In this document: in pieces, positions 1 through 64,000 of the stretch
Layout of the letters: every line of letters starts with the position of its first letter
How positions within the stretch are numbered: the stretch's first letter is position 1
Assembly: GCF_024223415.1 (NCBI RefSeq)
Contig: NZ_CP100500.1
Source of the DNA: Escherichia coli
GTDB lineage: Bacteria > Pseudomonadota > Gammaproteobacteria > Enterobacterales > Enterobacteriaceae
Length of the DNA stretch: 64,000 bases
Strand: one strand, 5' to 3'
Program-made: the position numbers and the translations under genes
The notes under the pieces: generated by a model
Database searches by the model: none
What the model was told of the DNA's origin: nothing
The model's input: only the letters and a program-made list of their open reading frames with translations

Positions 1-1
1 G

Positions 2-379
<378 letters not shown>

Positions 380-406
380 TTTTACAAATCAGTAACAAAA
401 GTAAAG

Positions 407-446
407 AAGGCGACACCATGCGACTATGGGTCGCCTTTATTTTTTC
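407..446 (+). terminator. rho-independent terminator downstream of trxB
   Basis: 8-bp stem AAGGCGAC / GTCGCCTT (407-414 and 430-437) followed by TATTTTTT. Confidence 0.6.
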
Positions 447-501
447 CCCGTTGTAACATTGCTCTGCAAATAATTCTGATAACTCACCTGCTAAGCGTGC
501 A

Positions 502-2268
502 ATGAATAAATCTCGTCAAAAAGAGTTAACCCGCTGGTTAAAACAGCAAAGCGTCATCTCCCAACGTTGGCTGAATATTTCTCGTCTGCTGGGCTTTGTG
601 AGCGGCATATTGATCATTGCCCAGGCATGGTTCATGGCGCGAATTCTGCAACATATGATTATGGAGAATATTCCCCGTGAAGCCCTGCTGCTTCCCTTTA
701 CGTTACTGGTTCTGACCTTTGTACTGCGCGCATGGGTGGTCTGGTTACGCGAACGGGTGGGTTATCACGCCGGGCAGCATATCCGCTTTGCCATCCGCCG
801 TCAGGTTCTCGACCGTCTGCAACAAGCAGGGCCAGCGTGGATTCAGGGTAAACCTGCGGGGAGCTGGGCGACGCTGGTACTCGAGCAAATTGACGATATG
901 CATGATTACTATGCACGCTATCTGCCGCAAATGGCGCTGGCAGTGTCGGTGCCGTTGCTGATTGTGGTGGCGATCTTCCCCTCTAACTGGGCTGCGGCGC
1001 TCATTCTGCTGGGCACAGCACCGCTAATTCCGTTGTTTATGGCGCTGGTTGGAATGGGGGGTGCCGATGCTAACCGACGTAACTTTCTCGCTCTTGCTCG
1101 CTTAAGTGGGCATTTCCTCGATCGCCTGCGCGGCATGGAAACATTGCGTATTTTTGGTCGTGGTGAAGCTGAAATTGAAAGTATTCGTTCTGCTTCGGAA
1201 GATTTCCGCCAACGGACAATGGAAGTGCTACGGCTGGCGTTTTTATCCTCCGGCATTCTCGAATTTTTTACCTCGCTGTCAATTGCTCTGGTGGCGGTCT
1301 ACTTTGGTTTTTCCTATCTCGGCGAGCTGGATTTTGGTCACTACGATACTGGCGTGACGCTGGCTGCGGGTTTTCTGGCCCTGATCCTTGCGCCAGAGTT
1401 TTTCCAGCCATTACGCGATCTCGGTACGTTTTATCATGCTAAAGCCCAGGCTGTTGGCGCAGCTGACAGTCTGAAAACGTTTATGGAAACCCCGCTCGCC
1501 CATCCGCAGCGCGGTGAGGCGGAATTAGCATCGACCGATCCGGTGACCATTGAGGCCGAGGATCTGTTTATCACGTCGCCGGAAGGTAAAACGCTGGCCG
1601 GACCGCTGAACTTTACTTTGCCAGCAGGCCAACGTGCAGTGTTGGTTGGTCGCAGCGGTTCAGGTAAAAGCTCACTGCTGAACGTGCTTTCTGGTTTTCT
1701 CTCATATCAGGGATCATTACGAATCAACGGGATAGAATTACGTGATTTATCACCAGAATCATGGCGTAAACATCTCTCCTGGGTTGGGCAAAACCCACAA
1801 TTACCGGCAGCAACATTGCGGGATAACGTACTACTGGCGCGACCTGATGCCAGCGAACAAGAATTACAAGCAGCGCTGGATAACGCCTGGGTCAGCGAGT
1901 TTCTACCGCTCCTGCCACAAGGCGTTGATACACCTGTTGGCGACCAGGCTGCCCGCCTTTCCGTGGGGCAGGCGCAGCGCGTGGCGGTGGCCCGTGCGTT
2001 ACTAAATCCCTGTTCGCTATTACTGTTGGATGAACCCGCTGCCAGCCTTGATGCTCACAGTGAACAGCGCGTAATGGAGGCGCTGAATGCCGCCTCTCTG
2101 CGTCAGACAACGTTAATGGTCACCCACCAGTTAGAAGATCTTGCTGACTGGGATGTCATTTGGGTTATGCAGGATGGCCGGATTATTGAGCAAGGACGTT
2201 ACGCGGAATTAAGTGTGGCTGGTGGCCCATTCGCCACATTACTTGCCCATCGTCAGGAGGAGATTTAA
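502..2268 (+). CDS. cydD: ABC transporter ATP-binding/permease CydD (cysteine/glutathione export for cytochrome bd assembly)
   Basis: 588-aa ORF with N-terminal transmembrane domain and C-terminal ABC ATPase (Walker A GRSGSGKSS, signature LSVGQAQR, Walker B LLLLDEP); conserved position before cydC. Confidence 0.93.
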   Translation: MNKSRQKELTRWLKQQSVISQRWLNISRLLGFVSGILIIAQAWFMARILQHMIMENIPREALLLPFTLLVLTFVLRAWVVWLRERVGYHAGQHIRFAIRRQVLDRLQQAGPAWIQGKPAGSWATLVLEQIDDMHDYYARYLPQMALAVSVPLLIVVAIFPSNWAAALILLGTAPLIPLFMALVGMGGADANRRNFLALARLSGHFLDRLRGMETLRIFGRGEAEIESIRSASEDFRQRTMEVLRLAFLSSGILEFFTSLSIALVAVYFGFSYLGELDFGHYDTGVTLAAGFLALILAPEFFQPLRDLGTFYHAKAQAVGAADSLKTFMETPLAHPQRGEAELASTDPVTIEAEDLFITSPEGKTLAGPLNFTLPAGQRAVLVGRSGSGKSSLLNVLSGFLSYQGSLRINGIELRDLSPESWRKHLSWVGQNPQLPAATLRDNVLLARPDASEQELQAALDNAWVSEFLPLLPQGVDTPVGDQAARLSVGQAQRVAVARALLNPCSLLLLDEPAASLDAHSEQRVMEALNAASLRQTTLMVTHQLEDLADWDVIWVMQDGRIIEQGRYAELSVAGGPFATLLAHRQEEI

Positions 2269-3990
2269 ATGCGCGCTTTGCTACCCTATCTGGCACTGTA
2301 TAAACGTCATAAATGGATGTTAAGTCTTGGTATTGTGCTGGCAATTGTGACGCTGCTCGCCAGTATCGGTCTGTTGACACTTTCCGGCTGGTTCCTCTCG
2401 GCCTCAGCGGTTGCGGGGGTTGCCGGACTGTACAGCTTCAACTATATGCTACCCGCTGCGGGCGTGCGTGGTGCAGCAATCACCCGTACTGCCGGGCGTT
2501 ATTTTGAACGTCTGGTAAGTCACGACGCGACTTTCCGCGTGTTGCAGCATCTGCGCATTTACACCTTCAGCAAATTGTTGCCCCTCTCCCCTGCCGGACT
2601 GGCGCGCTATCGTCAGGGCGAATTGCTCAACCGCGTGGTGGCGGATGTTGATACGCTCGATCATCTTTACCTGCGCGTTATCTCGCCGCTGGTGGGCGCT
2701 TTTGTGGTGATTATGGTGGTGACAATCGGGTTAAGTTTCCTTGATTTCACCCTCGCCTTTACGCTGGGCGGCATTATGTTACTGACGCTTTTCCTGATGC
2801 CACCGCTGTTTTATCGTGCGGGAAAAAGCACCGGGCAAAATCTGACTCATCTTCGCGGACAGTATCGCCAACAACTGACGGCCTGGCTGCAAGGGCAAGC
2901 TGAGCTGACCATTTTTGGTGCCAGCGATCGTTATCGCACGCAACTAGAGAATACAGAAATTCAATGGCTGGAAGCGCAACGCCGTCAATCTGAACTGACC
3001 GCATTGTCGCAAGCGATAATGCTGCTCATTGGCGCGTTAGCGGTGATCCTGATGCTGTGGATGGCGTCTGGCGGCGTTGGCGGCAATGCTCAACCCGGCG
3101 CGTTAATTGCCCTGTTTGTCTTCTGCGCGTTAGCCGCGTTTGAAGCACTGGCACCAGTAACGGGTGCATTTCAGCATCTGGGGCAAGTCATTGCCTCTGC
3201 CGTTCGGATCACTGATTTAACGGATCAAAAACCGGAGGTCACCTTCCCTGATACCCAAACTCGTGTTGCCGATCGCGTTTCGCTGACGTTACGGGATGTT
3301 CAGTTCACTTATCCGGAGCAATCTCAACAGGCACTTAAAGGGATTTCTCTTCAGGTAAACGCCGGGGAACATATAGCGATTCTCGGGCGAACCGGATGCG
3401 GCAAATCAACACTGTTACAACTGCTGACCCGCGCATGGGACCCGCAACAGGGCGAGATTTTGCTTAACGATAGCCCCATATCCAGCCTGAATGAAGCGGC
3501 TCTACGACAGACCATCAGCGTTGTTCCTCAGCGAGTGCATCTGTTTAGCGCCACGCTGCGTGATAATCTGTTACTCGCCTCGCCTGGCAGTAGTGATGAG
3601 GCTCTGTCGGAGATCTTGCGTCGCGTTGGTCTGGAGAAGCTGCTCGAGGATGCAGGTCTCAACAGTTGGTTAGGTGAAGGCGGACGCCAGCTCTCCGGTG
3701 GTGAACTGCGCCGTCTGGCTATCGCCCGTGCGCTGTTACATGATGCGCCACTGGTGTTGCTGGATGAACCTACCGAAGGCTTAGATGCCACAACCGAAAG
3801 CCAGATCCTTGAATTGCTTGCAGAAATGATGCGTGAGAAAACGGTGTTAATGGTCACCCATCGACTTCGCGGACTCTCTCGTTTCCAACAAATAATAGTG
3901 ATGGACAACGGGCAAATTATTGAGCAAGGTACTCACGCAGAACTGCTTGCCAGACAGGGGCGTTATTACCAGTTCAAGCAGGGTTTGTAA
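2269..3990 (+). CDS. cydC: ABC transporter ATP-binding/permease CydC
   Basis: 573-aa ORF, start abuts cydD stop (TAAATG); Walker A GRTGCGKST, signature LSGGELRR, Walker B LVLLDEP. Confidence 0.93.
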   Translation: MRALLPYLALYKRHKWMLSLGIVLAIVTLLASIGLLTLSGWFLSASAVAGVAGLYSFNYMLPAAGVRGAAITRTAGRYFERLVSHDATFRVLQHLRIYTFSKLLPLSPAGLARYRQGELLNRVVADVDTLDHLYLRVISPLVGAFVVIMVVTIGLSFLDFTLAFTLGGIMLLTLFLMPPLFYRAGKSTGQNLTHLRGQYRQQLTAWLQGQAELTIFGASDRYRTQLENTEIQWLEAQRRQSELTALSQAIMLLIGALAVILMLWMASGGVGGNAQPGALIALFVFCALAAFEALAPVTGAFQHLGQVIASAVRITDLTDQKPEVTFPDTQTRVADRVSLTLRDVQFTYPEQSQQALKGISLQVNAGEHIAILGRTGCGKSTLLQLLTRAWDPQQGEILLNDSPISSLNEAALRQTISVVPQRVHLFSATLRDNLLLASPGSSDEALSEILRRVGLEKLLEDAGLNSWLGEGGRQLSGGELRRLAIARALLHDAPLVLLDEPTEGLDATTESQILELLAEMMREKTVLMVTHRLRGLSRFQQIIVMDNGQIIEQGTHAELLARQGRYYQFKQGL

Positions 3991-4031
3991 GCTATTATTG
4001 AACGATCCGACTTGCGTGGAGTTTTGCGGTC

Positions 4032-4736
4032 ATGCGCCTGGTTCAGCTTTCTCGCCATTCAATAGCCTTCCCTTCCCCGGAAGGCGCATTACGTGAGCCT
4101 AACGGCCTGCTGGCACTTGGGGGCGATCTTAGCCCTGCGCGCCTGTTAATGGCTTACCAGCGTGGTATTTTTCCGTGGTTTTCTCCAGGCGACCCCATCC
4201 TCTGGTGGTCGCCAGATCCCCGCGCGGTGCTATGGCCAGAATCACTGCATATCAGCCGTAGTATGAAGCGATTTCATAAACGCTCGCCCTATCGTGTCAC
4301 GATGAATTACGCTTTTGGTCAGGTCATTGAAGGCTGTGCCAGCGATCGCGAAGAAGGAACCTGGATCACGCGTGGCGTGGTCGAAGCCTACCATCGCCTT
4401 CACGAACTCGGTCATGCCCACTCCATTGAAGTCTGGCGTGAAGATGAGCTTGTCGGCGGTATGTACGGCGTGGCCCAGGGAACGCTATTTTGTGGCGAGT
4501 CCATGTTCAGCCGGATGGAAAATGCGTCTAAAACGGCGCTTCTGGTATTCTGTGAGGAATTTATCGGTCATGGCGGTAAGCTTATCGACTGCCAGGTCCT
4601 TAACGATCACACAGCATCGCTTGGTGCCTGCGAAATTCCCCGCCGGGATTACCTTAATTATCTCAATCAAATGCGCCTCGGACGATTGCCGAATAATTTC
4701 TGGGTACCACGATGCTTGTTTTCACCACAAGAATGA
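4032..4736 (+). CDS. aat: leucyl/phenylalanyl-tRNA--protein transferase
   Basis: 234-aa ORF in the conserved cydC-aat-infA context; sequence recognisable as Aat. Confidence 0.9.
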
Positions 4737-5017
4737 ATGTTTTCGGCACATTTCTCCCCAGAGTGTTATAATTGCGGTCGCAGAGTTGGTTACGCTCATT
4801 ACCCCGCTGCCGATAAGGAATTTTTCGCGTCAGGTAACGCCCATCGTTTATCTCACCGCTCCCTTATACGTTGCGCTTTTGGTGCGGCTTAGCCGTGTGT
4901 TTTCGGAGTAATGTGCCGAACCTGTTTGTTGCGATTTAGCGCGCAAATCTTTACTTATTTACAGAACTTCGGCATTATCTTGCCGGTTCAAATTACGGTA
5001 GTGATACCCCAGAGGAT

Positions 5018-5239
<222 letters not shown>

Positions 5240-5281
5240 TTGTTTTACCGCCTGATGGGCGAAGAGAAAGAACGAGTAAAA

Positions 5282-5303
5282 GGTCGGTTTAACCGGCCTT
5301 TTT
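5282..5303 (+). terminator. rho-independent terminator downstream of infA
   Basis: GGTCGG / CCGGCC stem with TTTAA loop followed by TTTTT. Confidence 0.6.
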
Positions 5304-5492
5304 ATTTTGTGATATGTAGGAAGTACTTTGGAAGTATAAGTCCATAACTTGTCTCGATGTAGATATACTGCACAACTTGTTTACAGTATGAGCAAACAAT
5401 AATTATCATTAAAATTCTTCTTGACCGTTTTACTCCAACTCCCTATAGTAGCGCCCCGTTGCCCCCCATGAGGTCAGGCAACAAAACAATTT

Positions 5493-5580
5493 GGTGAGGT
5501 GTCCGAGTGGCTGAAGGAGCACGCCTGGAAAGTGTGTATACGGCAACGTATCGGGGGTTCGAATCCCCCCCTCACCGCCA
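5493..5580 (+). tRNA. serW: tRNA-Ser (anticodon GGA), long variable arm
   Basis: GGTGAGG...CCTCACC acceptor stem, anticodon loop CCTGGAAAG, GGTTCGAATCC T-arm, encoded CCA end; 88 nt; lies after infA as in the conserved core order. Confidence 0.95.
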
Positions 5581-5588
5581 GATATTGA

Positions 5589-5620
5589 GCGCATGTTATT
5601 GTTTAACATGCGCTTTTTTT
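5589..5620 (+). terminator. rho-independent terminator downstream of tRNA-Ser
   Basis: Perfect 10-bp stem GCGCATGTTA / TAACATGCGC with TTGTT loop followed by seven T. Confidence 0.8.
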
Positions 5621-5731
5621 ATTTTTCCTTCCAGGCAGTATGCCACAGGGTATGCCATCTGAAACCGGTTTGTATGAGCCTCGATCACATCTTATCAGAC
5701 AATTTCCGATCTTTGAGCATACAGGGCAAAG

Positions 5732-6574
5732 CTATACTGCCAGCATGTCAGGATAGTGTCTGACGATAATATCATTCAGTCTGTCAACCAGTTCCGGTTT
5801 CCTGAACGTGATATGCGCGGAGCCTTTCCTGAAGTATCTGATGCTGAACATCTCATCCTCATAGCATGCTTCACCCTGAACGGACCGGATGTGCTCATCC
5901 AGACGAATGAGGATATTGTCCCGGTCAGTGGGTATGGGTTTACCGCTGAACAGATACAGTATCCTTTCCAGGTCGGCAAGCCGCCCGGCCTGCGGACCAT
6001 GGTTCAGACCAAATACCCACCAGTCCCATTTCACCAGGTTGTTGAGGATAATCTTACTGCCGAATTTACAGGGTGACCCGCTGTTGTGCGTCCGGCTCAG
6101 TCCTCTGAAGAGGTTGATGACGCCCCGTTCAGCCATTTCATCCCTGTTACGGTGCAGTTGTTCAGACGTACTCAGGATATTCGCTTCGCTGATTTCCGGA
6201 AAATTATCCTCCTCCAGTGAACGGTACCATTCATCACGCGCCTGTGCATCCATCAGACTCAGCATCCCGGAGCGTTGCATCAGGTCACGCCAGATTTCAC
6301 GGTCAAGGTTCCGGGTGATGGCTTTCATTGCGGTTTCCGGTTTTTCCATCAGCCAGCAGCCACAGCGAAAATCCTGTTTCACGGCCCAGTCCCGGGCCGT
6401 TTTACCTCCGATGCTTTCTGTCATTACTGAGATTTCTGCCAGTTGCCGGATAAGCCTTTCGGTTTGTTGCAGTGCTTCATTCCGTACCGTCACAACGTGC
6501 CGGATACTGGTTGAGCAGATAACGTCCGTATGTCCGTTAAGCGTTTCCGGACGGGAGACTGTGATATCAGACAT
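5732..6574 (-). CDS. hypothetical protein, island-borne (possibly a DUF4942-type protein that often follows cbtA/yeeW modules)
   Basis: 280-aa ORF, first gene after the serW terminator, same strand as the downstream end of the toxin-antitoxin module; family assignment is from memory only. Confidence 0.55.
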   Translation of the reverse strand: MSDITVSRPETLNGHTDVICSTSIRHVVTVRNEALQQTERLIRQLAEISVMTESIGGKTARDWAVKQDFRCGCWLMEKPETAMKAITRNLDREIWRDLMQRSGMLSLMDAQARDEWYRSLEEDNFPEISEANILSTSEQLHRNRDEMAERGVINLFRGLSRTHNSGSPCKFGSKIILNNLVKWDWWVFGLNHGPQAGRLADLERILYLFSGKPIPTDRDNILIRLDEHIRSVQGEACYEDEMFSIRYFRKGSAHITFRKPELVDRLNDIIVRHYPDMLAV

Positions 6575-6887
6575 AACCGATATTCCTTTTTGCAGATAAA
6601 TGAAAACGCCAGCCGTATTCGGACTGGCGTCAGTGGAATGAATCGTGGTGAGTGAGATGATGAGTGAGACTCACAGGTTCTGGTGCTGAAGCTGCAGCTG
6701 GCGCAGGGTGCGGATATCCTCCCTGGCCTGTTCGATACAGGGCAACAGTGCTGCCGAATCCGTTTTATCCTCATCGTTGTCGAAGATAATGCAGGAGCCG
6801 CAGTCGATATTGTCCTGCAGCCACGCAATCAGAATATCCGGTGCTGTTTCTGTGGTTAATGATTTCATACGGTGTCTTTTGTCCCGG

Positions 6888-7376
6888 TTACCAGTCGAAA
6901 GTGGGAAAACCCGGCAGACATTCAGCGCCGGCATCCAGATGAATGAGACTGACGCCATAACGCCGGATGAGAGTGACAACCAGACGACGAAACGTTTTTG
7001 ACAGACCCAGGCGTTTAAGCCGCAGAGCCGGGTACGACCACGCATCAGTACGTAACAGATATCCGCTGCCTGTAAAATGAATCCATTCTGATTCGCCGTT
7101 GTCATTCGTCTGATGCGACAGCGAGTACAGCCAGGCATTGTCCTGCTCCGTGATATGTGCGGTACTGCAGCGTATGCCGGTAAGGGCCGCAAATGGTGGC
7201 ATGCAGTCTGCTGAGGTCCGGTCAGATTCATCAGCAACACGAAGGGAACAGCCATTATCGCAGACCACGTTAATCAGTTCAGCGAGATTAACACCATCGA
7301 CGTCAGCGACAATGCGCCCCATGTTCAGTGCCTGTACGTTAACGCTGTCGGCTTCCAGTGTCAGGGACAGTTTCAT
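6888..7376 (-). CDS. YeeW-like protein (DUF5983-type) downstream of cbtA
   Basis: 162-aa ORF whose start overlaps the cbtA stop by 4 nt (ATGA coupling); position matches yeeW in CP4-44-type modules. Confidence 0.6.
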
Positions 7377-7750
7377 GGTTTCACCTCACAGTGTTTACCC
7401 AGGGTGATGTTGTTCACCATTCTGTAGTGGCTGCGGGTCATCAGGCCGGTCGCCCGGCGGGCCCGGAGAATATCAATGCTGCTGATTAACTGCGATGAAG
7501 CTCCTGCGCTGAATCCCGGCTGGTCGGTACGCACCAGCGCGTATTTTTCCACAAGAAAGTTCACCGCATCACACAGTGAAATACCCGCCTCAATATGCTG
7601 CTCAATCACACGTTCATCGGCGAACGGTGTGTCATTCAGCGTGAGGCCGTAGTGCTGGTCCAGCAGCCGGGTGAGCAGTGTCTGCCAGATTTCAACCGGA
7701 GACGGGCAGCGCGATGTTGCCCGTACGTGTGTGTCGGGGAATGTTTTCAT
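7373..7750 (-). CDS. cbtA: type IV toxin-antitoxin system toxin CbtA (YeeV/YkfI/YpjF family)
   Basis: Internal Met of the 7373..7876 ORF gives [80 protein letters not shown]..., closely matching CbtA. Confidence 0.85.
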
Positions 7751-7808
7751 CTTAAGTACTCTGTAACAGGTGATGATAAAGAAGTGCTGTCCGGGGTTAT
7801 GCGGTGGT

Positions 7809-8174
7809 TCAGGGTGTTGCCGGTGTCGGATAAATGGCGATATACACGTAACCACAACTGCCGAGGGTGTCGGCATCGCAGGTCAGCCCTTTCGCATACA
7901 GTGTCACGGTATGCTGATGGCGGGGACTGAGTTCACCGCTGGTGAGCATGAGTTCCAGCTGTTTCATCAGCAGCGGAAAGGCCTGGTCCAGGTGGTACGC
8001 ATCTGCGTCGCTGAACCGGCCTCTGATACCGGCGCGGTCTGCAAGGTAATGCAGGCGGTTACCCTCCTGCACCAGACGGGCACCAAAACAGGGTGTCACG
8101 GTGCAGGGCAGTCCCCACTAGGGGCGGTCGCTGTTGTCGTCAGGATGCGTTGTCCCGGTGAGTGTGTCTGACAT
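7809..8174 (-). pseudogene. cbeA: cbeA (yeeU-family antitoxin) interrupted by an in-frame amber stop at codon 19
   Basis: Minus-strand translation from ATG at 8174 reads MSDTLTGTTHPDDNSDRP-TAG-WGLPCTVTPCFGARLVQEGNRLHYLADRAGIRG...; the stop is the reverse complement of 8118-8120; the rest of the frame is intact (track ORF 7809..8099 from a GTG). Confidence 0.8.
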
Positions 8175-8224
8175 GATAAAGTCCTCACTGATAATCGGTT
8201 AAGAATGGTTTTAACAATGACGGG

Positions 8225-8869
8225 TCAGCCGGTGCGCAGACCGGCTTCGGTGAAGGTGTATCCGTTGATGAGAAGGGCCTCATCCACGGCGTCGTCTGAG
8301 GTCAGCCAGTCGTACTCGTTTTCCAGTTGACTGTATAACCAGAAGGCAAGGTCCCGCAGGGCGTCACAGACAACGGTTTCCGCGCTGGCTGTCATTGCCT
8401 GTCCGGTCGGACTGTCCCGGGTGACGGTGATATCCATGCTGTACGGATGGCAGTAGTGTCCCCGGTGGCGGATTTCAGCCTGAAGCTGCCGGAAGTTACG
8501 CTTCTGCACCGCCTGCAGGGCATCCGCGATACGATGAAGCTCACGGTCCTGCGGGGCATATTCCCTGATTTTCCGGGGTGCCGCTGGCTGCCAGCGCCAG
8601 CGTCCTTCAAAACAGGCTCCGTCCCCCTGGCTGCAGAATCCGCTGAACCAGATGCACGGCTCTTCCATAAACCTGCCGTTGCTGAGCCGGATAACACGCT
8701 GGCGGAGGGCAATCCCGACAATCTCACAGACCGTCCTGAAGTCCTCATACACGTTTTCATACCAGTTGCTGTCAGCATGATGCTGACGGTACCATTCACG
8801 GGCCTTCTCCCGTGCTGTGGCGGAAAGTTCATCCGGCGTATACACGGTGGTGATGATAATTCTGCTCAT
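8225..8869 (-). CDS. hypothetical protein inserted between the DUF987 gene and cbeA
   Basis: 214 aa from MSRIIITTVYTPDELS; GGAG Shine-Dalgarno 8 nt upstream; tightly packed between the yeeT-like stop (8886) and the cbeA start (8174); no family recognised. Confidence 0.6.
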   Translation of the reverse strand: MSRIIITTVYTPDELSATAREKAREWYRQHHADSNWYENVYEDFRTVCEIVGIALRQRVIRLSNGRFMEEPCIWFSGFCSQGDGACFEGRWRWQPAAPRKIREYAPQDRELHRIADALQAVQKRNFRQLQAEIRHRGHYCHPYSMDITVTRDSPTGQAMTASAETVVCDALRDLAFWLYSQLENEYDWLTSDDAVDEALLINGYTFTEAGLRTG

Positions 8870-8885
8870 CCGCATCTCCACTGAC

Positions 8886-9107
8886 TCAGTTCAGGGTGAC
8901 GCTCATCAGCCGGACATACGGGCCAAAACTGTCCTTCCGGCGTTCGGCAAACACGGCAAGCACACCGGGGATATCCTGCACTTCACGACCGGTATACGCT
9001 TCAGCACTGCCGTGCCAGCGGTATTTACCGGTACAGAACGGAAAAAGACGGGATGACGGATACTGACGGTGAACGCGCATGGCTTCACCACGGGTGATGA
9101 TTTTCAT
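8886..9107 (-). CDS. DUF987 family protein (YeeT/YpjJ-like)
   Basis: 73-aa ORF MKIITRGEAMRVHRQYPSSRLFPFCTGKYRWHGSAEAYTGREVQDIPGVLAVFAERRKDSFGPYVRLMSVTLN. Confidence 0.85.
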   Translation of the reverse strand: MKIITRGEAMRVHRQYPSSRLFPFCTGKYRWHGSAEAYTGREVQDIPGVLAVFAERRKDSFGPYVRLMSVTLN

Positions 9108-9196
9108 GAGAACAGTCCTCCTGAATGTGAAAGTGAGAAACAGCTGAGAAAGAGAAACTGAAGTGACAATATGAAGGTGGCTGTGACGGTGACGGA

Positions 9197-9673
9197 TTAA
9201 AGCAGACCGTGTTCCGCAAAGGAGAACACCCGGCTGCCACCGACTATCAGATGGTCCGGTACCCGGATATCCACCAGGGCCAGTGCCTGTACCAGACGTT
9301 CAGTGATAAGGCGGTCTGCCTTACCGGGTGTGACCTCACCGGACGGATGATTGTGCGCCAGCACCACGGCAGCGGCATTGTGGTACAGGGCGCGTTTAAC
9401 CACCTCCCGGGGATGCACTTCCGTGCGGTTGATGGTACCGGTGAAGAGGGTTTCACCGGCAATCAGCTGATTCTGGTTGTTCAGGTACAGCACCCGGAAC
9501 TCTTCCCGCTCCAGTCCCGCCATGTGCAGAATCAGCCATTCCCGTGCCGCATGCGTGGAGGTGAAGGCCACGCCGGGTTCATGAAGATGGCGGTCCAGGG
9601 TTTTCAGGGCCCGCTGAATGAGGCTGCGCTCGCCGGGCGTCATCGCGCCGGGCAGAAAGGAAATCTGTTGCAT
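9197..9673 (-). CDS. RadC-like JAB-domain protein (YeeS/YfjY family)
   Basis: MQQISFLPGAMTPGERSLIQRALKTLDRHLHEPGVAFTS...HNHPSGEVTPGKADRLITERL; JAMM-type HNHPSG motif. Confidence 0.85.
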   Translation of the reverse strand: MQQISFLPGAMTPGERSLIQRALKTLDRHLHEPGVAFTSTHAAREWLILHMAGLEREEFRVLYLNNQNQLIAGETLFTGTINRTEVHPREVVKRALYHNAAAVVLAHNHPSGEVTPGKADRLITERLVQALALVDIRVPDHLIVGGSRVFSFAEHGLL

Positions 9674-9684
9674 AACCTCACCCC

Positions 9685-10158
9685 TCAGTCGATGATGCGC
9701 ATAATGGCGCTGCATTCCGGATGCTGCAGGGCGTAATCCCGCAGCCGGTAATAATGGACCGTCATGGCATAATGCTCCGTACGGCAGGCGTGATGACTGT
9801 AGGCCATCAGGCAGGCGGCAATGCCGGCGGCTTCAGGGCTCATTTCCGCGCGGTTGCCGTTCATGGTGTTAAACAGTGCCCATGTTTCGTCATCATCGTC
9901 ACCCGGTTCGGGAGCCATAAATGCGCCGCCGTTGTTCAGGGTGTACATATTCCAGATACCCCCACTGTAGTCTTCACACAGACGGTCCATCCAGCCGAAG
10001 ATTCGGGGCTCAAGGGTCACCCACTGCGGAATGAGGCCAAAGTGCTGCGGCCAGAAGCTGATGCGCTGTTCGTCAGGCACTGGGCTGGCAACCAGCTGAG
10101 GTGGATTATTCCCGGATGCAGTGGTTGCGGAAACAGAGTCATGCGAAACCGTTTTCAT
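9685..10158 (-). CDS. antirestriction protein (KlcA/ArdB-like, YfjX family)
   Basis: 157-aa ORF with conserved PDEQRISFWPQHFGLIPQWVTLEPRIFGWMDRLCEDYSGGIWNMYTLNNGGAFMAPEP. Confidence 0.85.
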   Translation of the reverse strand: MKTVSHDSVSATTASGNNPPQLVASPVPDEQRISFWPQHFGLIPQWVTLEPRIFGWMDRLCEDYSGGIWNMYTLNNGGAFMAPEPGDDDDETWALFNTMNGNRAEMSPEAAGIAACLMAYSHHACRTEHYAMTVHYYRLRDYALQHPECSAIMRIID

Positions 10159-10160
10159 AA

Positions 10161-10226
10161 GTGAAATCCTTAAGTGAATAAGTGAACAAGTGAATTAAGG
10201 AAATAAGTGAATGAATAAGTGAATAA
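10161..10226. repeat. short tandem GTGAAYAA (TTCAC on the coding strand) repeat tract in the 5' leader of the antirestriction gene
   Basis: Six or seven copies of GTGAA(T/C)AA within 66 bp directly upstream of the start codon at 10158. Confidence 0.6.
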
Positions 10227-20403: not shown

Positions 20404-21453
20404 ATGAAACTTTTCAGTTCAAAACAGCGGACAAAAATTTATTTCAAACGGACTGTAATACCAGCAACTTTTCTTTTCGCATCATTTCCCGCTTTTTCAC
20501 AGGATATTGTCACCCTTTATACAACCAGAGAGCCCGGCCTGATTAAGCCACTTCTGGACAGCTGGACAAAAAGCAGCGGTATAAATGTTAATACGGTTTA
20601 TATCAAGGACGGTATGCTGGAGCGGATTAAAGCTGAAGGAAAAAATTCTCCAGCCGATCTACTGATGACCGTCGATGCCGGAAATCTCATTGATTTAGTC
20701 GAAGCGGGAGTCACTCAGCCTGTTGAATCTGAAATACTGAAAACGGCCATTCCGGCAAATCTTCGTGGAGAAAATAACCACTGGTTTGCTTTATCCATGC
20801 GGGCCCGGGTACTGTATGCAGAAAAAAACTTCCCCATTGACAGCCTGCATTATGAACAACTCGCCAGCCCTGAATACAAAGGCAGGGTCTGCATGCGTTC
20901 AGGGCAGCACCCTTATAATACAGCATTGATTGCTGCCATGATCGCCCACCACGGAGAAGAAAAAGCAGAGGAGTGGTTACACGGTCTTAAAACCAACCTG
21001 TCACGAAAAGCAACGGGGGGCGATCGCGACATAGCCCGCGATATTTTAGGAGGGATATGTGACATCGGACTTGCGAATTCTTATTACGTCGGTCATATGA
21101 AAAATGCCAAAGAAGGGACAGATGCACGCAAATGGGGAGATGCAATTAAAGTAATCAAACCAGCCTTCGTGCAGGGAGGGACCCATGTCAACATAACCGG
21201 CGCAGCCGTTGCTCGTTATGCACCGAACAAAGAAAATGCAATAAAACTGATGGAGTATCTCATATCTGTTCCGGCGCAGCAGCAATATGCCAAAGCTAAC
21301 TTTGAGTACCCGGTACTCAAAGGCGTTGATCTTGACCCTGTCATCAGAACCACTATTGGTGAAATAGATGTCGATAAAATTCCGTTAACTGACATCGTAA
21401 AGAACCGCAAACAGGCAAGCTTACTGGTAGATAAAGTTGGGTTCGATCAATAA
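20404..21453 (+). CDS. afuA: ferric iron ABC transporter periplasmic binding protein (AfuA/FbpA family)
   Basis: 349-aa ORF with signal peptide, first gene of a binding protein-permease-ATPase operon. Confidence 0.8.
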   Translation: MKLFSSKQRTKIYFKRTVIPATFLFASFPAFSQDIVTLYTTREPGLIKPLLDSWTKSSGINVNTVYIKDGMLERIKAEGKNSPADLLMTVDAGNLIDLVEAGVTQPVESEILKTAIPANLRGENNHWFALSMRARVLYAEKNFPIDSLHYEQLASPEYKGRVCMRSGQHPYNTALIAAMIAHHGEEKAEEWLHGLKTNLSRKATGGDRDIARDILGGICDIGLANSYYVGHMKNAKEGTDARKWGDAIKVIKPAFVQGGTHVNITGAAVARYAPNKENAIKLMEYLISVPAQQQYAKANFEYPVLKGVDLDPVIRTTIGEIDVDKIPLTDIVKNRKQASLLVDKVGFDQ

Positions 21454-23125
21454 ATCATTTTGGGCTTTAGTGTGGCGTTATCTTTTTTCTGCATTACGTT
21501 CCACGCTAAAGCCTTTACATCTGTGCTCGCTGTGTATCGCACTGGGTGTTCTTACACCTGTCATAACGTTATTCTGGCTGGCAACAGATGCAGACAGTTC
21601 GCAATGGAGCGGTTTTTTAACGTTTGTGCTACCTTCCGCTCTGCAGAATACCGTTATTCTGTTAACGGGTGTTGCTGTAATGACATGCGTTCTTGGTGTG
21701 GGGTGCGCCTGGGCAGTGACTGTCTGGGATTTTCCCGGCCGAAAAATGCTCAGCTGGGCATTAGTGTTACCTCTGGCCATGCCTGCCTATATTGTTGCTT
21801 TTGCATGGCTCGATCTCCTGCATCCCCTGGGGCCTCTGCAAAATTTTATCCGTCTTTTATCGGGATTTGACAGTCCCCGTCAGTTTCGTCTGCCGGATTT
21901 GCGCTCCCTTCCCGGAGCGATAATATTACTCGGTCTTGTACTGTATCCTTATGTCTACCTGACCTGCCGACCGGTGTTTATCAATCAGTCCGCTCACTTA
22001 CTGGAGGCAGCACGAACATTAGGTTGTGGCCCTGTCTCTGCTTTTTTCCGGGTAACGCTACCTCTGGCACGCCCAGCAATAGTGACAGGTATGAGTCTGG
22101 CCCTTCTGGAAACCCTGAACGACATTGGTGCATCTGAATTTCTCGGTATCCGGACAATCACAGTAACAGTCTACACCACATGGATATCACGCTCTGATCT
22201 TGCCGGTGCTGCACAAATTGCCGGCATAGTTCTGACATTTGTCTTCATGATTCTGGGTCTTGAATTTTTGTTCCGGAGAAAACAGGTATTCAGTAGTCGC
22301 AGTATGCGGGGAATACAACAAATCAGGATTTATGGCTGGCGTGGATGGTTGCTGTGCAGCATTACAGCACTGCCCGTTATTCTGGGATTTTGCGCACCTG
22401 TATTATTCCTGGGATGGGAAAGTGCAAAGCGTCTCGGAGAAGGGATTACGATATCTTCATCATTGCTGTCAGCACTGAAAAATACATTGTTTCTCGCATC
22501 CGGTACGACCCTGATTGTATCAGGGGTCAGTTTACTGGTGGTCTGGAGCGCACGGCACAGTGTACTGAACAGCCGTTTCATCGAATTCCGACGAACGGTC
22601 ATGCACCTGGCATCTTCAGGATATGCTGTTCCCGGTACTATTCTTGCTATCGGCTTTCTGCCGCCTGCAATGCTGGTTGATCACTGGCTCGCTGGTCTTC
22701 TTAATATCAGCGGCCTTCCCCTCATGTCTGCAGGTATACTGTTAGTTATTTGCTGTGCGATTCGTTTCCTGGCCATTTCAACCGGAGCGCTTGATTCAGC
22801 CCTTGGTCGCATACCGCCGTCACTGGAACAGGCATCACGATTACTGGGAGAAAATGGCGCAGGGACTTTTGTCAGAGTTCATTTGCCATTACTTCGCCCT
22901 GCTCTGATCAGCAGTGCGCTGCTGGTTTTCTCCGACGTGATGAAAGAACTGCCGACCACCTTACTGCTACGACCTGTTAACTTTGAGACCCTGTCCACAC
23001 TCCTGTATGCGGAAGCGGCACGTGGAACCTACGAACAGGGCGCAATTGCTGCACTGTTAATCGTACTTGCCGGCATACTCCCTGTGATTTTATTAGTACG
23101 CAGGCAAATGAACAGTCACCACTAA
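21437..23125 (+). CDS. afuB: ferric iron ABC transporter permease (AfuB/FbpB family)
   Basis: 562-aa polytopic membrane protein with duplicated permease halves; overlaps afuA stop. Confidence 0.8.
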   Translation: MGSINKSFWALVWRYLFSALRSTLKPLHLCSLCIALGVLTPVITLFWLATDADSSQWSGFLTFVLPSALQNTVILLTGVAVMTCVLGVGCAWAVTVWDFPGRKMLSWALVLPLAMPAYIVAFAWLDLLHPLGPLQNFIRLLSGFDSPRQFRLPDLRSLPGAIILLGLVLYPYVYLTCRPVFINQSAHLLEAARTLGCGPVSAFFRVTLPLARPAIVTGMSLALLETLNDIGASEFLGIRTITVTVYTTWISRSDLAGAAQIAGIVLTFVFMILGLEFLFRRKQVFSSRSMRGIQQIRIYGWRGWLLCSITALPVILGFCAPVLFLGWESAKRLGEGITISSSLLSALKNTLFLASGTTLIVSGVSLLVVWSARHSVLNSRFIEFRRTVMHLASSGYAVPGTILAIGFLPPAMLVDHWLAGLLNISGLPLMSAGILLVICCAIRFLAISTGALDSALGRIPPSLEQASRLLGENGAGTFVRVHLPLLRPALISSALLVFSDVMKELPTTLLLRPVNFETLSTLLYAEAARGTYEQGAIAALLIVLAGILPVILLVRRQMNSHH

Positions 23126-23140
23126 AGGAACCCAACCACC

Positions 23141-23818
23141 ATGTCAGAAATTGCCCTGAGTCTTAATGATGTTCATGTTGTTTATACCAGAAGCAGACAG
23201 GTCGTGTTACAGGGTTTTTCAATGTCCGTTCATAAAGGTGAACTTGTATGTCTGCTTGGCGTTTCAGGTTGTGGAAAAACAACCGTATTACGAACTGTAG
23301 CAGGCCTGGAACGATTACAACAAGGTGAAATATTCATATCACAACGCTGTGTAGCCGGAGCCGGAATTCATCTCCCCCCGGAAAAGCGCAGGGTCGGAAT
23401 GGTCTTTCAGGAATATGCTCTGTTTCCCCACCTGACAGTAACACAAAATGTAGCCTTTGGTCTGCGCCATCTGCCTTATGAACTACAGCATGCCAGAGTC
23501 ACTGAACTTCTGAAAATGGTTGAATTATTATCCTGTGCAAAGCGCTATCCTCATGAACTCTCAGGTGGACAGCAACAACGTATTGCACTTGCCAGAGCAC
23601 TGGCCCCGGCCCCTGATATTTTGTTACTGGATGAGCCATTTTCCAGTCTGGATAAACAAACCAGTGAATACCTAGTGAAAGAAGTACGGGACCTGTTACG
23701 TAGTTCAGGTCAGACAGCCCTGATCGTTACTCATAATGAATCAGAAGCACTCGAAATATCAAACCGTATTTGTATCATGACGGAGGGTAATATAAGTTCG
23801 GTTCAGTCTGTGGTCTGA
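23141..23818 (+). CDS. afuC: ferric iron ABC transporter ATP-binding protein, short form (ATPase core only)
   Basis: Walker A GVSGCGKTT, signature LSGGQQQRIALARAL, Walker B ILLLDEP, H-loop VTHNESEA; 225 aa, no C-terminal extension. Confidence 0.8.
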   Translation: MSEIALSLNDVHVVYTRSRQVVLQGFSMSVHKGELVCLLGVSGCGKTTVLRTVAGLERLQQGEIFISQRCVAGAGIHLPPEKRRVGMVFQEYALFPHLTVTQNVAFGLRHLPYELQHARVTELLKMVELLSCAKRYPHELSGGQQQRIALARALAPAPDILLLDEPFSSLDKQTSEYLVKEVRDLLRSSGQTALIVTHNESEALEISNRICIMTEGNISSVQSVV

Positions 23819-24625
23819 GACGTAACCGCACATTCAGGATCCCCTGTTCGTCATGGAAGCTGTATTATGTAACTATATGGAGGCATAGCAGATATTGTTG
23901 AAGAAATACATCAAAAACACTCACATTTCTGGTACAACAGGAGTTGTAGATTTAATGATTATTGGGACGAAGTTACTACAGAAAAGCTGTACCGGGAACA
24001 GGTATGGTAGTTCCTTGTCACGTGTGGATTAAATGAGCATAATGCAGATCAATTACAAAAGGCATTTCGTAATAGCTCTGTTGTTGATTCGGTTACCATG
24101 ATGGCTGTGGCAAGAGCCACCATGTGACTATACATGATATAATTATTTGTGTGATGTTGTTATACCTGAACAACAGGCATGAGATAATGGAAAAAATTAT
24201 ACATATAACTCGGCTTTCCCATACTCCACTACAGAACAGTATATGATTCTGAACATTTCAATCTAGGCGCATTACATAACTATATTACATGTAACTATCT
24301 GGCCCTCAAATCATCGAGAGAATTGTTTAAAGTCAGCAGTCATAATCTGAATATAGATCATTATCACATAATTTAATTCTTAATTCACTACATTTTCCCT
24401 TGAATCCGGTATAATAAGACAGAGCACATGGCTGATGCTTTGTTTCGGTGTGGATAATCTGGTGGCGTCGGCTATGTGCTCTCAACAGTTAACTTATTAT
24501 GAATACTATTATCAATACAGGTTTTACATAAAAAATAAAAAGCATCTCCTGATATCAGCCCAGTCTCTTTGGGCTAACCAGAATTATACATAAGCTATGC
24601 AGATATTAATTTGCATACAAAACCA

Positions 24626-25108
24626 TTATTTTCTTGAGCACACTATACTAATGTATCCCAGAAGAGGTCCTGTGCATAATCCTGTTGCTGCCCATAATAC
24701 AGCAAGTGAAATATCAGGACCATCTGTATCCGGATAAAATCCTCCATAATAAACAGCAAATACAGTAGAGTATGCATTGAATGCAGGTAAACTACTGTTC
24801 ATGCACGGTATCTGAAGGAGTAAAAGAAGAACATACACTGTTATTATTACTGATATAATGATTGCCAACATGGCAGAAATGTGCAGGGATATCATGTAAT
24901 TTATAGCAGCAATACATAACACAGACGTTGCTATACCGGGAAGTAATGAAGCATAAATTTTCTTTAATATGTCAGGCGTCGCTCCCAGAGCATAGTACCA
25001 TGCCCAGCCAATAAATATAGCCCACACAGGAATATTAATCCCCGGCCATGAAGCCAGGCATGACAGCCCTGCTAACAGGGCTATGGTAAGATTCATCGGT
25101 AATTTCAT
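24626..25108 (-). CDS. hypothetical integral membrane protein (last gene of the carboxylase operon)
   Basis: 160-aa ORF, four or five hydrophobic helices, 15 nt downstream of the PxpC-like gene. Confidence 0.6.
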   Translation of the reverse strand: MKLPMNLTIALLAGLSCLASWPGINIPVWAIFIGWAWYYALGATPDILKKIYASLLPGIATSVLCIAAINYMISLHISAMLAIIISVIITVYVLLLLLQIPCMNSSLPAFNAYSTVFAVYYGGFYPDTDGPDISLAVLWAATGLCTGPLLGYISIVCSRK

Positions 25109-25122
25109 TTCAGACGCACCTG

Positions 25123-26109
25123 TTATGAGCCATAAGATAATGAATTAATGAGAAGGTTGAGTCTTTCATTAAATTCTTTACGGATTTCCAGAGCTTTATC
25201 CATACTGACTTGTGAAAATGTCACACTGGAGCCGGGTGCAAGTTGAGCCAGAATATCGAGATCAGTACTCACTACTGTCCCCACTGTCATATATCCCCCT
25301 CCTGATACAGCATCCCTGTGCAAAACTATTGGTGTGCTTCCAGAGGGAACCTGAATTGATCCCACGGGATAACAGGCATCAACGATATTTGATGGATCTG
25401 AACCAGCACCAAATGGCGGGTGCCGATCAACAAAATTAAGTGAGCGCCCTCCCTGAAACCTGAAACCTGTTCTGTCTGAATCCTTACTGATCTTCCATAC
25501 ATCATCAAAAAAACTTTCAACTGATTCCTGTTTCAGGCGATGGATATACATTCCGGGTACAACACGTAATTCATTTTCTTTAGTAAAAACTGGACGTAAC
25601 TCATCTGGCAGAGTGTAATTTATACGCCCTTTATTACATATTGCTTCCTGTACGGGTAATTCATCTCCGGCCTGTAACCGACGTCCTTTATAACCACCAA
25701 GACTGCCAAGGAGGTAAGTAGAACGACTTCCGGCAATAACAGGGACATTAATACCTCCCGCGATGGCAAGGTAACAGCGTACACCCACCGTGGTGTATGC
25801 GATTTTTAATATCTGTCCTTTCCGGGCTAACAGGGATGTATTCACCGGAACACTCTGATTATCCAGGGTCACCGTAAAAGGGGCACCGCTGACTGCAAAA
25901 AGAGTATCCTGCTCAAACAAGAGTTCGGGCCCCAGTAATGTGCATTCCAGCGCTGCATCAAACGGGTGATTACCGACAAGCAAATTGGCGGTAACTAACC
26001 CTGTACGATCTAATGCACCGGATGGCGGGATCCCGAGATGATAAAAGCCTTCTCGTCCTCCGTCCTGAACGGACGTGGATAATCCGGGCGTCAATACTTT
26101 AATTCCCAT
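25123..26109 (-). CDS. biotin-dependent carboxyltransferase family protein (allophanate hydrolase subunit 2 / PxpC-like)
   Basis: Start placed at MGIKVLTPGLSTSVQDGGREG; overlaps upstream gene by 11 nt. Confidence 0.8.
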   Translation of the reverse strand: MGIKVLTPGLSTSVQDGGREGFYHLGIPPSGALDRTGLVTANLLVGNHPFDAALECTLLGPELLFEQDTLFAVSGAPFTVTLDNQSVPVNTSLLARKGQILKIAYTTVGVRCYLAIAGGINVPVIAGSRSTYLLGSLGGYKGRRLQAGDELPVQEAICNKGRINYTLPDELRPVFTKENELRVVPGMYIHRLKQESVESFFDDVWKISKDSDRTGFRFQGGRSLNFVDRHPPFGAGSDPSNIVDACYPVGSIQVPSGSTPIVLHRDAVSGGGYMTVGTVVSTDLDILAQLAPGSSVTFSQVSMDKALEIRKEFNERLNLLINSLSYGS

Positions 26110-26983
26110 ACAGTTCTCCCAGTAAATTTTTAGTATAATCTTCAGGATTTTCTTCAAATGCGTTCAAATCAAAATTTACAGGCCTGATAAGTAATTCAAA
26201 ATTACCAGATTCCACATCACTTATACATTGATTATATTGTTCAGTATTGATCGCCCTGAACTTAATGATGTCCCCTGCCCGGAAAAACACCATAGAGTCT
26301 TTGAAATATGATAATTTCTGTTCTGTGTCATAAATCGGAGCTGGTGTTATACCGAACAATTGATACCCACCTGCCCCCCGGACTGGATATATAGCCCCGA
26401 AGCACCCGCCATGACCAACAGAATGTTTTGGTGTATCAGTTCTGGGAACAAGATATTTTGGAACCTGGATTTGCTTTTTCCGGTCAACCATCTGATACAT
26501 AAAAGGCAGCCCGGCAACGAAGCCAACCATAGAAACAAACCAGGGACTTGAATGATGGGCCTCAATAAACGTCTGAACATCCGGATATCCGTTTATTTCA
26601 GCAGCATACTCAAGATCGGTTAATGCCGGGTTTTGATGATTATTCCGGAACCGCATCAGGGTTTCATGAGTCCATGGATCATTATACAATACAGGAATTT
26701 CAATTATACGTGTCTGTAGTGTCATTTCTCCATTCCCGGAGAGCACATTAACATTTCGTATCTGTTGTAACAAATCATCAGGGTGTATAATGTCGGGATT
26801 AAATCTTATCTGACATGATGCATTTGCAAGGCAAATATCGAGCACACCATTAATATTTAATGATTCTATTTTTCTCGTAAGAGACAAGCTGTGAAAAAAT
26901 GCTTTAAGAGACATTTCCTCACTGACTTCGATGAAAAGATGCTCATCAGCACCAAATGTATAGCGCAAATTTATATCAGTCAT
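26099..26983 (-). CDS. allophanate hydrolase subunit 1 / PxpB-like (KipI family)
   Basis: 294-aa ORF in the conserved position between the biotin carboxylase and the PxpC-like gene. Confidence 0.75.
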   Translation of the reverse strand: MTDINLRYTFGADEHLFIEVSEEMSLKAFFHSLSLTRKIESLNINGVLDICLANASCQIRFNPDIIHPDDLLQQIRNVNVLSGNGEMTLQTRIIEIPVLYNDPWTHETLMRFRNNHQNPALTDLEYAAEINGYPDVQTFIEAHHSSPWFVSMVGFVAGLPFMYQMVDRKKQIQVPKYLVPRTDTPKHSVGHGGCFGAIYPVRGAGGYQLFGITPAPIYDTEQKLSYFKDSMVFFRAGDIIKFRAINTEQYNQCISDVESGNFELLIRPVNFDLNAFEENPEDYTKNLLGELYGN

Positions 26984-26992
26984 ACAGGTTCC

Positions 26993-28354
26993 TCATTTAA
27001 ATGCACCGGTATTCAGCCAGTCTTCAAGCGTTTTATTATGAAACTGAGCATTTCTGAAAAACTCAGCTGATAATAATGCTTCATGAAGAGGTATAGTTGT
27101 ATGAACGCCTTCTATTTGCATATTACCAAGGGTCTCCCGGGCAAGACTTATCGTTTTTTCTCTGCTGTCAGTATGAATAATAAGTTTTGCCAGTAAAGAA
27201 TCATACCAGAGAGGCATCTTATACCCTTCAAACATGTGAGTATCGACTCTTATTCCCTGCCCTTCAGGTATCTGCAATACCGATATTGTTCCGGGACTGG
27301 GCATAAAACCATTGTAAGGATTTTCTGCATTAATCCTCATTTCAATTGCAGCTCCCTGTAACGTAATCTCATCCTGTCCAAACGACAGAGAGTCGCCCCC
27401 GGCAATTCTCAGCATCCAGTCGATAATATCAATGCCTGTGACCATTTCTGTAACCGGATGTTCAACCTGAATCCGCGTATTCATTTCAATAAAAAAGAAT
27501 TCCCCGCTCCGGTCATCGACCAGGTACTCAATAGTTCCTGCGCTTGAATAATTCAGCATTCTGGCGAGATTCAGTGCACTCTGACATAAGGCCTCACGTA
27601 GTGACGCTGAAACAGAAGGCGATGGCGCTTCTTCTGTCACTTTTTGTCTTTTTCTCTGCAGAGAACACTCTCGTTCAAACAGGTGAACGATGTTTTTTCC
27701 GTCTCCAAGGATCTGAACTTCAACATGACGGGCTTCCGGTATATAACGTTCCAGATATACACCATCGTGCCCGAAAGCTGCTTTTGCTTCAGCACGCGCT
27801 ACTGTATATTCATGCACCAGCTGTTCCGGAGAATGTACAATCCGTATCCCCTTCCCGCCTCCCCCGGCCGAGGCCTTTATCAATAAAGGATATCCGGTAA
27901 TATCCGATGCTACTGATAATGCCTCCTCAGGGCTTATAACCTCGCCATTTGAGCCTGGTACAACCGGGACACCTGCCTTTATCGCGCAATCTCTCGCGAT
28001 TGCTTTATCCCCCATTTGCTCAATAATCTGAGGAGATGGCCCAACAAAAATAAGCCCTGCATCGAGCACCGCACGGGCAAAAGACGCATTCTCCGACAGA
28101 AAACCATATCCGGGATGAATGGCCTGAGCGCCAGACTGAAGGGCTGCATCAATTATCTTCTTTCCGTCCAGATAACTGTCATCGGCACGGGATTTACCTA
28201 TGACAATAACTTCATCGGCGCTCTTTGCCGGAAGAGAATTGATGTCTGATTCGCTACATGCCAGCACCGTTTTTATATTCAGCTTCTTTGCACTTCGTAT
28301 AATTCGTAATGCAATCTCACCTCTGTTGGCAATAAGCAGTTTTTGAATACTCAT
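26993..28354 (-). CDS. biotin carboxylase (AccC paralogue, ATP-grasp)
   Basis: 453 aa MSIQKLLIANRGEIALRIIRSAK...; ATP-grasp motifs; ...EMNTRIQVEHPVTE. Confidence 0.9.
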   Translation of the reverse strand: MSIQKLLIANRGEIALRIIRSAKKLNIKTVLACSESDINSLPAKSADEVIVIGKSRADDSYLDGKKIIDAALQSGAQAIHPGYGFLSENASFARAVLDAGLIFVGPSPQIIEQMGDKAIARDCAIKAGVPVVPGSNGEVISPEEALSVASDITGYPLLIKASAGGGGKGIRIVHSPEQLVHEYTVARAEAKAAFGHDGVYLERYIPEARHVEVQILGDGKNIVHLFERECSLQRKRQKVTEEAPSPSVSASLREALCQSALNLARMLNYSSAGTIEYLVDDRSGEFFFIEMNTRIQVEHPVTEMVTGIDIIDWMLRIAGGDSLSFGQDEITLQGAAIEMRINAENPYNGFMPSPGTISVLQIPEGQGIRVDTHMFEGYKMPLWYDSLLAKLIIHTDSREKTISLARETLGNMQIEGVHTTIPLHEALLSAEFFRNAQFHNKTLEDWLNTGAFK

Positions 28355-28364
28355 GCTCAGTTCC

Positions 28365-28622
28365 TTATATTATTTCTATGGTAGCCAGTACCTGACCAGG
28401 TTCCACTTCCTCCCCATTCTCCACCTTAAACTGGATATTAGTCCCGGTTGTTTCAGCATGAATTTCGTTAAACTGCTTCATTATTTCAATCAACCCAATG
28501 ACGGTACTCTCCTGAACAGTGTCACCATTCTCCAGAAACGGGGCACTATCAGGTGCTGGTTTCCGATAAAATACACCAGGTAAAGGTGAAAGAATTTCTG
28601 TAACAGCCATAACATCCTCCAT
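28365..28622 (-). CDS. biotin carboxyl carrier protein (biotinyl domain)
   Basis: 85-aa ORF with biotin-attachment-like EIMKQ motif. Confidence 0.75.
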   Translation of the reverse strand: MEDVMAVTEILSPLPGVFYRKPAPDSAPFLENGDTVQESTVIGLIEIMKQFNEIHAETTGTNIQFKVENGEEVEPGQVLATIEII

Positions 28623-28627
28623 GTATA

Positions 28628-29389
28628 TCAGTTTTGAGAATTTACACTTATGTCTGCCTCACGTAAGGCTTTATTTATTGCAATCAGAAGAGATAAGGCA
28701 CCGGGCGTATCACTATGGACACAGACAGAAGAGAAATGAATGTCAATATCCTGATCTTCTACAGTACGAACTTTTCCCTCCAGACAGGCACGCAGCACTT
28801 TTTTTGCGACATCATCAGGATTAAGAGGTTCAGTTCTCCGTATAAATACAATGGAACCGCTTTGATCATAATCCCTGTCGGCATAAAACTCACAAATAAC
28901 AGGATGTCCGATTTGCGTCGCTTCTTTCCAGATGGCACTACCATACATGCAATATATTCTCAATTCAGGCGCATAACTATGAAGCGTTGAGACAAAATGC
29001 TTTGCAGCATCCCGATCATGAGCAAGATGCATATACAACGCGCCATGAGGCTTAACATGGTTTACAGGCACATTGTGTAATGTGGCAAATTCACGCAAGG
29101 CCCCCAGCTGATAAATCATGTCATTGGTGATTTCCTCTGCGGTGCAGTGAATATGACGCCGGCCAAAACCAGCCAGATCACGATAACCGGGATGAGCACC
29201 GACAGACACACCACTGTCACGGGCGCTGATTATTGTACGGTGCATAATCCCCGGATCACCTGCATGAAAACCTGTCGCTATATTCGCTGAGGAGATGTAT
29301 GGCATAATATCAATATCCCGGATATCTCCGAGAGTCCATGCTCCAAAGCTTTCCCCCATATCAGAGCTGATATCAATACTGCGAAGCAT
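28628..29389 (-). CDS. LamB/YcsF family protein (5-oxoprolinase subunit A / PxpA-like)
   Basis: Start at MLRSIDISSDMGESFGAW with GGAGG Shine-Dalgarno; track ORF extends to 29437. Confidence 0.8.
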   Translation of the reverse strand: MLRSIDISSDMGESFGAWTLGDIRDIDIMPYISSANIATGFHAGDPGIMHRTIISARDSGVSVGAHPGYRDLAGFGRRHIHCTAEEITNDMIYQLGALREFATLHNVPVNHVKPHGALYMHLAHDRDAAKHFVSTLHSYAPELRIYCMYGSAIWKEATQIGHPVICEFYADRDYDQSGSIVFIRRTEPLNPDDVAKKVLRACLEGKVRTVEDQDIDIHFSSVCVHSDTPGALSLLIAINKALREADISVNSQN

Positions 29390-29531
29390 TAAAACCTCCG
29401 TCTGACAAATACGGTAACAGTATGTCATGTAGCACATTTGTTTCTTTATTGTAAATTATTATTTTTCTATGGTAATATATTAAATTTATTTATAATTACT
29501 GTTGCAAAAATATCTTTATCAGGAAAATTTG

Positions 29532-30467
29532 ATGAACATCACACTCAGACAGATAAAATATTTCGTATCAACAGCGGAGTCCGGATCGTTATCAACTGCA
29601 GCCAAATCACTCAATATTTCACAGTCTGCGATAACAACAGCAATTCAGGGGCTTGAAAGGGACATCGGTTATAAATTACTGATTCGCTCAAAATCTGGCG
29701 TTGATTTAACAGATGAGGGAAGACTGTTCTTATACAATGCCTACAATATTATCCGGACATATGATGAGGCAATAAATACAGTGCATGTTCAGAAGCCTTT
29801 GCATGGAACAGTTTCCATTGCGGCGACTTATACAATAATGGGATATTTTTTACCTGTTCATCTGAAACAATTTTCAAGAATTTATCCACATATAAAGCTG
29901 GAGCTTTTTGAAAATCAAAGAAGCATTATTGAAACCGGACTTCTCAGCGGAAAATATGATATTGGGATTGTAATCAATGATAATCTGACATGTCCCGATA
30001 TTGTATCAGAAACACTGTTACGGTCGGAGCGCCGTATATGGTTACCATCCGGCCACCCTCTGCTGGAAAAAGAAATTCTCTCCCTGAATGATATTGTCTC
30101 AGAGCCTTTTATTATCCTTGATGTGGATGAAGCATGGGAAACAGCAAAACGTTACTGGAATACGGCCAGTACCATGCCAGATGTAATTTTACATACGCAT
30201 TCTATTGAAGCTGTACGAAGTATGGTTGCGAATGATATGGGTATAACCATTCTTTCTGACATGGTTTATCGCCCATGGTCGCTTGAAGGGAAACGTATAG
30301 AAACACGCGCATTATCTAAATCAGAAGTTTTCCCAATGAGTATTGGCCTGGCATGGCGTAATAATGTTGAGTTTACGCCTGCAATGCAGGCTTTCATCAA
30401 TTATTTCAGAAAGATTTTTATGTGTTCTCCCGGTTATCAAAACCGGAATGTTGACCACTTTATCTGA
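29532..30467 (+). CDS. LysR-family transcriptional regulator, divergent from the carboxylase operon
   Basis: MNITLRQIKYFVSTAESGSLSTAAKSLNISQSAITTAIQGLE... (helix-turn-helix); track ORF begins 30 nt upstream. Confidence 0.85.
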   Translation: MNITLRQIKYFVSTAESGSLSTAAKSLNISQSAITTAIQGLERDIGYKLLIRSKSGVDLTDEGRLFLYNAYNIIRTYDEAINTVHVQKPLHGTVSIAATYTIMGYFLPVHLKQFSRIYPHIKLELFENQRSIIETGLLSGKYDIGIVINDNLTCPDIVSETLLRSERRIWLPSGHPLLEKEILSLNDIVSEPFIILDVDEAWETAKRYWNTASTMPDVILHTHSIEAVRSMVANDMGITILSDMVYRPWSLEGKRIETRALSKSEVFPMSIGLAWRNNVEFTPAMQAFINYFRKIFMCSPGYQNRNVDHFI

Positions 30468-30608
30468 TGTGTTAAAGACATCACTTTATTATTACCACTA
30501 TAGCTGAACTCATTGAAGATGATTAACTACTGTCTGCTCAGAGAAACGATGTAAAGTGAAATGTGAATACTCCTGACCAGAGTGTTGTTCCCTCTGTTAC
30601 CAGCCACC

Positions 30609-32102
30609 TCAGACCTTTACCAGCACCTGAGGGCAGTGATGGCGCAAACAGGTCAGAAGCGTGGCGAAAGCCTCTTCCATCTGCGCTTCCGGCAGACTCG
30701 CAAATCCCATCAACAGTCCTCTTTTACGCTGTGCTGTCAGGTAGTAAAGCGACAGCGGACGCACCAGTATATTTTGTGCATTGGCGCTGGCCGCAACCGC
30801 AACATCATCAACATCGTCCGGTAAATTTAATATCAGATGCAGCCCGGCATTATCGCTGAAATCTGACAGTGCCTGTGTTCCACAGTGACGTTCAATCAGT
30901 TCACCAAGAAAGGCGCGACGGCGACTGTACAGTAACCGCATACGGCGAATATGAGCAGAATAATGCCCTCCGTTGATAAACTCAGCCAGTGCCATCTGGA
31001 TCAGTGTATGCCCGCCACGATAAAGCTCAGCATGGGCACGTTTTAAAGCCTCTTTCAGCGGGCGCGGTAATACCAGATAACCCAGCCTCAGTCCGGGATA
31101 CACTGTCTTGCTGAAAGTACCAATATACACCACTGGTGCATCGTCAATAAGCCCCTGTAGTGCCGGAACTGGTTGACCGGAAAAGCGAAATTCACTGTCA
31201 TAATCATCTTCCACAATCCAGCTTCCATGCTGTCTGGCAAGGGCCAGCAAGCGTTGCCGTCGCTCAAGACTCATCACCACGCCCAGAGGGTATTGATGGG
31301 ATGGCGTGACGAAAATCAGCCTGGGAGGTGGCATCAGGCGTTCGGGAGGTACCAGACCACTGGCATCAACGGCAACAGGGGTGATCTGCACAGCATTCAT
31401 TGCCAGTACATGGCGTATTCCCCAGTAAGACGGCTCTTCCACCCATGCCATATCACCGGCATCTGCCAGCATGCGTGCAACAAGATCGATCGCCTGATGG
31501 ATACCTTCGGTGATAAGTATCTGATCAGCCTGACAGCGTACGCCACGCGCAATCCGTAAATAATCAACCAGTGCATGCTGTAATTCCGGTGTCCCTCCGG
31601 TACAGCTATAGCTCAGCCGCTCCGGCTCAGGACGGCGACTGATACGCGCCTGAATCCTGCTGAACAGGGGGTGGGGAAAGGCACTGACATCCGGGACGCC
31701 GGGAATAAATGCCCCCCACTGGCACGGACTGGCGCTGACATGCCGGAGCAGATAATCCCCGCGGTGAGAAACAGCAGAACTCAGCCTGGCATCTTCACTT
31801 TTTTCCGTGTTACTGAACGCCATTAAGAAGGTATCAGGAGCCGTCTGTGCGACGAATGTTCCGCTTCCACGACGTGATACCACATATCCTTCCGCCTGTA
31901 ATTGTTCATAAGTTGTTAATACTGTGTTTCTTGAGATTCCAAGTTCAACTGCAAGTTCCCTGGAGGCAGGGAGACGGCTGTGCGGCGGTAAAGAGCCATC
32001 GAGAATAGCATAGCGAAGCGCATTATAGAGCCGTTTGTGCAGAAGTTTATCCTGCTCCTGACCCATTCTGAACAGCAGCAGATCGCCTATGAATGCCCTC
32101 AA
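30609..32102 (-). CDS. MocR/GntR-family regulator with PLP-dependent aminotransferase-like domain
   Basis: N-terminal GntR helix-turn-helix (RLPASRELAVELGISRNTVLTTYEQLQAEGY) plus a long aminotransferase-fold domain; start may be the internal Met at 32066. Confidence 0.8.
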   Translation of the reverse strand: MRAFIGDLLLFRMGQEQDKLLHKRLYNALRYAILDGSLPPHSRLPASRELAVELGISRNTVLTTYEQLQAEGYVVSRRGSGTFVAQTAPDTFLMAFSNTEKSEDARLSSAVSHRGDYLLRHVSASPCQWGAFIPGVPDVSAFPHPLFSRIQARISRRPEPERLSYSCTGGTPELQHALVDYLRIARGVRCQADQILITEGIHQAIDLVARMLADAGDMAWVEEPSYWGIRHVLAMNAVQITPVAVDASGLVPPERLMPPPRLIFVTPSHQYPLGVVMSLERRQRLLALARQHGSWIVEDDYDSEFRFSGQPVPALQGLIDDAPVVYIGTFSKTVYPGLRLGYLVLPRPLKEALKRAHAELYRGGHTLIQMALAEFINGGHYSAHIRRMRLLYSRRRAFLGELIERHCGTQALSDFSDNAGLHLILNLPDDVDDVAVAASANAQNILVRPLSLYYLTAQRKRGLLMGFASLPEAQMEEAFATLLTCLRHHCPQVLVKV

Positions 32103-32220
32103 CTGGATCCCTCAGATAATCAAAATTGGTACTCGATTATAGTGCCATCGCCTGCCTAAATAAACAACACAGCGTCTCATTTGTTGCAGTTAAGTGACAT
32201 ATTTAACAGGAGAGTCGGGA

Positions 32221-33486
32221 ATGAAAAATTCTGAACTGAATCATCGTCGCCAGCAGGCGACTCCCCGTGGTGTGGGGGTAATGTGTGACTACTTTGTCGG
32301 GAAAGCGGAGAACGCCACGCTGTGGGATGTGGAAGGCAATGAAGTTATCGACTTTGCCGCCGGTATTGCCGTACTGAACACCGGCCATCGGCATCCAAAA
32401 ATTGTGGCGGCGGTAGAGCAGCAGTTGCAGTCGTTTACCCATACCGCTTATCAGATTGTCCCTTATGAGAGTTACGTTTCGCTTGCAGAACGTATTAATG
32501 CTGTCGCCCCTGTCGATGGACCTGCCAAAACGGCATTTTTTACCACCGGTGCCGAAGCAGTTGAAAATGCGGTGAAAATTGCGCGCGCATACACCGGTCG
32601 TCCGGGGATTATTACTTTTGGCGGTGGGTTCCATGGTCGTACATTCATGACCATGGCACTCACGGGCAAAGTCGCTCCCTACAAAACAGGGTTTGGCCCG
32701 TTCCCGGGCTCAGTTTACCACGCCGTCTATCCTAATGATGCCCATGGCATTTCCGTTGATGATGCTCTCAGGAGTCTTGATCGTATCTTTAAAGCAGATA
32801 TTCCTGCTGATCAGGTCGCCGCGATTGTACTGGAGCCCGTTCAGGGAGAAGGCGGGTTCAATGTCGCTCCGGCCGCTTTTATGCAGGCATTGCGTGAGTT
32901 GTGCGATACACACGGGATCCTGCTGGTTGCCGACGAAGTACAGACCGGTTTTGCCCGTACTGGCAGGCTATTTGCGATGCAGCACTACGCTGTGAAAGCC
33001 GATCTGATAACAATGGCGAAAAGTCTGGCTGGCGGCTTCCCGTTATCGGGGGTTGTGGGGCGTGCCGAAGTCATGGATGCCCCGGCTCCGGGAGGACTGG
33101 GAGGTACTTATGCCGGTAATCCGCTGGCAGTAGCTGCTGCGCATGCGGTGCTGGATATCATTGAAGAAGAACAGCTCTGCCAGCGTGCCGATCAACTTGG
33201 CGAACATCTGAAAGAGGTGCTCAGTCAGGCCCGGGCAGGATGTCCGGCAATTGCGGATGTGCGTGGACTGGGTTCAATGGTGGCAGTGGAGTTTAACAAT
33301 CCGCAAAGCGGTGAGCCGTCGGCGGAATATGCACGACAGGTACAGCACAAAGCCCGGGAAAACGGCCTGCTGCTGTTGAACTGTGGTATCTACGGTAACG
33401 TTATCCGTTTTCTCTACCCTTTAACAATCCCGGATGCTCAGTTCAGCAAAGCGCTGAATATTCTGACCCGAATTCTGCGTACCTGA
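32221..33486 (+). CDS. class III aminotransferase (4-aminobutyrate aminotransferase GabT-like)
   Basis: Start MKNSELNHRRQQATPRGV with AGGAGAG Shine-Dalgarno; strongly GabT-like throughout. Confidence 0.85.
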   Translation: MKNSELNHRRQQATPRGVGVMCDYFVGKAENATLWDVEGNEVIDFAAGIAVLNTGHRHPKIVAAVEQQLQSFTHTAYQIVPYESYVSLAERINAVAPVDGPAKTAFFTTGAEAVENAVKIARAYTGRPGIITFGGGFHGRTFMTMALTGKVAPYKTGFGPFPGSVYHAVYPNDAHGISVDDALRSLDRIFKADIPADQVAAIVLEPVQGEGGFNVAPAAFMQALRELCDTHGILLVADEVQTGFARTGRLFAMQHYAVKADLITMAKSLAGGFPLSGVVGRAEVMDAPAPGGLGGTYAGNPLAVAAAHAVLDIIEEEQLCQRADQLGEHLKEVLSQARAGCPAIADVRGLGSMVAVEFNNPQSGEPSAEYARQVQHKARENGLLLLNCGIYGNVIRFLYPLTIPDAQFSKALNILTRILRT

Positions 33487-33620
33487 TATGCACGGAAAAT
33501 TGCCACAACGGCAGGGAAGCCTTTCTTTCCCACGTGTCGTTTGTGCCAGGCGTGAGTGATTTATTCCTGATATCACCTTTTTCCGGCGGCAATAGTCGCC
33601 GGTGTAATACGGAATCTGTT

Positions 33621-34865
33621 ATGTCTGAAAATGCCACCTTTTCCCCTGAACAGTCATGCCGCAAACATACCGCTGCGCCGGCGAAATCCCTGAGTTTCGT
33701 TGAAGGTGTGTCGATGATTGTCGGCACGAACATTGGCGCAGGTGTACTGTCTGTGGCCTACGCCTCCGGTAAAGCCGGTTTTCTGCCGCTGTTATTCTGG
33801 CTCGTGCTGGTCGGGAGCCTGACCACCATAACCATGCTGTATGTGGCTGAATCGACTTTACGTACCCGTAAACATTTGCAGTTAAGCGGATTGTCACATC
33901 GTTATGTCGGACGCTGTGGCGCGCTGATAATGTTCCTTTCCGTCTGTGTGAACAGCGTTGGCGCTCTGATTGCATATATGAGCGGAAGCGGTAAGCTGCT
34001 GCACTCACTGCTGGGCATTTCTCCAGCTCTGGGTAGCATGTTATTTTTCATTCCCGCCGCAGGAGTGCTTTATCTCGGCCTGAAAGCGATAGGTCGCGGG
34101 GAAAAATTTATAAGTATCGGTATGGTGGTGATGCTCACTATCCTTATCGTCGCCACAATGCTGAAAGACACAACACAAATGCGTTACCTGCTGGATGGCA
34201 ACTGGCTGTATATGGTGCCGGTCTTTAACGTTGTGGCATTTTGTTTCTCGGCACAATATATTGTTCCGGAAATGGCGCGCGGTTTTTCTGATAAACCAGA
34301 AAAATTGCCGAAGGCAATTATGGTCGGGATGGGAATTACCTTCATTCTGCTGGCTCTGGTGCCTATGTCTGTCATAGCACTCAACGGGCTGGACAATATT
34401 TCTGATGTGGCGACCATTTCCTGGGGACGTGCGCTGGGTGAGTGGGCCTTTTTCTCTGCGAATCTGTTTGCTCTTTGCGCGATGCTGACTTCTTACTGGG
34501 GACTTGGTGGCAGTTTTCTGACCAATATCGTTGACCAGTTCAGTCCGGGCGATGACAGCCAGCCTCTAAGACGCTTTCTGTTACTGCTGATCGTTGTCAT
34601 ACCACCGTTTATTCTTGCTTATAGCGGCATGGTATCGTTTGTAAATGCGCTTTATTTTGCGGGGGTCTTCAGTGGCGTGGTCCTGTCTGTTATGCCCATT
34701 CTGATACTGAAAGGGGCGCGCCAGCACGGTGACCTGACACCTGGCTGGACGTGTCCTGCACTCATTATTCATCCGCTACTCCAGAGCTTTATTGTGTTGT
34801 TATATCTCTGTAGCGCTGCGTATGCAATTGCTTCTGCGCTGGGCCATCTCCCGGCAGGCTGGTAA
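33621..34865 (+). CDS. amino-acid permease (HAAAP-type)
   Basis: About 11 predicted transmembrane helices; start placed at MSENATFSPEQ; family assignment moderate. Confidence 0.65.
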   Translation: MSENATFSPEQSCRKHTAAPAKSLSFVEGVSMIVGTNIGAGVLSVAYASGKAGFLPLLFWLVLVGSLTTITMLYVAESTLRTRKHLQLSGLSHRYVGRCGALIMFLSVCVNSVGALIAYMSGSGKLLHSLLGISPALGSMLFFIPAAGVLYLGLKAIGRGEKFISIGMVVMLTILIVATMLKDTTQMRYLLDGNWLYMVPVFNVVAFCFSAQYIVPEMARGFSDKPEKLPKAIMVGMGITFILLALVPMSVIALNGLDNISDVATISWGRALGEWAFFSANLFALCAMLTSYWGLGGSFLTNIVDQFSPGDDSQPLRRFLLLLIVVIPPFILAYSGMVSFVNALYFAGVFSGVVLSVMPILILKGARQHGDLTPGWTCPALIIHPLLQSFIVLLYLCSAAYAIASALGHLPAGW

Positions 34866-35175
34866 ACATAAAGGAAAAGTATTATCGACCTCCTGTATAT
34901 TAAAATTGAGTTAGCATAGTGACGAACAGATTTGGCAGGGCATATGTAGCCTGCTCCCCTCCGGGGTTTAAAGCTCTTTTTGTAAGCAACGGGCGCATGT
35001 GCTGACCCACTCATTTGACATCATGACGGTTTATCTGTACGTCACCATAACGCATTTTATAAGAATGTTTTTTGTCCCATAACAGGTGTCCACTGGTTAA
35101 AAAGGTGGGCACCTGTCGTTACCAGTACTGGCTTAATTGCTACATACGGCTGTCGGTTTACGCTTACTTTCAACT

Positions 35176-35251
35176 TGTGGGTAAGGGGATGGAGTGCGAA
35201 TAAATGATCGAGCTTCGTGCGAATCACTGATCGAATACATCGGAATGCGCA
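35176..35251 (+). repeat. interspersed repeat copy A1 (TGTGGGTAAGGGGATG terminus followed by GATC-containing subrepeats)
   Basis: Closely similar to 59539..59591; subunits of form GTGCGAAT-N-GATCG. Confidence 0.6.
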
Positions 35252-35424
35252 CTCTGAAGCAAACTTAAAACATCTCTGCACCATTCCATGCACGCATAAA
35301 AGTCATTCCGGCATTTCATTTTACATAACATAAACAGAACAATAATAATTACAACAACATTCACACCAGCATTACAGAACACACTCTGTCTGTTGTTATC
35401 ACCAGAAATATCAGGAGTATTTAA

Positions 35425-36591
35425 ATGATTATTTCCTCACCTGCAGATTACAGGGACGCCGCAAAACACAGACTGCCACGCTTTCTTTTTGATTACATAG
35501 ACGGCGGGGCTGTTACTGAAAAAACCATGCATGAAAATATGACCTCTTTATCTTCGGTCAGCCTCCGGCAGCAGGTGCTTTGTGGCGCCGGAGCCCCCGA
35601 ACTGAACACCACCATCCTTGATTCAGAATGGGCCATGCCTGTTGCTCTGGGCCCCGTCGGTGCCACTGGCATGTACGCCCGTCGTGGAGAGGTGCAGGCA
35701 GCCAGAGCGGCCTCAGCAATGAACATCCCTTATACTCTCTCAACCGTCTCCGTCTGCCCGATCGAAGAGGTCGCCGGACACGCTGACGGGCAACTGTGGT
35801 CCCAGTTATACGTCCTTCGGGATCGTGGTTATATGCAAAACGCACTTGAACGCGCCTGGACTGCAGGTATGAAAACCCTGGTATTTACCGTCGACATGCC
35901 TGTGCCGGGCTCCCGGTACAGGGATAACCATTCAGGGATGTCAGGTCCCCACGCCACACTGCGTCAGTATCTTCAGGCCGTTCTTCATCCCCGCTGGGCG
36001 CTGGATGTGGGAATTGCCGGTCGTCCTCTGTCATTTGGTAACATCGAAACGTACACCGGGCATAAAATGTCGATGGATGACTATATGGGCTTTATCAGCA
36101 AAAACTTTGATCCCTCTATTGCATGGAACGATCTCGAATGGATCCGTGATGGCTGGAAAGGTAAACTGATAATAAAAGGGATCCTTGTTCCGGAAGATGC
36201 AAAAAATGCTGTACGGCTTGGCGCGGATGGCATCATTGTCTCCAATCATGGCGGACGTCAGCTTGATGGTGCCATCCCCACGGCCAGGGCATTACCGGCG
36301 ATAGCAGATGCAGTGGGTGATGACATCACGGTACTGGCGGATTCAGGTATTCGTTCCGGTGTGGATGTGGTCCGGATGCTTGCTCTGGGGGCAAAAGGTG
36401 TGCTGCTGGGAAGAGCGTATATTTACGCACTTGCCGCTGCGGGAAAAAAAGGCGTTGAGCACCTGCTCAGACTTTATGCTGAAGATATGAAAGTCACCAT
36501 GACGCTGATCGGCGCTTCTTCTCCCGCTGATATCAGCAGCAGAAATCTTGAATATCTGGAAAAAGAATTCTCCCGACATTCATCATCCTGA
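35425..36591 (+). CDS. FMN-dependent L-lactate dehydrogenase (LldD paralogue)
   Basis: 388 aa [29 protein letters not shown]...; alpha-hydroxy-acid oxidase fold motifs. Confidence 0.88.
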
Positions 36592-36667
36592 CCAAAGTAA
36601 ACCAGGCACATATCCTCCATGCTCCCGGGACAACAGAGCGCAGTTCGGGCACTACAGCCTTACTGGT

Positions 36668-36958
36668 TTACCAGTATGGTCTGCATTCAGAAGGGACCGA
36701 CAACAACTCAGCCAGCTCCGCCACAAGGCGGTTGGTTTCCAGTAATTTCCGCAGTCTCACCGAAAAATAGCCTTGTGCCACATCGTGATTTTCACAGGCT
36801 TCCCTGCGCGTCAGCCCCAGAACAAAATAATCCCTCAGCGCCAGGATAACCTTTTTACTGTTAACGGGAGAAAGCGCTGCAAGTATTTCAAAATGTGCAT
36901 CTGACATGCTTCCGGGCGTGTCATATATCCCGGCAACACGACTGTGATATATCCCCAC
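36668..36958 (-). CDS. PapB/FocB-family fimbrial-type transcriptional regulator (orphan)
   Basis: 96-aa ORF with PGSMSDAHFEILAALSPVNSKKVILALRDYFVLGLTRREACENHDVAQGYFSVRLRKL, resembling PapB. Confidence 0.55.
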   Translation of the reverse strand: MGIYHSRVAGIYDTPGSMSDAHFEILAALSPVNSKKVILALRDYFVLGLTRREACENHDVAQGYFSVRLRKLLETNRLVAELAELLSVPSECRPYW

Positions 36959-37839
36959 GGATACCCCCTGATTACCGCCTGCCCTTATTCCCCGGGAGAC
37001 TGAGAACAGGCTGAGATATAAGTATATTTATATAATATTATATTTCGGATTATTCGCAGAATACTGAAAAAACCGGTCGGGTCAACCGCAGGAAAACAGA
37101 AAGAGCCTGTAATAACGCATAGAAACGATATTTAAAACCAGAACAACCATCAAAAACAGAACATAAAGTCACAAAAACCGTCAAAAACGACCAGGTACTG
37201 CATTTTTAACACCTTTTTTAAATTTTGGTATCTTTACAAAAAACACCACCTGAAAATCATTTATTTAATTAAATAAAGTAAATTGCTTAGCCTGATAAAT
37301 ATTGTTCTGCAACACTCCGGTTCAGGCAGAATGTATTTTCATGGCTTACCCATTCAGGCGTAAATGCGATATTCCGCACATGACAGAGACCACACAAAGA
37401 AAAACAGGCGCAGACAGCCGGATACAGGATAAATTAACACTTCACAATCCGGCATTATTACGCTACAACATTCACGGGCAACTGCCCTTGTAACGAAAAC
37501 TTCCTTAATTTGGGTATTTGTGTGCCGTACGTCTGTGGTGTACGGCTTTTTTTCATTTTTTTATAATTTCTATAAATAAAGATATAATCAATACGTATAT
37601 ACCGTCGTATAAGATCCTTCTTCACCTTTCATTAAAAAGATCCGGAACAAAACAGACGATGAGATTGTGGTACTACCAGATTTACACCCTTACTCCGGAT
37701 AATTCACAAATCCTGAAATTACGACCTTCCTCCCGTTGCCGGACTGAAACAATATGCAGACACTCTGACGGACATGTCAGCAATGCACTCGCTCTCTGCT
37801 GTACAGGTATTACACCATACTTCACCAGGAGGTCTGTTC

Positions 37840-39483
37840 ATGGATATCTGGTCACAGGACTATGATCCCGTCGGAAATATCTGGCTGTCCAGCCTGACAG
37901 CATCGCTTCCCATTCTGTTTTTTTTCTTTGCCCTGATTAAGCTGAAGCTTAAAGGCCATGTTGCTGCCACATGGACTGTCATTATCGCGCTCATCGTGGC
38001 CCTTCTTTTTTATAAGATGCCTCTCACAGCCGCACTCGCTTCCGTGCTCTATGGTTTCTTCTATGGCCTGTGGCCCATTGCCTGGATAATTATTGCCGCA
38101 GTTTTTGTTTATAAAATTTCTGTAAAAACCGGACAGTTCGATATCATTCGCGCTTCAGTGCTGTCCGTTACGCCTGATCAGCGTATTCAGATGCTGATTG
38201 TGGGGTTTGCCTTTGGTGCCTTTCTCGAAGGGGCCGCCGGTTTTGGAGCACCTGTGGCCATAACAGCAGCACTGCTCGTGGTGCTTGGGTTCAGACCACT
38301 TTACGCGGCCGGGTTGTGTCTGATCGTCAATACAGCTCCCGTGGCCTTTGGTGCGATGGGGATCCCCATTCTCGTCGCAGGCCAGGTTACCGGGCTGGAC
38401 AGCTTTGAAATCGGTCAGATGGTTGGTCGTCAGTTACCCTTCCTGACCATTATTGTGTTGTTCTGGATCATGGCAATTATGGATGGCCTGCGTGGCATTA
38501 AGGAAACCTGGCCCGCCGTTCTGGTTGCCGGAGGTTCCTTCGCCATAGCCCAGTTTCTCAGTTCCAACTTTCTGGGCCCGGAGCTCCCGGACATCATATC
38601 ATCACTGGTGTCGCTGGTTTGTCTGACGCTTTTCCTGAAACGCTGGCAGCCTGTACATATTTTTCGCTTTGACAACACCCCGTACCAGAATACGGACTCA
38701 TCACCACTGAGCCGTTCACAGGTGATACGGGCATGGTCGCCATTTCTGTTTCTGACTGCCACGGTGACACTCTGGAGTCTTCCTCCCTTTAAAACACTGT
38801 TCGCACCGGGCGGTACACTGCATGACCTGGTGATTACTGTTCCTGTGCCGTATCTTGATAAACTCATTGCACGTATGCCTCCGGTAGTCAGCGAAGCCAC
38901 TGCTTATGCCGCGGTGTTTAAGTTTGACTGGTTCTCTGCCACCGGTACCGCCATCCTGTTTGCAGCATTGCTCTCTGTGATCTGGCTGAAGATGAAACCG
39001 TCAGATGCTGTCAGCACCTTTGGCAGTACACTGAAAGAACTTGCCCTGCCCGTCTATTCCATCGGCATGGTGCTGGCTTTCGCCTTTATCTCTAATTATT
39101 CGGGGCTTTCATCCACACTTGCCCTGGCTCTGGCACAGACAGGCAGCGCCTTTACGTTCTTCTCACCGTTTCTGGGCTGGCTGGGCGTATTTCTGACGGG
39201 ATCAGATACCTCATCCAATGCATTATTTGCATCACTCCAGGCAACGGCAGCTCATCAGATCGGGGTCTCCGATATTCTGATGGTTGCCGCCAACACCACA
39301 GGGGGAGTAACCGGCAAAATGATTTCTCCACAGTCCATTGCCATCGCCTGCGCAGCAACCGGACTTGTTGGCAAAGAATCAGAACTCTTTCGTTTTACTG
39401 TTAAACACAGCCTGATCTTCACCTGTATTGTGGGAGTCATCACCTCTCTCCAGGCATGGGTATTCACCTGGATGATCCCATGA
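37840..39483 (+). CDS. L-lactate permease (LldP/GlcA family paralogue)
   Basis: Start [39 protein letters not shown]...; LldP-like over full length; track ORF begins 66 nt upstream. Confidence 0.9.
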
Positions 39484-39658
39484 AATATTTGTTGTGCCGG
39501 ATCTTTTCCGGCATGATGATGTGTGTTACAGCCTCTGGCTTATAACACTCTGCAGTAGTGCTGGCTGACGTGACTGCCGGATATTCTGGTTTTCTTAAGT
39601 CACGGATATACTGACGACAGGGTTTCACATTCAATATTCAACTGACAGGTATGTTTAT

Positions 39659-40951
39659 ATGGCACACCGCTACCTGACACGACAGGATCACAGGACCTTA
39701 TCTCTGGCTGCGCTCGGAGGCGCACTTGAATTCTATGACTTCATCATTTTTGTTTTTTTCGCCGCCGTCATTGCTGAGCTCTTTTTCCCGCCGGATATAC
39801 CGGAATGGCTCCGTCAGCTCCAGGCATTTGGTATATTTGCTGCCGGGTACCTGGCACGACCTCTCGGCGGAATAATTCTGGCCCATTTTGGCGATATACT
39901 TGGGCGAAAGAAAATGTTCACCCTGAGTATTTTGCTTATGGCAGTACCGACACTTGTTATCGGTATTTTGCCAACCTACAGCTCTGTGGGTACCCTGGCT
40001 CCTGTGCTGCTTCTTCTGATGCGTCTGCTTCAGGGCGCAGCGATTGGCGGTGAAGTGCCCGGTGCCTGGGTTTTTGTTGCTGAGCATGTACCGGAGCGCC
40101 GAACCGGTATTGCATGCGGAACACTGACAGCAGGTTTAACCGCCGGGATCCTGCTTGGTTCAGTGGTTGCCACACTTGTCAATTCAGTATTGTCTCAGGA
40201 TATTGTTTACGATTACGGCTGGCGATTCCCCTTCCTTCTTGGTGGTGTTTTTGGCCTGGCAGCAATGTACCTGCGCCGCTGGCTGGAGGAAACTCCGGTA
40301 TTTCTGGAAATGAAAGCCAGAAAAAAACTGGCTCAGGAATTACCGGTAAAAGCTGTCGTTTTAAGACATAAAAAAGCTGTTGTGATTTCCATGCTGTTGA
40401 CATGGCTGATATCCGCAGGGATTATTGTGGTGATACTGATGGCACCGGTCTGGTTACAGAAACAGTATGACTTTTCGCCGACAGTCACCTTACAGGCTAA
40501 CAGCATTGCAACTATTATGCTGAGTCTGGGATGCCTGCTGGCCGGTATGGCCATTGATTCTTTTGGTGCCGGAAAAACCTTTATATCAGGCAGTATTCTG
40601 CTTGGATGTTCAGGATGGCTGTTCTATCACACTGTCGGTGAGTATCCTGAAATGTTGTTCTGGCTGTATGGGCTAGCGGGATTCAGTGTGGGCATTGTCG
40701 GGGCCGTCCCTTATGTTCTCGTGCGTATTTTCCCCGCAGAGGTCAGGTTTACCGGCATTTCATTCTCTTACAATGTCGCTTATGCAGTGGTGGGGGGACT
40801 GACTCCTGTTGTGGTCACGATGTTAACGGAAATCTCCCCGATGGCTCCAGCATGGTATGTTATGCTGTTATCACTTGTGGGATCAGGACTGGGAATATGG
40901 TTCTGCAGGGATCCCCGTCTTTTTATCTGTCACGCAGACAAAGACAAATAA
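39659..40951 (+). CDS. MFS transporter (metabolite:H+ symporter family)
   Basis: 430 aa, 12 predicted helices, MFS motif GDILGRKK. Confidence 0.8.
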   Translation: MAHRYLTRQDHRTLSLAALGGALEFYDFIIFVFFAAVIAELFFPPDIPEWLRQLQAFGIFAAGYLARPLGGIILAHFGDILGRKKMFTLSILLMAVPTLVIGILPTYSSVGTLAPVLLLLMRLLQGAAIGGEVPGAWVFVAEHVPERRTGIACGTLTAGLTAGILLGSVVATLVNSVLSQDIVYDYGWRFPFLLGGVFGLAAMYLRRWLEETPVFLEMKARKKLAQELPVKAVVLRHKKAVVISMLLTWLISAGIIVVILMAPVWLQKQYDFSPTVTLQANSIATIMLSLGCLLAGMAIDSFGAGKTFISGSILLGCSGWLFYHTVGEYPEMLFWLYGLAGFSVGIVGAVPYVLVRIFPAEVRFTGISFSYNVAYAVVGGLTPVVVTMLTEISPMAPAWYVMLLSLVGSGLGIWFCRDPRLFICHADKDK

Positions 40952-41260
40952 TGTTTCACCGTTATATAACGGTATCATTCAGTTTTTAAAAATGGCGACA
41001 GGTTAACCTGTCGCCATCCGGTCAGATGCTCACCAGACCGCGCCCCCCATCAGTCTCCATATCCTCCCCCTTGCCCTGCCGGATGATAGCGCCACGCGAC
41101 ATCACCAGGTAGTGGTCCGCCGTAATGTTCCGGTGAAATCGTCCTGACACGTTTCCGGGCTCGTTATCAGCGGTTTTTGCGAATGATCGCCGCCCTGCGA
41201 TGGTTGATTTATTTTATTGCGCCCCGGCGTCTGCCTTGCCAGGTACCGGAGGCGGGCTCT

Positions 41261-41360
41261 GAAGTACTGAGTAGGGTGAGCGCGTCAGGCCACGAAGTAC
41301 TGACACGGGAGTTTGTGGCAGGCAGTGAAGTCCTGACCAGGGTAAGGGAGGGGCTGACGT
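41261..41360. repeat. three degenerate 33-bp tandem direct repeats beginning GAAGT(A/C)CTGA
   Basis: Units start at 41261, 41294 and 41327. Confidence 0.6.
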
Positions 41361-41580
41361 GCATGCCCTGACTGTCAGCCAGGGCGCGTGGTGACTGACT
41401 TTCTCAATAACCCGCTGTCAGGCGCTCAACGCCCGACAGCAGGCCATGGCCCGGTGTGCAAAGACCTGACGGCAGGCCTTGTGTCACCCGGATAAGGTAA
41501 ATCCCTCAAGAGGCAGCAACTCAGCCAGTCGGTCCTCAGGCCACTCCGGCAGGCGCGTCAGTACGTCCGTCAGCCAGGCA

Positions 41581-41692
41581 TGTTGCAAAATCGCATCGTG
41601 TTCGATCGCCGATTCGCATCGTACTCGATCGCTGATTCGCATTGTCCGATCATTGATTCGCATCCTGCAGTCACTCCTGGAATTAACTTTTC
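41581..41692 (+). repeat. repeat copy B1: putative IS21-family left terminal region with three GATC-containing about 21-bp subrepeats
   Basis: Starts TGTTGCAAAATCGCATCG; subunits GATTCGCATCG-N-GATCGC; lies about 150 bp upstream of istA. Confidence 0.5.
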
Positions 41693-41733
41693 TGCATAGT
41701 CTCTACTGCTGAATTTTCTTCTCAGTAGAGGTC

Positions 41734-43269
41734 TTGATGGCTAAAAAGAAAATCTCCCGGAGTTCTATGGAAACCTGTTTAAAAATTCTCCAACTTAAGT
41801 TCGAGCAGCATCAGACAAACCGGACTATCGCACTTACACTGAACATCAGTCCCTCGACTGTTTCCGATGTATTGTCCCGCTTTAAGAACACGTCAATATC
41901 GTGGCCTTTGCCTGAATCGATGACAACTCAACGTCTTGAGGTGCTTATCTTTCCTGGCAAGCAAGCCCCGGAAATGACGCCGGCACTGCCTGACTGGCTC
42001 TACATTGATACCGAACTACGTCGTGTGGGAGTCACTCGTCAGCTCTTATGGATGGAATACAAACATCAGGCTGGTGAATATGCTCTGGGATACTCACAGT
42101 TCTGTCGTCGTTATCTGCACTGGAAAAAAAGCGTGCGTTACTCCATGCGGCAGGAACATCGTGCTGGTGAAAAACTCTTTATCGACTTCTGTGGTCCTAC
42201 AGTCCCTGTTGTTAATCCGGAAACCGGAGAAGAACGCAGAGTGGCCATCTTTGTAGCCGTGATGGGAGCATCTAACTATACCTATGTTGAAGCGTGCGAA
42301 GGTCAGGATCTGATGTCGTGGCTAAACGCCAACAGCCGATGTCTGACCTTCCTTGGTGGTGTACCAAAACTGCTGATCCCGGATAACCTTAAAAGTGCTG
42401 TCAAAAAAGTCGATCGCTACGAACCGGTCATCAATGAGAGTTACCAAGCATTCGCAGAGCACTACAATACAGTGATACTCCCAGCAAGACCAAGAAAACC
42501 AAAGGATAAAGCGAAAGCCGAAACGGCTGTACTTATCGTCGAACGATGGCTGCTTGCCCGCATTCGCAACGAGACCTTCTTTACACTCAGGAGCCTGAAC
42601 AGTCGTCTACGCGAGTTGTTGGTAGAGCTGAATAACCGTCCCATGAAAGGATACGGCAACCAGACGCGTGCAGAGCGTTTTGCCCTGCTGGATGCCCCTG
42701 CATTATCAGCCCTGCCAGTATCAGAGTATGAGTTCGCTGAATACAAAACGGTGAAAGTTGCACCTGATTACCATGTTGAATACGCCCACCACTGGTACTC
42801 AGTACCTCATGAACTGATCGGACAACGGTTATCCCTGAAAGCCACTCAGACAGTGATCCAACTCTGGCATCAGGGGCAATGCGTGGCACAACATCCGCGC
42901 AGCCTCCATGAGTACAAGCACACGACCAACCCTCTACACATGCCTGCAGCACATCAGGCACACAGCAGATGGACACCGGAAAGTCTTCAGGAAGCAGCCA
43001 GAAAGATAGATCCTTATACAGCAATGACAGTGGATAGCATGCTGAACAGTAAACGTCATCCTGAACAGGCTTACCGGACAGTCCTGGGGCTGCTGAGCCT
43101 GAAAAAACACTATGGTCGTGAGCGTCTGGAAAAAGCCTGTCATGTTGCCCGGGAGTGCAGAACGTCGGAAAGAAGGTTCATCGAAAACCTTCTGCGTAAT
43201 AACAGGGAAAACCTTTCCCTCCGGAAAAAGAGAGGCAGACGGAGGGAAACGTATCAAAAATCCAGTTAA
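41734..43269 (+). CDS. istA: IS21-family transposase IstA (orphan; no istB downstream)
   Basis: 511 aa with N-terminal helix-turn-helix and DDE integrase core; sequence typical of IstA. Confidence 0.85.
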   Translation: MMAKKKISRSSMETCLKILQLKFEQHQTNRTIALTLNISPSTVSDVLSRFKNTSISWPLPESMTTQRLEVLIFPGKQAPEMTPALPDWLYIDTELRRVGVTRQLLWMEYKHQAGEYALGYSQFCRRYLHWKKSVRYSMRQEHRAGEKLFIDFCGPTVPVVNPETGEERRVAIFVAVMGASNYTYVEACEGQDLMSWLNANSRCLTFLGGVPKLLIPDNLKSAVKKVDRYEPVINESYQAFAEHYNTVILPARPRKPKDKAKAETAVLIVERWLLARIRNETFFTLRSLNSRLRELLVELNNRPMKGYGNQTRAERFALLDAPALSALPVSEYEFAEYKTVKVAPDYHVEYAHHWYSVPHELIGQRLSLKATQTVIQLWHQGQCVAQHPRSLHEYKHTTNPLHMPAAHQAHSRWTPESLQEAARKIDPYTAMTVDSMLNSKRHPEQAYRTVLGLLSLKKHYGRERLEKACHVARECRTSERRFIENLLRNNRENLSLRKKRGRRRETYQKSS

Positions 43270-43395
43270 TACGCGTGATGACTGCCTGCATCACGTTTTC
43301 ACCCGTCATGATTTTCTTTTTCACGGCCTCTCCGTCATCTTCAGTTCACACCTTTGTATAAAAAACAGGGCGTGATACACATCACGCCCTGCGCT

Positions 43396-44391
43396 TCAGT
43401 GGCTGATTTTTTTCAGCTGTTCTTCACTCAGCCCCGTAATTTTCATGATTGTCTGGAAACCCATCCCTTCAGCCAGCATATTACGCGCGGTTTCCAGTTT
43501 GCCTTCCAGTTGTCCTTCGAGTCGACCTTCGGCACGGCCTTCCATTCTGCCTTCCATTCTGCCTTCCAGCTTACCACGCTCCATACCCTGCGCCATGCCC
43601 AGCGCAATGCCTTCCTCGCGTCCGCTCTGCTTCAGTTGTTCAGCCAGTGTCATTATGTTGCCCTCGTGCTGTGGCAGCCGCTCCGCCAGCGTCTGCAAAA
43701 ACCTTACCGTCACATGTTCACTGCCGTTCAGCAGATAGTGGAACAGAACCTGCGCCAGCTCTTCATTCAGCGAAGTCTGTATCAGCTGAACCAGCCTGTC
43801 CATCTGCAGCATGATGTCGCGGCTGCGGCTGTGTTTCATCAGCAGCGTCAGTGCCCCCATACGACGGTGCTGCATTATTTCATCGTCATCCAGTACCGTC
43901 ACGTCCACCAGGTGGAACGGTCTGGTGTAGATTTTAGCAGCAAGTTCCGGATTTCTGAAACACTCCAGCCAGTTCATGCTGTACGGGTACGGACTCCGCT
44001 CACCGTGGTAGAATAACAGCGGGATCACCAGCGGCAGCTCATGGTGCTGTTCAAAGTGACGCTGCATCGCCGCCACCGCATATCTGAGCATCCTGAACGC
44101 CATAAACGCGTTTTCCGTGCTCTGGTGTTCCGCGAGGCAATAAATATACCCCTCCTCACCGCTGACGGTCTTCATGCTGAACAGCGCATCGCACGCATAC
44201 TGTTTCAGATCCTGGTCCACAAAGGTACAGGGCTCCAGCCGCAGCGTTGACAGATCACACAGCTGCCGGTATTCCGCCGGAAGATGCAGTTCAACAAAAT
44301 CACGGGCCACCTCTGCGGAGGCCATAAACGCCCTGAAGGCAGCATCATGCGGCGTGGGGGTATTTTTCTCTTTCCTGCTGCTCACCGTCAT
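43396..44391 (-). CDS. Rpn-family recombination-promoting nuclease / putative transposase (YhgA-like)
   Basis: 331 aa; PD-(D/E)xK-like N-terminal region; C-terminal tandem GRMEG/GRAEG/GRLEG/GQLEG repeats. Confidence 0.75.
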   Translation of the reverse strand: MTVSSRKEKNTPTPHDAAFRAFMASAEVARDFVELHLPAEYRQLCDLSTLRLEPCTFVDQDLKQYACDALFSMKTVSGEEGYIYCLAEHQSTENAFMAFRMLRYAVAAMQRHFEQHHELPLVIPLLFYHGERSPYPYSMNWLECFRNPELAAKIYTRPFHLVDVTVLDDDEIMQHRRMGALTLLMKHSRSRDIMLQMDRLVQLIQTSLNEELAQVLFHYLLNGSEHVTVRFLQTLAERLPQHEGNIMTLAEQLKQSGREEGIALGMAQGMERGKLEGRMEGRMEGRAEGRLEGQLEGKLETARNMLAEGMGFQTIMKITGLSEEQLKKISH

Positions 44392-44506
44392 CCACTCAAC
44401 TGTCCGGTATCACTCTTTTTTGCAATCATACCAGCCGTAACCATTTCAGTCACCGGTGCAGCCTCCGCCTGAAACCTGTACCGGAGAGAATAACATCGCG
44501 AATGGC

Positions 44507-45061
44507 TTAGCGGATGATGCCGGCCATCACAGGCCAGGATAACGAAAGGCACGCGTTTCTGAATGCCCTGAGTGGCTCAGCGCCTTCAGGTGTGGCTGCA
44601 CGCACCACCCTGTAACAGCATACCACCGTACACTGCCCTTCTGGTGTGAGTGTGGTGCCGGCCTGTTGCAGTAACGCCACCAGGAGCGAATCAGCTGTTA
44701 GGCCGGATCCCGGTGGGCAAATGAGATCCTGGCTGATCAGCAACAGACAACGTATCCCGGTGCTGTCTGTCGTTTCCCGCAGCCAGCGTAACACCACCGG
44801 CAGTAACGGATATCCGGCATGGCTTCGCTGATTCAGCTGTCTGTAAAATGCCCGGTAAAACGCATGAATCTGCCCCCCGTCACGATTTCCTCCTGTTGAA
44901 TGAAGTGTGAACTGAACGGCCAGCAGACGCGGCCAGTGATCCACCGCCTGCTGAATAAAACGCCGGATTTCCACCGGCTCTGAAAGTACGGTTTCGGTTA
45001 TCTGCACGATTTGCTCTCTTTGAATGTTTCTGAACCGGTGTCGGTGCACAGGGAAACGCAT
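44507..45061 (-). CDS. YagK/YfjJ-family (inovirus Gp2-like) protein, divergent copy lacking the His-hydrophobic-His motif
   Basis: HWPRLLAVQFTLHSTG resembles the family N-terminal motif, but the HxH position reads IRCLLLISQD. Confidence 0.45.
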   Translation of the reverse strand: MRFPVHRHRFRNIQREQIVQITETVLSEPVEIRRFIQQAVDHWPRLLAVQFTLHSTGGNRDGGQIHAFYRAFYRQLNQRSHAGYPLLPVVLRWLRETTDSTGIRCLLLISQDLICPPGSGLTADSLLVALLQQAGTTLTPEGQCTVVCCYRVVRAATPEGAEPLRAFRNACLSLSWPVMAGIIR

Positions 45062-45125
45062 ACCCACACCACCACGCATACCCGGTCACAGCGTCACCGC
45101 CGTAAACTGCGACCGGGAACGCGCA

Positions 45126-45548
45126 TTACAGCAACGAATTGTCCGTCCCGGTATCTTCCATCAGGGGCTCCCGGCGTTCCCTGCTGTACAGCCCGCTTCC
45201 ACACCCCGGGCAGACCTTTTCTCCTTCATAGCTTTCATCACACATCACACAAAACCACCTTCTTACCTTCACCGCATAATCAGGCACCAGCATGCCCTGC
45301 AGATACACACGACGGGATTCTTTCTCTGCCGGGTCAAGCCAGGTACATCGCAGGAGAACTTTCTCAGAGACCGTCATCTGGTCATGTTCAAACCACGGTG
45401 GTTGTCCGTCCGTGCCCCGCTTAAGCGTTAACGGGCAACCACAGGACACACAGCACAAAACGTCCTGGCGGTTGTGCTCCGCAGCTTCTTTCGCGGTGAC
45501 AAAATGGCCCTTGCTGTCATTCGCCATATAGCAGTTCAGAATTCGCAT
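45126..45548 (-). CDS. zinc-ribbon protein, paralogue B
   Basis: CCVSCGCPLTLKRGTDGQPPWFEH and C-terminal CVMCDESYEGEKVCPGCG; start placed at MRILNCY. Confidence 0.5.
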   Translation of the reverse strand: MRILNCYMANDSKGHFVTAKEAAEHNRQDVLCCVSCGCPLTLKRGTDGQPPWFEHDQMTVSEKVLLRCTWLDPAEKESRRVYLQGMLVPDYAVKVRRWFCVMCDESYEGEKVCPGCGSGLYSRERREPLMEDTGTDNSLL

Positions 45549-45562
45549 ATCCCCCCCTGAGC

Positions 45563-45949
45563 TTAAGCTGTCCGGGAAATACTGAAGCGCCCGGTCCGGC
45601 AGTGTGTGCAGTACTGCTCCCCATAATAATCGTGGTGACATTGTCTGCAGTGCCGGCTGGCTTTACGCACCACGGGTAAGGCATCCGGTACAAACTGCCG
45701 TAAGCGTTTAATCAGTTGCACCTCCCTGCGCTCAGGCTGTACGTAAGGACACTGCTGACCGTGCTCCGTCAGCCCTTCGTCAGTGTGTTCAAACCAGGGG
45801 CGTTCAGTGTTGTATTGCGGGTGGTATCTGAGCGCACTGCCGCAAAGGTGGCAGGTGTAGCGGTCGTAAGGTGCAGTCTGTGCGGTACGGGCACCGGTCA
45901 GACGTCCGTTGCCATCAAACGCGAGAAAAGATTTTGCGTACATCGTCAT
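45563..45949 (-). CDS. zinc-ribbon protein, paralogue A
   Basis: CHLCGSALRYHPQYNTERPWFEH and C-terminal CRQCHHDYYGEQYCTHC. Confidence 0.5.
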   Translation of the reverse strand: MTMYAKSFLAFDGNGRLTGARTAQTAPYDRYTCHLCGSALRYHPQYNTERPWFEHTDEGLTEHGQQCPYVQPERREVQLIKRLRQFVPDALPVVRKASRHCRQCHHDYYGEQYCTHCRTGRFSISRTA

Positions 45950-46154
45950 ACTCCGGGGCCGCCAGACGACACGCAGGCGTCAGCCGTCCCTTTACGGGCA
46001 GCGTGGACAGAGTGTGAATGGCGGTACAGTTAAGGGTGGAAAATGGGTGGGCTGTTGTTACAGCACTGTGGGTGTCACATCATGGTGTACCAACGTAAAA
46101 AATAATCAGCAGGATGTCGCCGGACATCAGCCCGTCCTGCTGGTTTTGCCGGGC

Positions 46155-46724
46155 TCAGCCCCGACTGCAGCCGAAATTACGTTCACCGGTGCCACAGGCT
46201 TTGGTATGCTCCTTCGCCAGATAGTCAGCCCGTTCCAGTAGCTGCTGAAAGCCGGCGTCATCATCACGCGTCAGCCACAGTGCGGGATGTTCCGGAAAGG
46301 TCGCCAGCGTGGCATGGTATCCGGCATCCACACCCAGGGCACTGCACCACGCCTGTTTAATCATCCCGGCCAGTGACCCCGGAACGCGGTAATCGCCGGC
46401 ACGGCACCAGGTATCCCGGTTGACCAGCAACAGCAGGTGATAATGTTTTTTACCTTTACGCTCCCCGAACTCCCGGGCCCAGGCGTAATGCAGGGTTGTG
46501 GGATGTACGCGTTTACCTTCACGGCGCCTGCGTTTCTGGTAAGCGTAAATTCGGGCTTTCAGGGCATTGACGAAGCGGGATATCACCGCAGCATCGGTCT
46601 CTGCGGGGTGCTCCGGCAGACGCAGATCCACCTGGAGCGCTGTCAGGCGGGGATGCACCGCCAGTGCCTGCTGCACCGTCTCACGGATACGCTTCTGCCA
46701 GAAGCTGTTGTACTTGTGTATCAT
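46155..46724 (-). CDS. YagK/YfjJ-family (inovirus Gp2-like, putative HUH-type) protein
   Basis: Motifs HPRLTALQVDLRLPEH and KKHYHLLLLVNRD. Confidence 0.65.
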   Translation of the reverse strand: MIHKYNSFWQKRIRETVQQALAVHPRLTALQVDLRLPEHPAETDAAVISRFVNALKARIYAYQKRRRREGKRVHPTTLHYAWAREFGERKGKKHYHLLLLVNRDTWCRAGDYRVPGSLAGMIKQAWCSALGVDAGYHATLATFPEHPALWLTRDDDAGFQQLLERADYLAKEHTKACGTGERNFGCSRG

Positions 46725-47167
46725 GGTTGAATCTCCTCCGTGACTCACAGACGTTACTTAAGGAAGAAGATGAGCAACAGGCTACACGTACGATAAAAGA
46801 CATTTGGGTCATGAATACACGATCTGGATGGACGACATAAAGGTGATGATCTGCTCAAACCAACCAGCGTTTATGATCGATGCGACAGACAGAAGGAATG
46901 AACTACTACAATAAATAAAATCTGTCGCTGTGTGGCAAGGAAGATTTTCTTCAGGAGTGCTGGCTTATTGGGATTTTTAACACAATTTAGAGTGAGTTCA
47001 ATCAGCCACAAATCTGGATTCCTATGTCCGGATTTTTACCACAATCCCCTTATTGATTTTTATTAATCATTCACAATCTGTGATCTAGCTCGATTGCGAT
47101 TTGTATTTGACTTAATATAATCACCATGATTGTATTAAATCAAATTATAACAACAGGCGTAAAAACC

Positions 47168-48121
47168 ATGAACATTAAAAAATCAATAGAACGAGTACCC
47201 GGCGGTATGATGGTTGTACCACTGGTGATTGGCGCCATTATCAATACCTTTTCACCACAAGTGCTGGAGATCGGCGGGTTCACCACCGCGTTGTTCAAAA
47301 ACGGCGCTGCTCCTCTGATTGGTGCCTTCCTGCTCTGTATGGGAGCAGGGATCAGCGTGAAAGCCGCACCTCGGGCGTTGTTTCAGGGGGGGGCAATAAC
47401 CCTGACCAAACTGCTTGTCGCCATTGCGATTGGCCTAGGTGTTGAGCATCTGTTCGGTCAGGAAGGTATCTTCGGATTGAGCGGCGTGGCAATCATTGCG
47501 GCAATGAGTAACTCAAACGGCGGACTTTACGCGGCGCTAGTGGGAGAGTTTGGCAACGAACGCGATGTCGGCGCTATTTCAATTCTATCTCTGAATGATG
47601 GACCGTTCTTTACAATGATCGCGCTGGGAGCTGCTGGTATGGCGAACATACCAATCATAGCGCTGGTCGCAGTGCTGATTCCGCTGGTGATAGGGATGCT
47701 CCTCGGTAACCTTGATCCCAACATGCGTGACTTCCTGACCAAAGGTGGACCACTATTGATCCCGTTCTTCGCGTTTGCGCTGGGTGCGGGGATCAACCTT
47801 GAAATGCTTCTGCAGGGTGGGCTGGCTGGGATTCTGCTTGGCGTACTGACCACCTTTATCGGCGGTTTCTTTAACATTCGCGCCGACCGTCTGGCTGGGG
47901 GAACCGGTATTGCCGGCGCGGCGGCTTCCAGCACAGCCGGAAATGCGGTAGCGACGCCGCTGGCGATTGCTCAGGCAGACCCTTCGCTGGCTGAAGTGGT
48001 TACCTCTGCCGCACCGCTGATTGCCGCATCGGTGATCACAACCGCAATTCTGACGCCAGTCCTAACCTCTCGGGTCGCCAAAAATCGGGCGCGTCAGATC
48101 TCTGAGGAGAAAAAAGTATGA
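47168..48121 (+). CDS. 2-keto-3-deoxygluconate permease (KdgT family)
   Basis: MNIKKSIERVPGGMMVVPLVIGAIINTF...; polytopic membrane protein. Confidence 0.8.
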   Translation: MNIKKSIERVPGGMMVVPLVIGAIINTFSPQVLEIGGFTTALFKNGAAPLIGAFLLCMGAGISVKAAPRALFQGGAITLTKLLVAIAIGLGVEHLFGQEGIFGLSGVAIIAAMSNSNGGLYAALVGEFGNERDVGAISILSLNDGPFFTMIALGAAGMANIPIIALVAVLIPLVIGMLLGNLDPNMRDFLTKGGPLLIPFFAFALGAGINLEMLLQGGLAGILLGVLTTFIGGFFNIRADRLAGGTGIAGAAASSTAGNAVATPLAIAQADPSLAEVVTSAAPLIAASVITTAILTPVLTSRVAKNRARQISEEKKV

Positions 48122-49389
48122 AGATGATCGTTATCGCCGACGACTTTACGGGTTCTAACGATACTGGCGTGCAGTTGGCGAAGAAAGGAGCTCGCACGGA
48201 AGTTTTGCTAACGCCGGAGCAAAAGCCTTCGCGTCGCACGGATGTACTGGTGCTCAACACTGAAAGTCGTGCGGTGCCGGCCGCACAGGCAGCGAAAGCG
48301 GTAACGCATGCTCTGGCTCCCTGGTGCAAAGGAGAGATGCTCCCGCTGGTATACAAGAAAATCGACTCCACATTTCGCGGCAACGTCGGCGCGGAAGTGA
48401 CGGCAGCGATGCGAGCCGCTAAACGGACTCTGGCAGTGATCGCTGCGGCGATCCCAGCTGCAGGACGCACAACCCGTAACGGATTATGCCTGGTCAACGG
48501 TACGCCTCTACTGGAAACCGAGTTTGCCAGCGATCCGAAAACGCCGGTTTTCTCCTCGCGCATTGCGGAACTGATCGCGCTACAAAGCGATATCCCGGTA
48601 CATGACGTGTCGCTTGATGACGTGCGACGCGGACAGCTCAGCGCCCTTCTTAAAGCTTTTGCAGCCCAGGGGGAATGCATGGTGGTAGTCGATGCGGTGG
48701 AAGATCACGACCTGTCTCTGATTACCCAGGCTATTTGTGAACAGGCTACATTTCCTCTACTGGTCGGTGCGGCAGGACTGGCGAATGCGCTACCGGTCAG
48801 AATGTTCATGCAGGAGAAGAAGGCTCTGCCAGTGCTAGTAGTTGCAGGATCGATGAGCGAAGCCACCCGGCGGCAGGTTGAAAAAGCGCTCACCCAGGCA
48901 CACGCCAACGTGGTGGACATTGATGTCTCACGACTGATTTCCTCGAAGGCCGAACAGGAAATAGCCTCTGTGGTGGAACAGGCCAGCGTGTTGCTCAGTC
49001 ACCAGAAACACACGATTCTTCGCACCAGCCGTAGTGCGGATGACCGACTGATGATCGATGCTCTGTGTACTGAAGCAGGCGTAGGCCGCCAACAGCTTGG
49101 CGAGATGCTCAGCCAATGTCTAGGGATCATTACACTGCGCATTATCGAACAGGCGCGTATTGGCGGCCTGTTCCTGACCGGAGGAGATATTGCCACTGCT
49201 GTTGCCAGTGCGCTTGGTGCTGAAGGCTATCGCATCCAGAACGAGGTCGCCCCATGCATTCCCTGCGGGATGTTTGTGAACAGCGAAATCGACGATCTTC
49301 CGGTGATCACGAAAGCTGGCGGATTCGGTTCAGACAGCACCCTTTGTGATGCACTTTATTTTATTGAGGAGATGTACAGTGGTAACTAA
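48118..49389 (+). CDS. four-carbon acid sugar kinase family protein (YgbK/OtnK-like)
   Basis: MKMIVIADDFTGSNDTGVQLAKKGARTEVLL N-terminus. Confidence 0.8.
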   Translation: MKMIVIADDFTGSNDTGVQLAKKGARTEVLLTPEQKPSRRTDVLVLNTESRAVPAAQAAKAVTHALAPWCKGEMLPLVYKKIDSTFRGNVGAEVTAAMRAAKRTLAVIAAAIPAAGRTTRNGLCLVNGTPLLETEFASDPKTPVFSSRIAELIALQSDIPVHDVSLDDVRRGQLSALLKAFAAQGECMVVVDAVEDHDLSLITQAICEQATFPLLVGAAGLANALPVRMFMQEKKALPVLVVAGSMSEATRRQVEKALTQAHANVVDIDVSRLISSKAEQEIASVVEQASVLLSHQKHTILRTSRSADDRLMIDALCTEAGVGRQQLGEMLSQCLGIITLRIIEQARIGGLFLTGGDIATAVASALGAEGYRIQNEVAPCIPCGMFVNSEIDDLPVITKAGGFGSDSTLCDALYFIEEMYSGN

Positions 49390-50362
49390 AACAATAGCGA
49401 TTACGATGGGCGATCCGGCAGGTATCGGTCCAGAAATAATTGTCAAGGCACTTTGTGAAAATGAACTTAGCGGCGCACCGCTGGTAGTGGTGGGATGCCT
49501 ACAGACCCTACAACGTTTGCAAACCAAAGGACTGGCAGAAGGAGTGACTTTTCGCGCAATTGACAATGTCACGCAGGCGCGATTTTCACAGGGCGTGATT
49601 CACGTAATCGATGAGCCGCTGGCACAGCCCCAAGCGCTGGAGCCAGGTAAAGTGCAGGCCGAGGCGGGAGATCTGGCCTACCGTTGCGTAAAACGTGCGA
49701 CGGAGTTGGCACTGAAAGGTGATGTACACGCCATCGCCACTGCGCCGCTGAATAAAGAAGCACTACATCAGGCGGGACATTATTATCCGGGACATACCGA
49801 ACTGCTGGCGACGTTGACCGGAAGCCGTGACTATGCGATGGTGCTTTACACCGACAAGCTGAAGGTGATTCACGTTTCGACCCATATTGCGTTACGCAAG
49901 TTTCTCGACACTCTCAACAGGCAACGCGTGGAGACTGTTATAGGCATCGCGGATCACTTCCTTAAGCGTATTGGCTTAGCCCAACCGCGCATCGCCGTAG
50001 CCGGGATCAATCCCCATGCAGGCGAAAACGGTCTGTTTGGCGATGAAGAAATTCGCATTGTATCGCCAGCCATTGAAAACATGAGGGCGAAAGGAACAGA
50101 CGTTTTCGGACCATGTCCACCGGATACCGTGTTTTTGCAGGCATACGAGGGTCATTATGACATGGTGGTGGCGATGTACCACGATCAGGGACATATTCCG
50201 CTCAAACTGCTTGGATTCTATGATGGCGTGAATATCACCGCCGGTCTGCCGTTTATTCGTACCTCTGCTGATCACGGGACTGCGTTTGATATTGCCTGGA
50301 CGGGCAAAGCAAAATCTGAGAGCATGGTCATATCGATTAAACTGGCAATGCAACTGGCATAA
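49379..50362 (+). CDS. PdxA-family NAD-dependent dehydrogenase (4-hydroxythreonine-4-phosphate dehydrogenase-like)
   Basis: KTIAITMGDPAGIGPEI...HTELLA...DHGTAFDIAWTGKA; GTG start with GAGGAG Shine-Dalgarno assumed. Confidence 0.8.
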   Translation: MVTKTIAITMGDPAGIGPEIIVKALCENELSGAPLVVVGCLQTLQRLQTKGLAEGVTFRAIDNVTQARFSQGVIHVIDEPLAQPQALEPGKVQAEAGDLAYRCVKRATELALKGDVHAIATAPLNKEALHQAGHYYPGHTELLATLTGSRDYAMVLYTDKLKVIHVSTHIALRKFLDTLNRQRVETVIGIADHFLKRIGLAQPRIAVAGINPHAGENGLFGDEEIRIVSPAIENMRAKGTDVFGPCPPDTVFLQAYEGHYDMVVAMYHDQGHIPLKLLGFYDGVNITAGLPFIRTSADHGTAFDIAWTGKAKSESMVISIKLAMQLA

Positions 50363-50371
50363 TTTCCTGTT

Positions 50372-51142
50372 ATGAAAGGACAACACCGTCTGGATAAAAT
50401 AGTGGCGTATTTGAAAAATCATACGCTGGCGACCGTGGAACAACTTGTAGATGTGGTAGAAGCATCGCCCGCGACGATCCGACGTGATCTGATCAAACTG
50501 AATAAACAGGGTGTGATCAGCCGCAGCCACGGAGGTGTTGCCCTGCGGCGTTTTGAACCCGCGCAACCCACAACCAATGAAAAGCAATTACGATCGCCTG
50601 CGGAAAAGCGGGCGATCGCGCGTTTTGCAGCCTCAATAGTACAGGCCGGCGACGCAGTGGTTTTGGACGCCGGCACCACCATGCTGGAGTTGGCTAAATG
50701 CCTGACTCATTTGCCACTCAGGGTGATCACGGTCGATCTGCATATCGCCCTGTTTTTGTCCGAATTTCCCCAGATTGAAGTCACCATTGTGGGTGGTCGT
50801 ATTGATGAAAGCAGTCAGTCCTGTATCGGCGACTTTGGTCGCAAAATGTTACGTAGCGTCTACCCTGATATCGCATTCATGAGCTGTAACACCTGGAGTA
50901 TGGAAAAAGGTGTCACAACTCCGACGGAGGACAAAGCAGGACTCAAGCAGGAGATTATCGCTAACGCCCAACGTAAGGTTCTACTGGCCGACAGCAGCAA
51001 ATATGGCGCGCATTCGCTGTTCAACGTAACGCCGCTGAGCAGTTTTACCGATGTTGTGACCGATGTGCATCTGCCACGCCCTGTCCAGGCAGAGCTGGAA
51101 GCCCACTCCATTGCCCTTACGCTAGTCCAGCCTGGATTTTAA
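50372..51142 (+). CDS. DeoR-family transcriptional regulator
   Basis: N-terminal helix-turn-helix ([34 protein letters not shown]) plus sugar-phosphate-binding domain. Confidence 0.85.
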
Positions 51143-51429
51143 AGGGACCGTTCACAGTTATCAGGACGGACGGCATGTTGCGCCAACAGTCTTACCTGTG
51201 AACTGTATAGTGAACGTCTTTATGCTTATGGCAGTAAATCCACCAGTTGCAAACATCCCCCGCTGACCGGGGGAAAGTATTCATGTACCTGTTGTTGATT
51301 TACTGATGTCCATATCGGACATTCAGCATGATACGCGTTGTCATCCGGAACACGACTCTCTGTCGTATAAATATACCCCCGGATGAACGCTGTTTCGGAT
51401 GTGCGTACCTGGGGGCCTCAGGTGACAGC

Positions 51430-52449
51430 TCAGACGGTGGTCATATCAATAACGATTCTGCCGTTGATTTTTCCTGCGCGCATGCGGCCGAATACAGAGT
51501 TGATATTTTCCAGTGGCTCCGTGGTGACCTCTGCATGAACCTTGTGCTGACCGGTAAAGAAGAGAGCTTCCTGCAAATCCTTACGGGTCCCTACAATAGA
51601 ACCCCTCACAGTTATACCATCAAGCACCATATCGAATATCGACAAATCAAATTTCCCCGGCGGCAGACCGTTCAGTACCATCGTTCCGCCACGACGCATC
51701 ATACCTGTGGCCTGAGAAAATGCGGCTGGTGACACTGCCGTGACCAGTACACCATGTGCACCACCAGTTTCTGCATGAATGCGCTGTACCGGATTTTCAC
51801 GCACGGCGTTCACCACAACAGAGGCTCCAAGTCTGCAGGCCAGCTCCAGTTTACTGTCATCCACATCAACAGCCGCAACATTCATCCCCATCGCGGCGGC
51901 ATACTGAACGGCCAGATGTCCCAGTCCTCCGACACCGGAAATCACCACCCATTCCCCCGGGCGGGCTTCCGTCATTTTCAGTCCTTTGTAAACAGTCACG
52001 CCGGCGCAAAGCACGGGGGCTATATGGTGAAAATCAACATTATCCGGAAGAAGTCCGACATAATTCGCATCCGCAAGACAGTATTCCGCAAACGTGCCAT
52101 TCACCGAATAACCAGCATTTTGTTGGGAATGACACAGGGTTTCCCAGCCCCCCAGGCAATGCTCACAGTAGCCGCATGCAGAATACAGCCAGGGAACCCC
52201 TACCCGATCGCCTTCCCTGATATGTTTTACGCCGGCACCCACGGCCACCACGTGACCTACCCCTTCATGTCCCGGAATAAACGGCGGACGTGGTTTGACT
52301 GGCCAGTCACCATCTGCAGCATGAAGATCGGTATGGCATACCCCCGTGGCTGCTATTCTGACCAGAATTTTTCCGGGTTCAATGGCCGGCACGGTAACTT
52401 CATCAATAACCAGCGGTTTTCCAAATTCTGTGACAATAGCGGCTTTCAT
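51430..52449 (-). CDS. zinc-dependent alcohol dehydrogenase (AdhP-like)
   Basis: [21 protein letters not shown]...GHEGVGHV...; zinc and GxGxxG motifs. Confidence 0.88.
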
Positions 52450-52494
52450 GGTTTTGAGTTGCATTTTTGATTCCTCTGTTAGCGAAAGACAAAA

Positions 52495-54015
52495 TCAGAA
52501 CAGACCAGCCGGTGATGTGTCATAACTGACCAGAATATTTTTAACCTGCTGATAGTGGCTGAGAGCCAGCTTATGTGTTTCCCTGCCAATACCAGAATTT
52601 TTATACCCTCCGAATGCGGCATGTGCCGGGTAATAATGGTAACAGTTTGTCCATATACGCCCGGCCTGGATCCCTTTTCCCATTCTCCATGCCCGGTTTA
52701 TATCTGTCGTCCACACACCCGCGCCAAGTCCGTATTCCGTATCGTTGGCGATACTGAGCGCCTCTTCTTCTGTCCTGAACGTGGTTATGCCAATGACAGG
52801 TCCGAAGATTTCCTCCCTGAAACATCGCATCTGATTATGGCCTTTGATCAGGGTCGGCTGAATGTAGAAGCCATTCTGTAAATGTCCCTCGTGGATGACA
52901 GGTGCACCACCGGTGAGTATTTCTCCGCCCTCATCCCTTGCTATGCGGATCCAGGAAAGGATCCTGTCATACTGTTCCCGGGAAGCCTGTGCACCTATCA
53001 TTGTGTCTGTATCAAACGGATCTCCACGGCGGATATTTTCGATTTTATGCAGAACCCGCTCCACAAAAGCCTGAAAGATCGTTTCCTGAACCAGGATACG
53101 TGAGGGACAGGTACAGACCTCCCCCTGATTAAAGAAGCCAAGTACAGCACCTTCAACCGCCTTTTCAAGGTAGCTGTCATCTCCGTTCATCACATCGTCA
53201 AAGAAAATATTGGGGGATTTACCGCCCAGTTCGACTGTACTGGGGATAATATTTTCAGCTGCGCAGGAGAGAATATGCCGCCCGACGGGCGTGGAGCCTG
53301 TGAATGCAATTTTATCGATACGACGGCTGCGGGCCAGAGCTTCACCAGCTTCCTGCCCGAAACCATGAACAACGTTAAGCACACCCGGCGGTAAAAGATC
53401 ACCGATTAATTCCAGCAGTACGCAAATACCCAGAGGGGTCTGTTCTGCGGGCTTCAGTACCACACAGTTTCCTGCCGCAAGTGCCGGTGCCAGTTTCCAG
53501 GCCGCCATCAGCAAAGGAAAATTCCATGGAATAATCTGACCGACCACTCCCACAGGTTCATAGATGTGCCATGCCATCATATCCCTGCCCACCTCTGCTG
53601 CACTGCCTTCCTGCGCCCGGAGACAGCCCGCAAAATAACGGAAGTGGTCAACTGCCAGTGGAATATCGGCCGCGAGTGTTTCGCGTACCGGCTTGCCGTT
53701 ATCCCAGGTTTCTGTCAGTGCCAGGATTTCTGTGTTCGCTTCAATACGATCGGCAATGGCAAGCAGTATATTCGCCCGCTCCGTGACCGGTGTTGCCCCC
53801 CATCGGGCTCTGGCCTCATGTGCCGCAGTGAGCGCGCTTTCAATATCCATCTCACCCGAACGTGGGAATTCAGCAATATTTTCTCCGGTAACAGGAGTGG
53901 TGCTGGTGAACCATCGCCCGCCGACAGGATCAACAAACTGACCGTTGATAAAGTTACCGTAGCGTTTTTTGAATGACACTTTTGAGCCGGGTAATCCCGG
54001 ATGTATGTATTTCAT
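52495..54015 (-). CDS. NAD-dependent aldehyde dehydrogenase (AldB/AcoD-like)
   Basis: 506 aa with catalytic ELGGKSP and GQ...C motifs. Confidence 0.88.
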   Translation of the reverse strand: MKYIHPGLPGSKVSFKKRYGNFINGQFVDPVGGRWFTSTTPVTGENIAEFPRSGEMDIESALTAAHEARARWGATPVTERANILLAIADRIEANTEILALTETWDNGKPVRETLAADIPLAVDHFRYFAGCLRAQEGSAAEVGRDMMAWHIYEPVGVVGQIIPWNFPLLMAAWKLAPALAAGNCVVLKPAEQTPLGICVLLELIGDLLPPGVLNVVHGFGQEAGEALARSRRIDKIAFTGSTPVGRHILSCAAENIIPSTVELGGKSPNIFFDDVMNGDDSYLEKAVEGAVLGFFNQGEVCTCPSRILVQETIFQAFVERVLHKIENIRRGDPFDTDTMIGAQASREQYDRILSWIRIARDEGGEILTGGAPVIHEGHLQNGFYIQPTLIKGHNQMRCFREEIFGPVIGITTFRTEEEALSIANDTEYGLGAGVWTTDINRAWRMGKGIQAGRIWTNCYHYYPAHAAFGGYKNSGIGRETHKLALSHYQQVKNILVSYDTSPAGLF

Positions 54016-54081
54016 GACATTCTCCCTGAGCGAAATTCAGTGTACGTTCATGCAGGAACAAAACTGTTGCAGATAACCTTA

Positions 54082-54097
54082 AGCAACACCCATGCCA
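54082..54097 (-). promoter_or_regulatory. sigma-54 (-24/-12) promoter upstream of the aldB-adhP operon
   Basis: Minus strand reads TGGCATGGGTGTTGCT (GG and GC spaced as in TGGCAC-N5-TTGCA), about 65 nt upstream of the aldB start. Confidence 0.7.
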
Positions 54098-54256
54098 CCA
54101 AGTTGTTACACACAGTTAACAACAACAAAAACAGCCTGTTAGCCCAAAAAACAGACAACCGAAAAAGAATCACCACAGGAAAATGTGAAGCAAATAAAAC
54201 ATTTTCGATACACAAATGATACAATCATGCAACACAACTGTTGCAAGGATTGAATT

Positions 54257-56017
54257 ATGTTACGTAAGAGATCTGCAACTGAGTATCAGAAAGAAAAAGC
54301 CACGCTTCCGGTACTCCTGAGTGCATCATGGCAACGATGTACCGGCTATCATCTCGAAAGAGACAGTGCGCCCTCAGTATGTGTTGAGCATGACCAGTTA
54401 CGGGATCTCCGGTCGCACAACGGCTGGTCAGATATCCTTAAACAACAGTTCCCTGAATCAGGCTCTGATTTTTTCAGTAAATCACTGGTACTGGTTATTG
54501 CTGATGCATCAGGCGTGATCCTTGACACCTGCGGTAACAGGAAATTTCTGAATAAAGCCGAAGGTTTTTTCCTTTCCCCCGGTCATATCTGGACCGAACA
54601 ACACTACGGCACAAATGCCATAGGTACAGCGCTGGCTGTACAGCAGGCATGTGAAGTGAGGGGGAGTGAACACTGGCTCAACAGAAATTCAGGACTCTGT
54701 TGTTCGGCATACCCGCTATTTTCACCTGAAGGTTATCTTGCCGGTATCCTGGATTTATCGTCACCGGCAGATTTACCATTCCGTGATGCACCGGTGATTA
54801 TCAGGCGGTTTGTTCAGCAAACCGAATATCTCTGGACAACAAAACGACTCAATGCAGAGAGATATCTGTTGCATCTCCGCCGGGAAAACAACGCAGACAT
54901 CAGTGACAGTAGTGAATTTTTACTGGTCATTGAAGGTGATGTGATTGTTGGTGCCAACAGGCTCGCTGTGAATGAATTTGGCCTTCTTCCACCTTATGAT
55001 TCCGTCACTCTGGATACTCTCTTTACCGGGGGTAACAGACAGTCTGATTTTCTGGAATCGTGCAGCGGACAACGTTATCTGCAGCGACGCACCCGCCCCC
55101 ACAGAGCTGCCGTGAATCTGTCACCCCGCCTCCGTTTTCCATCGCGGCGTGAAGCGGACAACGAAAAAAAGGAAAAAGCACAGCAGTTAATCAACCACGG
55201 AATATCGGTCTGTATTACAGGAGAAACCGGAACGGGGAAAGAATATCTGGCGCGGGAGCTTCACCGTAACAGTTGCCGGAAAAACGGCAACTTTGTTGCA
55301 ATTAACTGTGCTGCCCTGCCGGAACACCTGACAGAATCAGAGCTTTTCGGATACGCTCCGGGAGCATTTACCGGCGCGAATTCCAGAGGTTATCCCGGGA
55401 AAATCAGGGAAGCCAGTGGCGGGATCCTGTATCTTGATGAAATCGGCGATATGCCGGCAACACTTCAGACACGGTTATTACGTGTACTGCAGGACAAAAA
55501 AGTGATTCCTCTGGGTTCAAACACGCCTGTGGACGTTGACTTCGTACTGATATCAGCCACGCACCGTGATCTGGATAAGATGTGTGCAGAAGGGACTTTT
55601 CGGGATGATCTGTTATACCGAATACGGGAATTTCACCTGCATCTTCAGCCACTTCGGGAAAGAAGCGACCTGGGTAAACTGATAGTTAAACTCTGGGAAG
55701 AATCTGAACAGGAGATGAAAAAAACCGTCATGCTGGGCAGTGAAATTATTGAAGATTTAAAACGACATTCATGGCCGGGGAATGTACGTCAGTTGCTGAA
55801 TGTGCTCAGAGTTCTGATGGCGCTGGCACGACCTGGAGGAAGAATCACTCCAGGTGATCTCAGCGTAGTGTCTGAAGATATTTGTCATATCCATAATACC
55901 GTAAAGATAGTGACCGAAAGAAAAATAGTGGATGAGGCCGGAGGAAACATCAGCAGAGCGGCAAAAATGCTGGGTATTTCCCGAAGCACATTATACAGAC
56001 GACTGAAAAGTCTGTAA
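54257..56017 (+). CDS. sigma-54-dependent transcriptional activator (AcoR-like)
   Basis: AAA+ Walker A GETGTGKE, GAFTGA motif (YAPGAFTGA), C-terminal helix-turn-helix. Confidence 0.88.
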   Translation: MLRKRSATEYQKEKATLPVLLSASWQRCTGYHLERDSAPSVCVEHDQLRDLRSHNGWSDILKQQFPESGSDFFSKSLVLVIADASGVILDTCGNRKFLNKAEGFFLSPGHIWTEQHYGTNAIGTALAVQQACEVRGSEHWLNRNSGLCCSAYPLFSPEGYLAGILDLSSPADLPFRDAPVIIRRFVQQTEYLWTTKRLNAERYLLHLRRENNADISDSSEFLLVIEGDVIVGANRLAVNEFGLLPPYDSVTLDTLFTGGNRQSDFLESCSGQRYLQRRTRPHRAAVNLSPRLRFPSRREADNEKKEKAQQLINHGISVCITGETGTGKEYLARELHRNSCRKNGNFVAINCAALPEHLTESELFGYAPGAFTGANSRGYPGKIREASGGILYLDEIGDMPATLQTRLLRVLQDKKVIPLGSNTPVDVDFVLISATHRDLDKMCAEGTFRDDLLYRIREFHLHLQPLRERSDLGKLIVKLWEESEQEMKKTVMLGSEIIEDLKRHSWPGNVRQLLNVLRVLMALARPGGRITPGDLSVVSEDICHIHNTVKIVTERKIVDEAGGNISRAAKMLGISRSTLYRRLKSL

Positions 56018-56337
56018 GAACAACGTGCTGCCGGATACGTTATTTGCGGGAAATTCCTGTTCTGTAAAATATATCTCAGGTTGTTAAAACCCTGTCATTC
56101 TTCCATGTGAACAGTATGAGAAACATCACACGGGTATATTCACGGCCGGCACAACCACAGACATAAATGATATCCTGCGCATCATTTCCTGATGCTCTGA
56201 TACTGAGTTAACCACTTATTTACATCTGACGATAAATTGTTTATTCATTCTTCAGGGTAAATAAAGCCATAAGGAGTGTGATATTCACGATACGCTGAAA
56301 ATCGGTGAACTGAAAAATGGCAGTTACAGGGGGAAAT

Positions 56338-57822
56338 ATGAGTGATTTAATTAATTTTATTAATGGCATAATATGGAGCCCGGCACTGGTCTGGCTTTGT
56401 CTTGGAACAGGCCTCTGGTTTTCTGTCAGGGGACGCTTCCTGCAGCTCCGGCATATTAAAGAAATGCGCCGTCTGATATTCCGGAGTAAACAGAATGATG
56501 CGGGCGTTTCCTCTTTTCAGGCACTCACGATGACACTGGCCGGACGGGTCGGAACCGGTAATATTGCCGGTGTTGCCACGGCTATCACCTTTGGTGGTCC
56601 CGGTGCATTATTCTGGATGTGGGTGGTGGCATTTCTCGGCGCAAGCTCAGCCTTTGTCGAATCCACACTGGGGCAAATTTATAAGGAAAAAATTAACGGA
56701 GAATACCGGGGCGGACCCGCTTTTTACATAGAAAAAGGGCTTGGGTTACGATGGTACGCATGGCTGTTTGCTGTGGTGACGGTGCTTTCCTGTGGGCTGT
56801 TATTACCCGGTGTCCAGGCGAATTCGATAGGAAGCAGCCTGAACCTTGCATTCGGGATTAGCCCCAATGTGACGGCAGCATTTATCGCCCTCCTTCTTGG
56901 ATTCATCATCTTTGGTGGTGTAAAACGGATTGCTGTATTTACCAGTACTGTCGTGCCTTTCATGGCTCTCGGCTATATCATTGTCGCGTGTGTCATTGTT
57001 GCACTTCATATTGAAAAACTTCCCGGCGTGCTCCTCCTTGTCTGGCGCTCTGCTTTTGGACTGGATGCAGGTTTTGGTGCCATTGTCGGGCTTGCCATTT
57101 CATGGGGGGTCAAACGTGGTGTCTATTCCAATGAAGCCGCTCAGGGAACCGGACCTCACGCCTCTTCCGCTGCGGCAGTGACACATCCGGTTAAACAGGG
57201 ACTGGTGCAGGCCTTTTCTGTATATATCGACACGCTTTTTGTCTGTTCAGCTACGGGATTTATGCTTCTTGTTACCGGTCTGTATAATGTTCAGGGCCCC
57301 GGTGATGTTGCCTTATATACCGGTATCGCCGGTGTGGCAGCCGGGCCCGGCTATGTGCAGACAGCCATGGAAAGTATGATGCCGGGGTTTGGTAATTATT
57401 TTGTCGCAATCGCACTGTTCTTTTTCGCATTCACCACGATTGTTGCTTACTATTATATCGCAGAAACTAACATTGCCTGGATTTGCCGTAAAACAGCACG
57501 CCCCTGGCTTATGATTGTACTGAAGATTATGCTGATGGTTTCTGCGGTATACGGTACGGTCAAAACCGCAGATATGGCATGGGGACTGGGTGATATAGGG
57601 GTTGGTATGATGGCATGGCTTAATATCATCGCTATATTGCTTATGGGAGGGACTGCGTTTAATTGCCTCAGGGACTACGAAAAACAGATGTCACAGAATG
57701 CTGACCCGGTATTTGATCCCGAACGCCTCAGTCTGCAAAATGCTGATTACTGGACAGAACACCGTGATGAAGTTAAAAAATTGAGTGAGCCCGGGCCCAC
57801 ATTCCGGACAACGTCGTCGTAA
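56338..57822 (+). CDS. alanine/glycine:cation symporter (AGCS family)
   Basis: MSDLINFINGIIWSPALVWLCLGTGLWFS...; polytopic. Confidence 0.85.
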   Translation: MSDLINFINGIIWSPALVWLCLGTGLWFSVRGRFLQLRHIKEMRRLIFRSKQNDAGVSSFQALTMTLAGRVGTGNIAGVATAITFGGPGALFWMWVVAFLGASSAFVESTLGQIYKEKINGEYRGGPAFYIEKGLGLRWYAWLFAVVTVLSCGLLLPGVQANSIGSSLNLAFGISPNVTAAFIALLLGFIIFGGVKRIAVFTSTVVPFMALGYIIVACVIVALHIEKLPGVLLLVWRSAFGLDAGFGAIVGLAISWGVKRGVYSNEAAQGTGPHASSAAAVTHPVKQGLVQAFSVYIDTLFVCSATGFMLLVTGLYNVQGPGDVALYTGIAGVAAGPGYVQTAMESMMPGFGNYFVAIALFFFAFTTIVAYYYIAETNIAWICRKTARPWLMIVLKIMLMVSAVYGTVKTADMAWGLGDIGVGMMAWLNIIAILLMGGTAFNCLRDYEKQMSQNADPVFDPERLSLQNADYWTEHRDEVKKLSEPGPTFRTTSS

Positions 57823-58096
57823 ATCAGAAACATTTTCCCGTCAGATGCCCGACGTATTCTGACGGTTAAGGGGCTGCAGGAGACGATATGCTCATTCCTG
57901 CAGCCCTGATTATTTCCCCTCCCTCCACAGGAAAAACATGCTCCCCTGTATTTTATACCAGATATTTTTATCTTTATCGTCCGGCCACCTTATGGTATAA
58001 AATCCGCAAACGGCAAGGCTGAACAGTACCTCGTTCCGGGTGGTTTGAGACTTTTCTGCCTTAGCCGTTTTCTGATCTTCAACCGTGGTATCAAAA

Positions 58097-58303
58097 ATGA
58101 AAACAAAACAGGACTGGTTATTTCAGTTACGGCGATGCTCCAGTATTGAAACCCTGGAAAAAGTTATTGAGAAAAATCATTACTGCCTGACCCCATCAGA
58201 AATGGAAACATTCAATTCAGCGGCAGATCACCGGCTTGCAGAACTTAAAATGAATAAGCTTTATGACAAAATTCCGCCGTCAGTCTGGAAATATGTTTAT
58301 TAA
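58097..58303 (+). CDS. Hha/YmoA-family nucleoid-associated modulator
   Basis: [68 protein letters not shown], closely similar to Hha. Confidence 0.85.
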
Positions 58304-58745
58304 GTCTGCGCCACATACGGGACAAATTCCCGGGGATACGTGACATATGCCGGTAACACAATCACAAATATCGCGGTTGTATCAGCAATTGTTGATACAA
58401 CGAAAAATTTGCACCTGACAGCGGGCAGAAATGAACAGGAAGAATCAAAGCACAACAACTTATTACAAAACTCCGCACTGCCATATCCTGCTTTCAGGAC
58501 CATGCTGATTTTCATGACTGTTCCGGCAGGAACAGTCATTACGCAAAAAACTCCCCGGTAAAACCATTATCTGCCCTCCTGAAAATCACTTCTTCGCAAG
58601 AGTACAACTGAGTTCAGGTATTTTGAGCTGAACACGCACTTTTTTCTGCGCCGGAAAAAATTTACGGTATTCCTCTTCCTTCAGCACTTCACCGGTATTG
58701 CGCCGCCAGATAAATGGTATGCCATCACTTTTCTGAATAACTGCA

Positions 58746-59195
58746 TTAATCTGATAACAGCTCATTTTTCTCACTTTGTTCCGGCGGCATTTCTCCTGCC
58801 CGACGCGAACACATCCAGCGACGCAGAGCCGTCAGCGTGTCTTCTTCCTGAACGCTGCAGGATTTTGGTGTGGCTGGCTGTGGAGCGGGTTGCCGGTAAC
58901 GTATCCCTGAGGCTGGCACAGACGTCACGCCCGGAGATACTGACAGGATCCGGATGGCACGGATTTTCTGACGGTGCGCATCAATCAGGTTAAGTACTTC
59001 GCTGTCAATGAACTCCCGCGCATCGCGGGTAATGAAAAGCAGAATATCGTGTGCCTCTGCCTGGCTGATGCCGAATGCACGCGCAACACAGATTTCGGTC
59101 AGCAATACTTTTTCTCTCAATCCCCACATGGCAACAGCGACATGCAGCGGAGCATGCTCAAAATCACAGACAATTCCCGGTAACATTTTTCTCAT
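58746..59195 (-). CDS. putative CaiF/GrlA-family transcriptional regulator
   Basis: 149 aa; N-terminal region PLHVAVAMWGLREKVLLTEICVARAFGISQAEAHDILLFI resembles CaiF/GrlA winged-helix proteins. Confidence 0.4.
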   Translation of the reverse strand: MRKMLPGIVCDFEHAPLHVAVAMWGLREKVLLTEICVARAFGISQAEAHDILLFITRDAREFIDSEVLNLIDAHRQKIRAIRILSVSPGVTSVPASGIRYRQPAPQPATPKSCSVQEEDTLTALRRWMCSRRAGEMPPEQSEKNELLSD

Positions 59196-59263
59196 GCCAT
59201 CATCACCACACTAATCCCGCATGACTGGTAATACTTTAACTTCACACGCCATGGACGACAATA

Positions 59264-59327
59264 TGCTGTAAAATCGCATCGTGCCGATCACTGATTCGCA
59301 TCGCATCATCCAGCACATTTACTTTTC
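59264..59327 (+). repeat. repeat copy B2 (TGCTGTAAAATCGCATCGTG...GATC...GATTCGCATCG)
   Basis: Similar to 41581..41692. Confidence 0.55.
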
Positions 59328-59538
59328 CCGGTGTTGAAAGGAAGTATTTGTGGCAGCTTGTTGAAAATACAACTCCACCGGTCAATCCCCAGGATATAAA
59401 GACAGCAACGATAATGCAGGCCAGCCCCGGAGAATAACCTGCAAGAAAAAATGATCCCCCACCCGGTATTAAGGCTGTATGGGCAGGTTAACACGGTGAT
59501 TACTGTCAGTTAATACCATCACGCCGGCCCCAAAAACC

Positions 59539-59591
59539 TGTGGGCAAGGGGATGTCGTGCGGATCACTGAGCAAATTCATCGGAATGCGCA
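59539..59591 (+). repeat. repeat copy A2 (TGTGGGCAAGGGGATG...)
   Basis: Similar to 35176..35251 but lacking one 23-bp subunit; abuts the helicase stop codon. Confidence 0.55.
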
Positions 59592-59603
59592 GCAAAGCAC
59601 TCC

Positions 59604-61955
59604 TCAGAATAACCCCCCTTCACCATCAGCCACAATCCTGTATCCCATCGCCTTATAACCCCGCTGGCGTTTATCCCACATTCTGAGCAGCACAGGATAC
59701 GCTTTATCCACAAAATCAATGATCCTGACATCGCTTTTACCGGTATACTGTCTGTGCAGACGCCCTGCATACTGCTGTAACGTCCCTTTCCATGACACCG
59801 GCATCGCCAGAATCAGCGTATCCAGCGGTGGGTGGTCAAATCCCTCACCAATAAGTTTACCGGTTGACAACAGAATGCGGGGAGAATCCTGAGGAAGCGC
59901 ATTTAACTCAGAAATCAGCATTGTACGCTTTTTTTTCGATAACCGGCCATGAAGCACAAAGGGTGACAGGTTCAGTGAATGCATTACTGATGCTATATCA
60001 TCCAGATGCTCTTTTCGTTCAGTCAGTACCAGAACTTTACGTCCCTGCGCGAATGCCTTCATGGCTTCTTCAGCTATCGCCACAGTCCTGTCATGATCAA
60101 GCGCAATTTCTCTGAAAATATCCTGGATCCCCGCATCCGATGGTAAATGTCCGGATGTAAAACGGAAACGGAGCTGCACTTCCAGATTATGCGGACTTTC
60201 CTTCGGGCTGGCCGCTGTGTGACGAAGGGCACCACAGTACATAAAAATGATGGGATGCAGACCATCCCGTCGGACAGGCGTTGCCGTCAGTCCCAAAAGA
60301 TATCTGGCATTCGTTTCCTTCAGAACAGCAGAAAATGAAAACGCTCCAGCATGATGGCACTCATCAACTATGACTTGCCCGTAATTCCTGACCACAGGTG
60401 CAACTTTGCCATGCCTGAACAGAGACTGCACAACAGCAATATCAATATTGCCAGAGGGGTTATGTTTGCCCCCTCCGATAATACCAATACCGTCACTGGT
60501 CTGCAGAAATACCCCAAGCCGCTCCTGCCATTGCTTTAATAACTCAGTCCGGTGTACCAGTACAAGTGTATTAACTCTCCGTCGTGCAATCACAGCCGCG
60601 GCGGTAACCGTCTTACCAAAAGCCGTTGGCGCACAAAGTACACCAGAATCATAACGGAGCAATACCGAAACAGCCTCTTCCTGATCCGCTCTGAGGTTTC
60701 CCGTGAACACAGCATGACATTCTGTACCTGCAAATCGTTCATCGATGATTTCTGCAGCAATATTGTTGTCACTGAGGAAGGATAATGCGCTGTCCAGACA
60801 TCCACGGGGTAACGCAATGTGTTGCGGATAATTTTCCGCACAACCTGTAACCCGGGGTTTATTCCAGACAGACATTCTCATGGCCTGAGCCTTATAAAAC
60901 ACAGGATTAGGAAACGCAGCCAGTCGAATAAGCCGGTTGGCCAGCGGCTGAGGTAATTGCGCTTTTTCGAAATAGATCTGGTTTGCCAGCGTGATTCTCA
61001 GCGGCTCAGCAACAGAAACCGTCAGTTTGTTTTCTGATGATGTTTTCCACGGCGTGCTCAGGTCTTCGTCGGTAAAGTTCACATCCAGTGGATGAATACT
61101 TCCTGTAGCCCGTAATATTGTCGGTTCTATATCCTGCACATTCATCGGGATCACCGATGCCAGGAATGCCCACTGATCAGGATAAGGCTGAAAATTCATA
61201 TCAACAAAAACACTGCCTCCCGATTCACGCGGTCTTTTTTGCAGAGGTAACGCGATGAGATTGCCGAATCCCCCTTTTGGCATGGTATCCTGATTAGGAA
61301 ATAATCGGTCATAAGAACTCAACCGCAGTTGCCGGGAACGGCTACACGTATGGCTGATAACGGCTGTCCCCAGTCGGCGTGCATCACGGGCCGAAACCCG
61401 GGAAGCAAAAAATATCCAGACATGCGCCCCCTGACGTGAGCGGGATATTTCCAGCGCTGCGGGTATCCCCAGCTCATCACAGGATCGCATGAATGCGGAT
61501 GCATCCTTCTGCCATTCAGCATCATCAAAATCAACAGCCAGAAAATAACAGGAATCGTCTTCCAGCAGCGGATATACCCCGACTGTATGGTAGCCTGCGA
61601 GATGACGGTAAATGACAGGATCGGATACAGGTAGCAACTGACGGTGTGCGCAGTCACCGCATTTTATCCCGGGCTTACCGCAGATTCCCGGCTTCCATTC
61701 GTTAGCACAGGCCGGCGAATACCCTGATTTACCACTGACCTGACTTTCCCAGCGAAGGGCCCATACATCATCACGCCCACGAAACAACCGACGAAATAAT
61801 GAAACCTTCTGTTCAGCAGATAATGCGGAAACATGATGTACAGAACGCTGCGGTTTACGTCGCCATTCAATCCCGTGAGCTTCAAGTAATGAGGCCAGAC
61901 GGGCATTTTCTGCCCTCAGTGCAGCTAATTCGTCGTTATCAGATTGACACACCAT
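59604..61955 (-). CDS. fusion protein: N-terminal archaeo-eukaryotic primase (primase-polymerase)-like domain plus C-terminal SF2 DExH helicase
   Basis: N-terminal coiled coil, Cys cluster CGKPGIKCGDCAH, AEP-like motifs FLAVDFDD and GAHVWIFF; helicase motifs APTAFGKT, VIVDECHH, GLTATP, QYAGRLHRQ. Confidence 0.8.
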   Translation of the reverse strand: MVCQSDNDELAALRAENARLASLLEAHGIEWRRKPQRSVHHVSALSAEQKVSLFRRLFRGRDDVWALRWESQVSGKSGYSPACANEWKPGICGKPGIKCGDCAHRQLLPVSDPVIYRHLAGYHTVGVYPLLEDDSCYFLAVDFDDAEWQKDASAFMRSCDELGIPAALEISRSRQGAHVWIFFASRVSARDARRLGTAVISHTCSRSRQLRLSSYDRLFPNQDTMPKGGFGNLIALPLQKRPRESGGSVFVDMNFQPYPDQWAFLASVIPMNVQDIEPTILRATGSIHPLDVNFTDEDLSTPWKTSSENKLTVSVAEPLRITLANQIYFEKAQLPQPLANRLIRLAAFPNPVFYKAQAMRMSVWNKPRVTGCAENYPQHIALPRGCLDSALSFLSDNNIAAEIIDERFAGTECHAVFTGNLRADQEEAVSVLLRYDSGVLCAPTAFGKTVTAAAVIARRRVNTLVLVHRTELLKQWQERLGVFLQTSDGIGIIGGGKHNPSGNIDIAVVQSLFRHGKVAPVVRNYGQVIVDECHHAGAFSFSAVLKETNARYLLGLTATPVRRDGLHPIIFMYCGALRHTAASPKESPHNLEVQLRFRFTSGHLPSDAGIQDIFREIALDHDRTVAIAEEAMKAFAQGRKVLVLTERKEHLDDIASVMHSLNLSPFVLHGRLSKKKRTMLISELNALPQDSPRILLSTGKLIGEGFDHPPLDTLILAMPVSWKGTLQQYAGRLHRQYTGKSDVRIIDFVDKAYPVLLRMWDKRQRGYKAMGYRIVADGEGGLF

Positions 61956-62115
61956 ACCCTGAATCCATATTTCTTATAACCTGCCCCGGGATACTGCGCT
62001 GCACACGACAGAAACTCGTGTCGTCCCCCGGCACTGACAGCTCCCCGTACCTTACGATACATTAACGTTATCCCCTCACGATCCCTTACGGCAATCTTGC
62101 TTTATTCTCCCCCTT

Positions 62116-62679
62116 TCAGTTGTGTCGCGGTCGGCCGCGGTTACTTTTTTCAGGTAGTCTGCTACGCATCAGAATAATACCGTGTTCTTTCTGATCCTGT
62201 TTAGCCAGGTAGCTAAGGGCGTAACGTAAGTCATCTACCGCAGATTTATTACTATAGCGAATTACGTGATCAATACGCACCGGGTATTTATCTTTAGCCC
62301 GGCACAGGTGAAAATAACCATCCCCTTCCGTGATCCGCCTCCAGATATCTCCCAGCAGCCTGGATATCCGGTAAGATTTCTTGTGCCGTTGTCCATCCAG
62401 ATAGCCGATAAAATGAATATGAAGTCCCTTGTTTTGTGTATATTCCATAACCCAGTAATATCCTGCCAGAATCGTTTGGGTTTCGCTAAGTAAGCGCTGC
62501 ATCTCAATACACATACTGTGCTTACAGGAATGACCGAAACTGGGCGTGTCTTTCCTGTAGGCAAAATCAATTCTGAAAGGTAACAGTTTAGAAAAACGTT
62601 GAAACATACCTTCCATGTGTTTATTCACGTCTTTCAGAATCGTGAAATTCATTTCGTAATTGGGATTGGCATTGTACAT
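62116..62679 (-). CDS. YagK/YfjJ-family (inovirus Gp2-like, putative HUH-type) protein
   Basis: 187 aa with LLPFRIDFAYRKD and GLHIHFIGYLDG motifs. Confidence 0.65.
   Translation of the reverse strand: MYNANPNYEMNFTILKDVNKHMEGMFQRFSKLLPFRIDFAYRKDTPSFGHSCKHSMCIEMQRLLSETQTILAGYYWVMEYTQNKGLHIHFIGYLDGQRHKKSYRISRLLGDIWRRITEGDGYFHLCRAKDKYPVRIDHVIRYSNKSAVDDLRYALSYLAKQDQKEHGIILMRSRLPEKSNRGRPRHN

Positions 62680-64000: not shown

Follow-up and report, generated by a model that had tools for sequence, protein, structure and literature searches.

The lldD2–papB–lldP2 interval of this Escherichia coli genome is probably mosaic cargo of a mobile island, composed of three units of separate ancestry, and not a reshuffled lldPRD operon. 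In the window (the whole 64-kb stretch of DNA that was analyzed), the open reading frames confirm the gene order given by the first-pass annotation: an lldD-like gene on the plus strand (lldD2, 35425–36591; 388 aa, FMN-dependent alpha-hydroxy-acid dehydrogenase of the L-lactate type), a PapB/FocB-family orphan regulator gene on the minus strand (hereafter papB, 36668–36958; 96 aa, Pfam PapB) and an lldP-like gene on the plus strand (lldP2, 37840–39483; 547 aa, L-lactate permease). The long AT-rich spacers that had been described are indeed present upstream of lldD2 (34866–35424; 559 bp, 41% GC) and between papB and lldP2 (36959–37839; 881 bp, 39% GC), the GC content of the window overall being 50.4%, but lldD2 and papB converge on a gap of 76 bp with 55% GC.

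The reported absence of lldR also held: a tblastn search of the 64-kb window with E. coli LldR as the query gave a single match, to the GntR-type HTH of a MocR regulator (31851–32042), and revealed neither lldR nor a relic of it. The P-R-D order in a single transcription unit with LldR is not found here. As proposed, the lactate genes are second copies: a chimeric query joining the island spacer to canonical lldR detected the latter at a separate place in all 11 complete genomes that bear the island, so that the locus is not the sole lld copy. The literature, searched by protein accession and for PapB together with lldD, yielded no description of this locus.

Upstream, an amino-acid transporter gene (33621–34865), 3′ of a gabT-like gene, precedes the spacer in front of lldD2. 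Downstream, a gene for an MFS metabolite/H+ symporter-type transporter (39659–40951, plus strand) starts 176 bp 3′ of lldP2; it is the final intact cargo gene, with IS debris beyond. A single weak terminator-like hairpin (39489–39519) lies between this gene and lldP2, and the two are possibly co-transcribed.

The dehydrogenase and permease genes

LldD2 is recognized by Pfam FMN_dh (PF01070; 421 bits) and, narrowly, by the NCBIfam LldD model NF033901 (596 bits for a cutoff of 550), and the catalytic residues Y24, Y129, D157, R164, K251, H275 and R278 are all invariant in the alignment. Both lactate genes had been called highly similar to the chromosomal ones. In fact, LldP2 is 86% identical to E. 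coli chromosomal LldP, and LldD2 is only 63% identical to E. coli chromosomal LldD and 61–64% identical to canonical LldDs generally; the canonical enzymes of E. coli and Klebsiella share 91% identity. The closest relatives of LldD2 (79–88% identity) form a separate clade with members from Klebsiella, Enterobacter (one gene) and other islands (two genes), the Klebsiella member being a solitary core gene that adjoins sufA. With 62–63% identity to the canonical lldPRD-encoded enzyme as against 79–88% to this solitary clade, LldD2 does not behave as an ortholog of the former and, judged from these values, belongs to a distinct LldD clade. At the DNA level, homology of lldD2 to its clade relatives is confined to the coding sequence (35396–36569). 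A scan of 100,044 species genomes, of limited sensitivity since it relied on exact 8-residue words, retrieved the known Klebsiella gene only, and no characterized member of the clade was found in the literature searched.

One of the relatives (L006, 88% identical) sits directly 3′ of an afa-like chaperone-usher operon. We rejected a connection of lldD2 with fimbrial operons and consider this adjacency a coincidence, because a PapB homologue is absent there and the flanks are unrelated.

LldP2 matches Pfam Lactate_perm (PF02652; 754 bits) and the NCBIfam LldP equivalog NF007740 (1089 bits for a cutoff of 918), and its score with the GlcA model is under the cutoff of that model. The reading frame is open from 37774; the start at ATG 37840, with the SD sequence CCAGGAGG, is supported by the PGAP start, and homology to canonical lldP begins at 37823. 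The gene is 76% identical to E. coli lldP in DNA, and the protein is equidistant from all the canonical Enterobacteriaceae LldPs compared (86–88% identity), which are 92–95% identical among themselves. By this measure LldP2 is an outlier within the canonical LldP clade, for which no donor could be identified among the relatives compared.

An orphan PapB-family gene

The PapB-family gene is intact. Its product scores 94.1 bits with Pfam PapB (PF03333; gathering score 29.4) over profile positions 18–89 of 91, and it matches the FocB structure 3m8j with E=5.6e-14. Its TRREAC segment aligns with SRKDVC of FocB, and the equivalents of Arg61 and Cys65 of PapB, both needed for DNA binding in that protein (PMC7734786), are kept. 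The start is GTG 36958 (96 aa), with an SD sequence, AGGGGG, 5 nt upstream, and PGAP uses this 96-aa call in strain 673; frequently, PGAP starts the gene at ATG 36907 (79 aa), and a conserved PGSMS motif is encoded 5′ of that codon. Codon 68 (about 36755) specifies Arg in the window in place of Ser, a change private to this copy.

The protein forms a cluster of its own, with next relatives at no more than 57% identity in an HMMER search of 1.84 billion representatives, and a word-indexed search of 5.8 billion proteins retrieved nothing but its island variants. No close relative was detected by a pattern scan of one genome per species (100,044 species), whose sensitivity is limited by the use of exact 8-residue words. 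A plasmid collection held no copy of the island locus, the best plasmid-borne PapB-like relative being 52% identical. A stretch of 114 bp inside papB shares 74% identity with daaA.

The gene had been described as an orphan fimbrial-type regulator, and this description stands. No fimbrial, PapD or PapC similarity was revealed in the 64 kb by tblastn or by a check of the right part of the window, and fimbrial genes are likewise absent from the 45 kb that are annotated and from the 20 kb around the gene in a reference genome. papB is not the first gene of a chaperone-usher operon, since the end of the convergent lldD2 lies 76 bp downstream. Nor is there a divergent partner of the papI type: none of the small open reading frames in the spacer matches a Pfam family at E≤10, and a papI-like or other coding gene there was rejected on these grounds and for want of a convincing ribosome-binding site. 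The locus thus offers a PF03333 gene outside an adhesin cluster, on a mobile element and in a low-GC patch, like the orphan paralogues of the pMB2 type.

Intergenic regions

In the spacer upstream of lldD2, about 100 bp (35064–35167) match transposase- or IS66-annotated sequence present in about 2800 E. coli genomes (about 89% identity). An AfaR sRNA was considered at this place and rejected, as the match (27.7 bits for a gathering score of 100, E=0.078) overlaps the widespread IS66-type fragment; no other Rfam family was detected across 34500–40000. The spacer also contains an 18-nt direct repeat with a GATC (35194–35234).

The papB–lldP2 spacer is unique to the island, and no DNA relatives of it were found in our searches. 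It contains an imperfect 25-nt direct repeat upstream of papB (37133–37188) and, about 290 bp before lldP2, an intrinsic-terminator-like hairpin on the plus strand (37524–37553; GCCGTACGTCTGTGGTGTACGGC then TTTTTTT, 10 pairs), which is predicted to insulate lldP2 from upstream transcription. Just past it lies a predicted sigma-70-like promoter (37560–37588, plus strand; TTTATA-17-TATAAT, 10/12), a candidate for lldP2; a similar element (35320–35349, plus strand; TTTACA-18-AATAAT, 10/12) stands 75 bp before the lldD2 start. Note that the promoters and the terminator were called from consensus matches only, and that shuffled sequence would be expected to give as many promoter-like sites.

The upstream region of canonical lldP carries AATTGGCCCTACCAATT and AATTGGCAGTGCCACTT; at up to 3 mismatches, LldR operators (AATTGGN5CCAATT-like) are found in neither island spacer. 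A search for LldR/PdhR, FNR and CRP sites yielded a lone weak CRP-like site (37365–37380, 2 mismatches). The only GATC sites of the papB–lldP2 spacer, at 37613 and 37639, are 26 bp apart, and a paired GATC/Lrp phase switch of the pap type is not present in it.

Distribution of the island

The 5-kb locus is 99.8–100% identical in the 11 complete E. coli genomes that carry it, out of 5426, and the adjoining block 24000–35424 is restricted to the same 11. Its surroundings vary: cydDC is the neighbor of the island in the window, as in strain 673, and cadC in AR_0085, where Ag43, CbtA/YeeU, an integrase remnant and IS66 surround it. Several copies bear insertions, namely an IS3 that interrupts lldD2 in GF60, an IS3 within the spacer upstream of lldD2 in TUM9803, an IS903B within the papB–lldP2 spacer in strain 673 and an IS66 in the 5′ end of papB in a draft genome (allele P0003); in allele P0002, the PapB-like protein has a replaced C-terminus. 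Because the island copies are nearly identical, conservation cannot show selection on the three genes or on the spacer in E. coli.

Origin of the arrangement

Homology ends at the borders of the coding sequences and an IS fragment lies 5′ of lldD2; the interval therefore has the features of a mosaic junction, not of a modified operon, and the first-pass view of the lactate genes as a displaced, lldPRD-derived pair does not survive, the dehydrogenase being from a different clade. According to our reading, lldD2 would be an intact dehydrogenase gene from a clade whose members usually occur alone; papB, intact and with an AT-rich upstream region of its own, would have been separated from any chaperone-usher genes; and lldP2 would encode a divergent permease of the canonical type whose lldR and lldD partners were lost or never present. 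lldP2 and papB may come from one shared donor. Stitched-together assembly of this sort is ordinary for such islands. lldD2 and lldP2 would be driven separately, each from a promoter in the AT-rich spacer before it, and, because the LldR operator is absent, both would be outside LldR control. Together, LldD2 and LldP2 could provide auxiliary uptake and oxidation of L-lactate or a related 2-hydroxy acid.

A duplication of lldPRD, with the operon copied and reordered to D…P and lldR replaced by an inserted regulator gene, is scarcely credible. It is true that each product scores above the threshold of its family, LldD or LldP, and that each gene is an extra copy, but neither a remnant of lldR nor its operators are found, lldP2 is just 76% identical to E. 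coli lldP in DNA and equidistant, as a protein, from the Enterobacteriaceae LldPs, and the assignment of LldD2, on protein identity, to a different and usually solitary clade rules this origin out. It is possible, though we hold it unlikely, that papB and its upstream spacer are an inert leftover, that is, the 5′ end of a chaperone-usher operon whose structural genes were lost when lldD2 joined 76 bp downstream, now silent or neutral and decaying. Indeed, papB heads fimbrial operons in its relatives, and here the convergent 3′ end of lldD2 fills the position of the major subunit; the disrupted alleles P0003 and P0002, the private non-synonymous Ser68Arg change in the window and an AT-rich flank that may be prone to H-NS binding all agree with decay. 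Yet papB retains a full reading frame, a GTG start behind a good SD sequence and every conserved motif, although its relatives are at most 57% identical, and would therefore have been under purifying selection until recently. In addition, remnants of fimbrial genes are undetectable by tblastn in the window, and published orphan PapB paralogues act in trans (PMC7734786).

The divergent arrangement of papB and lldP2 around an intergenic region of about 0.9 kb also fits a local regulator–target pair, in which the PapB-family protein would replace LldR and control lldP2, perhaps also lldD2, through the AT-rich intergenic region; lactate use would then come under regulation of the adhesin or phase-variable type. 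In favor of this are an intact protein that retains its DNA-binding residues, the imperfect 25-nt repeat, which could form a binding array, and the lack of any other dedicated regulator next to lldP2; moreover, non-fimbrial genes can be targets of the family, as for TosR (cited in PMC12922286). We nevertheless consider such co-option improbable: a predicted strong plus-strand terminator and a separate consensus promoter stand between papB and lldP2, of the three closest PapB relatives that we examined, two stand first in chaperone-usher operons, and the protein searches and species scan revealed no other genome with a PapB–lld association. Moreover, pap-type paired GATC sites are absent, and natural IS insertions separate papB from lldP2 (strain 673) or truncate papB in islands that are otherwise intact. 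An elaborate form of the idea is quite improbable as well; it takes the PapB-family protein, freed from fimbrial genes, as the recruited local regulator of an LldR-independent module for lactate uptake and oxidation, lactate use being switched with or against adhesins, and supposes that the promoter-to-terminator unit divergent from papB (about 37240–37553) might supply a partner, RNA or small protein, where papI would stand. Control of the lactate genes by the PapB-like protein is thus unlikely; if expressed, the protein would most likely target promoters of fimbriae or adhesins in trans, in the manner of other orphan PapB paralogues.

Comparison with known systems and implications

With E. 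coli lldPRD (lctPRD), the island locus shares a Lactate_perm permease (86%) and an FMN-dependent LldD-type enzyme with all catalytic residues; it differs in the D…P order of its genes, which lie 1.2 kb apart as separate units, in the absence of lldR and LldR operators, and in a dehydrogenase of another clade (62%). The solitary LldD2-clade genes (the core gene by sufA of Klebsiella pneumoniae, variicola and quasipneumoniae, that of Enterobacter hormaechei and those of other E. coli islands) resemble lldD2 in length class and sequence (80–88% identity) and stand without lldP or lldR, whereas lldD2 is mobile, with unrelated flanks, an IS fragment upstream and a permease gene 1.2 kb downstream.

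The island papB has the domain of the operon-head regulators PapB, FocB (3M8J), DaaA and AfaA and keeps the DNA-binding Arg and Cys, its product being about 48% identical to plasmid PapB, but it lacks a downstream subunit, chaperone and usher, a papI-like partner and a paired GATC/Lrp switch. It resembles, by description, the orphan papB/pefB paralogue of pMB2, whose effect on host adhesion is exerted in trans (Monarrez and Okeke 2020, PMC7734786): both are PF03333 genes that lie apart from adhesin clusters, in low-GC patches of mobile elements beside nutrient-acquisition genes, and both have the equivalent of PapB C65, although the pMB2 gene sits on an F-type plasmid and the present one on a chromosomal island. 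The first-pass annotation had found an orphan regulator of this type unusual; such paralogues have been published from mobile elements before (PMC7734786), and the locus adds another case.

Current understanding is left unchallenged by this arrangement, for which a junction formed during the assembly of a mobile island is the best reading. It does call for caution in annotation, as the PGAP name "LldD" spans two clades that are about 62% identical, the second being a Klebsiella core gene. Lactate is plentiful in the gut and at infection sites. If the genes are active, E. coli with the island (isolates from humans, poultry and meat) would have another route, outside LldR control, for lactate or a related 2-hydroxy acid, and an extra trans-acting PapB paralogue could bias fimbrial cross-talk.

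Intact genes, additional to lldPRD

All three genes of the locus are intact. lldD2 (35425-36591, + strand) encodes an FMN-dependent alpha-hydroxy-acid dehydrogenase of 388 aa (Pfam FMN_dh, 421 bits; NCBIfam LldD, 596 bits for a cutoff of 550), the PapB-like gene, papB (36668-36958, - strand), a protein of 96 aa (Pfam PapB, 94 bits for a gathering score of 29.4; FocB structure sequence 3m8j, E=5.6e-14), and lldP2 an L-lactate permease (Lactate_perm, 754 bits; NCBIfam LldP equivalog, 1089 bits for a cutoff of 918). The lldP2 reading frame (37774-39483, + strand) is open from 37774 and its similarity to canonical lldP starts at 37823; its start is ATG 37840, which is preceded by the Shine-Dalgarno sequence CCAGGAGG, coincides with the PGAP start and gives a product of 547 aa. 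PGAP usually gives papB 79 aa, from ATG 36907. The 96-aa form is the likely product because the 79-aa form starts only after a conserved PGSMS motif, AGGGGG stands 5 nt before the GTG at 36958, and the annotation of strain 673, which carries the same island, uses the 96-aa form.

The first-pass annotation had taken the lactate genes for second copies lacking lldR, and both points held. A chimeric query made of island-specific spacer and canonical lldR, run on complete E. coli genomes, gave matches at two distinct positions in every one of the 11 island genomes; its spacer part had no match beyond the island and 5420 of the 5426 genomes have a canonical lldR, so the island genes are additional to lldPRD. 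On the window, tblastn with LldR found no lldR, the sole match being the generic GntR-type HTH of a MocR regulator.

A near-clonal mobile island

Of 5426 complete E. coli genomes, 11 carry the 5-kb locus, always in the chromosome and with 99.8-100% identity. These 11 alone also have the neighbouring cargo, at about 100% identity, namely a pxpA/biotin-carboxylase cluster and its LysR regulator, the MocR regulator, a gabT-like transaminase and an amino-acid transporter. The first of these (24626-30467), comprising pxpA (LamB/YcsF), biotin carboxyl carrier, biotin carboxylase, PxpB/PxpC-like subunits, DUF1097 and the divergent LysR gene, is a 5-oxoprolinase-like or carboxylase module. The island has at least two sites in the chromosome, since it adjoins cydDC in the window (1-4000) and in strain 673 but cadC (cadCBA) in strain AR_0085 (compared at 40525-45001 of its region), where Ag43, CbtA/YeeU-type toxin-antitoxin genes, an integrase remnant and IS66 lie around it. 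Near-identical copies in the same 11 genomes with different chromosomal neighbours show that the island is mobile, near-clonal and recently spread. It is not vanishingly rare, as the exact LldP2 protein occurs on at least 1000 contigs of draft and metagenome data.

For most of the window's right-hand part (40000-64000), none of the complete E. coli genomes in the collection gives a full-length match. A cluster at 47126-51142 (KdgT-type permease, DUF1537-type (SBD_N/NBD_C) four-carbon acid-sugar kinase, PdxA-like dehydrogenase, DeoR regulator) looks like a threonate/erythronate-type catabolic module. The following block (51430-57822: Zn-dependent alcohol dehydrogenase, aldehyde dehydrogenase, sigma-54 activator, Na+:alanine symporter) matches a single complete genome, NCTC9699, at 99.3% identity. 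A TOTE conflict-system protein with archaeo-eukaryotic primase and helicase domains (59604-61955, - strand), grouped with YfjI/YagK-type and DUF7828/zinc-ribbon genes (44507-46748), forms a defence-type module at the right end of the island.

Lactate genes of different type

The two lactate genes had been described as a metabolic pair in non-canonical order, highly similar to the chromosomal enzymes; by our comparisons they are not a displaced pair. LldD2 shares 62-63% identity with the canonical LldD of E. coli and with that of Klebsiella (91% between these two), but 80-88% with members of a second clade. The Klebsiella pneumoniae, variicola and quasipneumoniae gene of this clade is core and solitary, flanked by sufA and an RND efflux operon (10001-11185 of the loci), in addition to a normal lldPRD; it is annotated 'LldD' despite about 63% identity to the canonical enzyme, and we found no characterisation of it in the literature. 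Further members occur alone in an IS1-flanked E. coli island, and one in another genome has a LysR gene as its neighbour and an afa-like fimbrial operon upstream. DNA similarity of lldD2 to all these relatives ends at the borders of the coding sequence (35396-36569). The catalytic set (Y24, Y129, D157, R164, K251, H275 and R278) is invariant. LldP2, by contrast, falls within the canonical LldP clade, albeit as an outlier: its identity to the E. coli, Salmonella, Enterobacter and Klebsiella proteins is 86-88%, against 92-95% among those proteins themselves, so that it is about as distant as Pectobacterium or Erwinia LldP; a search for its donor found none. The "pair" is thus a solitary-type dehydrogenase beside an operon-type permease without its partners.

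Spacers and insertion scars

Of the long AT-rich spacers reported initially, the one between papB and lldP2 (36959-37839; 881 bp, 39% GC) is indeed such, whereas lldD2 and papB are separated by 76 bp of 55% GC; the stretch upstream of lldD2 (34866-35424) spans 559 bp at 41% GC, and the entire window has 50.4%. The canonical lldP promoter region contains two palindromic operators, AATTGGCCCTACCAATT and AATTGGCAGTGCCACTT; neither spacer holds a similar LldR-type operator at up to 3 mismatches.

The locus shows signs of assembly and of weak constraint. A fragment of about 100 bp in the upstream spacer (35064-35167, in the stretch 35064-35182) has about 89% identity to sequence that some 2800 E. 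coli genomes carry with an IS66-family or 'transposase' annotation. In strain GF60, lldD2 is split by IS3; IS3 lies upstream of lldD2 in TUM9803 and IS903B between papB and lldP2 in strain 673. The papB 5' end is truncated by IS66 in a draft genome, and another papB allele has its C-terminus replaced. The IS66-type fragment also accounts for a sub-threshold Rfam AfaR hit upstream of lldD2 (27.7 bits, E=0.078) that overlaps it; the overlap suggests some resemblance between this repeat and part of the AfaR model.

Two repeat pairs are possible protein-binding arrays: a direct repeat, GTGCGAATNANTGATCGA, present twice upstream of lldD2 (35194-35234; 23-bp spacing, GATC in each), and an imperfect 25-nt repeat with CAAAAAC motifs upstream of papB (37133-37188; 31-bp spacing). 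Two predicted consensus promoters (37206-37234 and 37233-37260, + strand) and a strong predicted intrinsic terminator (37524-37553, + strand) bound a unit of about 300 nt (37206-37553), divergent from papB and at the papI position. It contains a 63-aa ORF (37302-37493) with no Shine-Dalgarno sequence and no Pfam or Rfam match, has an RNA fold z-score of -2.6, and may be an sRNA or a small-protein gene, or nothing at all.

The orphan PapB-like gene and the nature of the locus

By its sequence, the PapB-like gene is genuine and intact, and it is an orphan, as the first-pass annotation had proposed. The protein is a bona fide PF03333 member whose context lacks what is usual for fimbrial PapB regulators: no similarity to a fimbrial subunit, chaperone or usher was found in the window, and the convergent lldD2 end fills the slot expected for the major subunit gene. 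Its best relatives beyond the island are 57%, 52% and 49% identical (52% for the best plasmid-borne one), and its DNA resembles daaA over only 114 bp (74% identity). Among the three nearest relatives, two stand at the head of typical chaperone-usher operons; the nearest of all is on a short contig that also carries traT fragments and an autotransporter gene but nothing recognisable as fimbrial. The window's copy has Arg (AGA) at codon 68 (about 36755) versus Ser in all other island copies (FSVRLRKL vs FSVSLRKL), a non-synonymous change that is the sole difference in 1248 bp and falls within the helix region aligned to FocB. Such an orphan is less unusual than first supposed, for orphan PapB paralogues on mobile elements are a published category, into which the gene fits.

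We consider the locus to be probably mosaic cargo. lldD2 would be transcribed from a candidate sigma-70-like promoter (35320-35349, + strand) found by consensus scan. The same scan predicts the strong terminator and, directly after it, a near-consensus promoter (37560-37588, + strand), so that lldP2 would be shielded from transcription on the papB side and form a unit of its own, perhaps shared with the MFS gene downstream. Together, the two genes would add LldR-independent uptake and oxidation of lactate or of a 2-hydroxy acid. It is unlikely that the PapB-like protein has been co-opted as a local regulator. It keeps the equivalents (TRREAC vs SRKDVC in FocB) of Arg61 and Cys65, which are reported, as quoted in PMC7734786, to be essential for DNA binding by PapB. 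The locus lacks the features typical of a pap-type switch, since there is no papI-like ORF near papB and the only two GATC sites of the papB-lldP2 spacer are 26 bp apart, beside the predicted lldP2 promoter. More improbable by far is a rearranged lldPRD: the locus shares components with that operon but none of its organisation. Within the mosaic, the PapB-like protein may be either an orphan acting in trans on fimbrial promoters, by analogy with the pMB2 paralogue for which this is described in PMC7734786, or a silent relic.

No description of the locus was found in the literature searched. It adds to kinds already known, and what is of interest beyond that is small: an uncharacterised second LldD clade, a predicted promoter-to-terminator unit in the spacer, and the possibility that a PapB-like protein touches lactate genes.

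Follow-up and report, generated by a model that had tools for sequence, protein, structure and literature searches.

The DNA analysed here is a stretch of 64,000 nucleotides from Escherichia coli, referred to below as the window. Three degenerate tandem repeats had been noticed between the gene for an MFS transporter and the remnant of an IS21-family element, in what a preliminary description called a gap. The stretch is not anonymous: it lies between the terminal inverted repeat (IR) of an IS66-family insertion sequence and the stop codon of tnpC, and the interval from the MFS transporter gene to the IS21 remnant can be fully accounted for as a fragment of a sitB-like gene followed by the relic of one IS66 end (Table 1). 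The sitB-like fragment (41022-41121, minus strand) corresponds to the C-terminal part of an ABC transporter ATPase and abuts the IS66 tip; in other strains, this relic adjoins another part of sitB, beside an intact sitA (L002). Right after the stop codon of the MFS transporter gene there is a perfect 13+13-bp palindrome (40992-41017), which has a sub-threshold Rfam match to the terminator part of CsrC and is probably the stem of an intrinsic terminator.

The truncated IS66-family end

When the region 40960-41590 was compared with complete E. coli genomes by megablast, the segment from about 41122 to 41586 matched the ends of IS66-family elements adjoining tnpC. The relic aligns, from the tip of the IR into tnpC, with the intact tnpA-tnpB-tnpC elements L003, L005, L006 and L096. 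Of its 462 bp, about 360 bp are non-coding DNA; this part is preceded by the right IR at 41122 (GTAATGTTCCGG...) and followed by the last 33 codons of tnpC, and the repeats are situated 139 bp inward of the IS66 tip. The right IR begins with GTAA, is matched by the left IRs of intact relatives, and has a mean column conservation of 0.88 (computed on ten of the 11 aligned elements, the near-identical L001 being left out). The counterparts of the tnpC remnant in L001 and L002 are annotated in RefSeq as "IS66 family transposase, incomplete", and the TnpC of L003 contains the domains LZ_Tnp_IS66, zf-IS66, DDE_Tnp_IS66 and DDE_Tnp_IS66_C and also matches NF033517.

The intact element L003, which is carried by an E. 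coli plasmid, has its tnpA, tnpB and tnpC genes between traI and traX. Its IRs start with GTAAT, the right IR pairs with the left IR, and the element is flanked on both sides by an 8-bp target-site duplication, GCTGATGA. The closest named relative of the relic in the window is ISEc49, and one of the aligned intact elements is assigned to the ISEc49 family by RefSeq; the identity of the relic to its named and intact relatives is only about 70-73% over the non-coding end. An intact copy of the type in the window was not found among the E. coli matches, where this type occurs in relic form only. The cognate tnpA and tnpB are absent from the window and there is no left IR, so the relic is not an intact member of the subgroup. 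The element family is known and the copy in the window is an ordinary relic. Because the element lacks tnpA, tnpB and almost all of tnpC, the array in this window is most likely an inert leftover.

The relic is cut off at 41584 by the left end of an IS21-family element; in strain AR_0085 (L001), tnpC sequence continues at this point. The IS21-family element starts with TG and contains a tandem array of 23-bp units (3.3 copies, 41591-41664), which resembles the terminal repeats that IS21 ends typically carry in several copies, followed by istA (41734-43269); there is no istB after istA, and DNA identity to ISSso4, its nearest named relative, is only about 75%. The window also holds an intact ISEc8, another member of the IS66 family (about 15322-17631, minus strand), with TnpA, TnpB and TnpC 98-100% identical to those of the ISEc8 copy in L004. 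The TnpC of this resident ISEc8 is only 33% identical to that of the subgroup that bears the array, a further reason to regard the array here as most likely inert.

Table 1. Features of the IS66-family relic and of the repeat array within it (coordinates are those of the window)
Feature	Position	Strand	Evidence or remark
Relic of the right (tnpC-distal) end of an ISEc49-like IS66-family insertion sequence	41122..41583	-	megablast/blastn and alignment to intact elements
Right terminal inverted repeat (IRR), GTAATGTTCCGGTGAAATCGTCCTGAC, tip inward	41122..41148	+	aligns with the IRR of 10 relatives
64-aa open reading frame with SEVLxR repeats, judged not a gene	41177..41371	+	list of open reading frames
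Flanking site 0, degenerate, CAGGTACCGGA	41240..41250	+	21 bp before site 1; counterpart CAGGTACTGAC in Serratia L094 at equal spacing
Site 1, core GAAGTACTGAG	41261..41271	+	mean conservation 0.76
Site 2, bipartite: GTCAGG, 4 nt, core GAAGTACTGAC (41294-41304)	41284..41304	+	
Site 3, bipartite: GGCAGG, 4 nt, core GAAGTCCTGAC (41327-41337)	41317..41337	+	core conservation 0.84
Flanking site 4, degenerate, CATGCCCTGAC	41362..41372	+	35 bp after site 3; aligns with Serratia CAGGTACTGAC and L003-type CAGGTTCTGA
Strong hairpin about 30 nt past the tnpC stop, on the tnpC-sense strand	41411..41450	-	fold z-score -2.79 on the minus strand vs -0.84 on the plus strand
tnpC C-terminal remnant, last 33 codons and stop	41484..41583	-	tblastn, 74% identity to residues 489-527 of L003 TnpC

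Structure of the repeat array

The existence of three degenerate 33-bp tandem units, as originally described, was borne out: the units start at 41261, 41294 and 41327 and, across 41261-41359, read GAAGTACTGAGTAGGGTGAGCGCGTCAGGCCAC, GAAGTACTGACACGGGAGTTTGTGGCAGGCAGT and GAAGTCCTGACCAGGGTAAGGGAGGGGCTGACG. Any two of them are identical at 17-21 of 33 positions; 14 columns are invariant among all three in this register, and 18 in the best register, which starts at 41242. Tandem Repeats Finder (minimum score 30) missed the array because the units are too degenerate, and a custom test of invariant columns was used in its place. By this test, the array stands alone among all positions of the 64-kb window in having at least 14 invariant columns at a period of 33, and it is the top three-copy tandem repeat of the window if periods from 15 to 60 are allowed. 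In 1000 dinucleotide-preserving shuffles of the local 362 bp, its score was not matched once.

Each unit contains a bipartite block of about 21 bp, G(T/G)CAGG-N4-(G/C)A(A/G)GTACTGA(C/G), and a spacer of about 12 bp that varies freely. The second part of the block is an 11-bp core with the consensus (G/C)A(A/G)GTACTGA(C/G), which carries the palindrome AGTACT. In the right non-coding end of the element, the three 33-bp repeats form the central part of an array of five sites, with one degenerate site on either side. An inverted near-copy of the core, GACGTACTGACGCG, occurs on the minus strand at 41554-41567, within the tnpC remnant; because it is not conserved in relatives, it is probably a chance occurrence within coding sequence.

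Conserved cores and drifting spacers in related elements

A search of genome contigs with the TnpC of L003 gave one close relative, all others being at most 38% identical. Relatives of intermediate distance were obtained by tblastn of plasmids with a Pantoea TnpC and by a pattern scan of metagenomes for two cores 32-35 bp apart. Among the metagenome loci in which the cores are spaced by 33 bp, 25 of 33 are ISEc49-like IS66 ends and the other eight are unrelated repeats, most of them within long open reading frames; the pattern also caught many unrelated arrays with periods of 16, 32, 34 and 35 bp, which were set aside. The scan revealed a new metagenomic subgroup (L114/L157, L120 and L142), with TnpC about 70% identical to that of L003 and sites spaced by 33 and 34 bp. 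The L114 type occurs in three distinct insertion contexts with TnpC intact, which suggests that it is an active element. Arrays beside a TnpC of 31-34% identity (43% in L169) were considered as a further subgroup and rejected, as they are ISEc49-type ends cut by another IS66 element. In L118, L122, L155, L156, L163 and L169, the ISEc49-type right end is cut exactly at position 209, just after site 2, and this nested IS66 insertion in metagenome contigs is either recurrent or widely spread.

Between subgroups from E. coli, Serratia, Pantoea and metagenomes, which have TnpC proteins only about 57-70% identical, core identity is 79-97% and spacer identity 47-84%, with about 50% for distant pairs, statistics that rest on about five independent subgroups, as most of the aligned elements are closely related. 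The most pronounced example is Serratia compared with the L114 type (cores 94%, spacers 47%). In the 11-way alignment, the register of the three units starting at 41261 ranks first of 257 placements for conservation, and conservation extends to the G(T/G)CAGG block, which lies 4 nt upstream of each core. Within the non-coding end, no block is better kept across the 11 aligned elements than site 2, which is nearly invariant even when Pantoea, Cedecea and Salmonella are included.

The distances between the sites are maintained as well, being 33/33, 33/34 or 34/35 bp depending on the subgroup. A five-site spacing of 21/33/33/35 bp is common to the window and to Serratia, the element of which has five clean sites: CAGGTACTGAC, GAAGTACTGAG, GAAGTACTGAC, GAAGTACTGAC and CAGGTACTGAC. 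The TnpC of Pantoea sp. At-9b is 57% identical to the L003 type and the DNA of this element aligns with the window only inside tnpC; its end nevertheless carries GAAGTACTGAC, GAAGTACTGAC and CAGGTGCTGAC at distances of 34 and 35 bp, separated by unrelated spacers.

The number of units varies. L005 lacks exactly one unit, and L119, L138 and L154 lack another, such that L005 and L119 have only two clean units; losses of single units are as would be expected for recombination between repeats. In more distant IS66 members, namely ISEc8 and the Salmonella element L091 (TnpC 45% identical), the ends are short and the array is absent. As these distant members transpose without it, the array is evidently not essential to IS66 chemistry.

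Asymmetry of the two ends

A census of the motif (with up to two mismatches) over the whole elements L003, L005, L006 and L090 found it confined to the tnpC-distal end, in one orientation, and found no sites at the left end. The pentamer CTGAC/GTCAG, for which 0.83 occurrences would be expected in the end present in the window, was observed there 10 times; in ends of this kind its density is about 17-28 per kb, as against about 4 per kb over the remainder of the element.

The unit also has some likeness to the IR of the end in which it lies. Its best ungapped alignment to the right IR, at IR positions 7-30, has 12 matches over about 22 informative positions (P about 0.006 against shuffles), whereas for the left IR the corresponding P is about 0.21; unit 2 and the IR of the window itself share 16 matches (P about 0.03). 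Overall, this likeness to the inner right IR is modest. The IRs themselves differ between the two ends in every subgroup: the right IR reads ...CATATTGAC... and the left ...CATCTTCACAG..., with TTGAC on the right in place of TTCAC on the left. This comparison covered the left IRs of L003, L006, L090, L094, L095, L096, L114, L120, L141 and L142 (the left end of L092 being degenerate) and the right IRs of L003, L005, L006, L090, L092-L096 and the window. The right IR contains an inward-facing -35 hexamer (TTGACG), which was considered as part of a promoter and rejected, as no usable -10 hexamer follows it.

A putative array of protein-binding sites

Conserved cores, free spacers, phasing at about three helical turns, restriction to one end and likeness to the IR of that end together form the signature of a protein-binding array. 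It is moderately likely that the array, which lies in the right end of an ISEc49-like IS66 element, provides phased accessory sites at which an element-encoded protein binds. As the sites recur every 33-35 bp, i.e., about every three turns of the helix, they would share roughly the same face of the double helix. The protein that would bind them could be TnpC, via its N-terminus, which has a zinc finger and a leucine zipper, or the small TnpA. If such a protein were loaded cooperatively at this end alone, it would distinguish right from left, and would help to assemble or to regulate the transposition complex.

The suggestion in the preliminary description that the repeats might be a protein-binding array therefore stands, in that the conserved cores, variable spacers and kept phasing fit it, whereas its picture of a free-standing iteron or recombination site does not, the array being inside an IS66 right end. 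Nor are the neighbouring Rpn or YagK/YfjJ-like proteins, which had been put forward as partners, the ones to consider: the logical partners are the TnpA, TnpB and TnpC of the IS66 subgroup, which have been lost from the copy in the window.

Several observations weigh against accessory sites. The left end has no array, whereas the classical multi-site transposon ends, those of Mu, Tn7 and IS21, have sites at both ends; the likeness to the right IR is modest; elements with two clean units imply that three copies are not strictly needed; and distant IS66 members such as ISEc8 and L091 transpose without any array.

Alternative explanations

The period of 33 is divisible by three, and the repeats create a frame (EVL) that is uninterrupted over 64 aa in the window and over 193 aa in L003, L005 and L006, where it runs antisense into tnpC, so they could be imagined to encode an 11-aa peptide repeat (SEVLxR...) in a small plus-strand gene. 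This is very improbable, and the earlier judgement that the 64-aa frame is an artefact was correct. From the repeats to the tnpC stop, substitutions at the three codon positions number [39,28,28], without an excess at third positions, as against [3,6,17] in the adjacent C-terminus of tnpC (eight copies); the frame is stopped or frameshifted in the window, L001, L004, L007 and L008; and the periods in relatives are 34 and 35 bp. A search among related genomes for the repeat as part of a conserved protein-coding gene was negative, no Pfam family matches either the 64-aa or the 193-aa frame, and RefSeq uses a different frame in L003, where it annotates a 47-aa "hypothetical protein" at 4205-4348. 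The stop-free frame of 193 aa in L003 (4084-4665, plus strand) has neither a family match nor a codon signature. Thus, the 64-aa open reading frame should not be called a gene. A role of the repeats as RNA, either in the 3' untranslated region of tnpC or in an antisense RNA transcribed from the non-coding end, where they might, for instance, offer a series of sites to an RNA-binding protein or regulate tnpC, has more in its favour and is nonetheless unlikely. The stretch follows tnpC immediately, and transcription of this gene would extend into it if the hairpin at 41411-41450 is not a terminator; a stop-free frame and antisense transcription are both conceivable; and the minus strand folds well. 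This good fold is owed to the hairpin, not to the repeats. The block GTCAGGCG.TCAAC.CCCGAC in this hairpin is kept as far as Pantoea, and the hairpin may be a 3' stem-loop of the mRNA or a further binding site. Over the repeats, an Rfam scan (E up to 1) gave only a chance-level match (41219-41288, E = 0.39), the same scan of the window giving the terminator-like match at the palindrome 40992-41017. RNAalifold, run on 11 ends, gave a weak consensus (-9.98 kcal/mol for 432 columns) in which the covariation term was unfavourable (+0.82); no structure was supported over the repeats, and the pairs placed there do not covary but are invariant. No sigma-70-like promoter and no terminator over the repeats emerged from consensus scans of the window and L003, the sole terminator-like match being a weak stem of 5-6 pairs upstream of them (41186-41201), no more than shuffles give.

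Neutral tandem duplication, in which the repeats arose once by slippage in the non-coding end of an IS66 element and have been carried along without function, would be in keeping with the variable copy number (one unit was lost independently in L005 and in L119/L138/L154) and with the lack of the array in IS66 members outside the clade. It should have led to even decay, yet between subgroups the cores have stayed at 79-97% identity while the spacers have fallen to about 50%; the phasing of 33-35 bp has been kept while the sequence of the spacers was replaced; and the register of the units is the single best-conserved of all those placed on the alignment. An origin of this kind with no subsequent function is therefore regarded as improbable, though slightly less so than the RNA-level role. 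Binding by a protein of the host, such as a regulator or a nucleoid protein, which would couple the element to host physiology, is a little more doubtful than either. The palindrome AGTACT in the core would suit a dimeric host regulator, and the lack of an array at the left end is unusual for transposase sites; against this, the unit resembles the right IR of the element itself, and the motif is kept in Escherichia, Serratia, Pantoea and metagenomic contigs. To our knowledge, the core matches no familiar enterobacterial operator consensus (LexA, TrpR, CRP, FNR, IHF and others). Specific host operators (the LexA half-site TACTG, TrpR GTACT, CRP and FNR) were tried and rejected, as none fits the full core or the spacing. 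The least probable explanation, to the point of being nearly dismissible, is a free-standing iteron of a plasmid or phage origin, or a recombination site, or a site serving the Rpn or YagK-like genes. Direct repeats with a fixed period do recall iterons, and many carriers of the array are conjugative plasmids. The search elsewhere that had been proposed for the repeat found it in plasmids, E. coli genomes and metagenomes, with every homologous copy inside an IS66 element, where its position with respect to the IR and tnpC is fixed, and gave no match in phages. The insertion contexts of these elements vary (traI/traX, sitB, a gene with a ParB domain), and in the window neither a replication (rep) gene nor origin features adjoin the array.

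Comparison with known systems

Accessory binding sites for an element-encoded protein, the reading favoured here, can be compared with three known systems. The relic shares with the ISEc49-like IS66 subgroup (tnpA-tnpB-tnpC, with a TnpC of 527-536 aa) the GTAA start of the IR and the adjoining C-terminus of tnpC, and it aligns base for base with intact right ends; it differs in being a 462-bp remnant from which tnpA, tnpB and most of tnpC are missing. Plasmid iterons are similar in having direct repeats, conserved cores and a spacing near whole helical turns. They are spaced by about 22 bp, unlike the 33-35 bp of the array, which is always within an IS66 element and is accompanied by neither a Rep gene nor an origin, an AT-rich region or a DnaA box.

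Multiple terminal or subterminal transposase-binding repeats are known from the IS21 family, phage Mu and Tn7, and the 23-bp repeats at 41591-41664 are an IS21 example in the same window, only 230 bp away. The common features are several phased copies of a motif, which here may be related to the IR, a single orientation and asymmetric ends. Unlike those arrays, the putative IS66 sites are at one end only, are only partly IR-like and do not abut the tip, beginning 76-150 bp away from it. By analogy, the array would belong with the subterminal repeat arrays of transposable elements. No published description of repeats inside IS66 ends was found in full-text searches, the reach of which did not extend to the main older papers on IS66, where an earlier mention is possible.

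Significance for IS66 transposition

Elements of the IS66 family are common on virulence and resistance plasmids, and their mechanism has barely been studied. They need three genes, only one of which encodes a recognisable transposase. For annotation of the window itself, the practical value of the array is smaller. For the family, a conserved, phased array at one end that bears some resemblance to the inner part of the IR of that end is a concrete, testable cis element, which predicts a place where a protein binds. Through it, the binding of DNA might be assigned to TnpA or to the TnpC N-terminus, and it may account for how the two IS66 ends are distinguished. A bolder reading, which is offered tentatively and is rather less likely to be right than wrong, is that the five sites are a one-sided, phased landing pad, evolved in the ISEc49-like clade and copying the inner right IR, with which an element-encoded protein could tell right from left or limit its own activity, or else that the end of about 360 bp is a functional RNA. 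If either were true, the poorly understood three-gene system of IS66 transposition would have gained its first described cis-acting accessory module, and with it a handle on the roles of TnpA and TnpB.

Follow-up and report, generated by a model that had tools for sequence, protein, structure and literature searches.

The closest described relatives of the locus analysed here are the IS21-family insertion sequences. An autonomous member encodes an IstA transposase with an N-terminal helix-turn-helix (HTH), a DDE (rve) core and a C-terminal beta-barrel, and has the gene of the AAA+ helper ATPase, istB, directly 3' of istA. It is bounded by a left terminal inverted repeat that starts with 5'-TG and carries multiple repeated IstA-binding units, and by a contiguous right terminal inverted repeat ending in CA-3', and direct target-site duplications of 4-8 bp flank the two ends. 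IstA acts as a tetramer bound to the repeated sites and synapses both ends (PMC10122671). It is inactive until target-bound IstB decamers engage its beta-barrel and DDE domain; the integration that it catalyses requires IstB, and IstA mutants unable to contact IstB do not integrate; the same work leaves the extreme C-terminus of IstA without a defined role (PMC11208146). The ISSso4-like subgroup, to which the solved IS5376 IstA is only distantly related in sequence, adds a C-terminal extension of about 110 residues that ends in HENLRGPxYYH, for a total length of 505-523 aa. ISSso4 itself, known from Shigella sonnei pSS_046 and from E. coli, is a complete element of 2,638 bp in pSS_046, where a target duplication of 7 bp (CTCAGGC) marks its limits; it starts with TGCAAAATGGCATCTGAATCGATCGC and comprises istA, istB and a right end. 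The closest intact relative that we found is an unnamed IS21-family element on Logan contig SRR30535858_441214, hereafter L008. Its istB encodes 251 aa and lies 20 nt past istA, and the contig stops short of the right terminus.

The window, a 64,000-nucleotide stretch of E. coli contig NZ_CP100500.1, contains a relic of this subgroup next to an Rpn-family gene. The features of the locus are as follows, with the evidence in brackets.

41484-41583, minus strand: 3' fragment of an IS66-family tnpC, the insertion target (annotation of E. coli 135 and AR_0085)
41584-41733, plus strand: IS21-family left end and leader to istA (alignment with the ISSso4 left end; repeat units)
41734-43212, plus strand: istA-derived part of the ORF, codons 1-493 (NF033546, rve, Mu-transpos_C_2; nucleotide homology to intact elements)
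43202-43213, no strand: putative deletion junction zone, ACAGGGAAAACC (IS21 alignments end at 43213, the ibrA-like alignment starts at 43202)
43213-43269, plus strand: foreign ORF tail of 18 codons, LSLRKKRGRRRETYQKSS, and stop, antisense of the ibrA-like fragment (no homolog aligned; DNA match of about 75% to PAPS-reductase genes)
43214-43324, minus strand: 5' fragment of an ibrA-like PAPS-reductase gene, about 37 codons to the SFSGGK P-loop (tblastn, DNA matches)
43365-43392, minus strand: intrinsic terminator of rpn, a 12-bp stem followed by a T-run (terminator scan)
43396-44391, minus strand: Rpn-family (YhgA-like, Transposase_31) gene (PF04754, E 6.5e-74; TIGR01784, 173.7 bits for a cutoff of 52.1)

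The istA ORF (41734-43269, plus strand) has 511 codons, with a TTG start at 41734 and an ATG right behind it at 41737. It matched the NCBIfam model NF033546, 'IS21 family transposase', with 287.8 bits (cutoff 160, E 1.1e-85), and both Pfam rve and Mu-transpos_C_2 were found on it. Its istA-derived codons 1-493 cover the HTH, the DDE catalytic core, the beta-barrel and most of the C-terminal extension, so that all three domains expected of an autonomous IstA are present. The structures of IS5376 IstA (PDB 8q4d/8b4h) aligned with residues 132-385 of the relic protein (E 3e-13), placing D151/D217/E263 opposite the triad D124/D187/E233 of the solved protein. This numbering agrees with the IS5376 residues quoted in the structural papers, namely K126, N188, K190, Y224 and the 'catalytic E233' (PMC11208146, PMC10122671). 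DDE core, beta-barrel and catalytic triad are thus shared with the IS21/IS5376 system, which has an IstB partner, whereas the relic wholly lacks one. The mechanism of IstA tetramer and IstB decamer applies to the intact ancestor of the relic (PMC10122671, PMC11208146).

The first-pass annotation had called this IstA full length, a description that did not withstand alignment. When the ORF was aligned with ten intact relatives of 505-523 aa, to which it is 72-76% identical, agreement extended to ...RRFIENLLRNNREN at residue 493 (nucleotide ~43213). Beyond this residue the relic reads LSLRKKRGRRRETYQKSS and stops, and no homolog aligns there. The intact relatives carry 24-29 further residues ending in (L/V)EHENLRGPxYYH, in which the motif columns are nearly invariant across the 11 aligned sequences; the motif is absent from the relic, unlike L008, which keeps its last 24 istA codons including EHENLRGPDYYH. 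The same limit was seen in DNA. Homology to three intact elements, L008 (74.7% identity), ISSso4 (71.9%) and the element of Salmonella pRM11060-2 (71.7%), stops at 43213-43215, at a point that lies 74-87 nt short of the istA stop in these elements, where istB starts within about 20 nt of that stop. Alignment to complete IS21-family elements, proposed as a check of the truncation, therefore confirmed it but placed it inside istA, at codon 493, and not past an intact istA.

The DNA beyond this point belongs to another gene. Positions 43202-43317 (plus strand) matched the 5' end of annotated 'phosphoadenosine phosphosulfate reductase' genes, which adjoin IbrB-like genes in E. coli, with about 75% DNA identity. 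The minus-strand translation of the fragment is VKKKIMTGENVMQAVITRINWIFDTFPSVCLSFSGGK, and residues 6-42 of the IbrA-like protein WP_073519904 matched it in tblastn with 62% identity over 37 residues (E 1.5e-10). Judged from these alignments, the 'IstA' ORF ends with 18 codons that are antisense of an ibrA-like fragment. The IS sequence meets the first ~37 ibrA-like codons head-on at about 43213, just downstream of rpn, and an ibrA-like gene formerly sat directly downstream of rpn. The overlap of the two sets of alignments at 43202-43213 (ACAGGGAAAACC) may be a short microhomology of uncertain size at the crossover; neither true parent was found. On the ibrA-like side, 43205-43400 had no megablast match in complete E. 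coli genomes, the relatives reaching only ~75%.

The Rpn gene carries the PD-(D/E)XK Transposase_31 domain. It had been described as an oppositely oriented gene beginning about 120 bp after the istA stop; its orientation and distance hold (the gap is 126 bp), but the two genes are convergent and it is the end of rpn that faces istA. The 'spacer' between them consists of the ibrA-like gene fragment and the rpn terminator, and rpn is a neighbour of the IS, outside it.

The left end proposed for the element proved to be real, with a start at 41584 instead of 41581. It begins with the terminal TG at 41584-41585, reads TGCAAAATCGCATCG, and consists of this TG, one terminal AAAATCGCAT half-unit, three GATCNNNGATTCGCAT units and the leader that runs to 41733. 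The three units are perfect and in tandem within 41604-41663 (41604-41619, 41627-41642 and 41648-41663), the sequence 5' of istA being TGCAAAATCGCATCGTGTTC-GATCGCCGATTCGCAT-...-GATCGCTGATTCGCAT-...-GATCATTGATTCGCAT. A search of the window for the GATCNNNGATTCGCAT pattern with up to 2 mismatches returned 6 matches for 1.8 expected, a number reached in 0 of 100 shuffles, and 3 of the 6 are the perfect tandem units of the relic. A promoter scan of the left end found no consensus sigma-70 site and was uninformative. The left terminus is nearly identical to that of ISSso4, TGCAAAATGGCATCT, with which it aligns, and both elements have multiple GATC-N-TT(G/C)GCAT units, an IstA of about 511 aa and the same domain order. 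Repeat units are fewer at the left end of the relic and of the TTCGCAT type, as in L008; those of ISSso4 are of the TTGGCAT type.

Two lines of evidence place the terminus at 41584. The delimited ISSso4 starts with TGCAAAATGGCATCTGAATCGATCGC, which identifies the TG at 41584-41585 as the end of the element. Independent support came from an empty site: E. coli AR_0085 has the same island without the relic, and its sequence follows that of the window without a difference as far as 41583 (...GGCATGT), past which its IS66-family tnpC fragment runs on uninterrupted. The same 59-aa ORF of this tnpC fragment carries Pfam DDE_Tnp_IS66_C in five other assemblies (L013-L017). These comparisons showed that the element inserted into an IS66-family tnpC remnant (41484-41583, minus strand).

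The absence of istB, claimed from the start, was borne out. We ran tblastn with the IstB proteins of L008, ISSso4 and pRM11060-2 over all 64 kb and found no istB directly 3' of istA or, in any of the six frames, elsewhere in the window, so that no overlooked ORF weakens the claim. The sole matches were weak (55130-55498, best E 1.5e-5) and fell within a sigma-54 activator, on its AAA+ domain (Pfam Sigma54_activat, E 1.4e-60). Likewise, blastn with the right halves of the three intact elements returned nothing adjoining the relic, and no right terminal inverted repeat ending in CA-3' lies between 43213 and rpn. This search for a right terminal repeat did return two IS21-type right ends elsewhere in the window, at 35192-35251 (reading ...GTGCGAATCACTGATCGAATACATCGGAATGCGCA) and at 59555-59591, with the terminus to the right in both. 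They belong to other, independent copies, and neither is the missing end of the relic. No target duplication is readable at the relic, its right flank being deleted. The IS-derived sequence hence amounts to 1,630 bp, from 41584 to about 43213, or the left 62% of an element; relative to ISSso4 (~2.64 kb), about 1.0 kb is missing, namely the 3' end of istA, istB (756 bp) and a right end of ~100 bp. The relic, left with a single end and lacking IstB, is non-autonomous and cannot transpose. Loss of the C-terminal tail is an additional probable defect, unproven because the role of the extreme C-terminus is undefined (PMC11208146). The observation made on the sequence was thus partly confirmed, and its interpretation as a truncated element, probably immobile alone, is supported by the loss of istB, of the right terminal repeats and of the IstA C-terminal tail.

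In order to place the relic among known elements, we compared it with its nearest relatives. Its IstA is about 72-73% identical to that of ISSso4 and 77% (BLASTP) or 76% (alignment) identical to that of L008, and the DNA is 72-76% identical to ISSso4 over 41603-43215 and 74.7% identical to L008 over 41591-43213. Two elements are by convention (ISfinder) the same IS species at roughly 95% amino acid or 90% nucleotide identity and above. The relic falls well below this with ISSso4 and, with an IstA identity of only about 72%, represents a distinct IS species. The istA part was absent from the complete RefSeq E. coli genomes of our collection, in which the best match was ISSso4 at about 76% nucleotide identity. 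An intact copy of the same species was not found among 5.8 billion clustered proteins either, the best non-self IstA being 77% identical; two candidates (P0068 and P0021) were rejected, both being of ISSso4 type and no closer. The species appears to be known solely as this relic. The 510-aa form of the protein goes under the name 'transposase for ISEc12' in one source, a loose label. The element of that name is active in E. coli, makes 5-bp target duplications and is present in complete genomes (PMC10711316). We rejected this identification because nothing close to the relic istA turned up in the complete genomes that have ISEc12, where nucleotide identity reached at most 76%.

As a relic, the sequence is widespread. 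The protein read from M12 of the ORF (P0121) occurs in identical form on 545 contigs and 554 index blocks of E. coli. In the 90% cluster that contains it (52 members), all proteins that were read, 15 of the 40 listed, have at most 510 aa, and four members that were inspected are the same relic, one of them with a tail altered by an IS3-family element. The junction of istA and ibrA recurs in eight other sequences (L006, L007 and L012-L017) and, with an added IS3-family insertion, in L018-L021; the relic ORF differs from L006/L007 by 1 nucleotide, and two independent assemblies (L012 and L016) are 99.99% identical to 34767-50270 of the window, over 15.5 kb. Other strains carry ISEc23 at the istA start, flanked by the 8-bp duplication TGATGGCT (41735-41742), and in strain 135 all sequence past that ISEc23 is gone. 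In a further strain set an IS3-family element sits in the 3' end of the relic and gives the variant tail ...ENLLRCTGNSGHYHLFFF; a protein that had seemed a longer form of the relic product (P0124) is this insertion and was rejected as such. The relic is transmitted by vertical descent and serves in turn as a landing pad for later insertion sequences, and these insertions indicate that the ORF enjoys no protection.

We consider it very likely that the locus is the dead remnant of an ISSso4-like IS21-family insertion sequence. Simple transposition would first have brought a complete element of ~2.64 kb into the IS66 fragment. At a later time an illegitimate deletion, possibly across a short microhomology, would have joined istA codon 493 to ibrA codon ~37, with loss of the last 24-29 istA codons, the whole of istB, the right terminal repeats and the flanking DNA up to that ibrA codon. 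The istA frame would have run on by chance through 18 antisense codons to a stop, giving an ORF that looks full length. We infer this deletion and did not observe it, since the parental junction sequences were not found. Adjacent deletions mediated by an IS begin at an IS terminus; the junction here is internal to istA, so the IS itself would not have made the deletion. Comparison with AR_0085 complicates the ancestry. By blastn the window equals AR_0085 up to 41583/41586 and again from 43369, and 41587-43368 (1,782 bp) stands in place of 663 bp made up of a further part of the IS66 fragment, a RelE fragment and DNA without assignment. The ibrA fragment is missing from AR_0085. Insertion and a single deletion therefore do not suffice to derive the window from an ancestor like AR_0085; the common ancestor was unlike both strains.

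The open frame, with DDE triad and beta-barrel intact, could alternatively encode an orphan IstA that is active in trans, using the IstB of another IS21-family copy and acting on its own left end and a solo right end, of which the window offers two in the correct orientation (35192-35251 and 59555-59591, the latter 16 kb downstream). We regard this as very unlikely. The window has no istB and the conserved C-terminal motif is gone; the right-end relic at 59555-59591 is just 37 bp long and has one repeat unit mutated; the gene is disrupted in other strains, which tolerate ISEc23 and IS3-family insertions there; and the nearest relatives that have an IstB are 72-77% identical, which makes cross-reactivity uncertain. 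In a broader form of the idea, the product, IstA(1-493) plus 18 residues, might be expressed as an orphan transposase or DNA-binding protein that still recognises IS21-type repeats, of which the window holds three further relic sets (35192-35251, 59267-59305 and 59555-59591), and rearranges the island in trans, or as a co-opted regulator. We give it a very slim chance.

If selection had kept the IstA remnant for some use to the host, DNA binding or regulation at IS21-type repeats for instance, this would account for an identical 500/510-aa product, almost invariant, on hundreds of E. coli contigs. An open, nearly invariant ORF is compatible with recency and, on that evidence alone, also with retention. 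However, the flanking non-coding DNA is equally near-identical over the 15.5 kb compared above, which points to clonal recency and not to purifying selection. Domestication, which we hold to be highly improbable, is further opposed by a minimum of three independent disruptions or losses in other strains and by a C-terminal tail that is accidental antisense read-through.

No better placed is a reading that takes the right end at 35192-35251 and the left end at 41584 for the inner ends of a pair of directly repeated IS21-type copies around a 6.3-kb segment (lldD-papB-lldP-MFS), an arrangement classically produced by IS21-mediated cointegration, or a composite transposon, with the istA relic as the right-hand copy. 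Order and orientation fit, with right end, segment, and left end with istA in succession, and the repeats of the right-end relic and of the left end fall into one subgroup, the TTCGCA type; the right-end relic also resembles the right end of ISSso4 (81%, E 1e-9). But AR_0085 is 100% identical over 34800-35500, right-end relic included, and yet has neither left end nor istA at 41584, indicating that the two ends were acquired independently and that the event at 41584 was a simple insertion. The presence of one end and absence of the other in this strain largely refutes the reading, which we judge extremely doubtful. That the istA/ibrA junction is an assembly chimera, an idea to which nothing but its abruptness lends weight, is scarcely credible, the same junction being found in independent assemblies of different projects.

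On our preferred reading, the dead remnant of an ISSso4-like element, the locus is nothing out of the ordinary: hundreds of E. coli contigs bear it under the annotation 'IS21 family transposase'. Insertion sequences in decay are a common sight in the genomic islands of E. coli, and the relic carries little biological weight. It resembles other such remains in having one end and a truncated transposase gene among IS fragments, which here are of IS66, ISEc23, IS3 and IS4 types. Its sole oddity relative to them is that the truncated ORF is kept open by an antisense gene fragment and mimics a full-length protein. The annotation is misleading in this respect: the 500/510-aa product seems intact, yet it is a chimera with 18 antisense-derived residues, which means that calls of 'intact transposase' based on length can be wrong. 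With its ISEc23 and IS3-family insertion polymorphisms, the locus is also usable as a lineage marker.

The solo IS21-type ends led to a separate observation on an IS4-family element. At 59267-59305 a left-end fragment opens a relic of 325 bp, which has the right end at 59555-59591 as its close and includes the 3' end of such an element, and the IS4-family right inverted repeat (...ACTTGTGGGTAAGGG(G/T)ATG) precedes both right-end relics of the window. A scan of genome contigs for the IS4-type inverted repeat CTTGTGGGTAAGGGKATG was uninformative, with 11 chance matches in unrelated phyla, and a lexical search of the literature on IS4-family targeting of IS21 ends returned nothing relevant. A complete copy of 1,490 bp, encoding a Tn5-like transposase of 471 aa with a match to the NCBIfam model transpos_IS4_3, lies inside an ISSso4 left end in E. 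coli Ceylon31, flanked by the 9-bp duplication TTGGCATTC. In nine of ten contexts the element abuts IS21-family repeat units in the fixed register GATC-N5-[9-bp duplication]. The insertions fall in different units and in both orientations, and a second IS21-family member, whose repeats are of the ATAACAT type, is also hit (duplication ATAACATCG). The IS4-family element appears to target specifically the IstA-binding repeats of IS21-family ends, a reading that we rate as more likely than that of an orphan IstA recognising these repeats or co-opted by the host. Both junctions in the window keep the GATC-N5 register.

Nine of the ten sampled contexts placed the 1,490-bp IS4-family (Tn5-like) element within IS21-family terminal repeat units; its copies lie at 2138-3627 in comparison sequence L010 and at 2434-3923 in each of L034-L043, and the window holds IS4-family/IS21-type junctions at 35191/35192 and 59554/59555. 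Insertions into the IS21-family repeats displayed a constant register, GATC-N5-[9-bp duplication], with duplications TTGGCATTC, TTGGCATCA and ATAACATCG, and were found in both orientations, in various repeat units and in two distinct IS21-family members as hosts. This pattern suggests that the IS4-family element specifically targets the IstA-binding repeats of the IS21 family. A lexical literature search returned nothing relevant on IS4-family targeting of IS21-family ends.

Three IS termini are stacked at 35140-35251, in the space between an aromatic amino-acid permease gene and lldD, and this region was 100% conserved across AR_0085, an E. coli strain with an empty site at the IS21-family relic, E. 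coli strain 135 and comparison sequence L012:
33534-34865, aromatic amino-acid permease gene, one flank
35140-35167, IS66-type terminal repeat, reading ...CGGTTTACGCTTAC
35173-35191, right inverted repeat of an IS4-family element
35192-35251, solo IS21-family right end of 60 bp, terminating in CGGAATGCGCA
35425-36591, lldD, other flank

A composite relic of 325 bp occupies 59267-59591, where the 3' part of an IS4-family element lies between two IS21-type end fragments; its coverage did not exceed 70% in any complete E. coli genome:
59267-59305, IS21-type left-end fragment, TGTAAAATCGCATCGTGCCGATCACTGATTCGCATCG
59306-59554, IS4-family element remnant: final ~76 codons plus the right inverted repeat
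59555-59591, IS21-type right-end fragment of 37 bp

The truncated IS21-family relic carrying istA varied between strains, as seen at 41735-41742 and 43190-43200 in comparisons with L001, L006, L007, L013-L015, L017 and L018-L021. Some strains carry ISEc23 (IS66 family) at the istA start codon, with an 8-bp target duplication, TGATGGCT, corresponding to window 41735-41742; in strain 135 the DNA past the ISEc23 insertion is deleted, and a third strain group has an IS3-family element within the 3' end of the relic.

Immediately left of the IS66-family fragment, in the 60% GC stretch at 41250-41345, a GAAGTACTGA-like motif occurs three times at intervals (ctgaagtactgag, cacgaagtactgac and cagtgaagtcctgac). 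These copies may represent subterminal repeats belonging to the IS66-family element.

In its C-terminal part, the Rpn-family protein (43396-44391, -) carries EGR-type repeats in a row, GKLEGRMEGRMEGRAEGRLEGQLEGKLE, encoded around 43440-43560. Protein sizes of 309, 325, 327, 329 and 331 aa were observed between strains, a spread suggesting that the repeats are polymorphic in number.

Downstream of rpn, a small group of island genes occupies 44507-46748 (-):
44507-45079, -, UCP030791-family ORF
45126-45641, -, DUF7828 and zinc-ribbon ORF 1, overlapping its paralogue ORF 2
45563-45949, -, DUF7828 and zinc-ribbon ORF 2
46155-46748, -, YagK/YfjJ_C, inovirus Gp2-like ORF

Between this group and kdgT (47126) the GC content falls to 38%. 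In place of the DUF7828 pair, other strains have two other genes, one AlpA-like and one hypothetical.

Follow-up and report, generated by a model that had tools for sequence, protein, structure and literature searches.

The window, a stretch of Escherichia coli DNA of 64,000 nucleotides, carries on its minus strand a complete gene of the Rpn/YhgA family with a long tandem repeat in its C-terminal tail (Table 1). This accessory, island-borne member of the family likely works as an RpnL/RpnS gene-within-a-gene toxin-antitoxin system. In the systems of this kind described previously, RpnS counteracts full-length RpnL, blocking its toxicity, its induction of the SOS response, and its cleavage of DNA (Zhong et al. 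2023, PNAS 120:e2307382120, PMC10400941). The characteristics of RpnL/RpnS genes that are seen here are an internal start with a ribosome-binding site, an RpnS fold in the modelled structure, a repeat of the expected position and composition, and a repeat number that differs between strains.

The four-residue repeat of Rpn proteins, the variation of its number among strains, and its role in toxin-antitoxin specificity were published in 2023 (PMC10400941). The feature in the window is already explained in the literature, and the gene is an unremarkable member of the family, with one of the longer tails. Its annotation should be corrected, as it probably has two products instead of one and does not encode a transposase.

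Table 1. Features of the rpn gene and its flanking signals (positions are those of the window)
Feature	Position	Strand	Basis
rpn gene for RpnL of 331 aa (coordinates include the stop codon)	43396..44391	minus	ORF list; PF04754 and TIGR01784 above cut-offs
Transposase_31 / PD-(D/E)XK nuclease domain, residues 13-209	43765..44355	minus	Pfam envelope
Predicted intragenic rpnS frame, 85 aa (RpnL residues 247-331, same frame, plus stop)	43396..43653	minus	M247 aligned with RpnA M244
GAGGG resembling a Shine-Dalgarno sequence, 7-8 nt before the internal ATG	43661..43665	minus	read from sequence
11 xGxx tetrapeptide (dodecamer) units, residues 256-299	43495..43626	minus	unit table, shuffle test, Tandem Repeats Finder period 12
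Well-conserved core of the array, last six units (EGRM EGRM EGRA EGRL EGQL EGKL)	43495..43566	minus	unit table
C-terminal helical, HTH-like end of RpnL/RpnS, residues 300-331	43399..43494	minus	phmmer, Foldseek, sub-threshold HTH_7, AF2
Sigma-70-like promoter match GTGACT-17-TATGAT with TG, upstream of the full-length start	44425..44453	minus	consensus match only
Two internal sigma-70-like matches (43959-43931, 43902-43874), ahead of the rpnS ATG	43874..43959	minus	consensus match only
Hairpin and T-run resembling an intrinsic terminator, directly past the stop codon (stem of 12 bp with 7 G-C pairs)	43365..43392	minus	

Identity of the gene

The open reading frame of 331 residues runs from ATG to stop with its frame intact. 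The protein matches PF04754 (Transposase_31, YhgA-like) over residues 13-209 with 248.4 bits (cut-off 21, E = 6.5e-74), and TIGR01784 (Rpn family recombination-promoting nuclease/putative transposase) with 173.7 bits (cut-off 52.1). The names Rpn and YhgA-like are used here for the family of Pfam PF04754 Transposase_31, TIGR01784, and COG5464. The alignment with RpnA, RpnB, RpnC, and RpnE of K-12 extends from end to end, with sequence identities of 48, 48, 43, and 47%, respectively. Apart from the annotated start, WP_110844341.1 of E. coli AR_0085 is 100% identical to the window protein; RefSeq labels this copy an Rpn family nuclease and places its start at a GTG (44385), two codons downstream.

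The preliminary description of this DNA had assigned the gene to the Rpn family and proposed a comparison with the rpnA-E paralogues. The two family models, the full-length alignment to RpnA, RpnB, RpnC, and RpnE, and the label of the identical protein all agree with that assignment. Judged from its sequence, this is a real, intact gene for an Rpn/YhgA-family PD-(D/E)XK nuclease.

Orthology to a K-12 gene was considered and rejected. For RpnA and RpnC, the RpnA equivalog model scores 297 bits and PRK09956 scores 301 bits, both against a cut-off of 583. For the K-12 paralogues (RpnA-E) as a set, the identities stay at 43-48%, and the locus is unrelated to the K-12 rpn loci. The gene is a separate paralogue, distinct from rpnA-E. 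Additional paralogues of E. coli have been named by Zhong et al., with RpnF-H being chromosomal and RpnP1/P2 plasmid-borne (PMC10400941). Like these, the window gene is an accessory E. coli Rpn gene outside the K-12 set, and it is probably one of RpnF-H. No second rpn gene and no stand-alone rpnS was found elsewhere in the window.

The nuclease domain

Mutation of residues D11, D63, E82, Q84, and R94 inactivates or alters the RpnA enzyme (Kingston et al. 2017, PMC5350276). In the alignment, these residues map to D16, D68, E88, Q90, and R100 of the window protein, and all five are conserved. Across 114 homologues, four of the five (D68, E88, Q90, and R100) never vary, and D16 is conserved in at least 90%. 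The conserved PDDEI motif of the family, which belongs to the part of the domain outside the nuclease core, reads DDDEI here (residues 168-172), with Asp169, Asp170, and Glu171 kept and the proline replaced, as is also the case in the closest relatives.

A Foldseek search of the Protein Data Bank with the whole AF2 model finds weak matches for the N-terminal domain (E of 0.0076 or worse), to PD-(D/E)XK nucleases such as Nt.BspD6I, Card1, and Cap4. The sole convincing match of the model is that of its tail to entry 7TH0 (see below).

The C-terminal repeat array

Read in register, the units of the array are SGRE EGIA LGMA QGME RGKL EGRM EGRM EGRA EGRL EGQL EGKL, each with a glycine at its second position. 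The last six share the consensus EG(R/Q/K)(M/A/L). Tandem Repeats Finder reports a repeat at 43492-43569 with a period of 12 nt and 6.5 copies, and a weaker 12-nt periodicity at 43581-43611, just upstream in the gene. When the tail (85 residues) was shuffled 100,000 times, no glycine run of period 4 reached 11 units, and the longest had 8.

The preliminary description had noted five or six tandem GRxEG-type pentapeptides at the C-terminus. A tandem repeat is present there, and the count of five or six corresponds to the last six units, but the unit has four residues (12 nt) and the array comprises 11 units. The pentapeptide unit was rejected because the period is 12 nt, every fourth residue is a glycine, and each pentapeptide shares its terminal glycine with the next unit.

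Units 6 and 7 (both EGRM, 43543-43566) are identical dodecamers, GAAGGCAGAATG. The remaining units keep the peptide pattern and differ at synonymous positions. At the nucleotide level, the array is thus a mixture of old and recent duplications. The preservation of xGxx in spite of the synonymous divergence of the older units indicates selection on the protein.

The published Rpn repeats have four residues, a hydrophobic one together with charged residues or glycine, and start 8-20 residues past the initiating Met of RpnS (PMC10400941). The array begins at residue 10 of the predicted RpnS, within this range.

No Pfam family, DUF4351 (PF14261) included, matches the tail above threshold, and a sub-threshold match to HTH_7 is the only signal. 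Among precomputed database labels, the tail carries PF27070. An NCBIfam match to FliH (E = 3e-8, 33 bits against a cut-off of 192) and a match to Yae1_N far below its cut-off were both rejected and are attributed to the shared GxxxG periodicity. The GxxxG helices of FliH/YscL and the deca-GX3 motif of Yae1/Lto1 resemble the tail described here in that glycine recurs with a period of four residues in a long helix. However, their scores are under the family cut-offs and there is no homology; the periodicity alone is in common. In both of those cases, the glycine-repeat helices serve protein-protein association.

The internal start and the predicted structure of RpnS

The internal start codon (ATG, 43653..43651, Met247) aligns with Met244 of RpnA, which is an experimentally proven internal start (PMC10400941). 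Met247 is found in at least 90% of the 114 aligned homologues. The sequence GAGG is present at the same spacing upstream in seven of the seven alleles compared, and the equivalent site of K-12 rpnA, rpnB, and rpnE has AAGGAG.

The AF2 model, built with 114 sequences, has a mean pLDDT of 79, with values of 74-83 in the region of the tail helices. A single uninterrupted helix (residues 240-307) takes in the start codon and the whole array, and is followed by two short helices (residues 312-319 and 323-327). The C-terminus matches the RpnA-S structure (PDB entry 7TH0) in Foldseek with a probability of 1.00, a TMt of 0.79, and an rmsd of 0.6 Å over 38 columns. The same entry is found by phmmer from sequence, at E = 0.028 for residues 290-329. 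The crystal structure of RpnA-S is a dimer of three-helix bundles, paired via the long first helix (PMC10400941). The modelled tail is a long helix with a small C-terminal helical domain, an RpnS-like fold as in 7TH0.

Three sigma-70-like matches are present in the region, compared to 0.8 expected from shuffles. The two that lie inside the gene are candidates for an internal rpnS promoter. Internal transcription start sites have been reported in all K-12 rpn genes (PMC10400941).

Variation in repeat number

Alleles with at least 94% nucleotide identity were collected from complete E. coli genomes. The allele of 23CRST013 has 7 units and no copy of GAAGGCAGAATG; those of the window, AR_0085, and GF60 have 11 units and 2 copies; and that of Br_112_kylling has 15 units and 6 copies. 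A more distant allele, that of M70, contains CAGGGAATGGCG (QGMA) three times instead. All the length changes seen are multiples of 12 nt. Gain or loss of GAAGGCAGAATG explains the 7-, 11-, and 15-unit alleles, presumably by way of slippage. Within one allele lineage, they offer a clean case of natural change in the number of dodecamers (0, 2, or 6). The Br_112 allele also has a frameshift at its last codons, from A7 to A6.

The same register is observed across the family. Among 112 homologues with a recognisable internal Met, the tail has a length of 49+4n residues in 107 (49, 53, 57, 61, 65, 69, 73, 77, 81, or 85 aa). The window tail is near the upper end of this distribution, as four of the 112 have 85 residues and one is longer. 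The tails of K-12 RpnA and RpnB have 49 and 53 residues, and those in an 84%-identity cluster have 69, 73, or 77. That repeat number varies between Rpn paralogues, as the preliminary description had stated, is borne out by this survey, and the number also varies between alleles of the window gene itself.

Among 40 members of the 90%-identity protein cluster, no variation in repeat number was found, and all complete tails have 11 units. Copy-number change is therefore not very fast, and the array is not hypermutable in this lineage. The first three units come in two versions in this cluster. One member, of 309 residues, differs in its N-terminal start and has the same repeat.

RpnA (YhgA; 7TH0) resembles the window gene in domain order, in the catalytic D/D/E/Q/R residues, and in the aligned internal Met with an upstream Shine-Dalgarno sequence, and the C-terminal helical domain of RpnA-S can be superposed on the modelled tail. 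On the other hand, the two proteins share 48% identity, and rpnA is located at the feoC-bioH core locus whereas the window gene is on a mobile island. RpnA-S, with 49 residues, belongs to the shortest tail class in the survey, and the predicted RpnS of the window is 36 residues longer, which corresponds to nine four-residue units. The Shine-Dalgarno sequences differ as well (GAGG in the window, AAGGAG in rpnA). RpnC (YadD) also has four-residue repeats in the first helix of RpnS, with the same position and type of composition. However, its identity to the window protein is 43%, its units are KGIE/KGIQ instead of EGRM/EGRL, and K-12 RpnC has about 2-3 units compared to 11.

Genomic neighbourhood

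To the left of the gene is an IS21-family istA (41734-43269), with rve and Mu-transposase-C domains and about 75% identity to ISSso4. The homology to ISSso4 ends near 43196, and istB is absent. Between the insertion sequence and the terminator-like hairpin of rpn, the minus strand carries a short piece of a PP-loop-type gene, from 43324 down to about 43213, which encodes part of the N-terminus (...SFSGGK). To the right are a gene for a 190-residue protein without a Pfam family, two overlapping DUF7828/zinc-ribbon paralogues, and a YagK/YfjJ ('inovirus Gp2') gene. The preliminary description had placed the gene between an IS21 remnant and a YagK/zinc-ribbon cluster, in agreement with this arrangement.

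Many E. coli chromosomes have the right-hand module beside an rpn gene, with identities of about 85%. The left flank varies with the strain and consists of RelE and IS66 fragments, sit or sucrose genes, Dr adhesin genes, or a TOTE conflict-system gene. Neighbours of the orthologues include the TOTE conflict-system gene in M70, a UvrD-helicase pseudogene in GF60, and RelE fragments in other strains. The position of the rpn gene is interpreted as the variable margin of a CP4-like integrative island. The suggestion that the site is a recombination hotspot is reasonable, since the left flank differs among strains and the right-hand module recurs, as would fit a recombination-prone island edge.

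Proposed mechanism and alternative explanations

In the proposed mechanism, which follows the published RpnL/RpnS systems, RpnL (331 aa) would be a PD-(D/E)XK DNA endonuclease that is toxic when unopposed. RpnS (85 aa) would be translated in the same frame from the ATG at 43653, probably off its own internal promoter, and would consist of a long helix and a small helical, HTH-like C-terminal end, a segment that is also contained within RpnL. Pairing of RpnS with the matching helix in RpnL, in an L2S2 complex, would keep the nuclease inactive. The synthesis of RpnS and the neutralisation of RpnL by it are inferred by homology from the published work on RpnA, RpnB, RpnC, and RpnP2. The 11 xGxx units would lie in the long first helix, with about one helical turn per unit, and the length of this helix would key the cognate pairing. 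In RpnC, one extra repeat in just one partner abolishes neutralisation (PMC10400941). As both products would be read from the same DNA, gain or loss of a dodecamer would alter the toxin and the antitoxin together. The two partners would thereby stay matched to each other and be kept apart from other Rpn paralogues, and perhaps also from factors encoded by phages. The 85-residue predicted RpnS, near the top of the tail-length distribution, could help test the relation between helix length and pairing specificity.

A stronger proposal is that GAAGGCAGAATG is a currently active specificity dial in this allele lineage, with repeat number alone re-keying the pairing across the natural series of 7, 11, and 15 units. 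We regard this as doubtful. Such changes might be driven by phage counter-defence, or might even be the work of the Rpn nuclease itself, as Zhong et al. have speculated (PMC10400941).

It is improbable that the gene has a single product, a recombination-promoting nuclease or 'transposase' that aids horizontal transfer, with the variable tail as a DNA-recognition or spacing module. In this reading, the tail would have a parallel in the TAEL repeats of EcoR124I/II, where repeat number alters the length of the target spacer. The location at a variable island edge next to IS fragments and the sub-threshold similarity of the tail to the resolvase HTH_7 domain would be consistent with such a role. 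The possibility that a variable tail might determine the DNA sequence preference was raised by Kingston et al. (2017, PMC5350276), who also found that RpnA-D raise RecA-independent recombination, but cleavage by RpnA has little or no sequence specificity (PMC5350276). Moreover, inverted repeats, target-site duplications, and evidence for autonomous transposition were all absent in the study of Zhong et al., who showed that cells also produce the tail on its own, as an inhibitor of the nuclease (PMC10400941). The conservation of the internal ATG and its Shine-Dalgarno sequence in the window gene likewise argues against a single product. The two roles do not completely exclude each other.

That the repeat arose neutrally, by slippage in an accessory gene that is decaying or inactive, is highly improbable. 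Two identical dodecamers are a classic substrate for slippage, gene fragments abound in the neighbourhood, the K-12 annotations describe RpnE as 'inactive' and rpnD as a pseudogene, and the Br_112 allele carries its A7-to-A6 frameshift at the last codons. However, the frame of 331 codons is intact and all the catalytic residues are present in the window gene. Length changes only by multiples of 12 nt, a 49+4n register in 107 of 112 tails, and older units that keep xGxx despite their synonymous divergence also speak against this reading, and a change of one repeat has a measured phenotype in RpnC (PMC10400941). The toxin-antitoxin system is the explanation that we favour.

Distribution and a possible role in phage defence

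Plasmid-borne RpnP2 protects against T-even phages and is the sole Rpn paralogue shown to do so (PMC10400941). By analogy, the window system may also act in phage defence, by aborting or limiting infection, a possibility to which we give somewhat less than an even chance. Searches with the PADLOC 2023 models gave no significant match for the window protein or for five of its neighbours; the only signal is a weak one, to 'putative invertase' (E = 4.5e-4). Relatives are rare in phage records (17 of 50,697), and none of those records carries a relative with more than 60% identity.

The allele itself is rare: in a set of 5,426 complete E. coli genomes, only six have a match to 80% or more of a 1.2-kb query. 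About 90 records have partial matches to this query at 90% identity or above. Related genes are common on enterobacterial plasmids (4,813 records, mostly with less than 80% identity), and the plasmid Rpn proteins reach 64-81% identity to the window protein.

Genes flanking rpn

The rpn gene, encoding an Rpn-family nuclease, is followed directly by a terminator-like hairpin and then by a short ORF, on the same strand, with the N-terminal sequence MKKKIMTGENVMQAVITRINWIFDTFPSVCLSFSGGK. To judge from this sequence, the ORF resembles the N-terminal part of a gene for a PP-loop (SGGK) ATPase or for a PAPS-reductase-like protein. A Pfam search with the 48-aa fragment gave no match. The ORF is truncated at the point where the IS21-family homology ends, with the junction near 43196-43215. 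On the other side of this junction, the similarity of the istA ORF to other copies ends near 43196, and no istB follows it. The final ~25 codons of the istA ORF are therefore probably read-through into foreign DNA.

Immediately upstream of rpn is the gene for a 190-aa protein, for which no family was found in Pfam or PADLOC. In other strains, the gene in the same slot beside rpn, matched by position alone, is annotated as 'hypothetical' or 'UCP030791 family putative phage-derived protein'. The next two genes are adjacent paralogs with DUF7828 and Zn_ribbon_11, and their ORFs overlap by ~79 nt as listed. This pair is found again beside rpn and YagK (a YagK/YfjJ-type gene) in many E. coli islands.

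Features of the window and of rpn loci in other E. coli strains
Feature	Location	Strand	Remarks
tRNA-Ser(GGA) gene	window 5493-5580	+
CP4-type island block	window 5732-18978		after tRNA-Ser(GGA)
CbtA toxin	window 7373-7876		within CP4-type block
Ag43-like autotransporter	window 12160-15279		within CP4-type block
IS66 transposase	window 15319-16857		within CP4-type block
IS102 RNA (RF00124)	window 17751-17947	-	Rfam, 88 bits (gathering score 46)
YeeP-like GTPase	window 18067-18978		within CP4-type block
IS21-family istA	window 41734-43269	+	511-aa ORF, ~75% identity to ISSso4
Short ORF	window 43178-43324	-	truncated
190-aa protein gene	window 44507-45079	-
DUF7828/Zn_ribbon_11 genes	window 45126-45641, 45563-45949	-	paralogous
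15-unit rpn allele, Br_112_kylling	L010 3007-4065	-
rpn locus with UvrD-helicase-domain gene, GF60	L008 6209-9116		UvrD-helicase-domain gene frameshifted
rpn locus with TOTE conflict-system primase-domain gene, M70	L011 4487-6853

The CP4-type block also includes DUF4942, RadC, an antirestriction protein and DUF932. The rpn/YagK module (43-47 kb) may be the opposite end of one composite island with this block, or it may belong to a second island.

Start codon and tail of Rpn

The start codon of rpn is ambiguous (44385-44391, minus strand). A purine-rich GAGTGG directly abuts the ATG at 44391, whereas the GTG at 44385, two codons 3′ of this ATG, has a 6-nt spacing to it. For the identical rpn of strain AR_0085, the RefSeq start is the GTG corresponding to 44385.

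Two profiles matched residues 235-316 of Rpn (about 43444-43689) below threshold, those of the flagellar protein FliH (E=3e-8) and of Yae1_N. In each of these families an association helix has glycine at every fourth residue. The likeness is one of periodicity only and does not reflect homology.

rpn in other strains

The rpn orthologs of GF60 and M70 adjoin the UvrD-helicase-domain and TOTE primase-domain genes, respectively. Both neighbors agree with the report that rpn genes tend to be located among defence genes. In the Br_112_kylling allele, with 15 of the four-residue repeat units, the homopolymer that immediately precedes the final codons is changed from A7 to A6, which converts ...KKISH to ...KKSATEALRRDV and lengthens the ORF. 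This change may be a genuine frameshift, or it may stem from an error in the assembly.

Follow-up and report, generated by a model that had tools for sequence, protein, structure and literature searches.

The D-threonate pathway was reportedly solved in 2016 by Zhang and colleagues, in PNAS, with the Salmonella enzymes DtnK and PdxA2, and since it was solved then, the operon considered here carries little biochemical weight of its own. In Salmonella enterica the characterised pair STM0162 (dtnK) and STM0163 (pdxA2) is part of a four-gene operon, the outer members of which are presumably STM0161, a kdgT-like gene, and STM0164, encoding a DeoR regulator. DtnK has been identified as a DUF1537 enzyme (PMC10971088), the assignments EC 2.7.1.219 and 1.1.1.408 are given in PMC13185595, and STM0162, STM0163 and STM0164 shift together in a Salmonella microarray (PMC3139621). 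It has also been shown that a KdgT homologue of R. eutropha imports D-threonate, and that E. coli needs no more than a KdgT-type permease and the two activities to grow on D-threonate (PMC10079672).

The L-threonate route of the E. coli ygbJKLMN type (LtnD-OtnI-OtnK-OtnC, PMC12540250) likewise combines a DUF1537-superfamily kinase with a DeoR-family regulator, takes a four-carbon acid sugar and ends at dihydroxyacetone phosphate (DHAP), but it oxidises first and then isomerises, phosphorylates and decarboxylates with an aldolase-like enzyme. In contrast, the route encoded in the window (the whole stretch of E. coli DNA analysed here, 64,000 nucleotides) would begin with phosphorylation and use a PdxA-family oxidative decarboxylase, with neither isomerase nor aldolase. 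A paralogous trio of 'dtnK', pdxA2 and deoR lies at nagE-glnS in 1,136 of the 5,426 complete E. coli genomes, and is GR6 of strain BEN2908 (PMC12928451). It shares the order kinase-PdxA2-DeoR with the window and both of its enzymes pass the same NCBIfam models, but its kinase is only 41% identical to that of the window, and it has no KdgT permease, carrying instead an SLC13/DASS permease with sialidase-like, DHDPS-like and Fe-ADH genes. Because of the missing KdgT permease and the other gene context, the substrate of this trio is probably different, or a precursor.

Within the window four intact plus-strand genes fill 47168-51142:

47168-48121, plus strand: KdgT-family permease, the probable D-threonate importer (317 aa; Pfam KdgT, E=2e-122)
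48118-49389, plus strand: dtnK, predicted D-threonate kinase (DUF1537: SBD_N and NBD_C; 423 aa)
49379-50362, plus strand: pdxA2, predicted D-threonate 4-phosphate dehydrogenase (decarboxylating) of the PdxA family (327 aa; GTG start)
50372-51142, plus strand: DeoR/GlpR-family regulator, the last gene of the operon (256 aa; Pfam HTH_DeoR and DeoRC)

The four gene identities given in a preliminary description of this DNA are correct, with Pfam assignments far beyond chance and open reading frames at these coordinates, as is its placing of the block among pathways for four-carbon acid sugars. The genes, their order and their strand are those of the Salmonella operon, and the junctions, read directly from the sequence, are also the same, with a 4-nt overlap (ATGA) between permease and dtnK, an 11-nt overlap between dtnK and pdxA2 and a 9-nt gap between pdxA2 and deoR. 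The two overlaps fit the translational coupling that had been claimed for the junctions, but the third junction is only tightly packed. Identity to the Salmonella proteins is 92% for the permease, 78% for DtnK (over the full length and free of gaps), 84% for PdxA2 and 84% for DeoR. The permease ATG at 47168 (ATGAACAT) is invariant in an alignment across 12 genera; an in-frame ATG at 47126, the mechanical start of the open reading frame, was rejected, as it lies inside operator O3 (see below) and is not conserved. The GTG start of pdxA2 at 49379 agrees with the 327-aa database protein and has a Shine-Dalgarno sequence, GAGGAG (49366-49371), 8 nt upstream.

Judged from the sequence, the block is, with a probability of roughly 85%, a complete and self-regulated operon through which D-threonate serves as a carbon source. 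Uptake of D-threonate would be by the KdgT-family permease, DtnK would convert it with ATP to 4-phospho-D-threonate, and PdxA2 would oxidise and decarboxylate this with NAD+ to DHAP and CO2, thus leading into glycolysis. This reading draws on gene content, orthology, synteny, purifying selection and conserved motifs observed here, with the enzyme chemistry and the sufficiency of a permease and two enzymes taken from the literature. The operon itself is already known, and public databases already name these identical E. coli proteins correctly; what is unusual is its position only, which is in an E. coli genomic island and not at the usual chromosomal site.

The kinase matches Pfam SBD_N (1.8e-64) and NBD_C (6.5e-39), formerly DUF1537, and PDB 4xfm (E=2.5e-95). 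In NCBIfam profile searches it passes NF047819 (D-threonate kinase) with 653.9 bits against a cutoff of 450 and fails NF043035 (3-oxo-tetronate kinase, OtnK) with 170.6 bits against 350, and it is thus of the DtnK type and not "YgbK/OtnK-like" as had been proposed. The NF047819 cutoff is also passed by the paralogous E. coli kinase at just 41% identity, and because of this a pass on the model does not by itself settle the substrate. With so permissive a model the argument for DtnK rests on the 78% identity to, and full synteny with, the characterised protein, and caution is needed where the model is used, as it labels a protein from a different gene context D-threonate kinase as well. The loose cutoff gives some room to the idea that the chemistry is the same and the substrate another, with the kinase acting on D-erythronate (DenK-like) or a further short acid sugar and PdxA2 taking the corresponding 4-phosphate. 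KEGG puts dtnK and denK in one orthologue, and credits PdxA2 with activities on both 4-phospho-D-threonate and 4-phospho-D-erythronate (PMC13185595), yet switches of substrate are uncommon at the distance that separates this kinase from Salmonella DtnK, gap-free and in the same conserved operon, and another substrate appears very improbable. D-threonate is most likely the substrate, and it was omitted from the preliminary description, which had named L-threonate and D-erythronate for growth tests.

It is also conceivable that the block is an incomplete OtnK-type module for L-threonate or D-erythronate, the isomerase and aldolase-like decarboxylase of which are encoded elsewhere in the genome; the kinase does fall in the same superfamily as YgbK/OtnK (Pfam SBD_N and NBD_C), and E. 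coli has ygb genes for L-threonate at another place in its genome. LtnD of E. coli and the four-step route are cited in PMC12540250, but there the partner of OtnK is the class II aldolase-like OtnC and not a PdxA-family enzyme. Furthermore, the kinase fails the OtnK model and passes that of DtnK, the four genes recur in about 45 species as a self-contained set to which neither an isomerase nor an aldolase is joined, and growth needs the permease and two enzymes only (PMC10079672), which makes an incomplete module extremely unlikely. An isomerase and an aldolase had been described as expected and absent. Their absence stands, as neither the block nor the annotated open reading frames of the 64-kb window include a gene for either, and neither LtnD/DenD dehydrogenase, OtnI isomerase nor OtnC aldolase-like decarboxylase occurs there or attached to the cassette in other species; the expectation does not stand, since both enzymes belong to the OtnK route. 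Because permease, kinase and oxidative decarboxylase are all that the DtnK/PdxA2 route requires to reach DHAP, nothing would be missing, and with this false puzzle removed the block can be read without gaps as it stands.

The dehydrogenase was rightly described as a PdxA-family oxidative decarboxylase, with a Pfam PdxA match of E=1.2e-105 and NF002891 (PdxA2) as by far its best NCBIfam model, at 661.7 bits against a cutoff of 583. It also exceeds the cutoff of the general pdxA model TIGR00557 (382 bits against 290), yet this is far below its NF002891 score, and the PdxA of PLP biosynthesis was rejected as its identity on that comparison. Its top PDB matches are the PdxA2 structures 2hi1 (E=5e-185), which we take to be from Salmonella, and 6e85 (Klebsiella, E=4.6e-164).

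A score above the general pdxA cutoff would also suit a role in vitamin B6 supply, in which the kinase phosphorylates 4-hydroxy-L-threonine, a toxic antimetabolite, to 4-phosphohydroxy-L-threonine and PdxA2 carries out the PdxA reaction, salvaging a toxic compound for the PLP pathway and not supplying carbon metabolism. Against this, E. coli has its own pdxA, and the pair shares its operon with a permease dedicated to acid sugars and with a repressor that responds to the substrate, a catabolic layout. STM0162 phosphorylates 4-hydroxy-L-threonine according to Thiaville et al. 2016, as that work is related in PMC10971088, and a B6-dependent Salmonella strain was made by deleting pdxA and STM0163 together (PMC5951976), but PMC9997740 lists PdxA2 with the catabolism of organic acids, not with PLP synthesis. 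A B6 role is considered improbable and the activity on 4-hydroxy-L-threonine is best read as a side reaction, with D-threonate catabolism as the preferred function of the pair.

The permease scores 281 bits against TIGR00793, the KdgT equivalog, below the cutoff of 453.8; it was thus not accepted as the true 2-keto-3-deoxygluconate permease KdgT, and is a member of that family and probably the importer of D-threonate. The regulator reaches no NCBIfam equivalog cutoff, its best score being 169.7 bits for YgbI (cutoff 400), so that it is described as a DeoR/GlpR-family member only and not as the YgbI repressor.

Upstream of the permease gene lie the following elements:

47054-47069, unstranded: putative DeoR operator O1 (distal), TGATTTTTATTAATCA, with exact palindrome arms
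47078-47094, plus strand: motif CTGTGATC, invariant in the alignment of 12 genera, a possible CRP half-site (TGTGA-N6-TCGAT)
47094-47121, plus strand: sigma-70-type promoter, -35 TTGCGA, 16-nt spacer, -10 TATAAT (10 of 12 positions)
47108-47123, unstranded: putative operator O2, TGACTTAATATAATCA, with one arm mismatch, overlapping the -10 box
47127-47142, unstranded: putative operator O3, TGATTGTATTAAATCA, an exact match just downstream of the -10 box

No other site in the region resembles a promoter as closely as this one, the TATAAT of which is invariant in the 12 genera. The three palindromes of the form TGATT-N6-AATCA are probably the operators of the operon's own DeoR repressor, to judge by their sequence and placing. 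O1 and O3 are the sole exact matches within the 64 kb, and together with the one-mismatch copy O2, the mismatched arm of which is TGATT in most other genera, all lie within 89 bp of the promoter. In the 44 loci scanned, the interval from -130 to -20 relative to the kdgT start holds 83 matches, whereas about 714 kb of other sequence holds 10; the palindrome arms are conserved and the spacers vary. The position of O3 is conserved across these loci at 26-42 nt before the start codon, and that of O1 is kept in most Enterobacteriaceae loci. The promoter and palindromes are the same in the Salmonella operon. The palindromes would provide a defined and testable binding site for this DeoR regulator. 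In the DeoR family the inducer is usually a phosphate ester. Although operators, inducer and CRP input are all inferred, the DeoR-family protein most likely represses the single promoter by means of the three palindromes, one upstream of it, one over the -10 box and one just downstream, and D-threonate or its phosphate ester would release the repressor. The CRP half-site may add catabolite control; the CTGTGATC motif has its centre some 41.5 nt before the inferred transcription start, its alignment columns C289 and G291-C296 are invariant in the 12 genera, and its second half-site is poor. The terminator scan gave no plus-strand intrinsic terminator downstream of the regulator gene, and an Rfam scan of 46000-52000 gave no riboswitch and no other RNA.

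Whilst the Salmonella operon sits between yacL and speD, as does the same cassette in Klebsiella, Citrobacter and other Enterobacterales, the copy in the window belongs to a genomic island of E. coli next to serW, where a YagK/YfjJ gene and an adhP-aldh module flank it, and has only a decayed stub of yacL:

46799-46954, plus strand: decayed 3' fragment of yacL (UPF0231), with a frameshift and an in-frame stop
47012-47038, plus strand: weakened remnant of the yacL intrinsic terminator, TCTGGA...TCCGGA TTTTTAC

A tblastn search with YacL of K. michiganensis (Pfam UPF0231) returned two segments that lie in different reading frames, one of them interrupted by a stop, and the DNA of the fragment aligns to the 3' end of yacL from 11 other genera. 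The terminator remnant aligns with the GCCGGxC...GxCCGGC-T8 hairpin of other genera and was not called by the terminator scan. Because the window keeps this decayed fragment, and the home of the cassette elsewhere is yacL-speD, it appears that the cassette was captured horizontally. Similarity across genera is limited to 46805-51182, whilst flanking similarity to E. coli island DNA ends at 46736 and resumes at 51220; the core flank is 99.9-100% E. coli. The copy would have been taken from the yacL-speD locus of a Citrobacter-like enterobacterium, and the nearest sequences found are the copies of Citrobacter sedlakii and Pseudenterobacter timonensis, with that of C. sedlakii 89.2% identical in nucleotides and 91-94% in protein. 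As dS is 0.28-0.42 neither is the direct donor, which places the donor lineage outside the sampled genomes. When the surroundings of the cassette were searched for repeats, neither direct nor inverted ones were seen to flank it, nor were IS ends, and a plasmid search gave one 72%-identical Pantoea match only, thus no sign of plasmid carriage.

The account that is favoured, with some reserve, is that the serW-island copy is a recent capture from a Citrobacter-like donor that gives one E. coli lineage the import of, and growth on, D-threonate, laboratory E. coli reportedly being without uptake, and that the triple palindrome is an uncharacterised DeoR operator. A mosaic E. coli island would then have received a metabolic operon of the core chromosome in one piece of 4.4 kb, still trailing the stub of its former neighbour gene, and the operon may add D-threonate to the diet of the strain. 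A megablast search of the cassette against the 5,426 complete E. coli genomes returned only an 81-bp match, in the flank, and blastn in a more sensitive mode returned the distant paralogue only.

The same four-gene order is found in about 45 species-representative Enterobacterales genomes, and dN/dS is 0.03-0.11 for all four genes, a value of 0.96 for kdgT against L002 having been disregarded as an artefact of a 39-nt offset in fixed-offset extraction. It could be argued that E. coli carries the operon as silent cargo, with its sequence intact but without useful expression, and that it is decaying. The sequence before the kdgT start is AGGCGTAAAAACC here against a consensus of AGGCGGGAAGACC, and the ribosome-binding site of the window copy is therefore weaker; this, the one operator mismatch and the position of the cassette among IS elements and other island remnants would fit such decay. 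Of the eight other E. coli copies, two have kdgT broken by frameshifting indels, so that not every strain keeps the trait. However, silent cargo seems only a slim prospect, as the four open reading frames are intact, the -10 box and start codon are unchanged and the remaining six copies align gap-free with at most 2 substitutions in 4,484 bp. The exact DtnK is indexed in 533 collection blocks, and several hundred E. coli assemblies have it. The presence of the exact proteins on roughly 100-300 E. coli contigs each, as counted from cluster membership lists that mixed kinase and permease entries and were used for names and contig counts only, also speaks against silent cargo.

The cassette at 47168-51142 contains four intact genes on the + strand when the open reading frames of the window are read, as the preliminary description had it in both coordinates and gene calls. 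The Pfam matches of their products have E-values ranging from 2e-122 to 2.8e-16, thus they are not due to chance.

47168-48121, + strand, KdgT-family permease, 317 aa (Pfam)
[quoted passage not shown]
49379-50362, + strand, PdxA-family protein, 327 aa (Pfam)
50372-51142, + strand, DeoR-family regulator, 256 aa (Pfam)

In the sequence itself, permease and kinase overlap by an ATGA, kinase and PdxA share 11 nt, and 9 nt separate PdxA from the regulator. The 11-nt overlap of kinase and PdxA arises because pdxA2 starts at a GTG at 49379, which is preceded by GAGGAG and yields a protein of 327 aa, the same as in database entries.

The subfamilies were told apart with NCBIfam equivalog models and their bit-score cutoffs. 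The kinase scores 653.9 bits against NF047819, which models D-threonate kinase (cutoff 450), and 170.6 bits against the model of the 3-oxo-tetronate kinase OtnK, which is below the cutoff of 350, so the earlier naming of a YgbK/OtnK-like kinase has to give way to DtnK. An OtnK-type reading of the cassette is excluded by these scores and by the PdxA-family partner enzyme. The dehydrogenase reaches 661.7 bits against NF002891, D-threonate 4-phosphate dehydrogenase (cutoff 583), the permease falls short of the true KdgT model (281 bits, cutoff 453.8), and the DeoR-family regulator attained no NCBIfam equivalog cutoff. Among solved structures the top match of the dehydrogenase is 2hi1, '4-hydroxythreonine-4-phosphate dehydrogenase 2' (E=5e-185), which is of Salmonella origin, and it also matches Klebsiella 6e85, 'D-threonate 4-phosphate dehydrogenase' (E=4.6e-164); the best structural relative of the kinase is 4xfm (E=2.5e-95).

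The model cutoffs alone leave the substrate unsettled, because a distant kinase/PdxA2/DeoR trio at nagE-glnS, found in 1,136 of 5,426 complete E. coli genomes, passes the same DtnK and PdxA2 models. The kinase of this trio is 41% identical to the cassette DtnK, yet is still named D-threonate kinase by PGAP, and the trio comes with a SLC13/DASS permease and sialidase-like, DHDPS-like and Fe-ADH genes (for example at 1610-10589 of L078, a locus from E. coli strain 4621). The substrate of this cluster probably differs from that of the cassette. What supports the putative assignment of the cassette to D-threonate is instead its close similarity to, and complete synteny with, the characterised Salmonella operon. 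The Salmonella enterica locus has the same gene order, both overlaps and the gap, with identities of 91.8, 78.0, 84.4 and 84.4% for permease, kinase, PdxA2 and DeoR. The cassette is a known and already annotated system, and its original identification was essentially correct. The kinase could act on another tetronate, for example D-erythronate, but its 78% identity to the Salmonella protein makes this unlikely.

DtnK was discovered among the DUF1537 proteins, according to PMC10971088, and KEGG entries give dtnK as EC 2.7.1.219 and pdxA2 as EC 1.1.1.408 and 1.1.1.409 (PMC13185595). In this two-enzyme route DtnK turns D-threonate into 4-phospho-D-threonate, from which PdxA2 makes DHAP, and growth of E. 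coli on D-threonate is reported to have required co-expression of a KdgT-type permease with both enzymes (PMC10079672). The isomerase and aldolase that had been thought missing are no gap, as they belong to the different L-threonate route of a dehydrogenase, isomerase OtnI, OtnK and the aldolase-like decarboxylase OtnC (PMC12540250); the cassette is therefore complete as a D-threonate block. The kinase and PdxA2 might alternatively recycle 4-hydroxy-L-threonine into vitamin B6 synthesis, an activity documented for the Salmonella pair in PMC10971088, PMC9997740 and PMC5951976, although an operon laid out with a permease and a repressor suggests a mainly catabolic role, and this explanation is very unlikely.

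Regulation of the D-threonate operon may lie in the region upstream of the permease, where the best promoter-like site, TTGCGA-16 nt-TATAAT, has a -10 box that is unchanged across 12 genera and is surrounded by three 16-bp palindromes.

47094-47121, promoter-like site
47054-47069, TGATT-N6-AATCA palindrome, exact
47108-47123, TGATT-N6-AATCA palindrome, one mismatch, covering the -10 box
47127-47142, TGATT-N6-AATCA palindrome, exact

The two exact palindromes are the only ones in the whole 64-kb window. Across 44 related loci 83 matches lie at -130 to -20 of the permease start, compared with 10 elsewhere (~714 kb), with positions and arms conserved and spacers variable. The operon's own DeoR repressor would bind these three sites, which are likely the footprint expected for this so far unstudied regulator and thus putative operators. 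The sequence CTGTGATC at 47078-47085, invariant in the 12-genus comparison, could be a candidate CRP half-site, its second half being poor. In a Salmonella microarray STM0162, STM0163 and STM0164 shift together by 2.1-2.5-fold (PMC3139621), which is consistent with a single transcript in Salmonella.

Over its first 5.6 kb (cydD, cydC, aat, infA, tRNA-Ser GGA) the window matches E. coli chromosomes at 99.9-100% identity, which marks the host as E. coli; the remainder is island DNA adjoining serW. The island starts directly after tRNA-Ser(GGA), where 5493-15279 carries, on the minus strand, genes for DUF4942, CbtA toxin, RadC, DUF932 and an Ag43-like autotransporter; the lack of an integrase beside the tRNA in this layout suggests a rearranged or inverted island.

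The cassette occurs in the same gene order in ~45 species-representative Enterobacterales genomes, lying between acnB-yacL and speD-speE in Klebsiella michiganensis and Salmonella, and the nucleotide similarity of the window to these genomes is confined to ~46805-51182. The stretch 46799-46954 is a remnant of the 3' part of yacL, interrupted by a frameshift and a stop codon, and at 47012-47038 the yacL terminator follows in weakened form; both travelled with the cassette from the usual yacL-speD site. Left of the cassette, the matches to genes of E. coli islands (a YagK/inovirus Gp2-like gene and two genes with zinc ribbons) stop at 46736, and on the right an adhP-aldh-sigma54 regulator module begins at 51220, 99.3% identical to E. 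coli NCTC9699. From the similarity limits, yacL stub and both flank edges, it follows that a unit of ~4.4 kb was captured from a yacL-speD locus. A repeat search found no flanking repeats or IS ends around it. The closest sampled relative, Citrobacter sedlakii, is only 89% identical in nucleotides (dS 0.28-0.42), thus the real donor lies outside the sample. The capture in an E. coli island with its yacL stub, together with the conserved, putative triple operator, is of modest interest. The adjoining module at 51220-56481 (adhP, aldehyde dehydrogenase and a sigma-54 activator with a MimR_N domain) has different island neighbours in NCTC9699 and is a separate mobile module.

At megablast sensitivity the cassette was found in 0 of 5,426 complete RefSeq E. 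coli genomes; the exact proteins are each on roughly 100-300 E. coli contigs in a large protein collection, under the names D-threonate kinase and D-threonate 4-phosphate dehydrogenase. Eight sampled E. coli assemblies have the same island neighbours and 99.89-100% identity over 4,484 bp. In two of the eight the permease gene is broken, by a 1-bp indel that splits it into ORFs of 92 and 211 aa (L084, 9050-10004) or by two indels such that no permease ORF is called (L086), which indicates that function is lost now and then. That the cassette is silent, decaying cargo in E. coli is nevertheless highly improbable, with genes, promoter and start codon all intact in the window. For every cassette gene dN/dS is 0.03-0.11 against Citrobacter, Klebsiella and Salmonella.

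Elsewhere in the island, 24626-40951 holds a run of three further metabolic modules: biotin carboxylase, carboxyltransferase subdomain proteins, LamB/YcsF and a LysR regulator; a GntR-aminotransferase fusion regulator, class III aminotransferase and amino-acid permease; and an FMN-dependent dehydrogenase, lactate permease and MFS transporter. An IS21-type istA transposase gene at 41734-43269 has no obvious istB partner downstream, and some assemblies with the same island (L079, L082, L083) carry an IS3-family element at its 3' end. Two tandem overlapping genes at 45126-45949, each encoding DUF7828 and a zinc ribbon, adjoin genes for a YagK/YfjJ protein and a YhgA/Rpn-family nuclease, a set that recurs with ~87% identity across thousands of E. 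coli genomes. The region 59604-62679, with ~88% nucleotide identity in many E. coli genomes, encodes a TOTE conflict-system protein of 783 aa, in which an archaeo-eukaryotic primase domain is fused to a helicase; the next gene is the second of YagK/inovirus Gp2-like type.

Follow-up and report, generated by a model that had tools for sequence, protein, structure and literature searches.

The locus described here lies within a 64,000-nt stretch of Escherichia coli DNA (the window, to which all coordinates refer) and comprises three intact open reading frames, 51430-52464 and 52495-54015 on the minus strand and 54257-56017 on the plus strand, located 3' of a tRNA-Ser(GGA) gene (5493-5580) within a mosaic island. 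The first-pass annotation had described this module as island cargo, which agrees with its setting and with its presence in 1 of 5,426 complete E. coli genomes. The genes and repeats reported below, along with the promoter element and the motifs of the encoded proteins, were read directly from the DNA.

The dehydrogenase operon and the divergent activator

The first gene of the operon (52495-54015) encodes an ExaC-type NAD+ acetaldehyde dehydrogenase (ALDH) of 506 amino acids, which matches Pfam Aldedh (E = 3e-154), scores 871.3 bits against the NCBIfam ExaC model, below its cut-off of 900, and shares 79-81% identity with Kosakonia proteins and 73% with P. aeruginosa ExaC. It was initially named aldB, but is not necessarily an orthologue of AldB of E. 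coli K-12. The second gene, of the adhP type (51430-52464), starts 30 nt past the ALDH stop codon and encodes a Zn-dependent alcohol dehydrogenase (ADH) of 344 amino acids with Pfam domains ADH_N and ADH_zinc_N, a score of 371.5 bits against the NCBIfam AdhP equivalog (above the cut-off of 344) and 84% identity to its positional counterpart in Kosakonia. ALDH and ADH form a two-gene operon. A GC-rich hairpin (CCCCCG-N5-CGGGGG, 51257-51273, minus strand) about 160 nt 3' of adhP is a weak candidate terminator, missed by the terminator scan because its T-tail is poor; it falls just inside the region in common with E. coli NCTC9699, whose left boundary is at 51220. The copies of the module in the window and in NCTC9699 differ at 23 coding positions, 14 synonymous and 9 amino acid changing, and this mostly synonymous divergence suggests purifying selection. 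In NCTC9699, IS1 cuts the gene adjoining the module.

The divergent gene (54257-56017) encodes a bacterial enhancer-binding protein (bEBP) of 586 amino acids, composed of a GAF-PAS sensor (aa 1 to about 290), an AAA+ sigma-54 interaction domain (aa 302-461), a lid (aa 469-536) and a Fis-type helix-turn-helix (HTH; aa 560-584), the corresponding Pfam/NCBIfam matches being Sigma54_activat, AAA_lid_14 and HTH_8. The GAFTGA motif noted in the first-pass annotation is intact (aa 369-374; 55361-55378), as are Walker A (GETGTGKE), Walker B, the R-finger region and WPGNVRQL, and the recognition helix ISRSTLYRRL is the same as in the Kosakonia homologue. PDB sequence matches span aa 273-586 only; the AlphaFold model of aa 1-290 (pLDDT 83.9) aligns with E. 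coli DhaR(N) (Foldseek E = 1e-14, TM 0.57-0.59), and MimR_N (PF26965) is recorded for a 99%-identical protein, so that the modeled sensor matches a DhaR(N)-like GAF-PAS fold of the MimR_N subfamily. The earlier designation AcoR-like stands for this sensor-domain subfamily and does not extend beyond it. Outside E. coli, the closest relative shares only about 50% identity with the activator, whose sensor region is only 35-44% identical to any homologue and which is off consensus at 23 of the 194 positions conserved in at least 95% of the 116 closest homologues. The residue preceding the GTNAIGTAL motif is Y, compared to R in all 116 closest relatives, and is variable in the wider family. Such divergence could mean that the ligand and activity of the protein differ from those of its homologues, or that it is impaired.

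The intergenic region and its conservation

A sigma-54-type -24/-12 element, TGGCATGGGTGTTGCT, is located on the minus strand at 54082-54097 (GG at 54095-54096, GC at 54083-54084) and fits TGGCAC-N5-TTGCW at 10 of 11 specified positions, with one mismatch. A distance of 67 nt separates the C of its -12 GC and the ALDH start codon, in keeping with the value of about 65 nt first proposed, and transcription is predicted to start near 54071. By itself, the match is not significant at the scale of the window, in which two matches with up to one mismatch were found against 3.7 expected from shuffled sequence; within the 241 nt between the divergent genes, about 0.007 chance matches are expected on the correct strand. 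The element is proven by its conservation across homologous loci. Divergent pairs of an ExaC-like ALDH and a bEBP were found at 58 distinct loci in alpha-, beta- and gammaproteobacteria, and a -24/-12 element (at least 9/11) is present on the ALDH strand at 48 of these, 29-94 nt from the ATG, compared to 3 of 58 on the opposite strand. P. aeruginosa exaC, a gene without an adjoining bEBP, served as negative control and scored 7/11 at best. The E. coli element, at 10/11, is a better match than those of most enteric homologues (9/11). Among hexamers in the 58 intergenic regions, over-representation is strongest for TGGCAC and for the half-site sequences TGTCGC/GCGACA/TGTTGC. Thirty-one of the 58 regions contain the palindrome TGTYGC-N5-GCRACA, which was counted 34 times in all (0.14 expected), with a strong preference for the N5 spacing. 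By this comparison, promoter and enhancer half-site are conserved along with the gene pair. The gene 3' of the ALDH gene in this family encodes DUF779, a Zn-ADH or an Fe-ADH, and is never eutB.

It could be argued that the -24/-12 element is fortuitous, the operon being transcribed by sigma-70 or sigma-S RNA polymerase like the chromosomal aldB and adhP of E. coli and the activator controlling something else. The window-wide counts, no higher than in shuffled sequence, and the second match (33959-33974), which is inside a permease open reading frame and probably due to chance, would fit this explanation. We nevertheless regard it as highly improbable, since the 48 retained elements lie only on the correct strand, the ALDH/bEBP pairing and the enhancer motif are conserved, a simple promoter scan found no sigma-70-like promoter in the intergenic region, the window motif scan found no other -24/-12 candidate close to the activator gene, and knockout of acoR in Phytobacter diazotrophicus lowers aldB mRNA (PMC12648084).

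Further upstream, a candidate enhancer (UAS; 54184-54245, minus strand, about -113 to -174 from the predicted start) consists of a cluster of TGTWKCR heptamers with 11-nt phasing: TGCAACA (54245-54239), TGTTGCA (54234-54228), TGTATCA (54223-54217), TGTATCG (54212-54206), TGTTTTA (54201-54195) and GCTTCACA (54191-54184). The 241-nt region holds five matches to TGTWKCR, a pattern defined post hoc from data already seen, against about 0.3 expected from its window-wide density. The cluster lines up with GTGTTGCATnnnTGTAnCAT, the conserved site 1 found in the enteric homologues, and its half-site is the family consensus TGTYGC, with perfect half-sites at the matching position. A scan of 54100-54250 for inverted repeats had been suggested, and one is indeed present (TGCAACA-N4-TGTTGCA, 54228-54245); the canonical family palindrome, however, is absent from the E. 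coli copy, the best match to TGTYGC-N5-GCRACA having 4 mismatches compared to 2 or fewer in every enteric homologue. The E. coli half-sites instead show tail-to-tail and direct-repeat arrangements, and TGTTTTATTTGCTTCACA is found where the homologues have site 2.

Three additional features were found around these sites. A perfect 7-nt inverted repeat (GTTGTTA-N8-TAACAAC, 54102-54123) directly upstream of the -24 element fills the interval that holds an IHF-like site in 8 of 12 enteric homologues; no IHF match with up to one mismatch was found in the window. An imperfect direct copy of UAS segment 54220-54245 (D1 15-mer with 93% identity and adjacent D2 12-mer with 83%, 174-177 nt apart) occupies 54043-54071, the first 30 nt or so of the predicted ALDH transcript, and is not seen in the 5' leaders of the homologues. 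A possible sigma-70 extended -10 for the activator gene (TGATACAAT, 54217-54225, plus strand), read by eye and uncalled by the simple promoter scan, overlaps a UAS heptamer, which suggests that the activator may regulate its own gene.

The absence of the palindrome, the altered site 2, the lack of an IHF match and the 23 deviating positions of the activator, together with the rarity of the module and the IS1 in the adjoining gene of NCTC9699, raise the question of whether the locus is a decaying or silent relic, with intact genes and no effective activation in E. coli. We consider this improbable, given that all three reading frames are full length with every catalytic and sigma-54-contact motif intact, the recognition helix is identical to that of Kosakonia, four perfect or near-perfect UAS half-sites are in helical phase, the -24/-12 element surpasses those of most enteric homologues, and most differences between the E. 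coli copies are synonymous.

Proposed regulation and inducing signal

We think it likely that the locus is a self-contained enhancer-dependent module for the oxidation of alcohols and aldehydes, controlled by sigma-54 and the divergent activator, which probably senses acetaldehyde. The enhancer-dependent control put forward in the first-pass annotation is supported by the comparison and by studied relatives (PMC5821096, PMC12648084, PMC4676750), and it is from experimentally studied homologues that we infer the dependence on RpoN and the activator as well as the identity of the inducer. The proposed sequence of events is as follows: (i) sigma-54 RNA polymerase would form a closed complex on the element at 54082-54097, and the divergent activator would bind the TGTTGCA-type sites about 110-175 bp upstream (54184-54245); (ii) a small carbonyl compound, with acetaldehyde or some other short-chain aldehyde as the most probable candidate, would be sensed by the GAF-PAS domain, upon which the AAA+ ring, using ATP and its GAFTGA loops, would open the promoter; (iii) a single mRNA starting near 54071 would give the ExaC-type ALDH and the AdhP-type ADH, which together would convert ethanol or similar alcohols to the aldehyde and then the acid, so that the inducer would be made from alcohol by ADH and removed by ALDH; and (iv) the activator probably autoregulates, because its sites overlap the 5' end of its own gene.

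The choice of acetaldehyde as the probable inducer follows from EatR only. Control could still depend on sigma-54 and the activator but respond to a different signal: the alcohol itself, a ketone of the kind associated with AcoR, AcxR and MimR (such as acetoin or acetone), or an aldehyde that is aromatic or has a longer chain. Placement of the sensor in the MimR_N/AcoR subfamily, whose named members respond to acetoin or acetone, its low identity to any homologue and the Y before GTNAIGTAL all point in that direction; moreover, a related AldB from Aromatoleum also oxidizes propionaldehyde and benzaldehyde (PMC12031824). We judge a signal of this kind possible, if rather unlikely, as the sole regulated neighbors encode an acetaldehyde-type ALDH and an ethanol/propanol-type ADH, the window contains no aco, acx or mim genes, and EatR, the one inducer-tested bEBP paired with an ExaC-like gene, senses acetaldehyde. 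The acetoin catabolism proposed earlier is without support, no aco genes being nearby.

Comparison with known systems

Acetaldehyde-sensing regulation, as favored here, has its model in P. aeruginosa EatR (PA4021), whose gene is divergent from the ExaC-like PA4022 (PA4022-eat-eutBC), with a -24/-12 promoter whose activity requires both RpoN and the bEBP; EatR senses acetaldehyde, which is the inducer, and the system works in E. coli (PMC5821096). Both loci thus pair a bEBP gene with that of an ExaC-like NAD+ acetaldehyde dehydrogenase preceded by a -24/-12 element. In the E. coli module, however, an AdhP-type ADH gene comes after that of ALDH, in place of the ethanolamine permease and ammonia-lyase of the EatR operon, and the aldehyde would therefore come from alcohols as opposed to ethanolamine. 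In Ralstonia solanacearum, where growth on ethanol needs rpoN1, Rsc3129 (an AcoR homologue) with Rsc3128 (ExaC) is a predicted RpoN target (PMC4676750), again an AcoR-type bEBP and an ExaC-type ALDH behind a predicted RpoN promoter. Betaproteobacterial loci usually have DUF779 after ALDH, in contrast to the Zn-ADH of the E. coli module. In R. eutropha, the product of acoD is reportedly an acetaldehyde dehydrogenase II of 506 aa, and the gene has a promoter of the sigma-54 type, as described by Priefert et al. in 1992; AcoR of that organism also controls the acetoin genes acoXABC, which the E. coli module does not contain.

E. coli DhaR shares the modeled N-terminal GAF-PAS fold and the AAA+ and HTH architecture, and the NCBIfam DhaR model matches aa 308-585 of the activator, although the two sensors are only 14-15% identical. 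DhaR takes its signal from the DhaK/DhaL proteins and works at a sigma-70 promoter; unlike DhaR, the activator described here retains GAFTGA and adjoins a -24/-12 promoter.

In P. diazotrophicus, the AcoR HTH domain binds a probe that contains GCGACACAGTT, the counterpart of the E. coli UAS sequence, and includes ACGACACAGTTCGCGAA (PMC12648084). AcoR-aldB units of this type also occur in Kosakonia, Enterobacter, Serratia, Pantoea and Erwinia, and share with the E. coli module the gene order (ADH in most, ALDH, divergent bEBP), a similar -24/-12 distance and GCRACA/TGTYGC sites adjoining the activator gene, with identities of about 50% for the activator, 79-81% for ALDH and 83-85% for ADH. The E. 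coli module differs in lacking the canonical palindrome and an IHF-like site, in carrying an extra copy of UAS-like sequence downstream of the promoter, and in its place on a tRNA-Ser island as opposed to the core chromosome. The functionally closest studied systems are the acetaldehyde-responsive EatR and Phytobacter AcoR-aldB. A sigma-54 promoter coupled to its own divergent activator is a widespread and already studied design in Proteobacteria, and the E. coli copy is unusual in its enhancer without the canonical palindrome, its activator with only about 50% identity to any other known protein and its rarity.

The operon and its predicted sigma-54 promoter

Three intact open reading frames make up the module: on the minus strand, an aldehyde dehydrogenase (ALDH) of 506 aa (52495-54015; Pfam Aldedh) and, starting 30 nt after it, a Zn-dependent alcohol dehydrogenase (ADH) of 344 aa (51430-52464), and on the plus strand, across an intergenic region of 241 nt, an activator of 586 aa (54257-56017; Pfam Sigma54_activat, AAA_lid_14 and HTH_8). 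The operon with a divergent activator described in the first-pass annotation is thus borne out by the reading frames and by the Pfam and NCBIfam matches. The ALDH aligned over its full length with the ExaC model NF050026 (NCBIfam) at 871.3 bits, against a curated equivalog cut-off of 900; it is 73% identical to ExaC of P. aeruginosa, and many of its close homologues carry ExaC as their source name. The ADH exceeded the AdhP equivalog cut-off (NCBIfam NF006940; 371.5 bits versus 344).

A -24/-12 element, TGGCATGGGTGTTGCT (54082-54097, minus strand), differs from TGGCAC-N5-TTGCW by one mismatch (10 of 11 specified positions), has its GG and GC exactly 10 nt apart, and is oriented toward the ALDH gene, with 67 nt between the C of the GC and the ALDH ATG, where about 65 nt had been estimated. 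The bare pattern was not significant in the window (2 matches versus 3.7 expected from shuffles), and since this count does not rise above chance, we relied on comparison with other genomes. The second match with at most one mismatch, TGGCGCTCTGATTGCA (33959-33974, plus strand), lies inside an open reading frame of the Trp/Tyr-permease family (33534-34865) and is probably due to chance.

One genome per species, from 100,044 species, was scanned with conserved sensor-domain motifs, which, together with look-ups of close homologues, yielded 87 loci. The divergent pair of an ExaC-like ALDH (59-81% identical) and an activator was found at 58 distinct loci in gamma-, beta-, and alphaproteobacteria. 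On the ALDH strand, 48 of the intergenic regions at the 58 loci carried a -24/-12 match of at least 9/11, at distances of 29-94 nt to the ATG; on the opposite strand only 3 did. TGGCAC was the most overrepresented hexamer in the whole set. The exaC gene of P. aeruginosa (PA1984, in the exaABC-pqq locus), which has no adjacent activator and served as a negative control, gave a best -24/-12 score of 7/11. It is this comparison with other genomes that provides the proof of the predicted -24/-12 element. Promoter and terminator scans called no sigma-70-like promoter and no terminator, either in the intergenic region of the window or downstream of adhP, and no Rfam family was matched in 51000-56500.

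The gene after the ALDH varies among the homologous loci, being a DUF779 gene in 21 of 46, a Zn-dependent ADH in 10, and an Fe-dependent ADH in 3; a eut family was matched in no case. In most beta- and alphaproteobacterial units (among the compared loci L019 to L082; e.g., L019, positions 2676-3170, and L027, positions 2674-3099) the ExaC-like ALDH is followed by a small DUF779 protein, a conserved partner under the same sigma-54 promoter.

The activator and its candidate enhancer

The central domain of the activator was assigned to Sigma54_activat (PF00158; E = 1.4e-60) with all motifs intact: Walker A (GETGTGKE), the GAFTGA motif reported in the first reading (located here at aa 369-374), Walker B (ILYLDEIG), the R-finger region (FRDDLLYRI), and sensor II (WPGNVRQL). 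A Fis-type helix-turn-helix (HTH; PF02954) occupies aa 560-584, with candidate binding sites at 54184-54245, and its recognition helix, ISRSTLYRRL, is the same in the Kosakonia homologue. For the N terminus, the local Pfam scan gave no family at E <= 0.001, and several other observations describe it: (i) MimR_N (PF26965) is recorded for this part of a database protein 99% identical to the activator; (ii) GTNAIGTALA, at aa 118-127, is a motif of the GAF-PAS sensor of the AcoR/DhaR/MimR subgroup; (iii) the AlphaFold model of aa 1-290 (pLDDT 83.9) has the GAF-PAS sensor of E. coli DhaR as its top structural match (Foldseek E = 1e-14, TM about 0.58). Solved structures related by sequence cover only the AAA+/HTH part.

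The activator had been called AcoR-like and its pathway acetoin-type. The subfamily assignment stands (MimR_N, GAF-PAS), and the pathway does not: acetoin dehydrogenase genes, acoABC(L) or acoXABC, neither adjoin the activator nor occur anywhere in the window, and its neighbors are the ALDH/ADH genes, a DeoR-linked sugar-acid cluster, and an alanine symporter gene. The activator is not AcoR in the strict sense of a regulator of acetoin catabolism, and since acetoin genes are absent, AcoR-like names a protein subfamily rather than a pathway.

After TGGCAC, the next enriched hexamers in the 58 regions were TGTCGC/GCGACA, GTGTCG, and TGTTGC/GCAACA, which combine into a 17-bp palindrome, TGTYGC-N5-GCRACA (consensus TGTCGCA-N3-TGCGACA), with a strongly preferred N5 spacing. 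With 0.14 instances expected, 34 were counted, spread over 31 of the 58 regions, and the distance upstream of the -24 element is usually 100-200 nt. The palindrome includes CGACAC, which is part of ACGACACAGTTCGCGAA, the proposed binding sequence of Phytobacter AcoR. The enhancer class of ExaC-linked MimR_N activators is defined in the present analysis as TGTYGC-N5-GCRACA.

The window lacks the canonical 17-mer, with 4 mismatches in its best match, whereas a match with at most 2 is present in every enteric homologue. The window carries instead a series of half-sites on the minus strand, set at exact 11-nt steps from 54245 to 54195 (TGCAACA, TGTTGCA, TGTATCA, TGTATCG, and TGTTTTA) and followed by GCTTCACA; perfect half-sites are present but stand tail to tail (N4) and as 11-nt direct repeats. 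The scan for inverted repeats upstream of the ALDH gene proposed at the outset returned the perfect tail-to-tail repeat TGCAACA-N4-TGTTGCA and a second perfect repeat, GTTGTTA-N8-TAACAAC (54102-54123), just upstream of the -24 element. In alignments, the segment GTGTTGCATGATTGTATCAT corresponds to site 1 of the enteric homologues, and the counterpart of their palindromic site 2 is the degenerate TGTTTTATTTGCTTCACA. An IHF-like site lies between enhancer and promoter in 8 of 12 enteric homologues; the window has no IHF consensus with at most one mismatch, and the 54102-54123 repeat sits where the enteric homologues have their AT-rich IHF-like site. A possible extended -10 for the activator gene, TGATACAAT (54217-54225, plus strand), was read by eye; it overlaps an enhancer heptamer and could, if used, subject the activator to autoregulation.

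An imperfect direct copy of the enhancer segment 54220-54245, 26-29 nt long, occupies 54043-54071, where the predicted ALDH transcript begins, 174-177 nt from that segment; it consists of a 15-mer matching at 93% and an adjacent 12-mer at 83%, and nothing resembling it was seen in the leaders of the homologues. A CACCTGT word considered as a conserved 5'-leader element was rejected, being confined to the Kosakonia/Enterobacter group.

These features allow a reading in which the E. coli copy is a rewired variant of the ExaC/activator unit, with a diverged activator, rearranged half-sites that form no palindrome and lack an IHF site, and a downstream enhancer-like copy. The activator is about 50% identical to anything known, and its sensor is changed at otherwise invariant positions. 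Of 194 positions at which at least 95% of 116 close homologues agree, the activator is off consensus at 23. The most striking change against these 116 homologues, R117Y, was discarded as a sign of altered sensor function, because the residue at position 117 varies across the wider family. With a second enhancer-like copy at +1 to +30, the sigma-54 promoter would be flanked by activator-binding sites, and a rewired unit would imply either a new ligand specificity or another control logic, such as repression or looping from the downstream site. We regard this reading as improbable. We prefer to describe the module as a divergent new member, acquired horizontally, of a unit that is already known and widespread and is composed of an ExaC-type ALDH, an activator of the MimR_N/AcoR type, and a sigma-54 promoter.

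The island and the origin of the module

The window is DNA of E. coli, in which cydDC is directly followed by tRNA-Ser(GGA) (5493-5580) and then by an extensive mosaic island with DUF4942, an Ag43-type autotransporter, IS66, and a GTPase. Of this stretch, the first ~36 kb (5486-41743) is shared by 11 complete E. coli genomes, with 99.9-100% identity, and an IS21/Mu-like transposase gene (41734-43269) marks the end of the shared part. This commoner part holds further metabolic cargo, namely, an FMN-dependent alpha-hydroxyacid dehydrogenase (35425-36591) and an L-lactate permease (37774-39483), and an Rpn/YhgA-like (Transposase_31) recombination-promoting nuclease gene (43396-44391, minus strand) lies between the IS21-like element and the module segment. 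At the far end of the window, 59604-61955 (minus strand) encodes a 783-aa protein with a TOTE conflict-system archaeo-eukaryotic primase domain and a ResIII/DEAD helicase; regions of other E. coli genomes similar to this gene and to 62116-62679 (minus strand) are annotated as YfjI and inovirus-Gp2/YagK-type genes, and the two together look like a defense or mobile-element module.

The module segment (51220-56481) is present in 1 of 5,426 complete genomes, that of NCTC9699, at 99.3% identity; the flanks there differ from those of the window, and the alanine symporter gene downstream is interrupted by an IS1. The arrangement of the window also occurs in a few draft assemblies. A comparison of the two E. 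coli copies shows 23 coding differences, 9 of them amino acid changing, which is consistent with purifying selection, and two intergenic ones, at 54099 and 54113, outside the -24/-12 element and the heptamers. No closer donor was found: activator identity falls from 99% within the E. coli cluster to 50-51% in its best relatives outside E. coli (Kosakonia, Enterobacter, and Yokenella), and the best match of its N-terminal part among representatives of 100,044 species is 44%. ALDH identity falls from 100% to 79-81%, the best relatives of the ADH stand at 83-85%, and plasmids gave only distant ALDH matches, from Pseudoalteromonas.

Beside the module, 47126-51142 encodes a KdgT-family permease, a four-carbon acid-sugar kinase (SBD_N/NBD_C), a PdxA-family dehydrogenase, and a DeoR regulator, and resembles a catabolic cluster for acid sugars of the threonate/erythronate type; it travels with the module in draft assemblies of E. 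coli (L002 to L004) and is absent beside it in NCTC9699. On the other side, an AgcS sodium:alanine symporter gene (56317-57822) follows the activator gene in the same orientation; its first ~165 nt (to 56481) are still covered by the NCTC9699 homology, which ends at the IS1 insertion. Membership of the symporter in the unit was rejected, as there is no -24/-12 element upstream of the AgcS gene and a different gene occupies the place in Kosakonia and in a genome labelled Salmonella.

Proposed function and known systems

The two enzymes would form a two-step route from alcohol through aldehyde to acid, and transcription of the ALDH-ADH operon would be triggered by aldehyde and dependent on the activator and sigma-54, with the ADH making the inducer from alcohol and the ALDH consuming it. 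This proposal is drawn from the enzyme route and from the EatR, Phytobacter, and R. solanacearum systems. Overall, the first-pass observation is confirmed, and its interpretation is supported except for the acetoin part. With the module, a few E. coli strains would gain one enhancer-binding protein beyond the standard set of the species and an aldehyde-inducible route from ethanol/acetaldehyde to acetate, horizontally acquired on the tRNA-Ser island. The relevance is modest, concerning strain-level metabolism (such as ethanol/acetaldehyde handling in gut or fermenting environments) and annotation, and no new principle is involved. A more general by-product is the combination of a sigma-54 promoter and a TGTYGC-N5-GCRACA enhancer common to pairs of ExaC-type ALDH and MimR_N-type activator in alpha-, beta-, and gammaproteobacteria; found at 31 of 58 loci, the palindrome defines the AcoR-type site more broadly than ACGACACAGTTCGCGAA does.

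In Phytobacter diazotrophicus, aldB mRNA is reduced when acoR is knocked out, the HTH domain of AcoR binds ACGACACAGTTCGCGAA, its proposed site, in an electrophoretic mobility shift assay, and this site was placed ~24 nt downstream of the aldB start site derived from RNA-seq (PMC12648084). At the P. massiliensis locus (L009), the corresponding GCGACACAGTTCC lies ~125 nt upstream of the -24/-12 element, adjoining acoR, so the published aldB start site of Phytobacter may be other than the sigma-54 start. In R. solanacearum, the AcoR homologue Rsc3129 and ExaC form a pair with a predicted RpoN promoter, and growth on ethanol requires rpoN1 (PMC4676750). A related pair in Aromatoleum, AldB/AdhB, has been assigned to ethanol and 1-propanol degradation (PMC12031824). 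In P. aeruginosa, the gene for EatR diverges from that for the ExaC-like PA4022; EatR depends on RpoN and on a -24/-12 promoter, takes acetaldehyde and not ethanolamine as its signal, and functions in E. coli (PMC5821096). The E. coli module resembles this EatR-type unit in that its activator is also divergent from an ExaC-like ALDH gene with a -24/-12 promoter, but it differs in what follows: PA4022 is succeeded by eat-eutBC (ethanolamine permease and ammonia-lyase), whereas the ALDH of the window is succeeded by an AdhP-type ADH.
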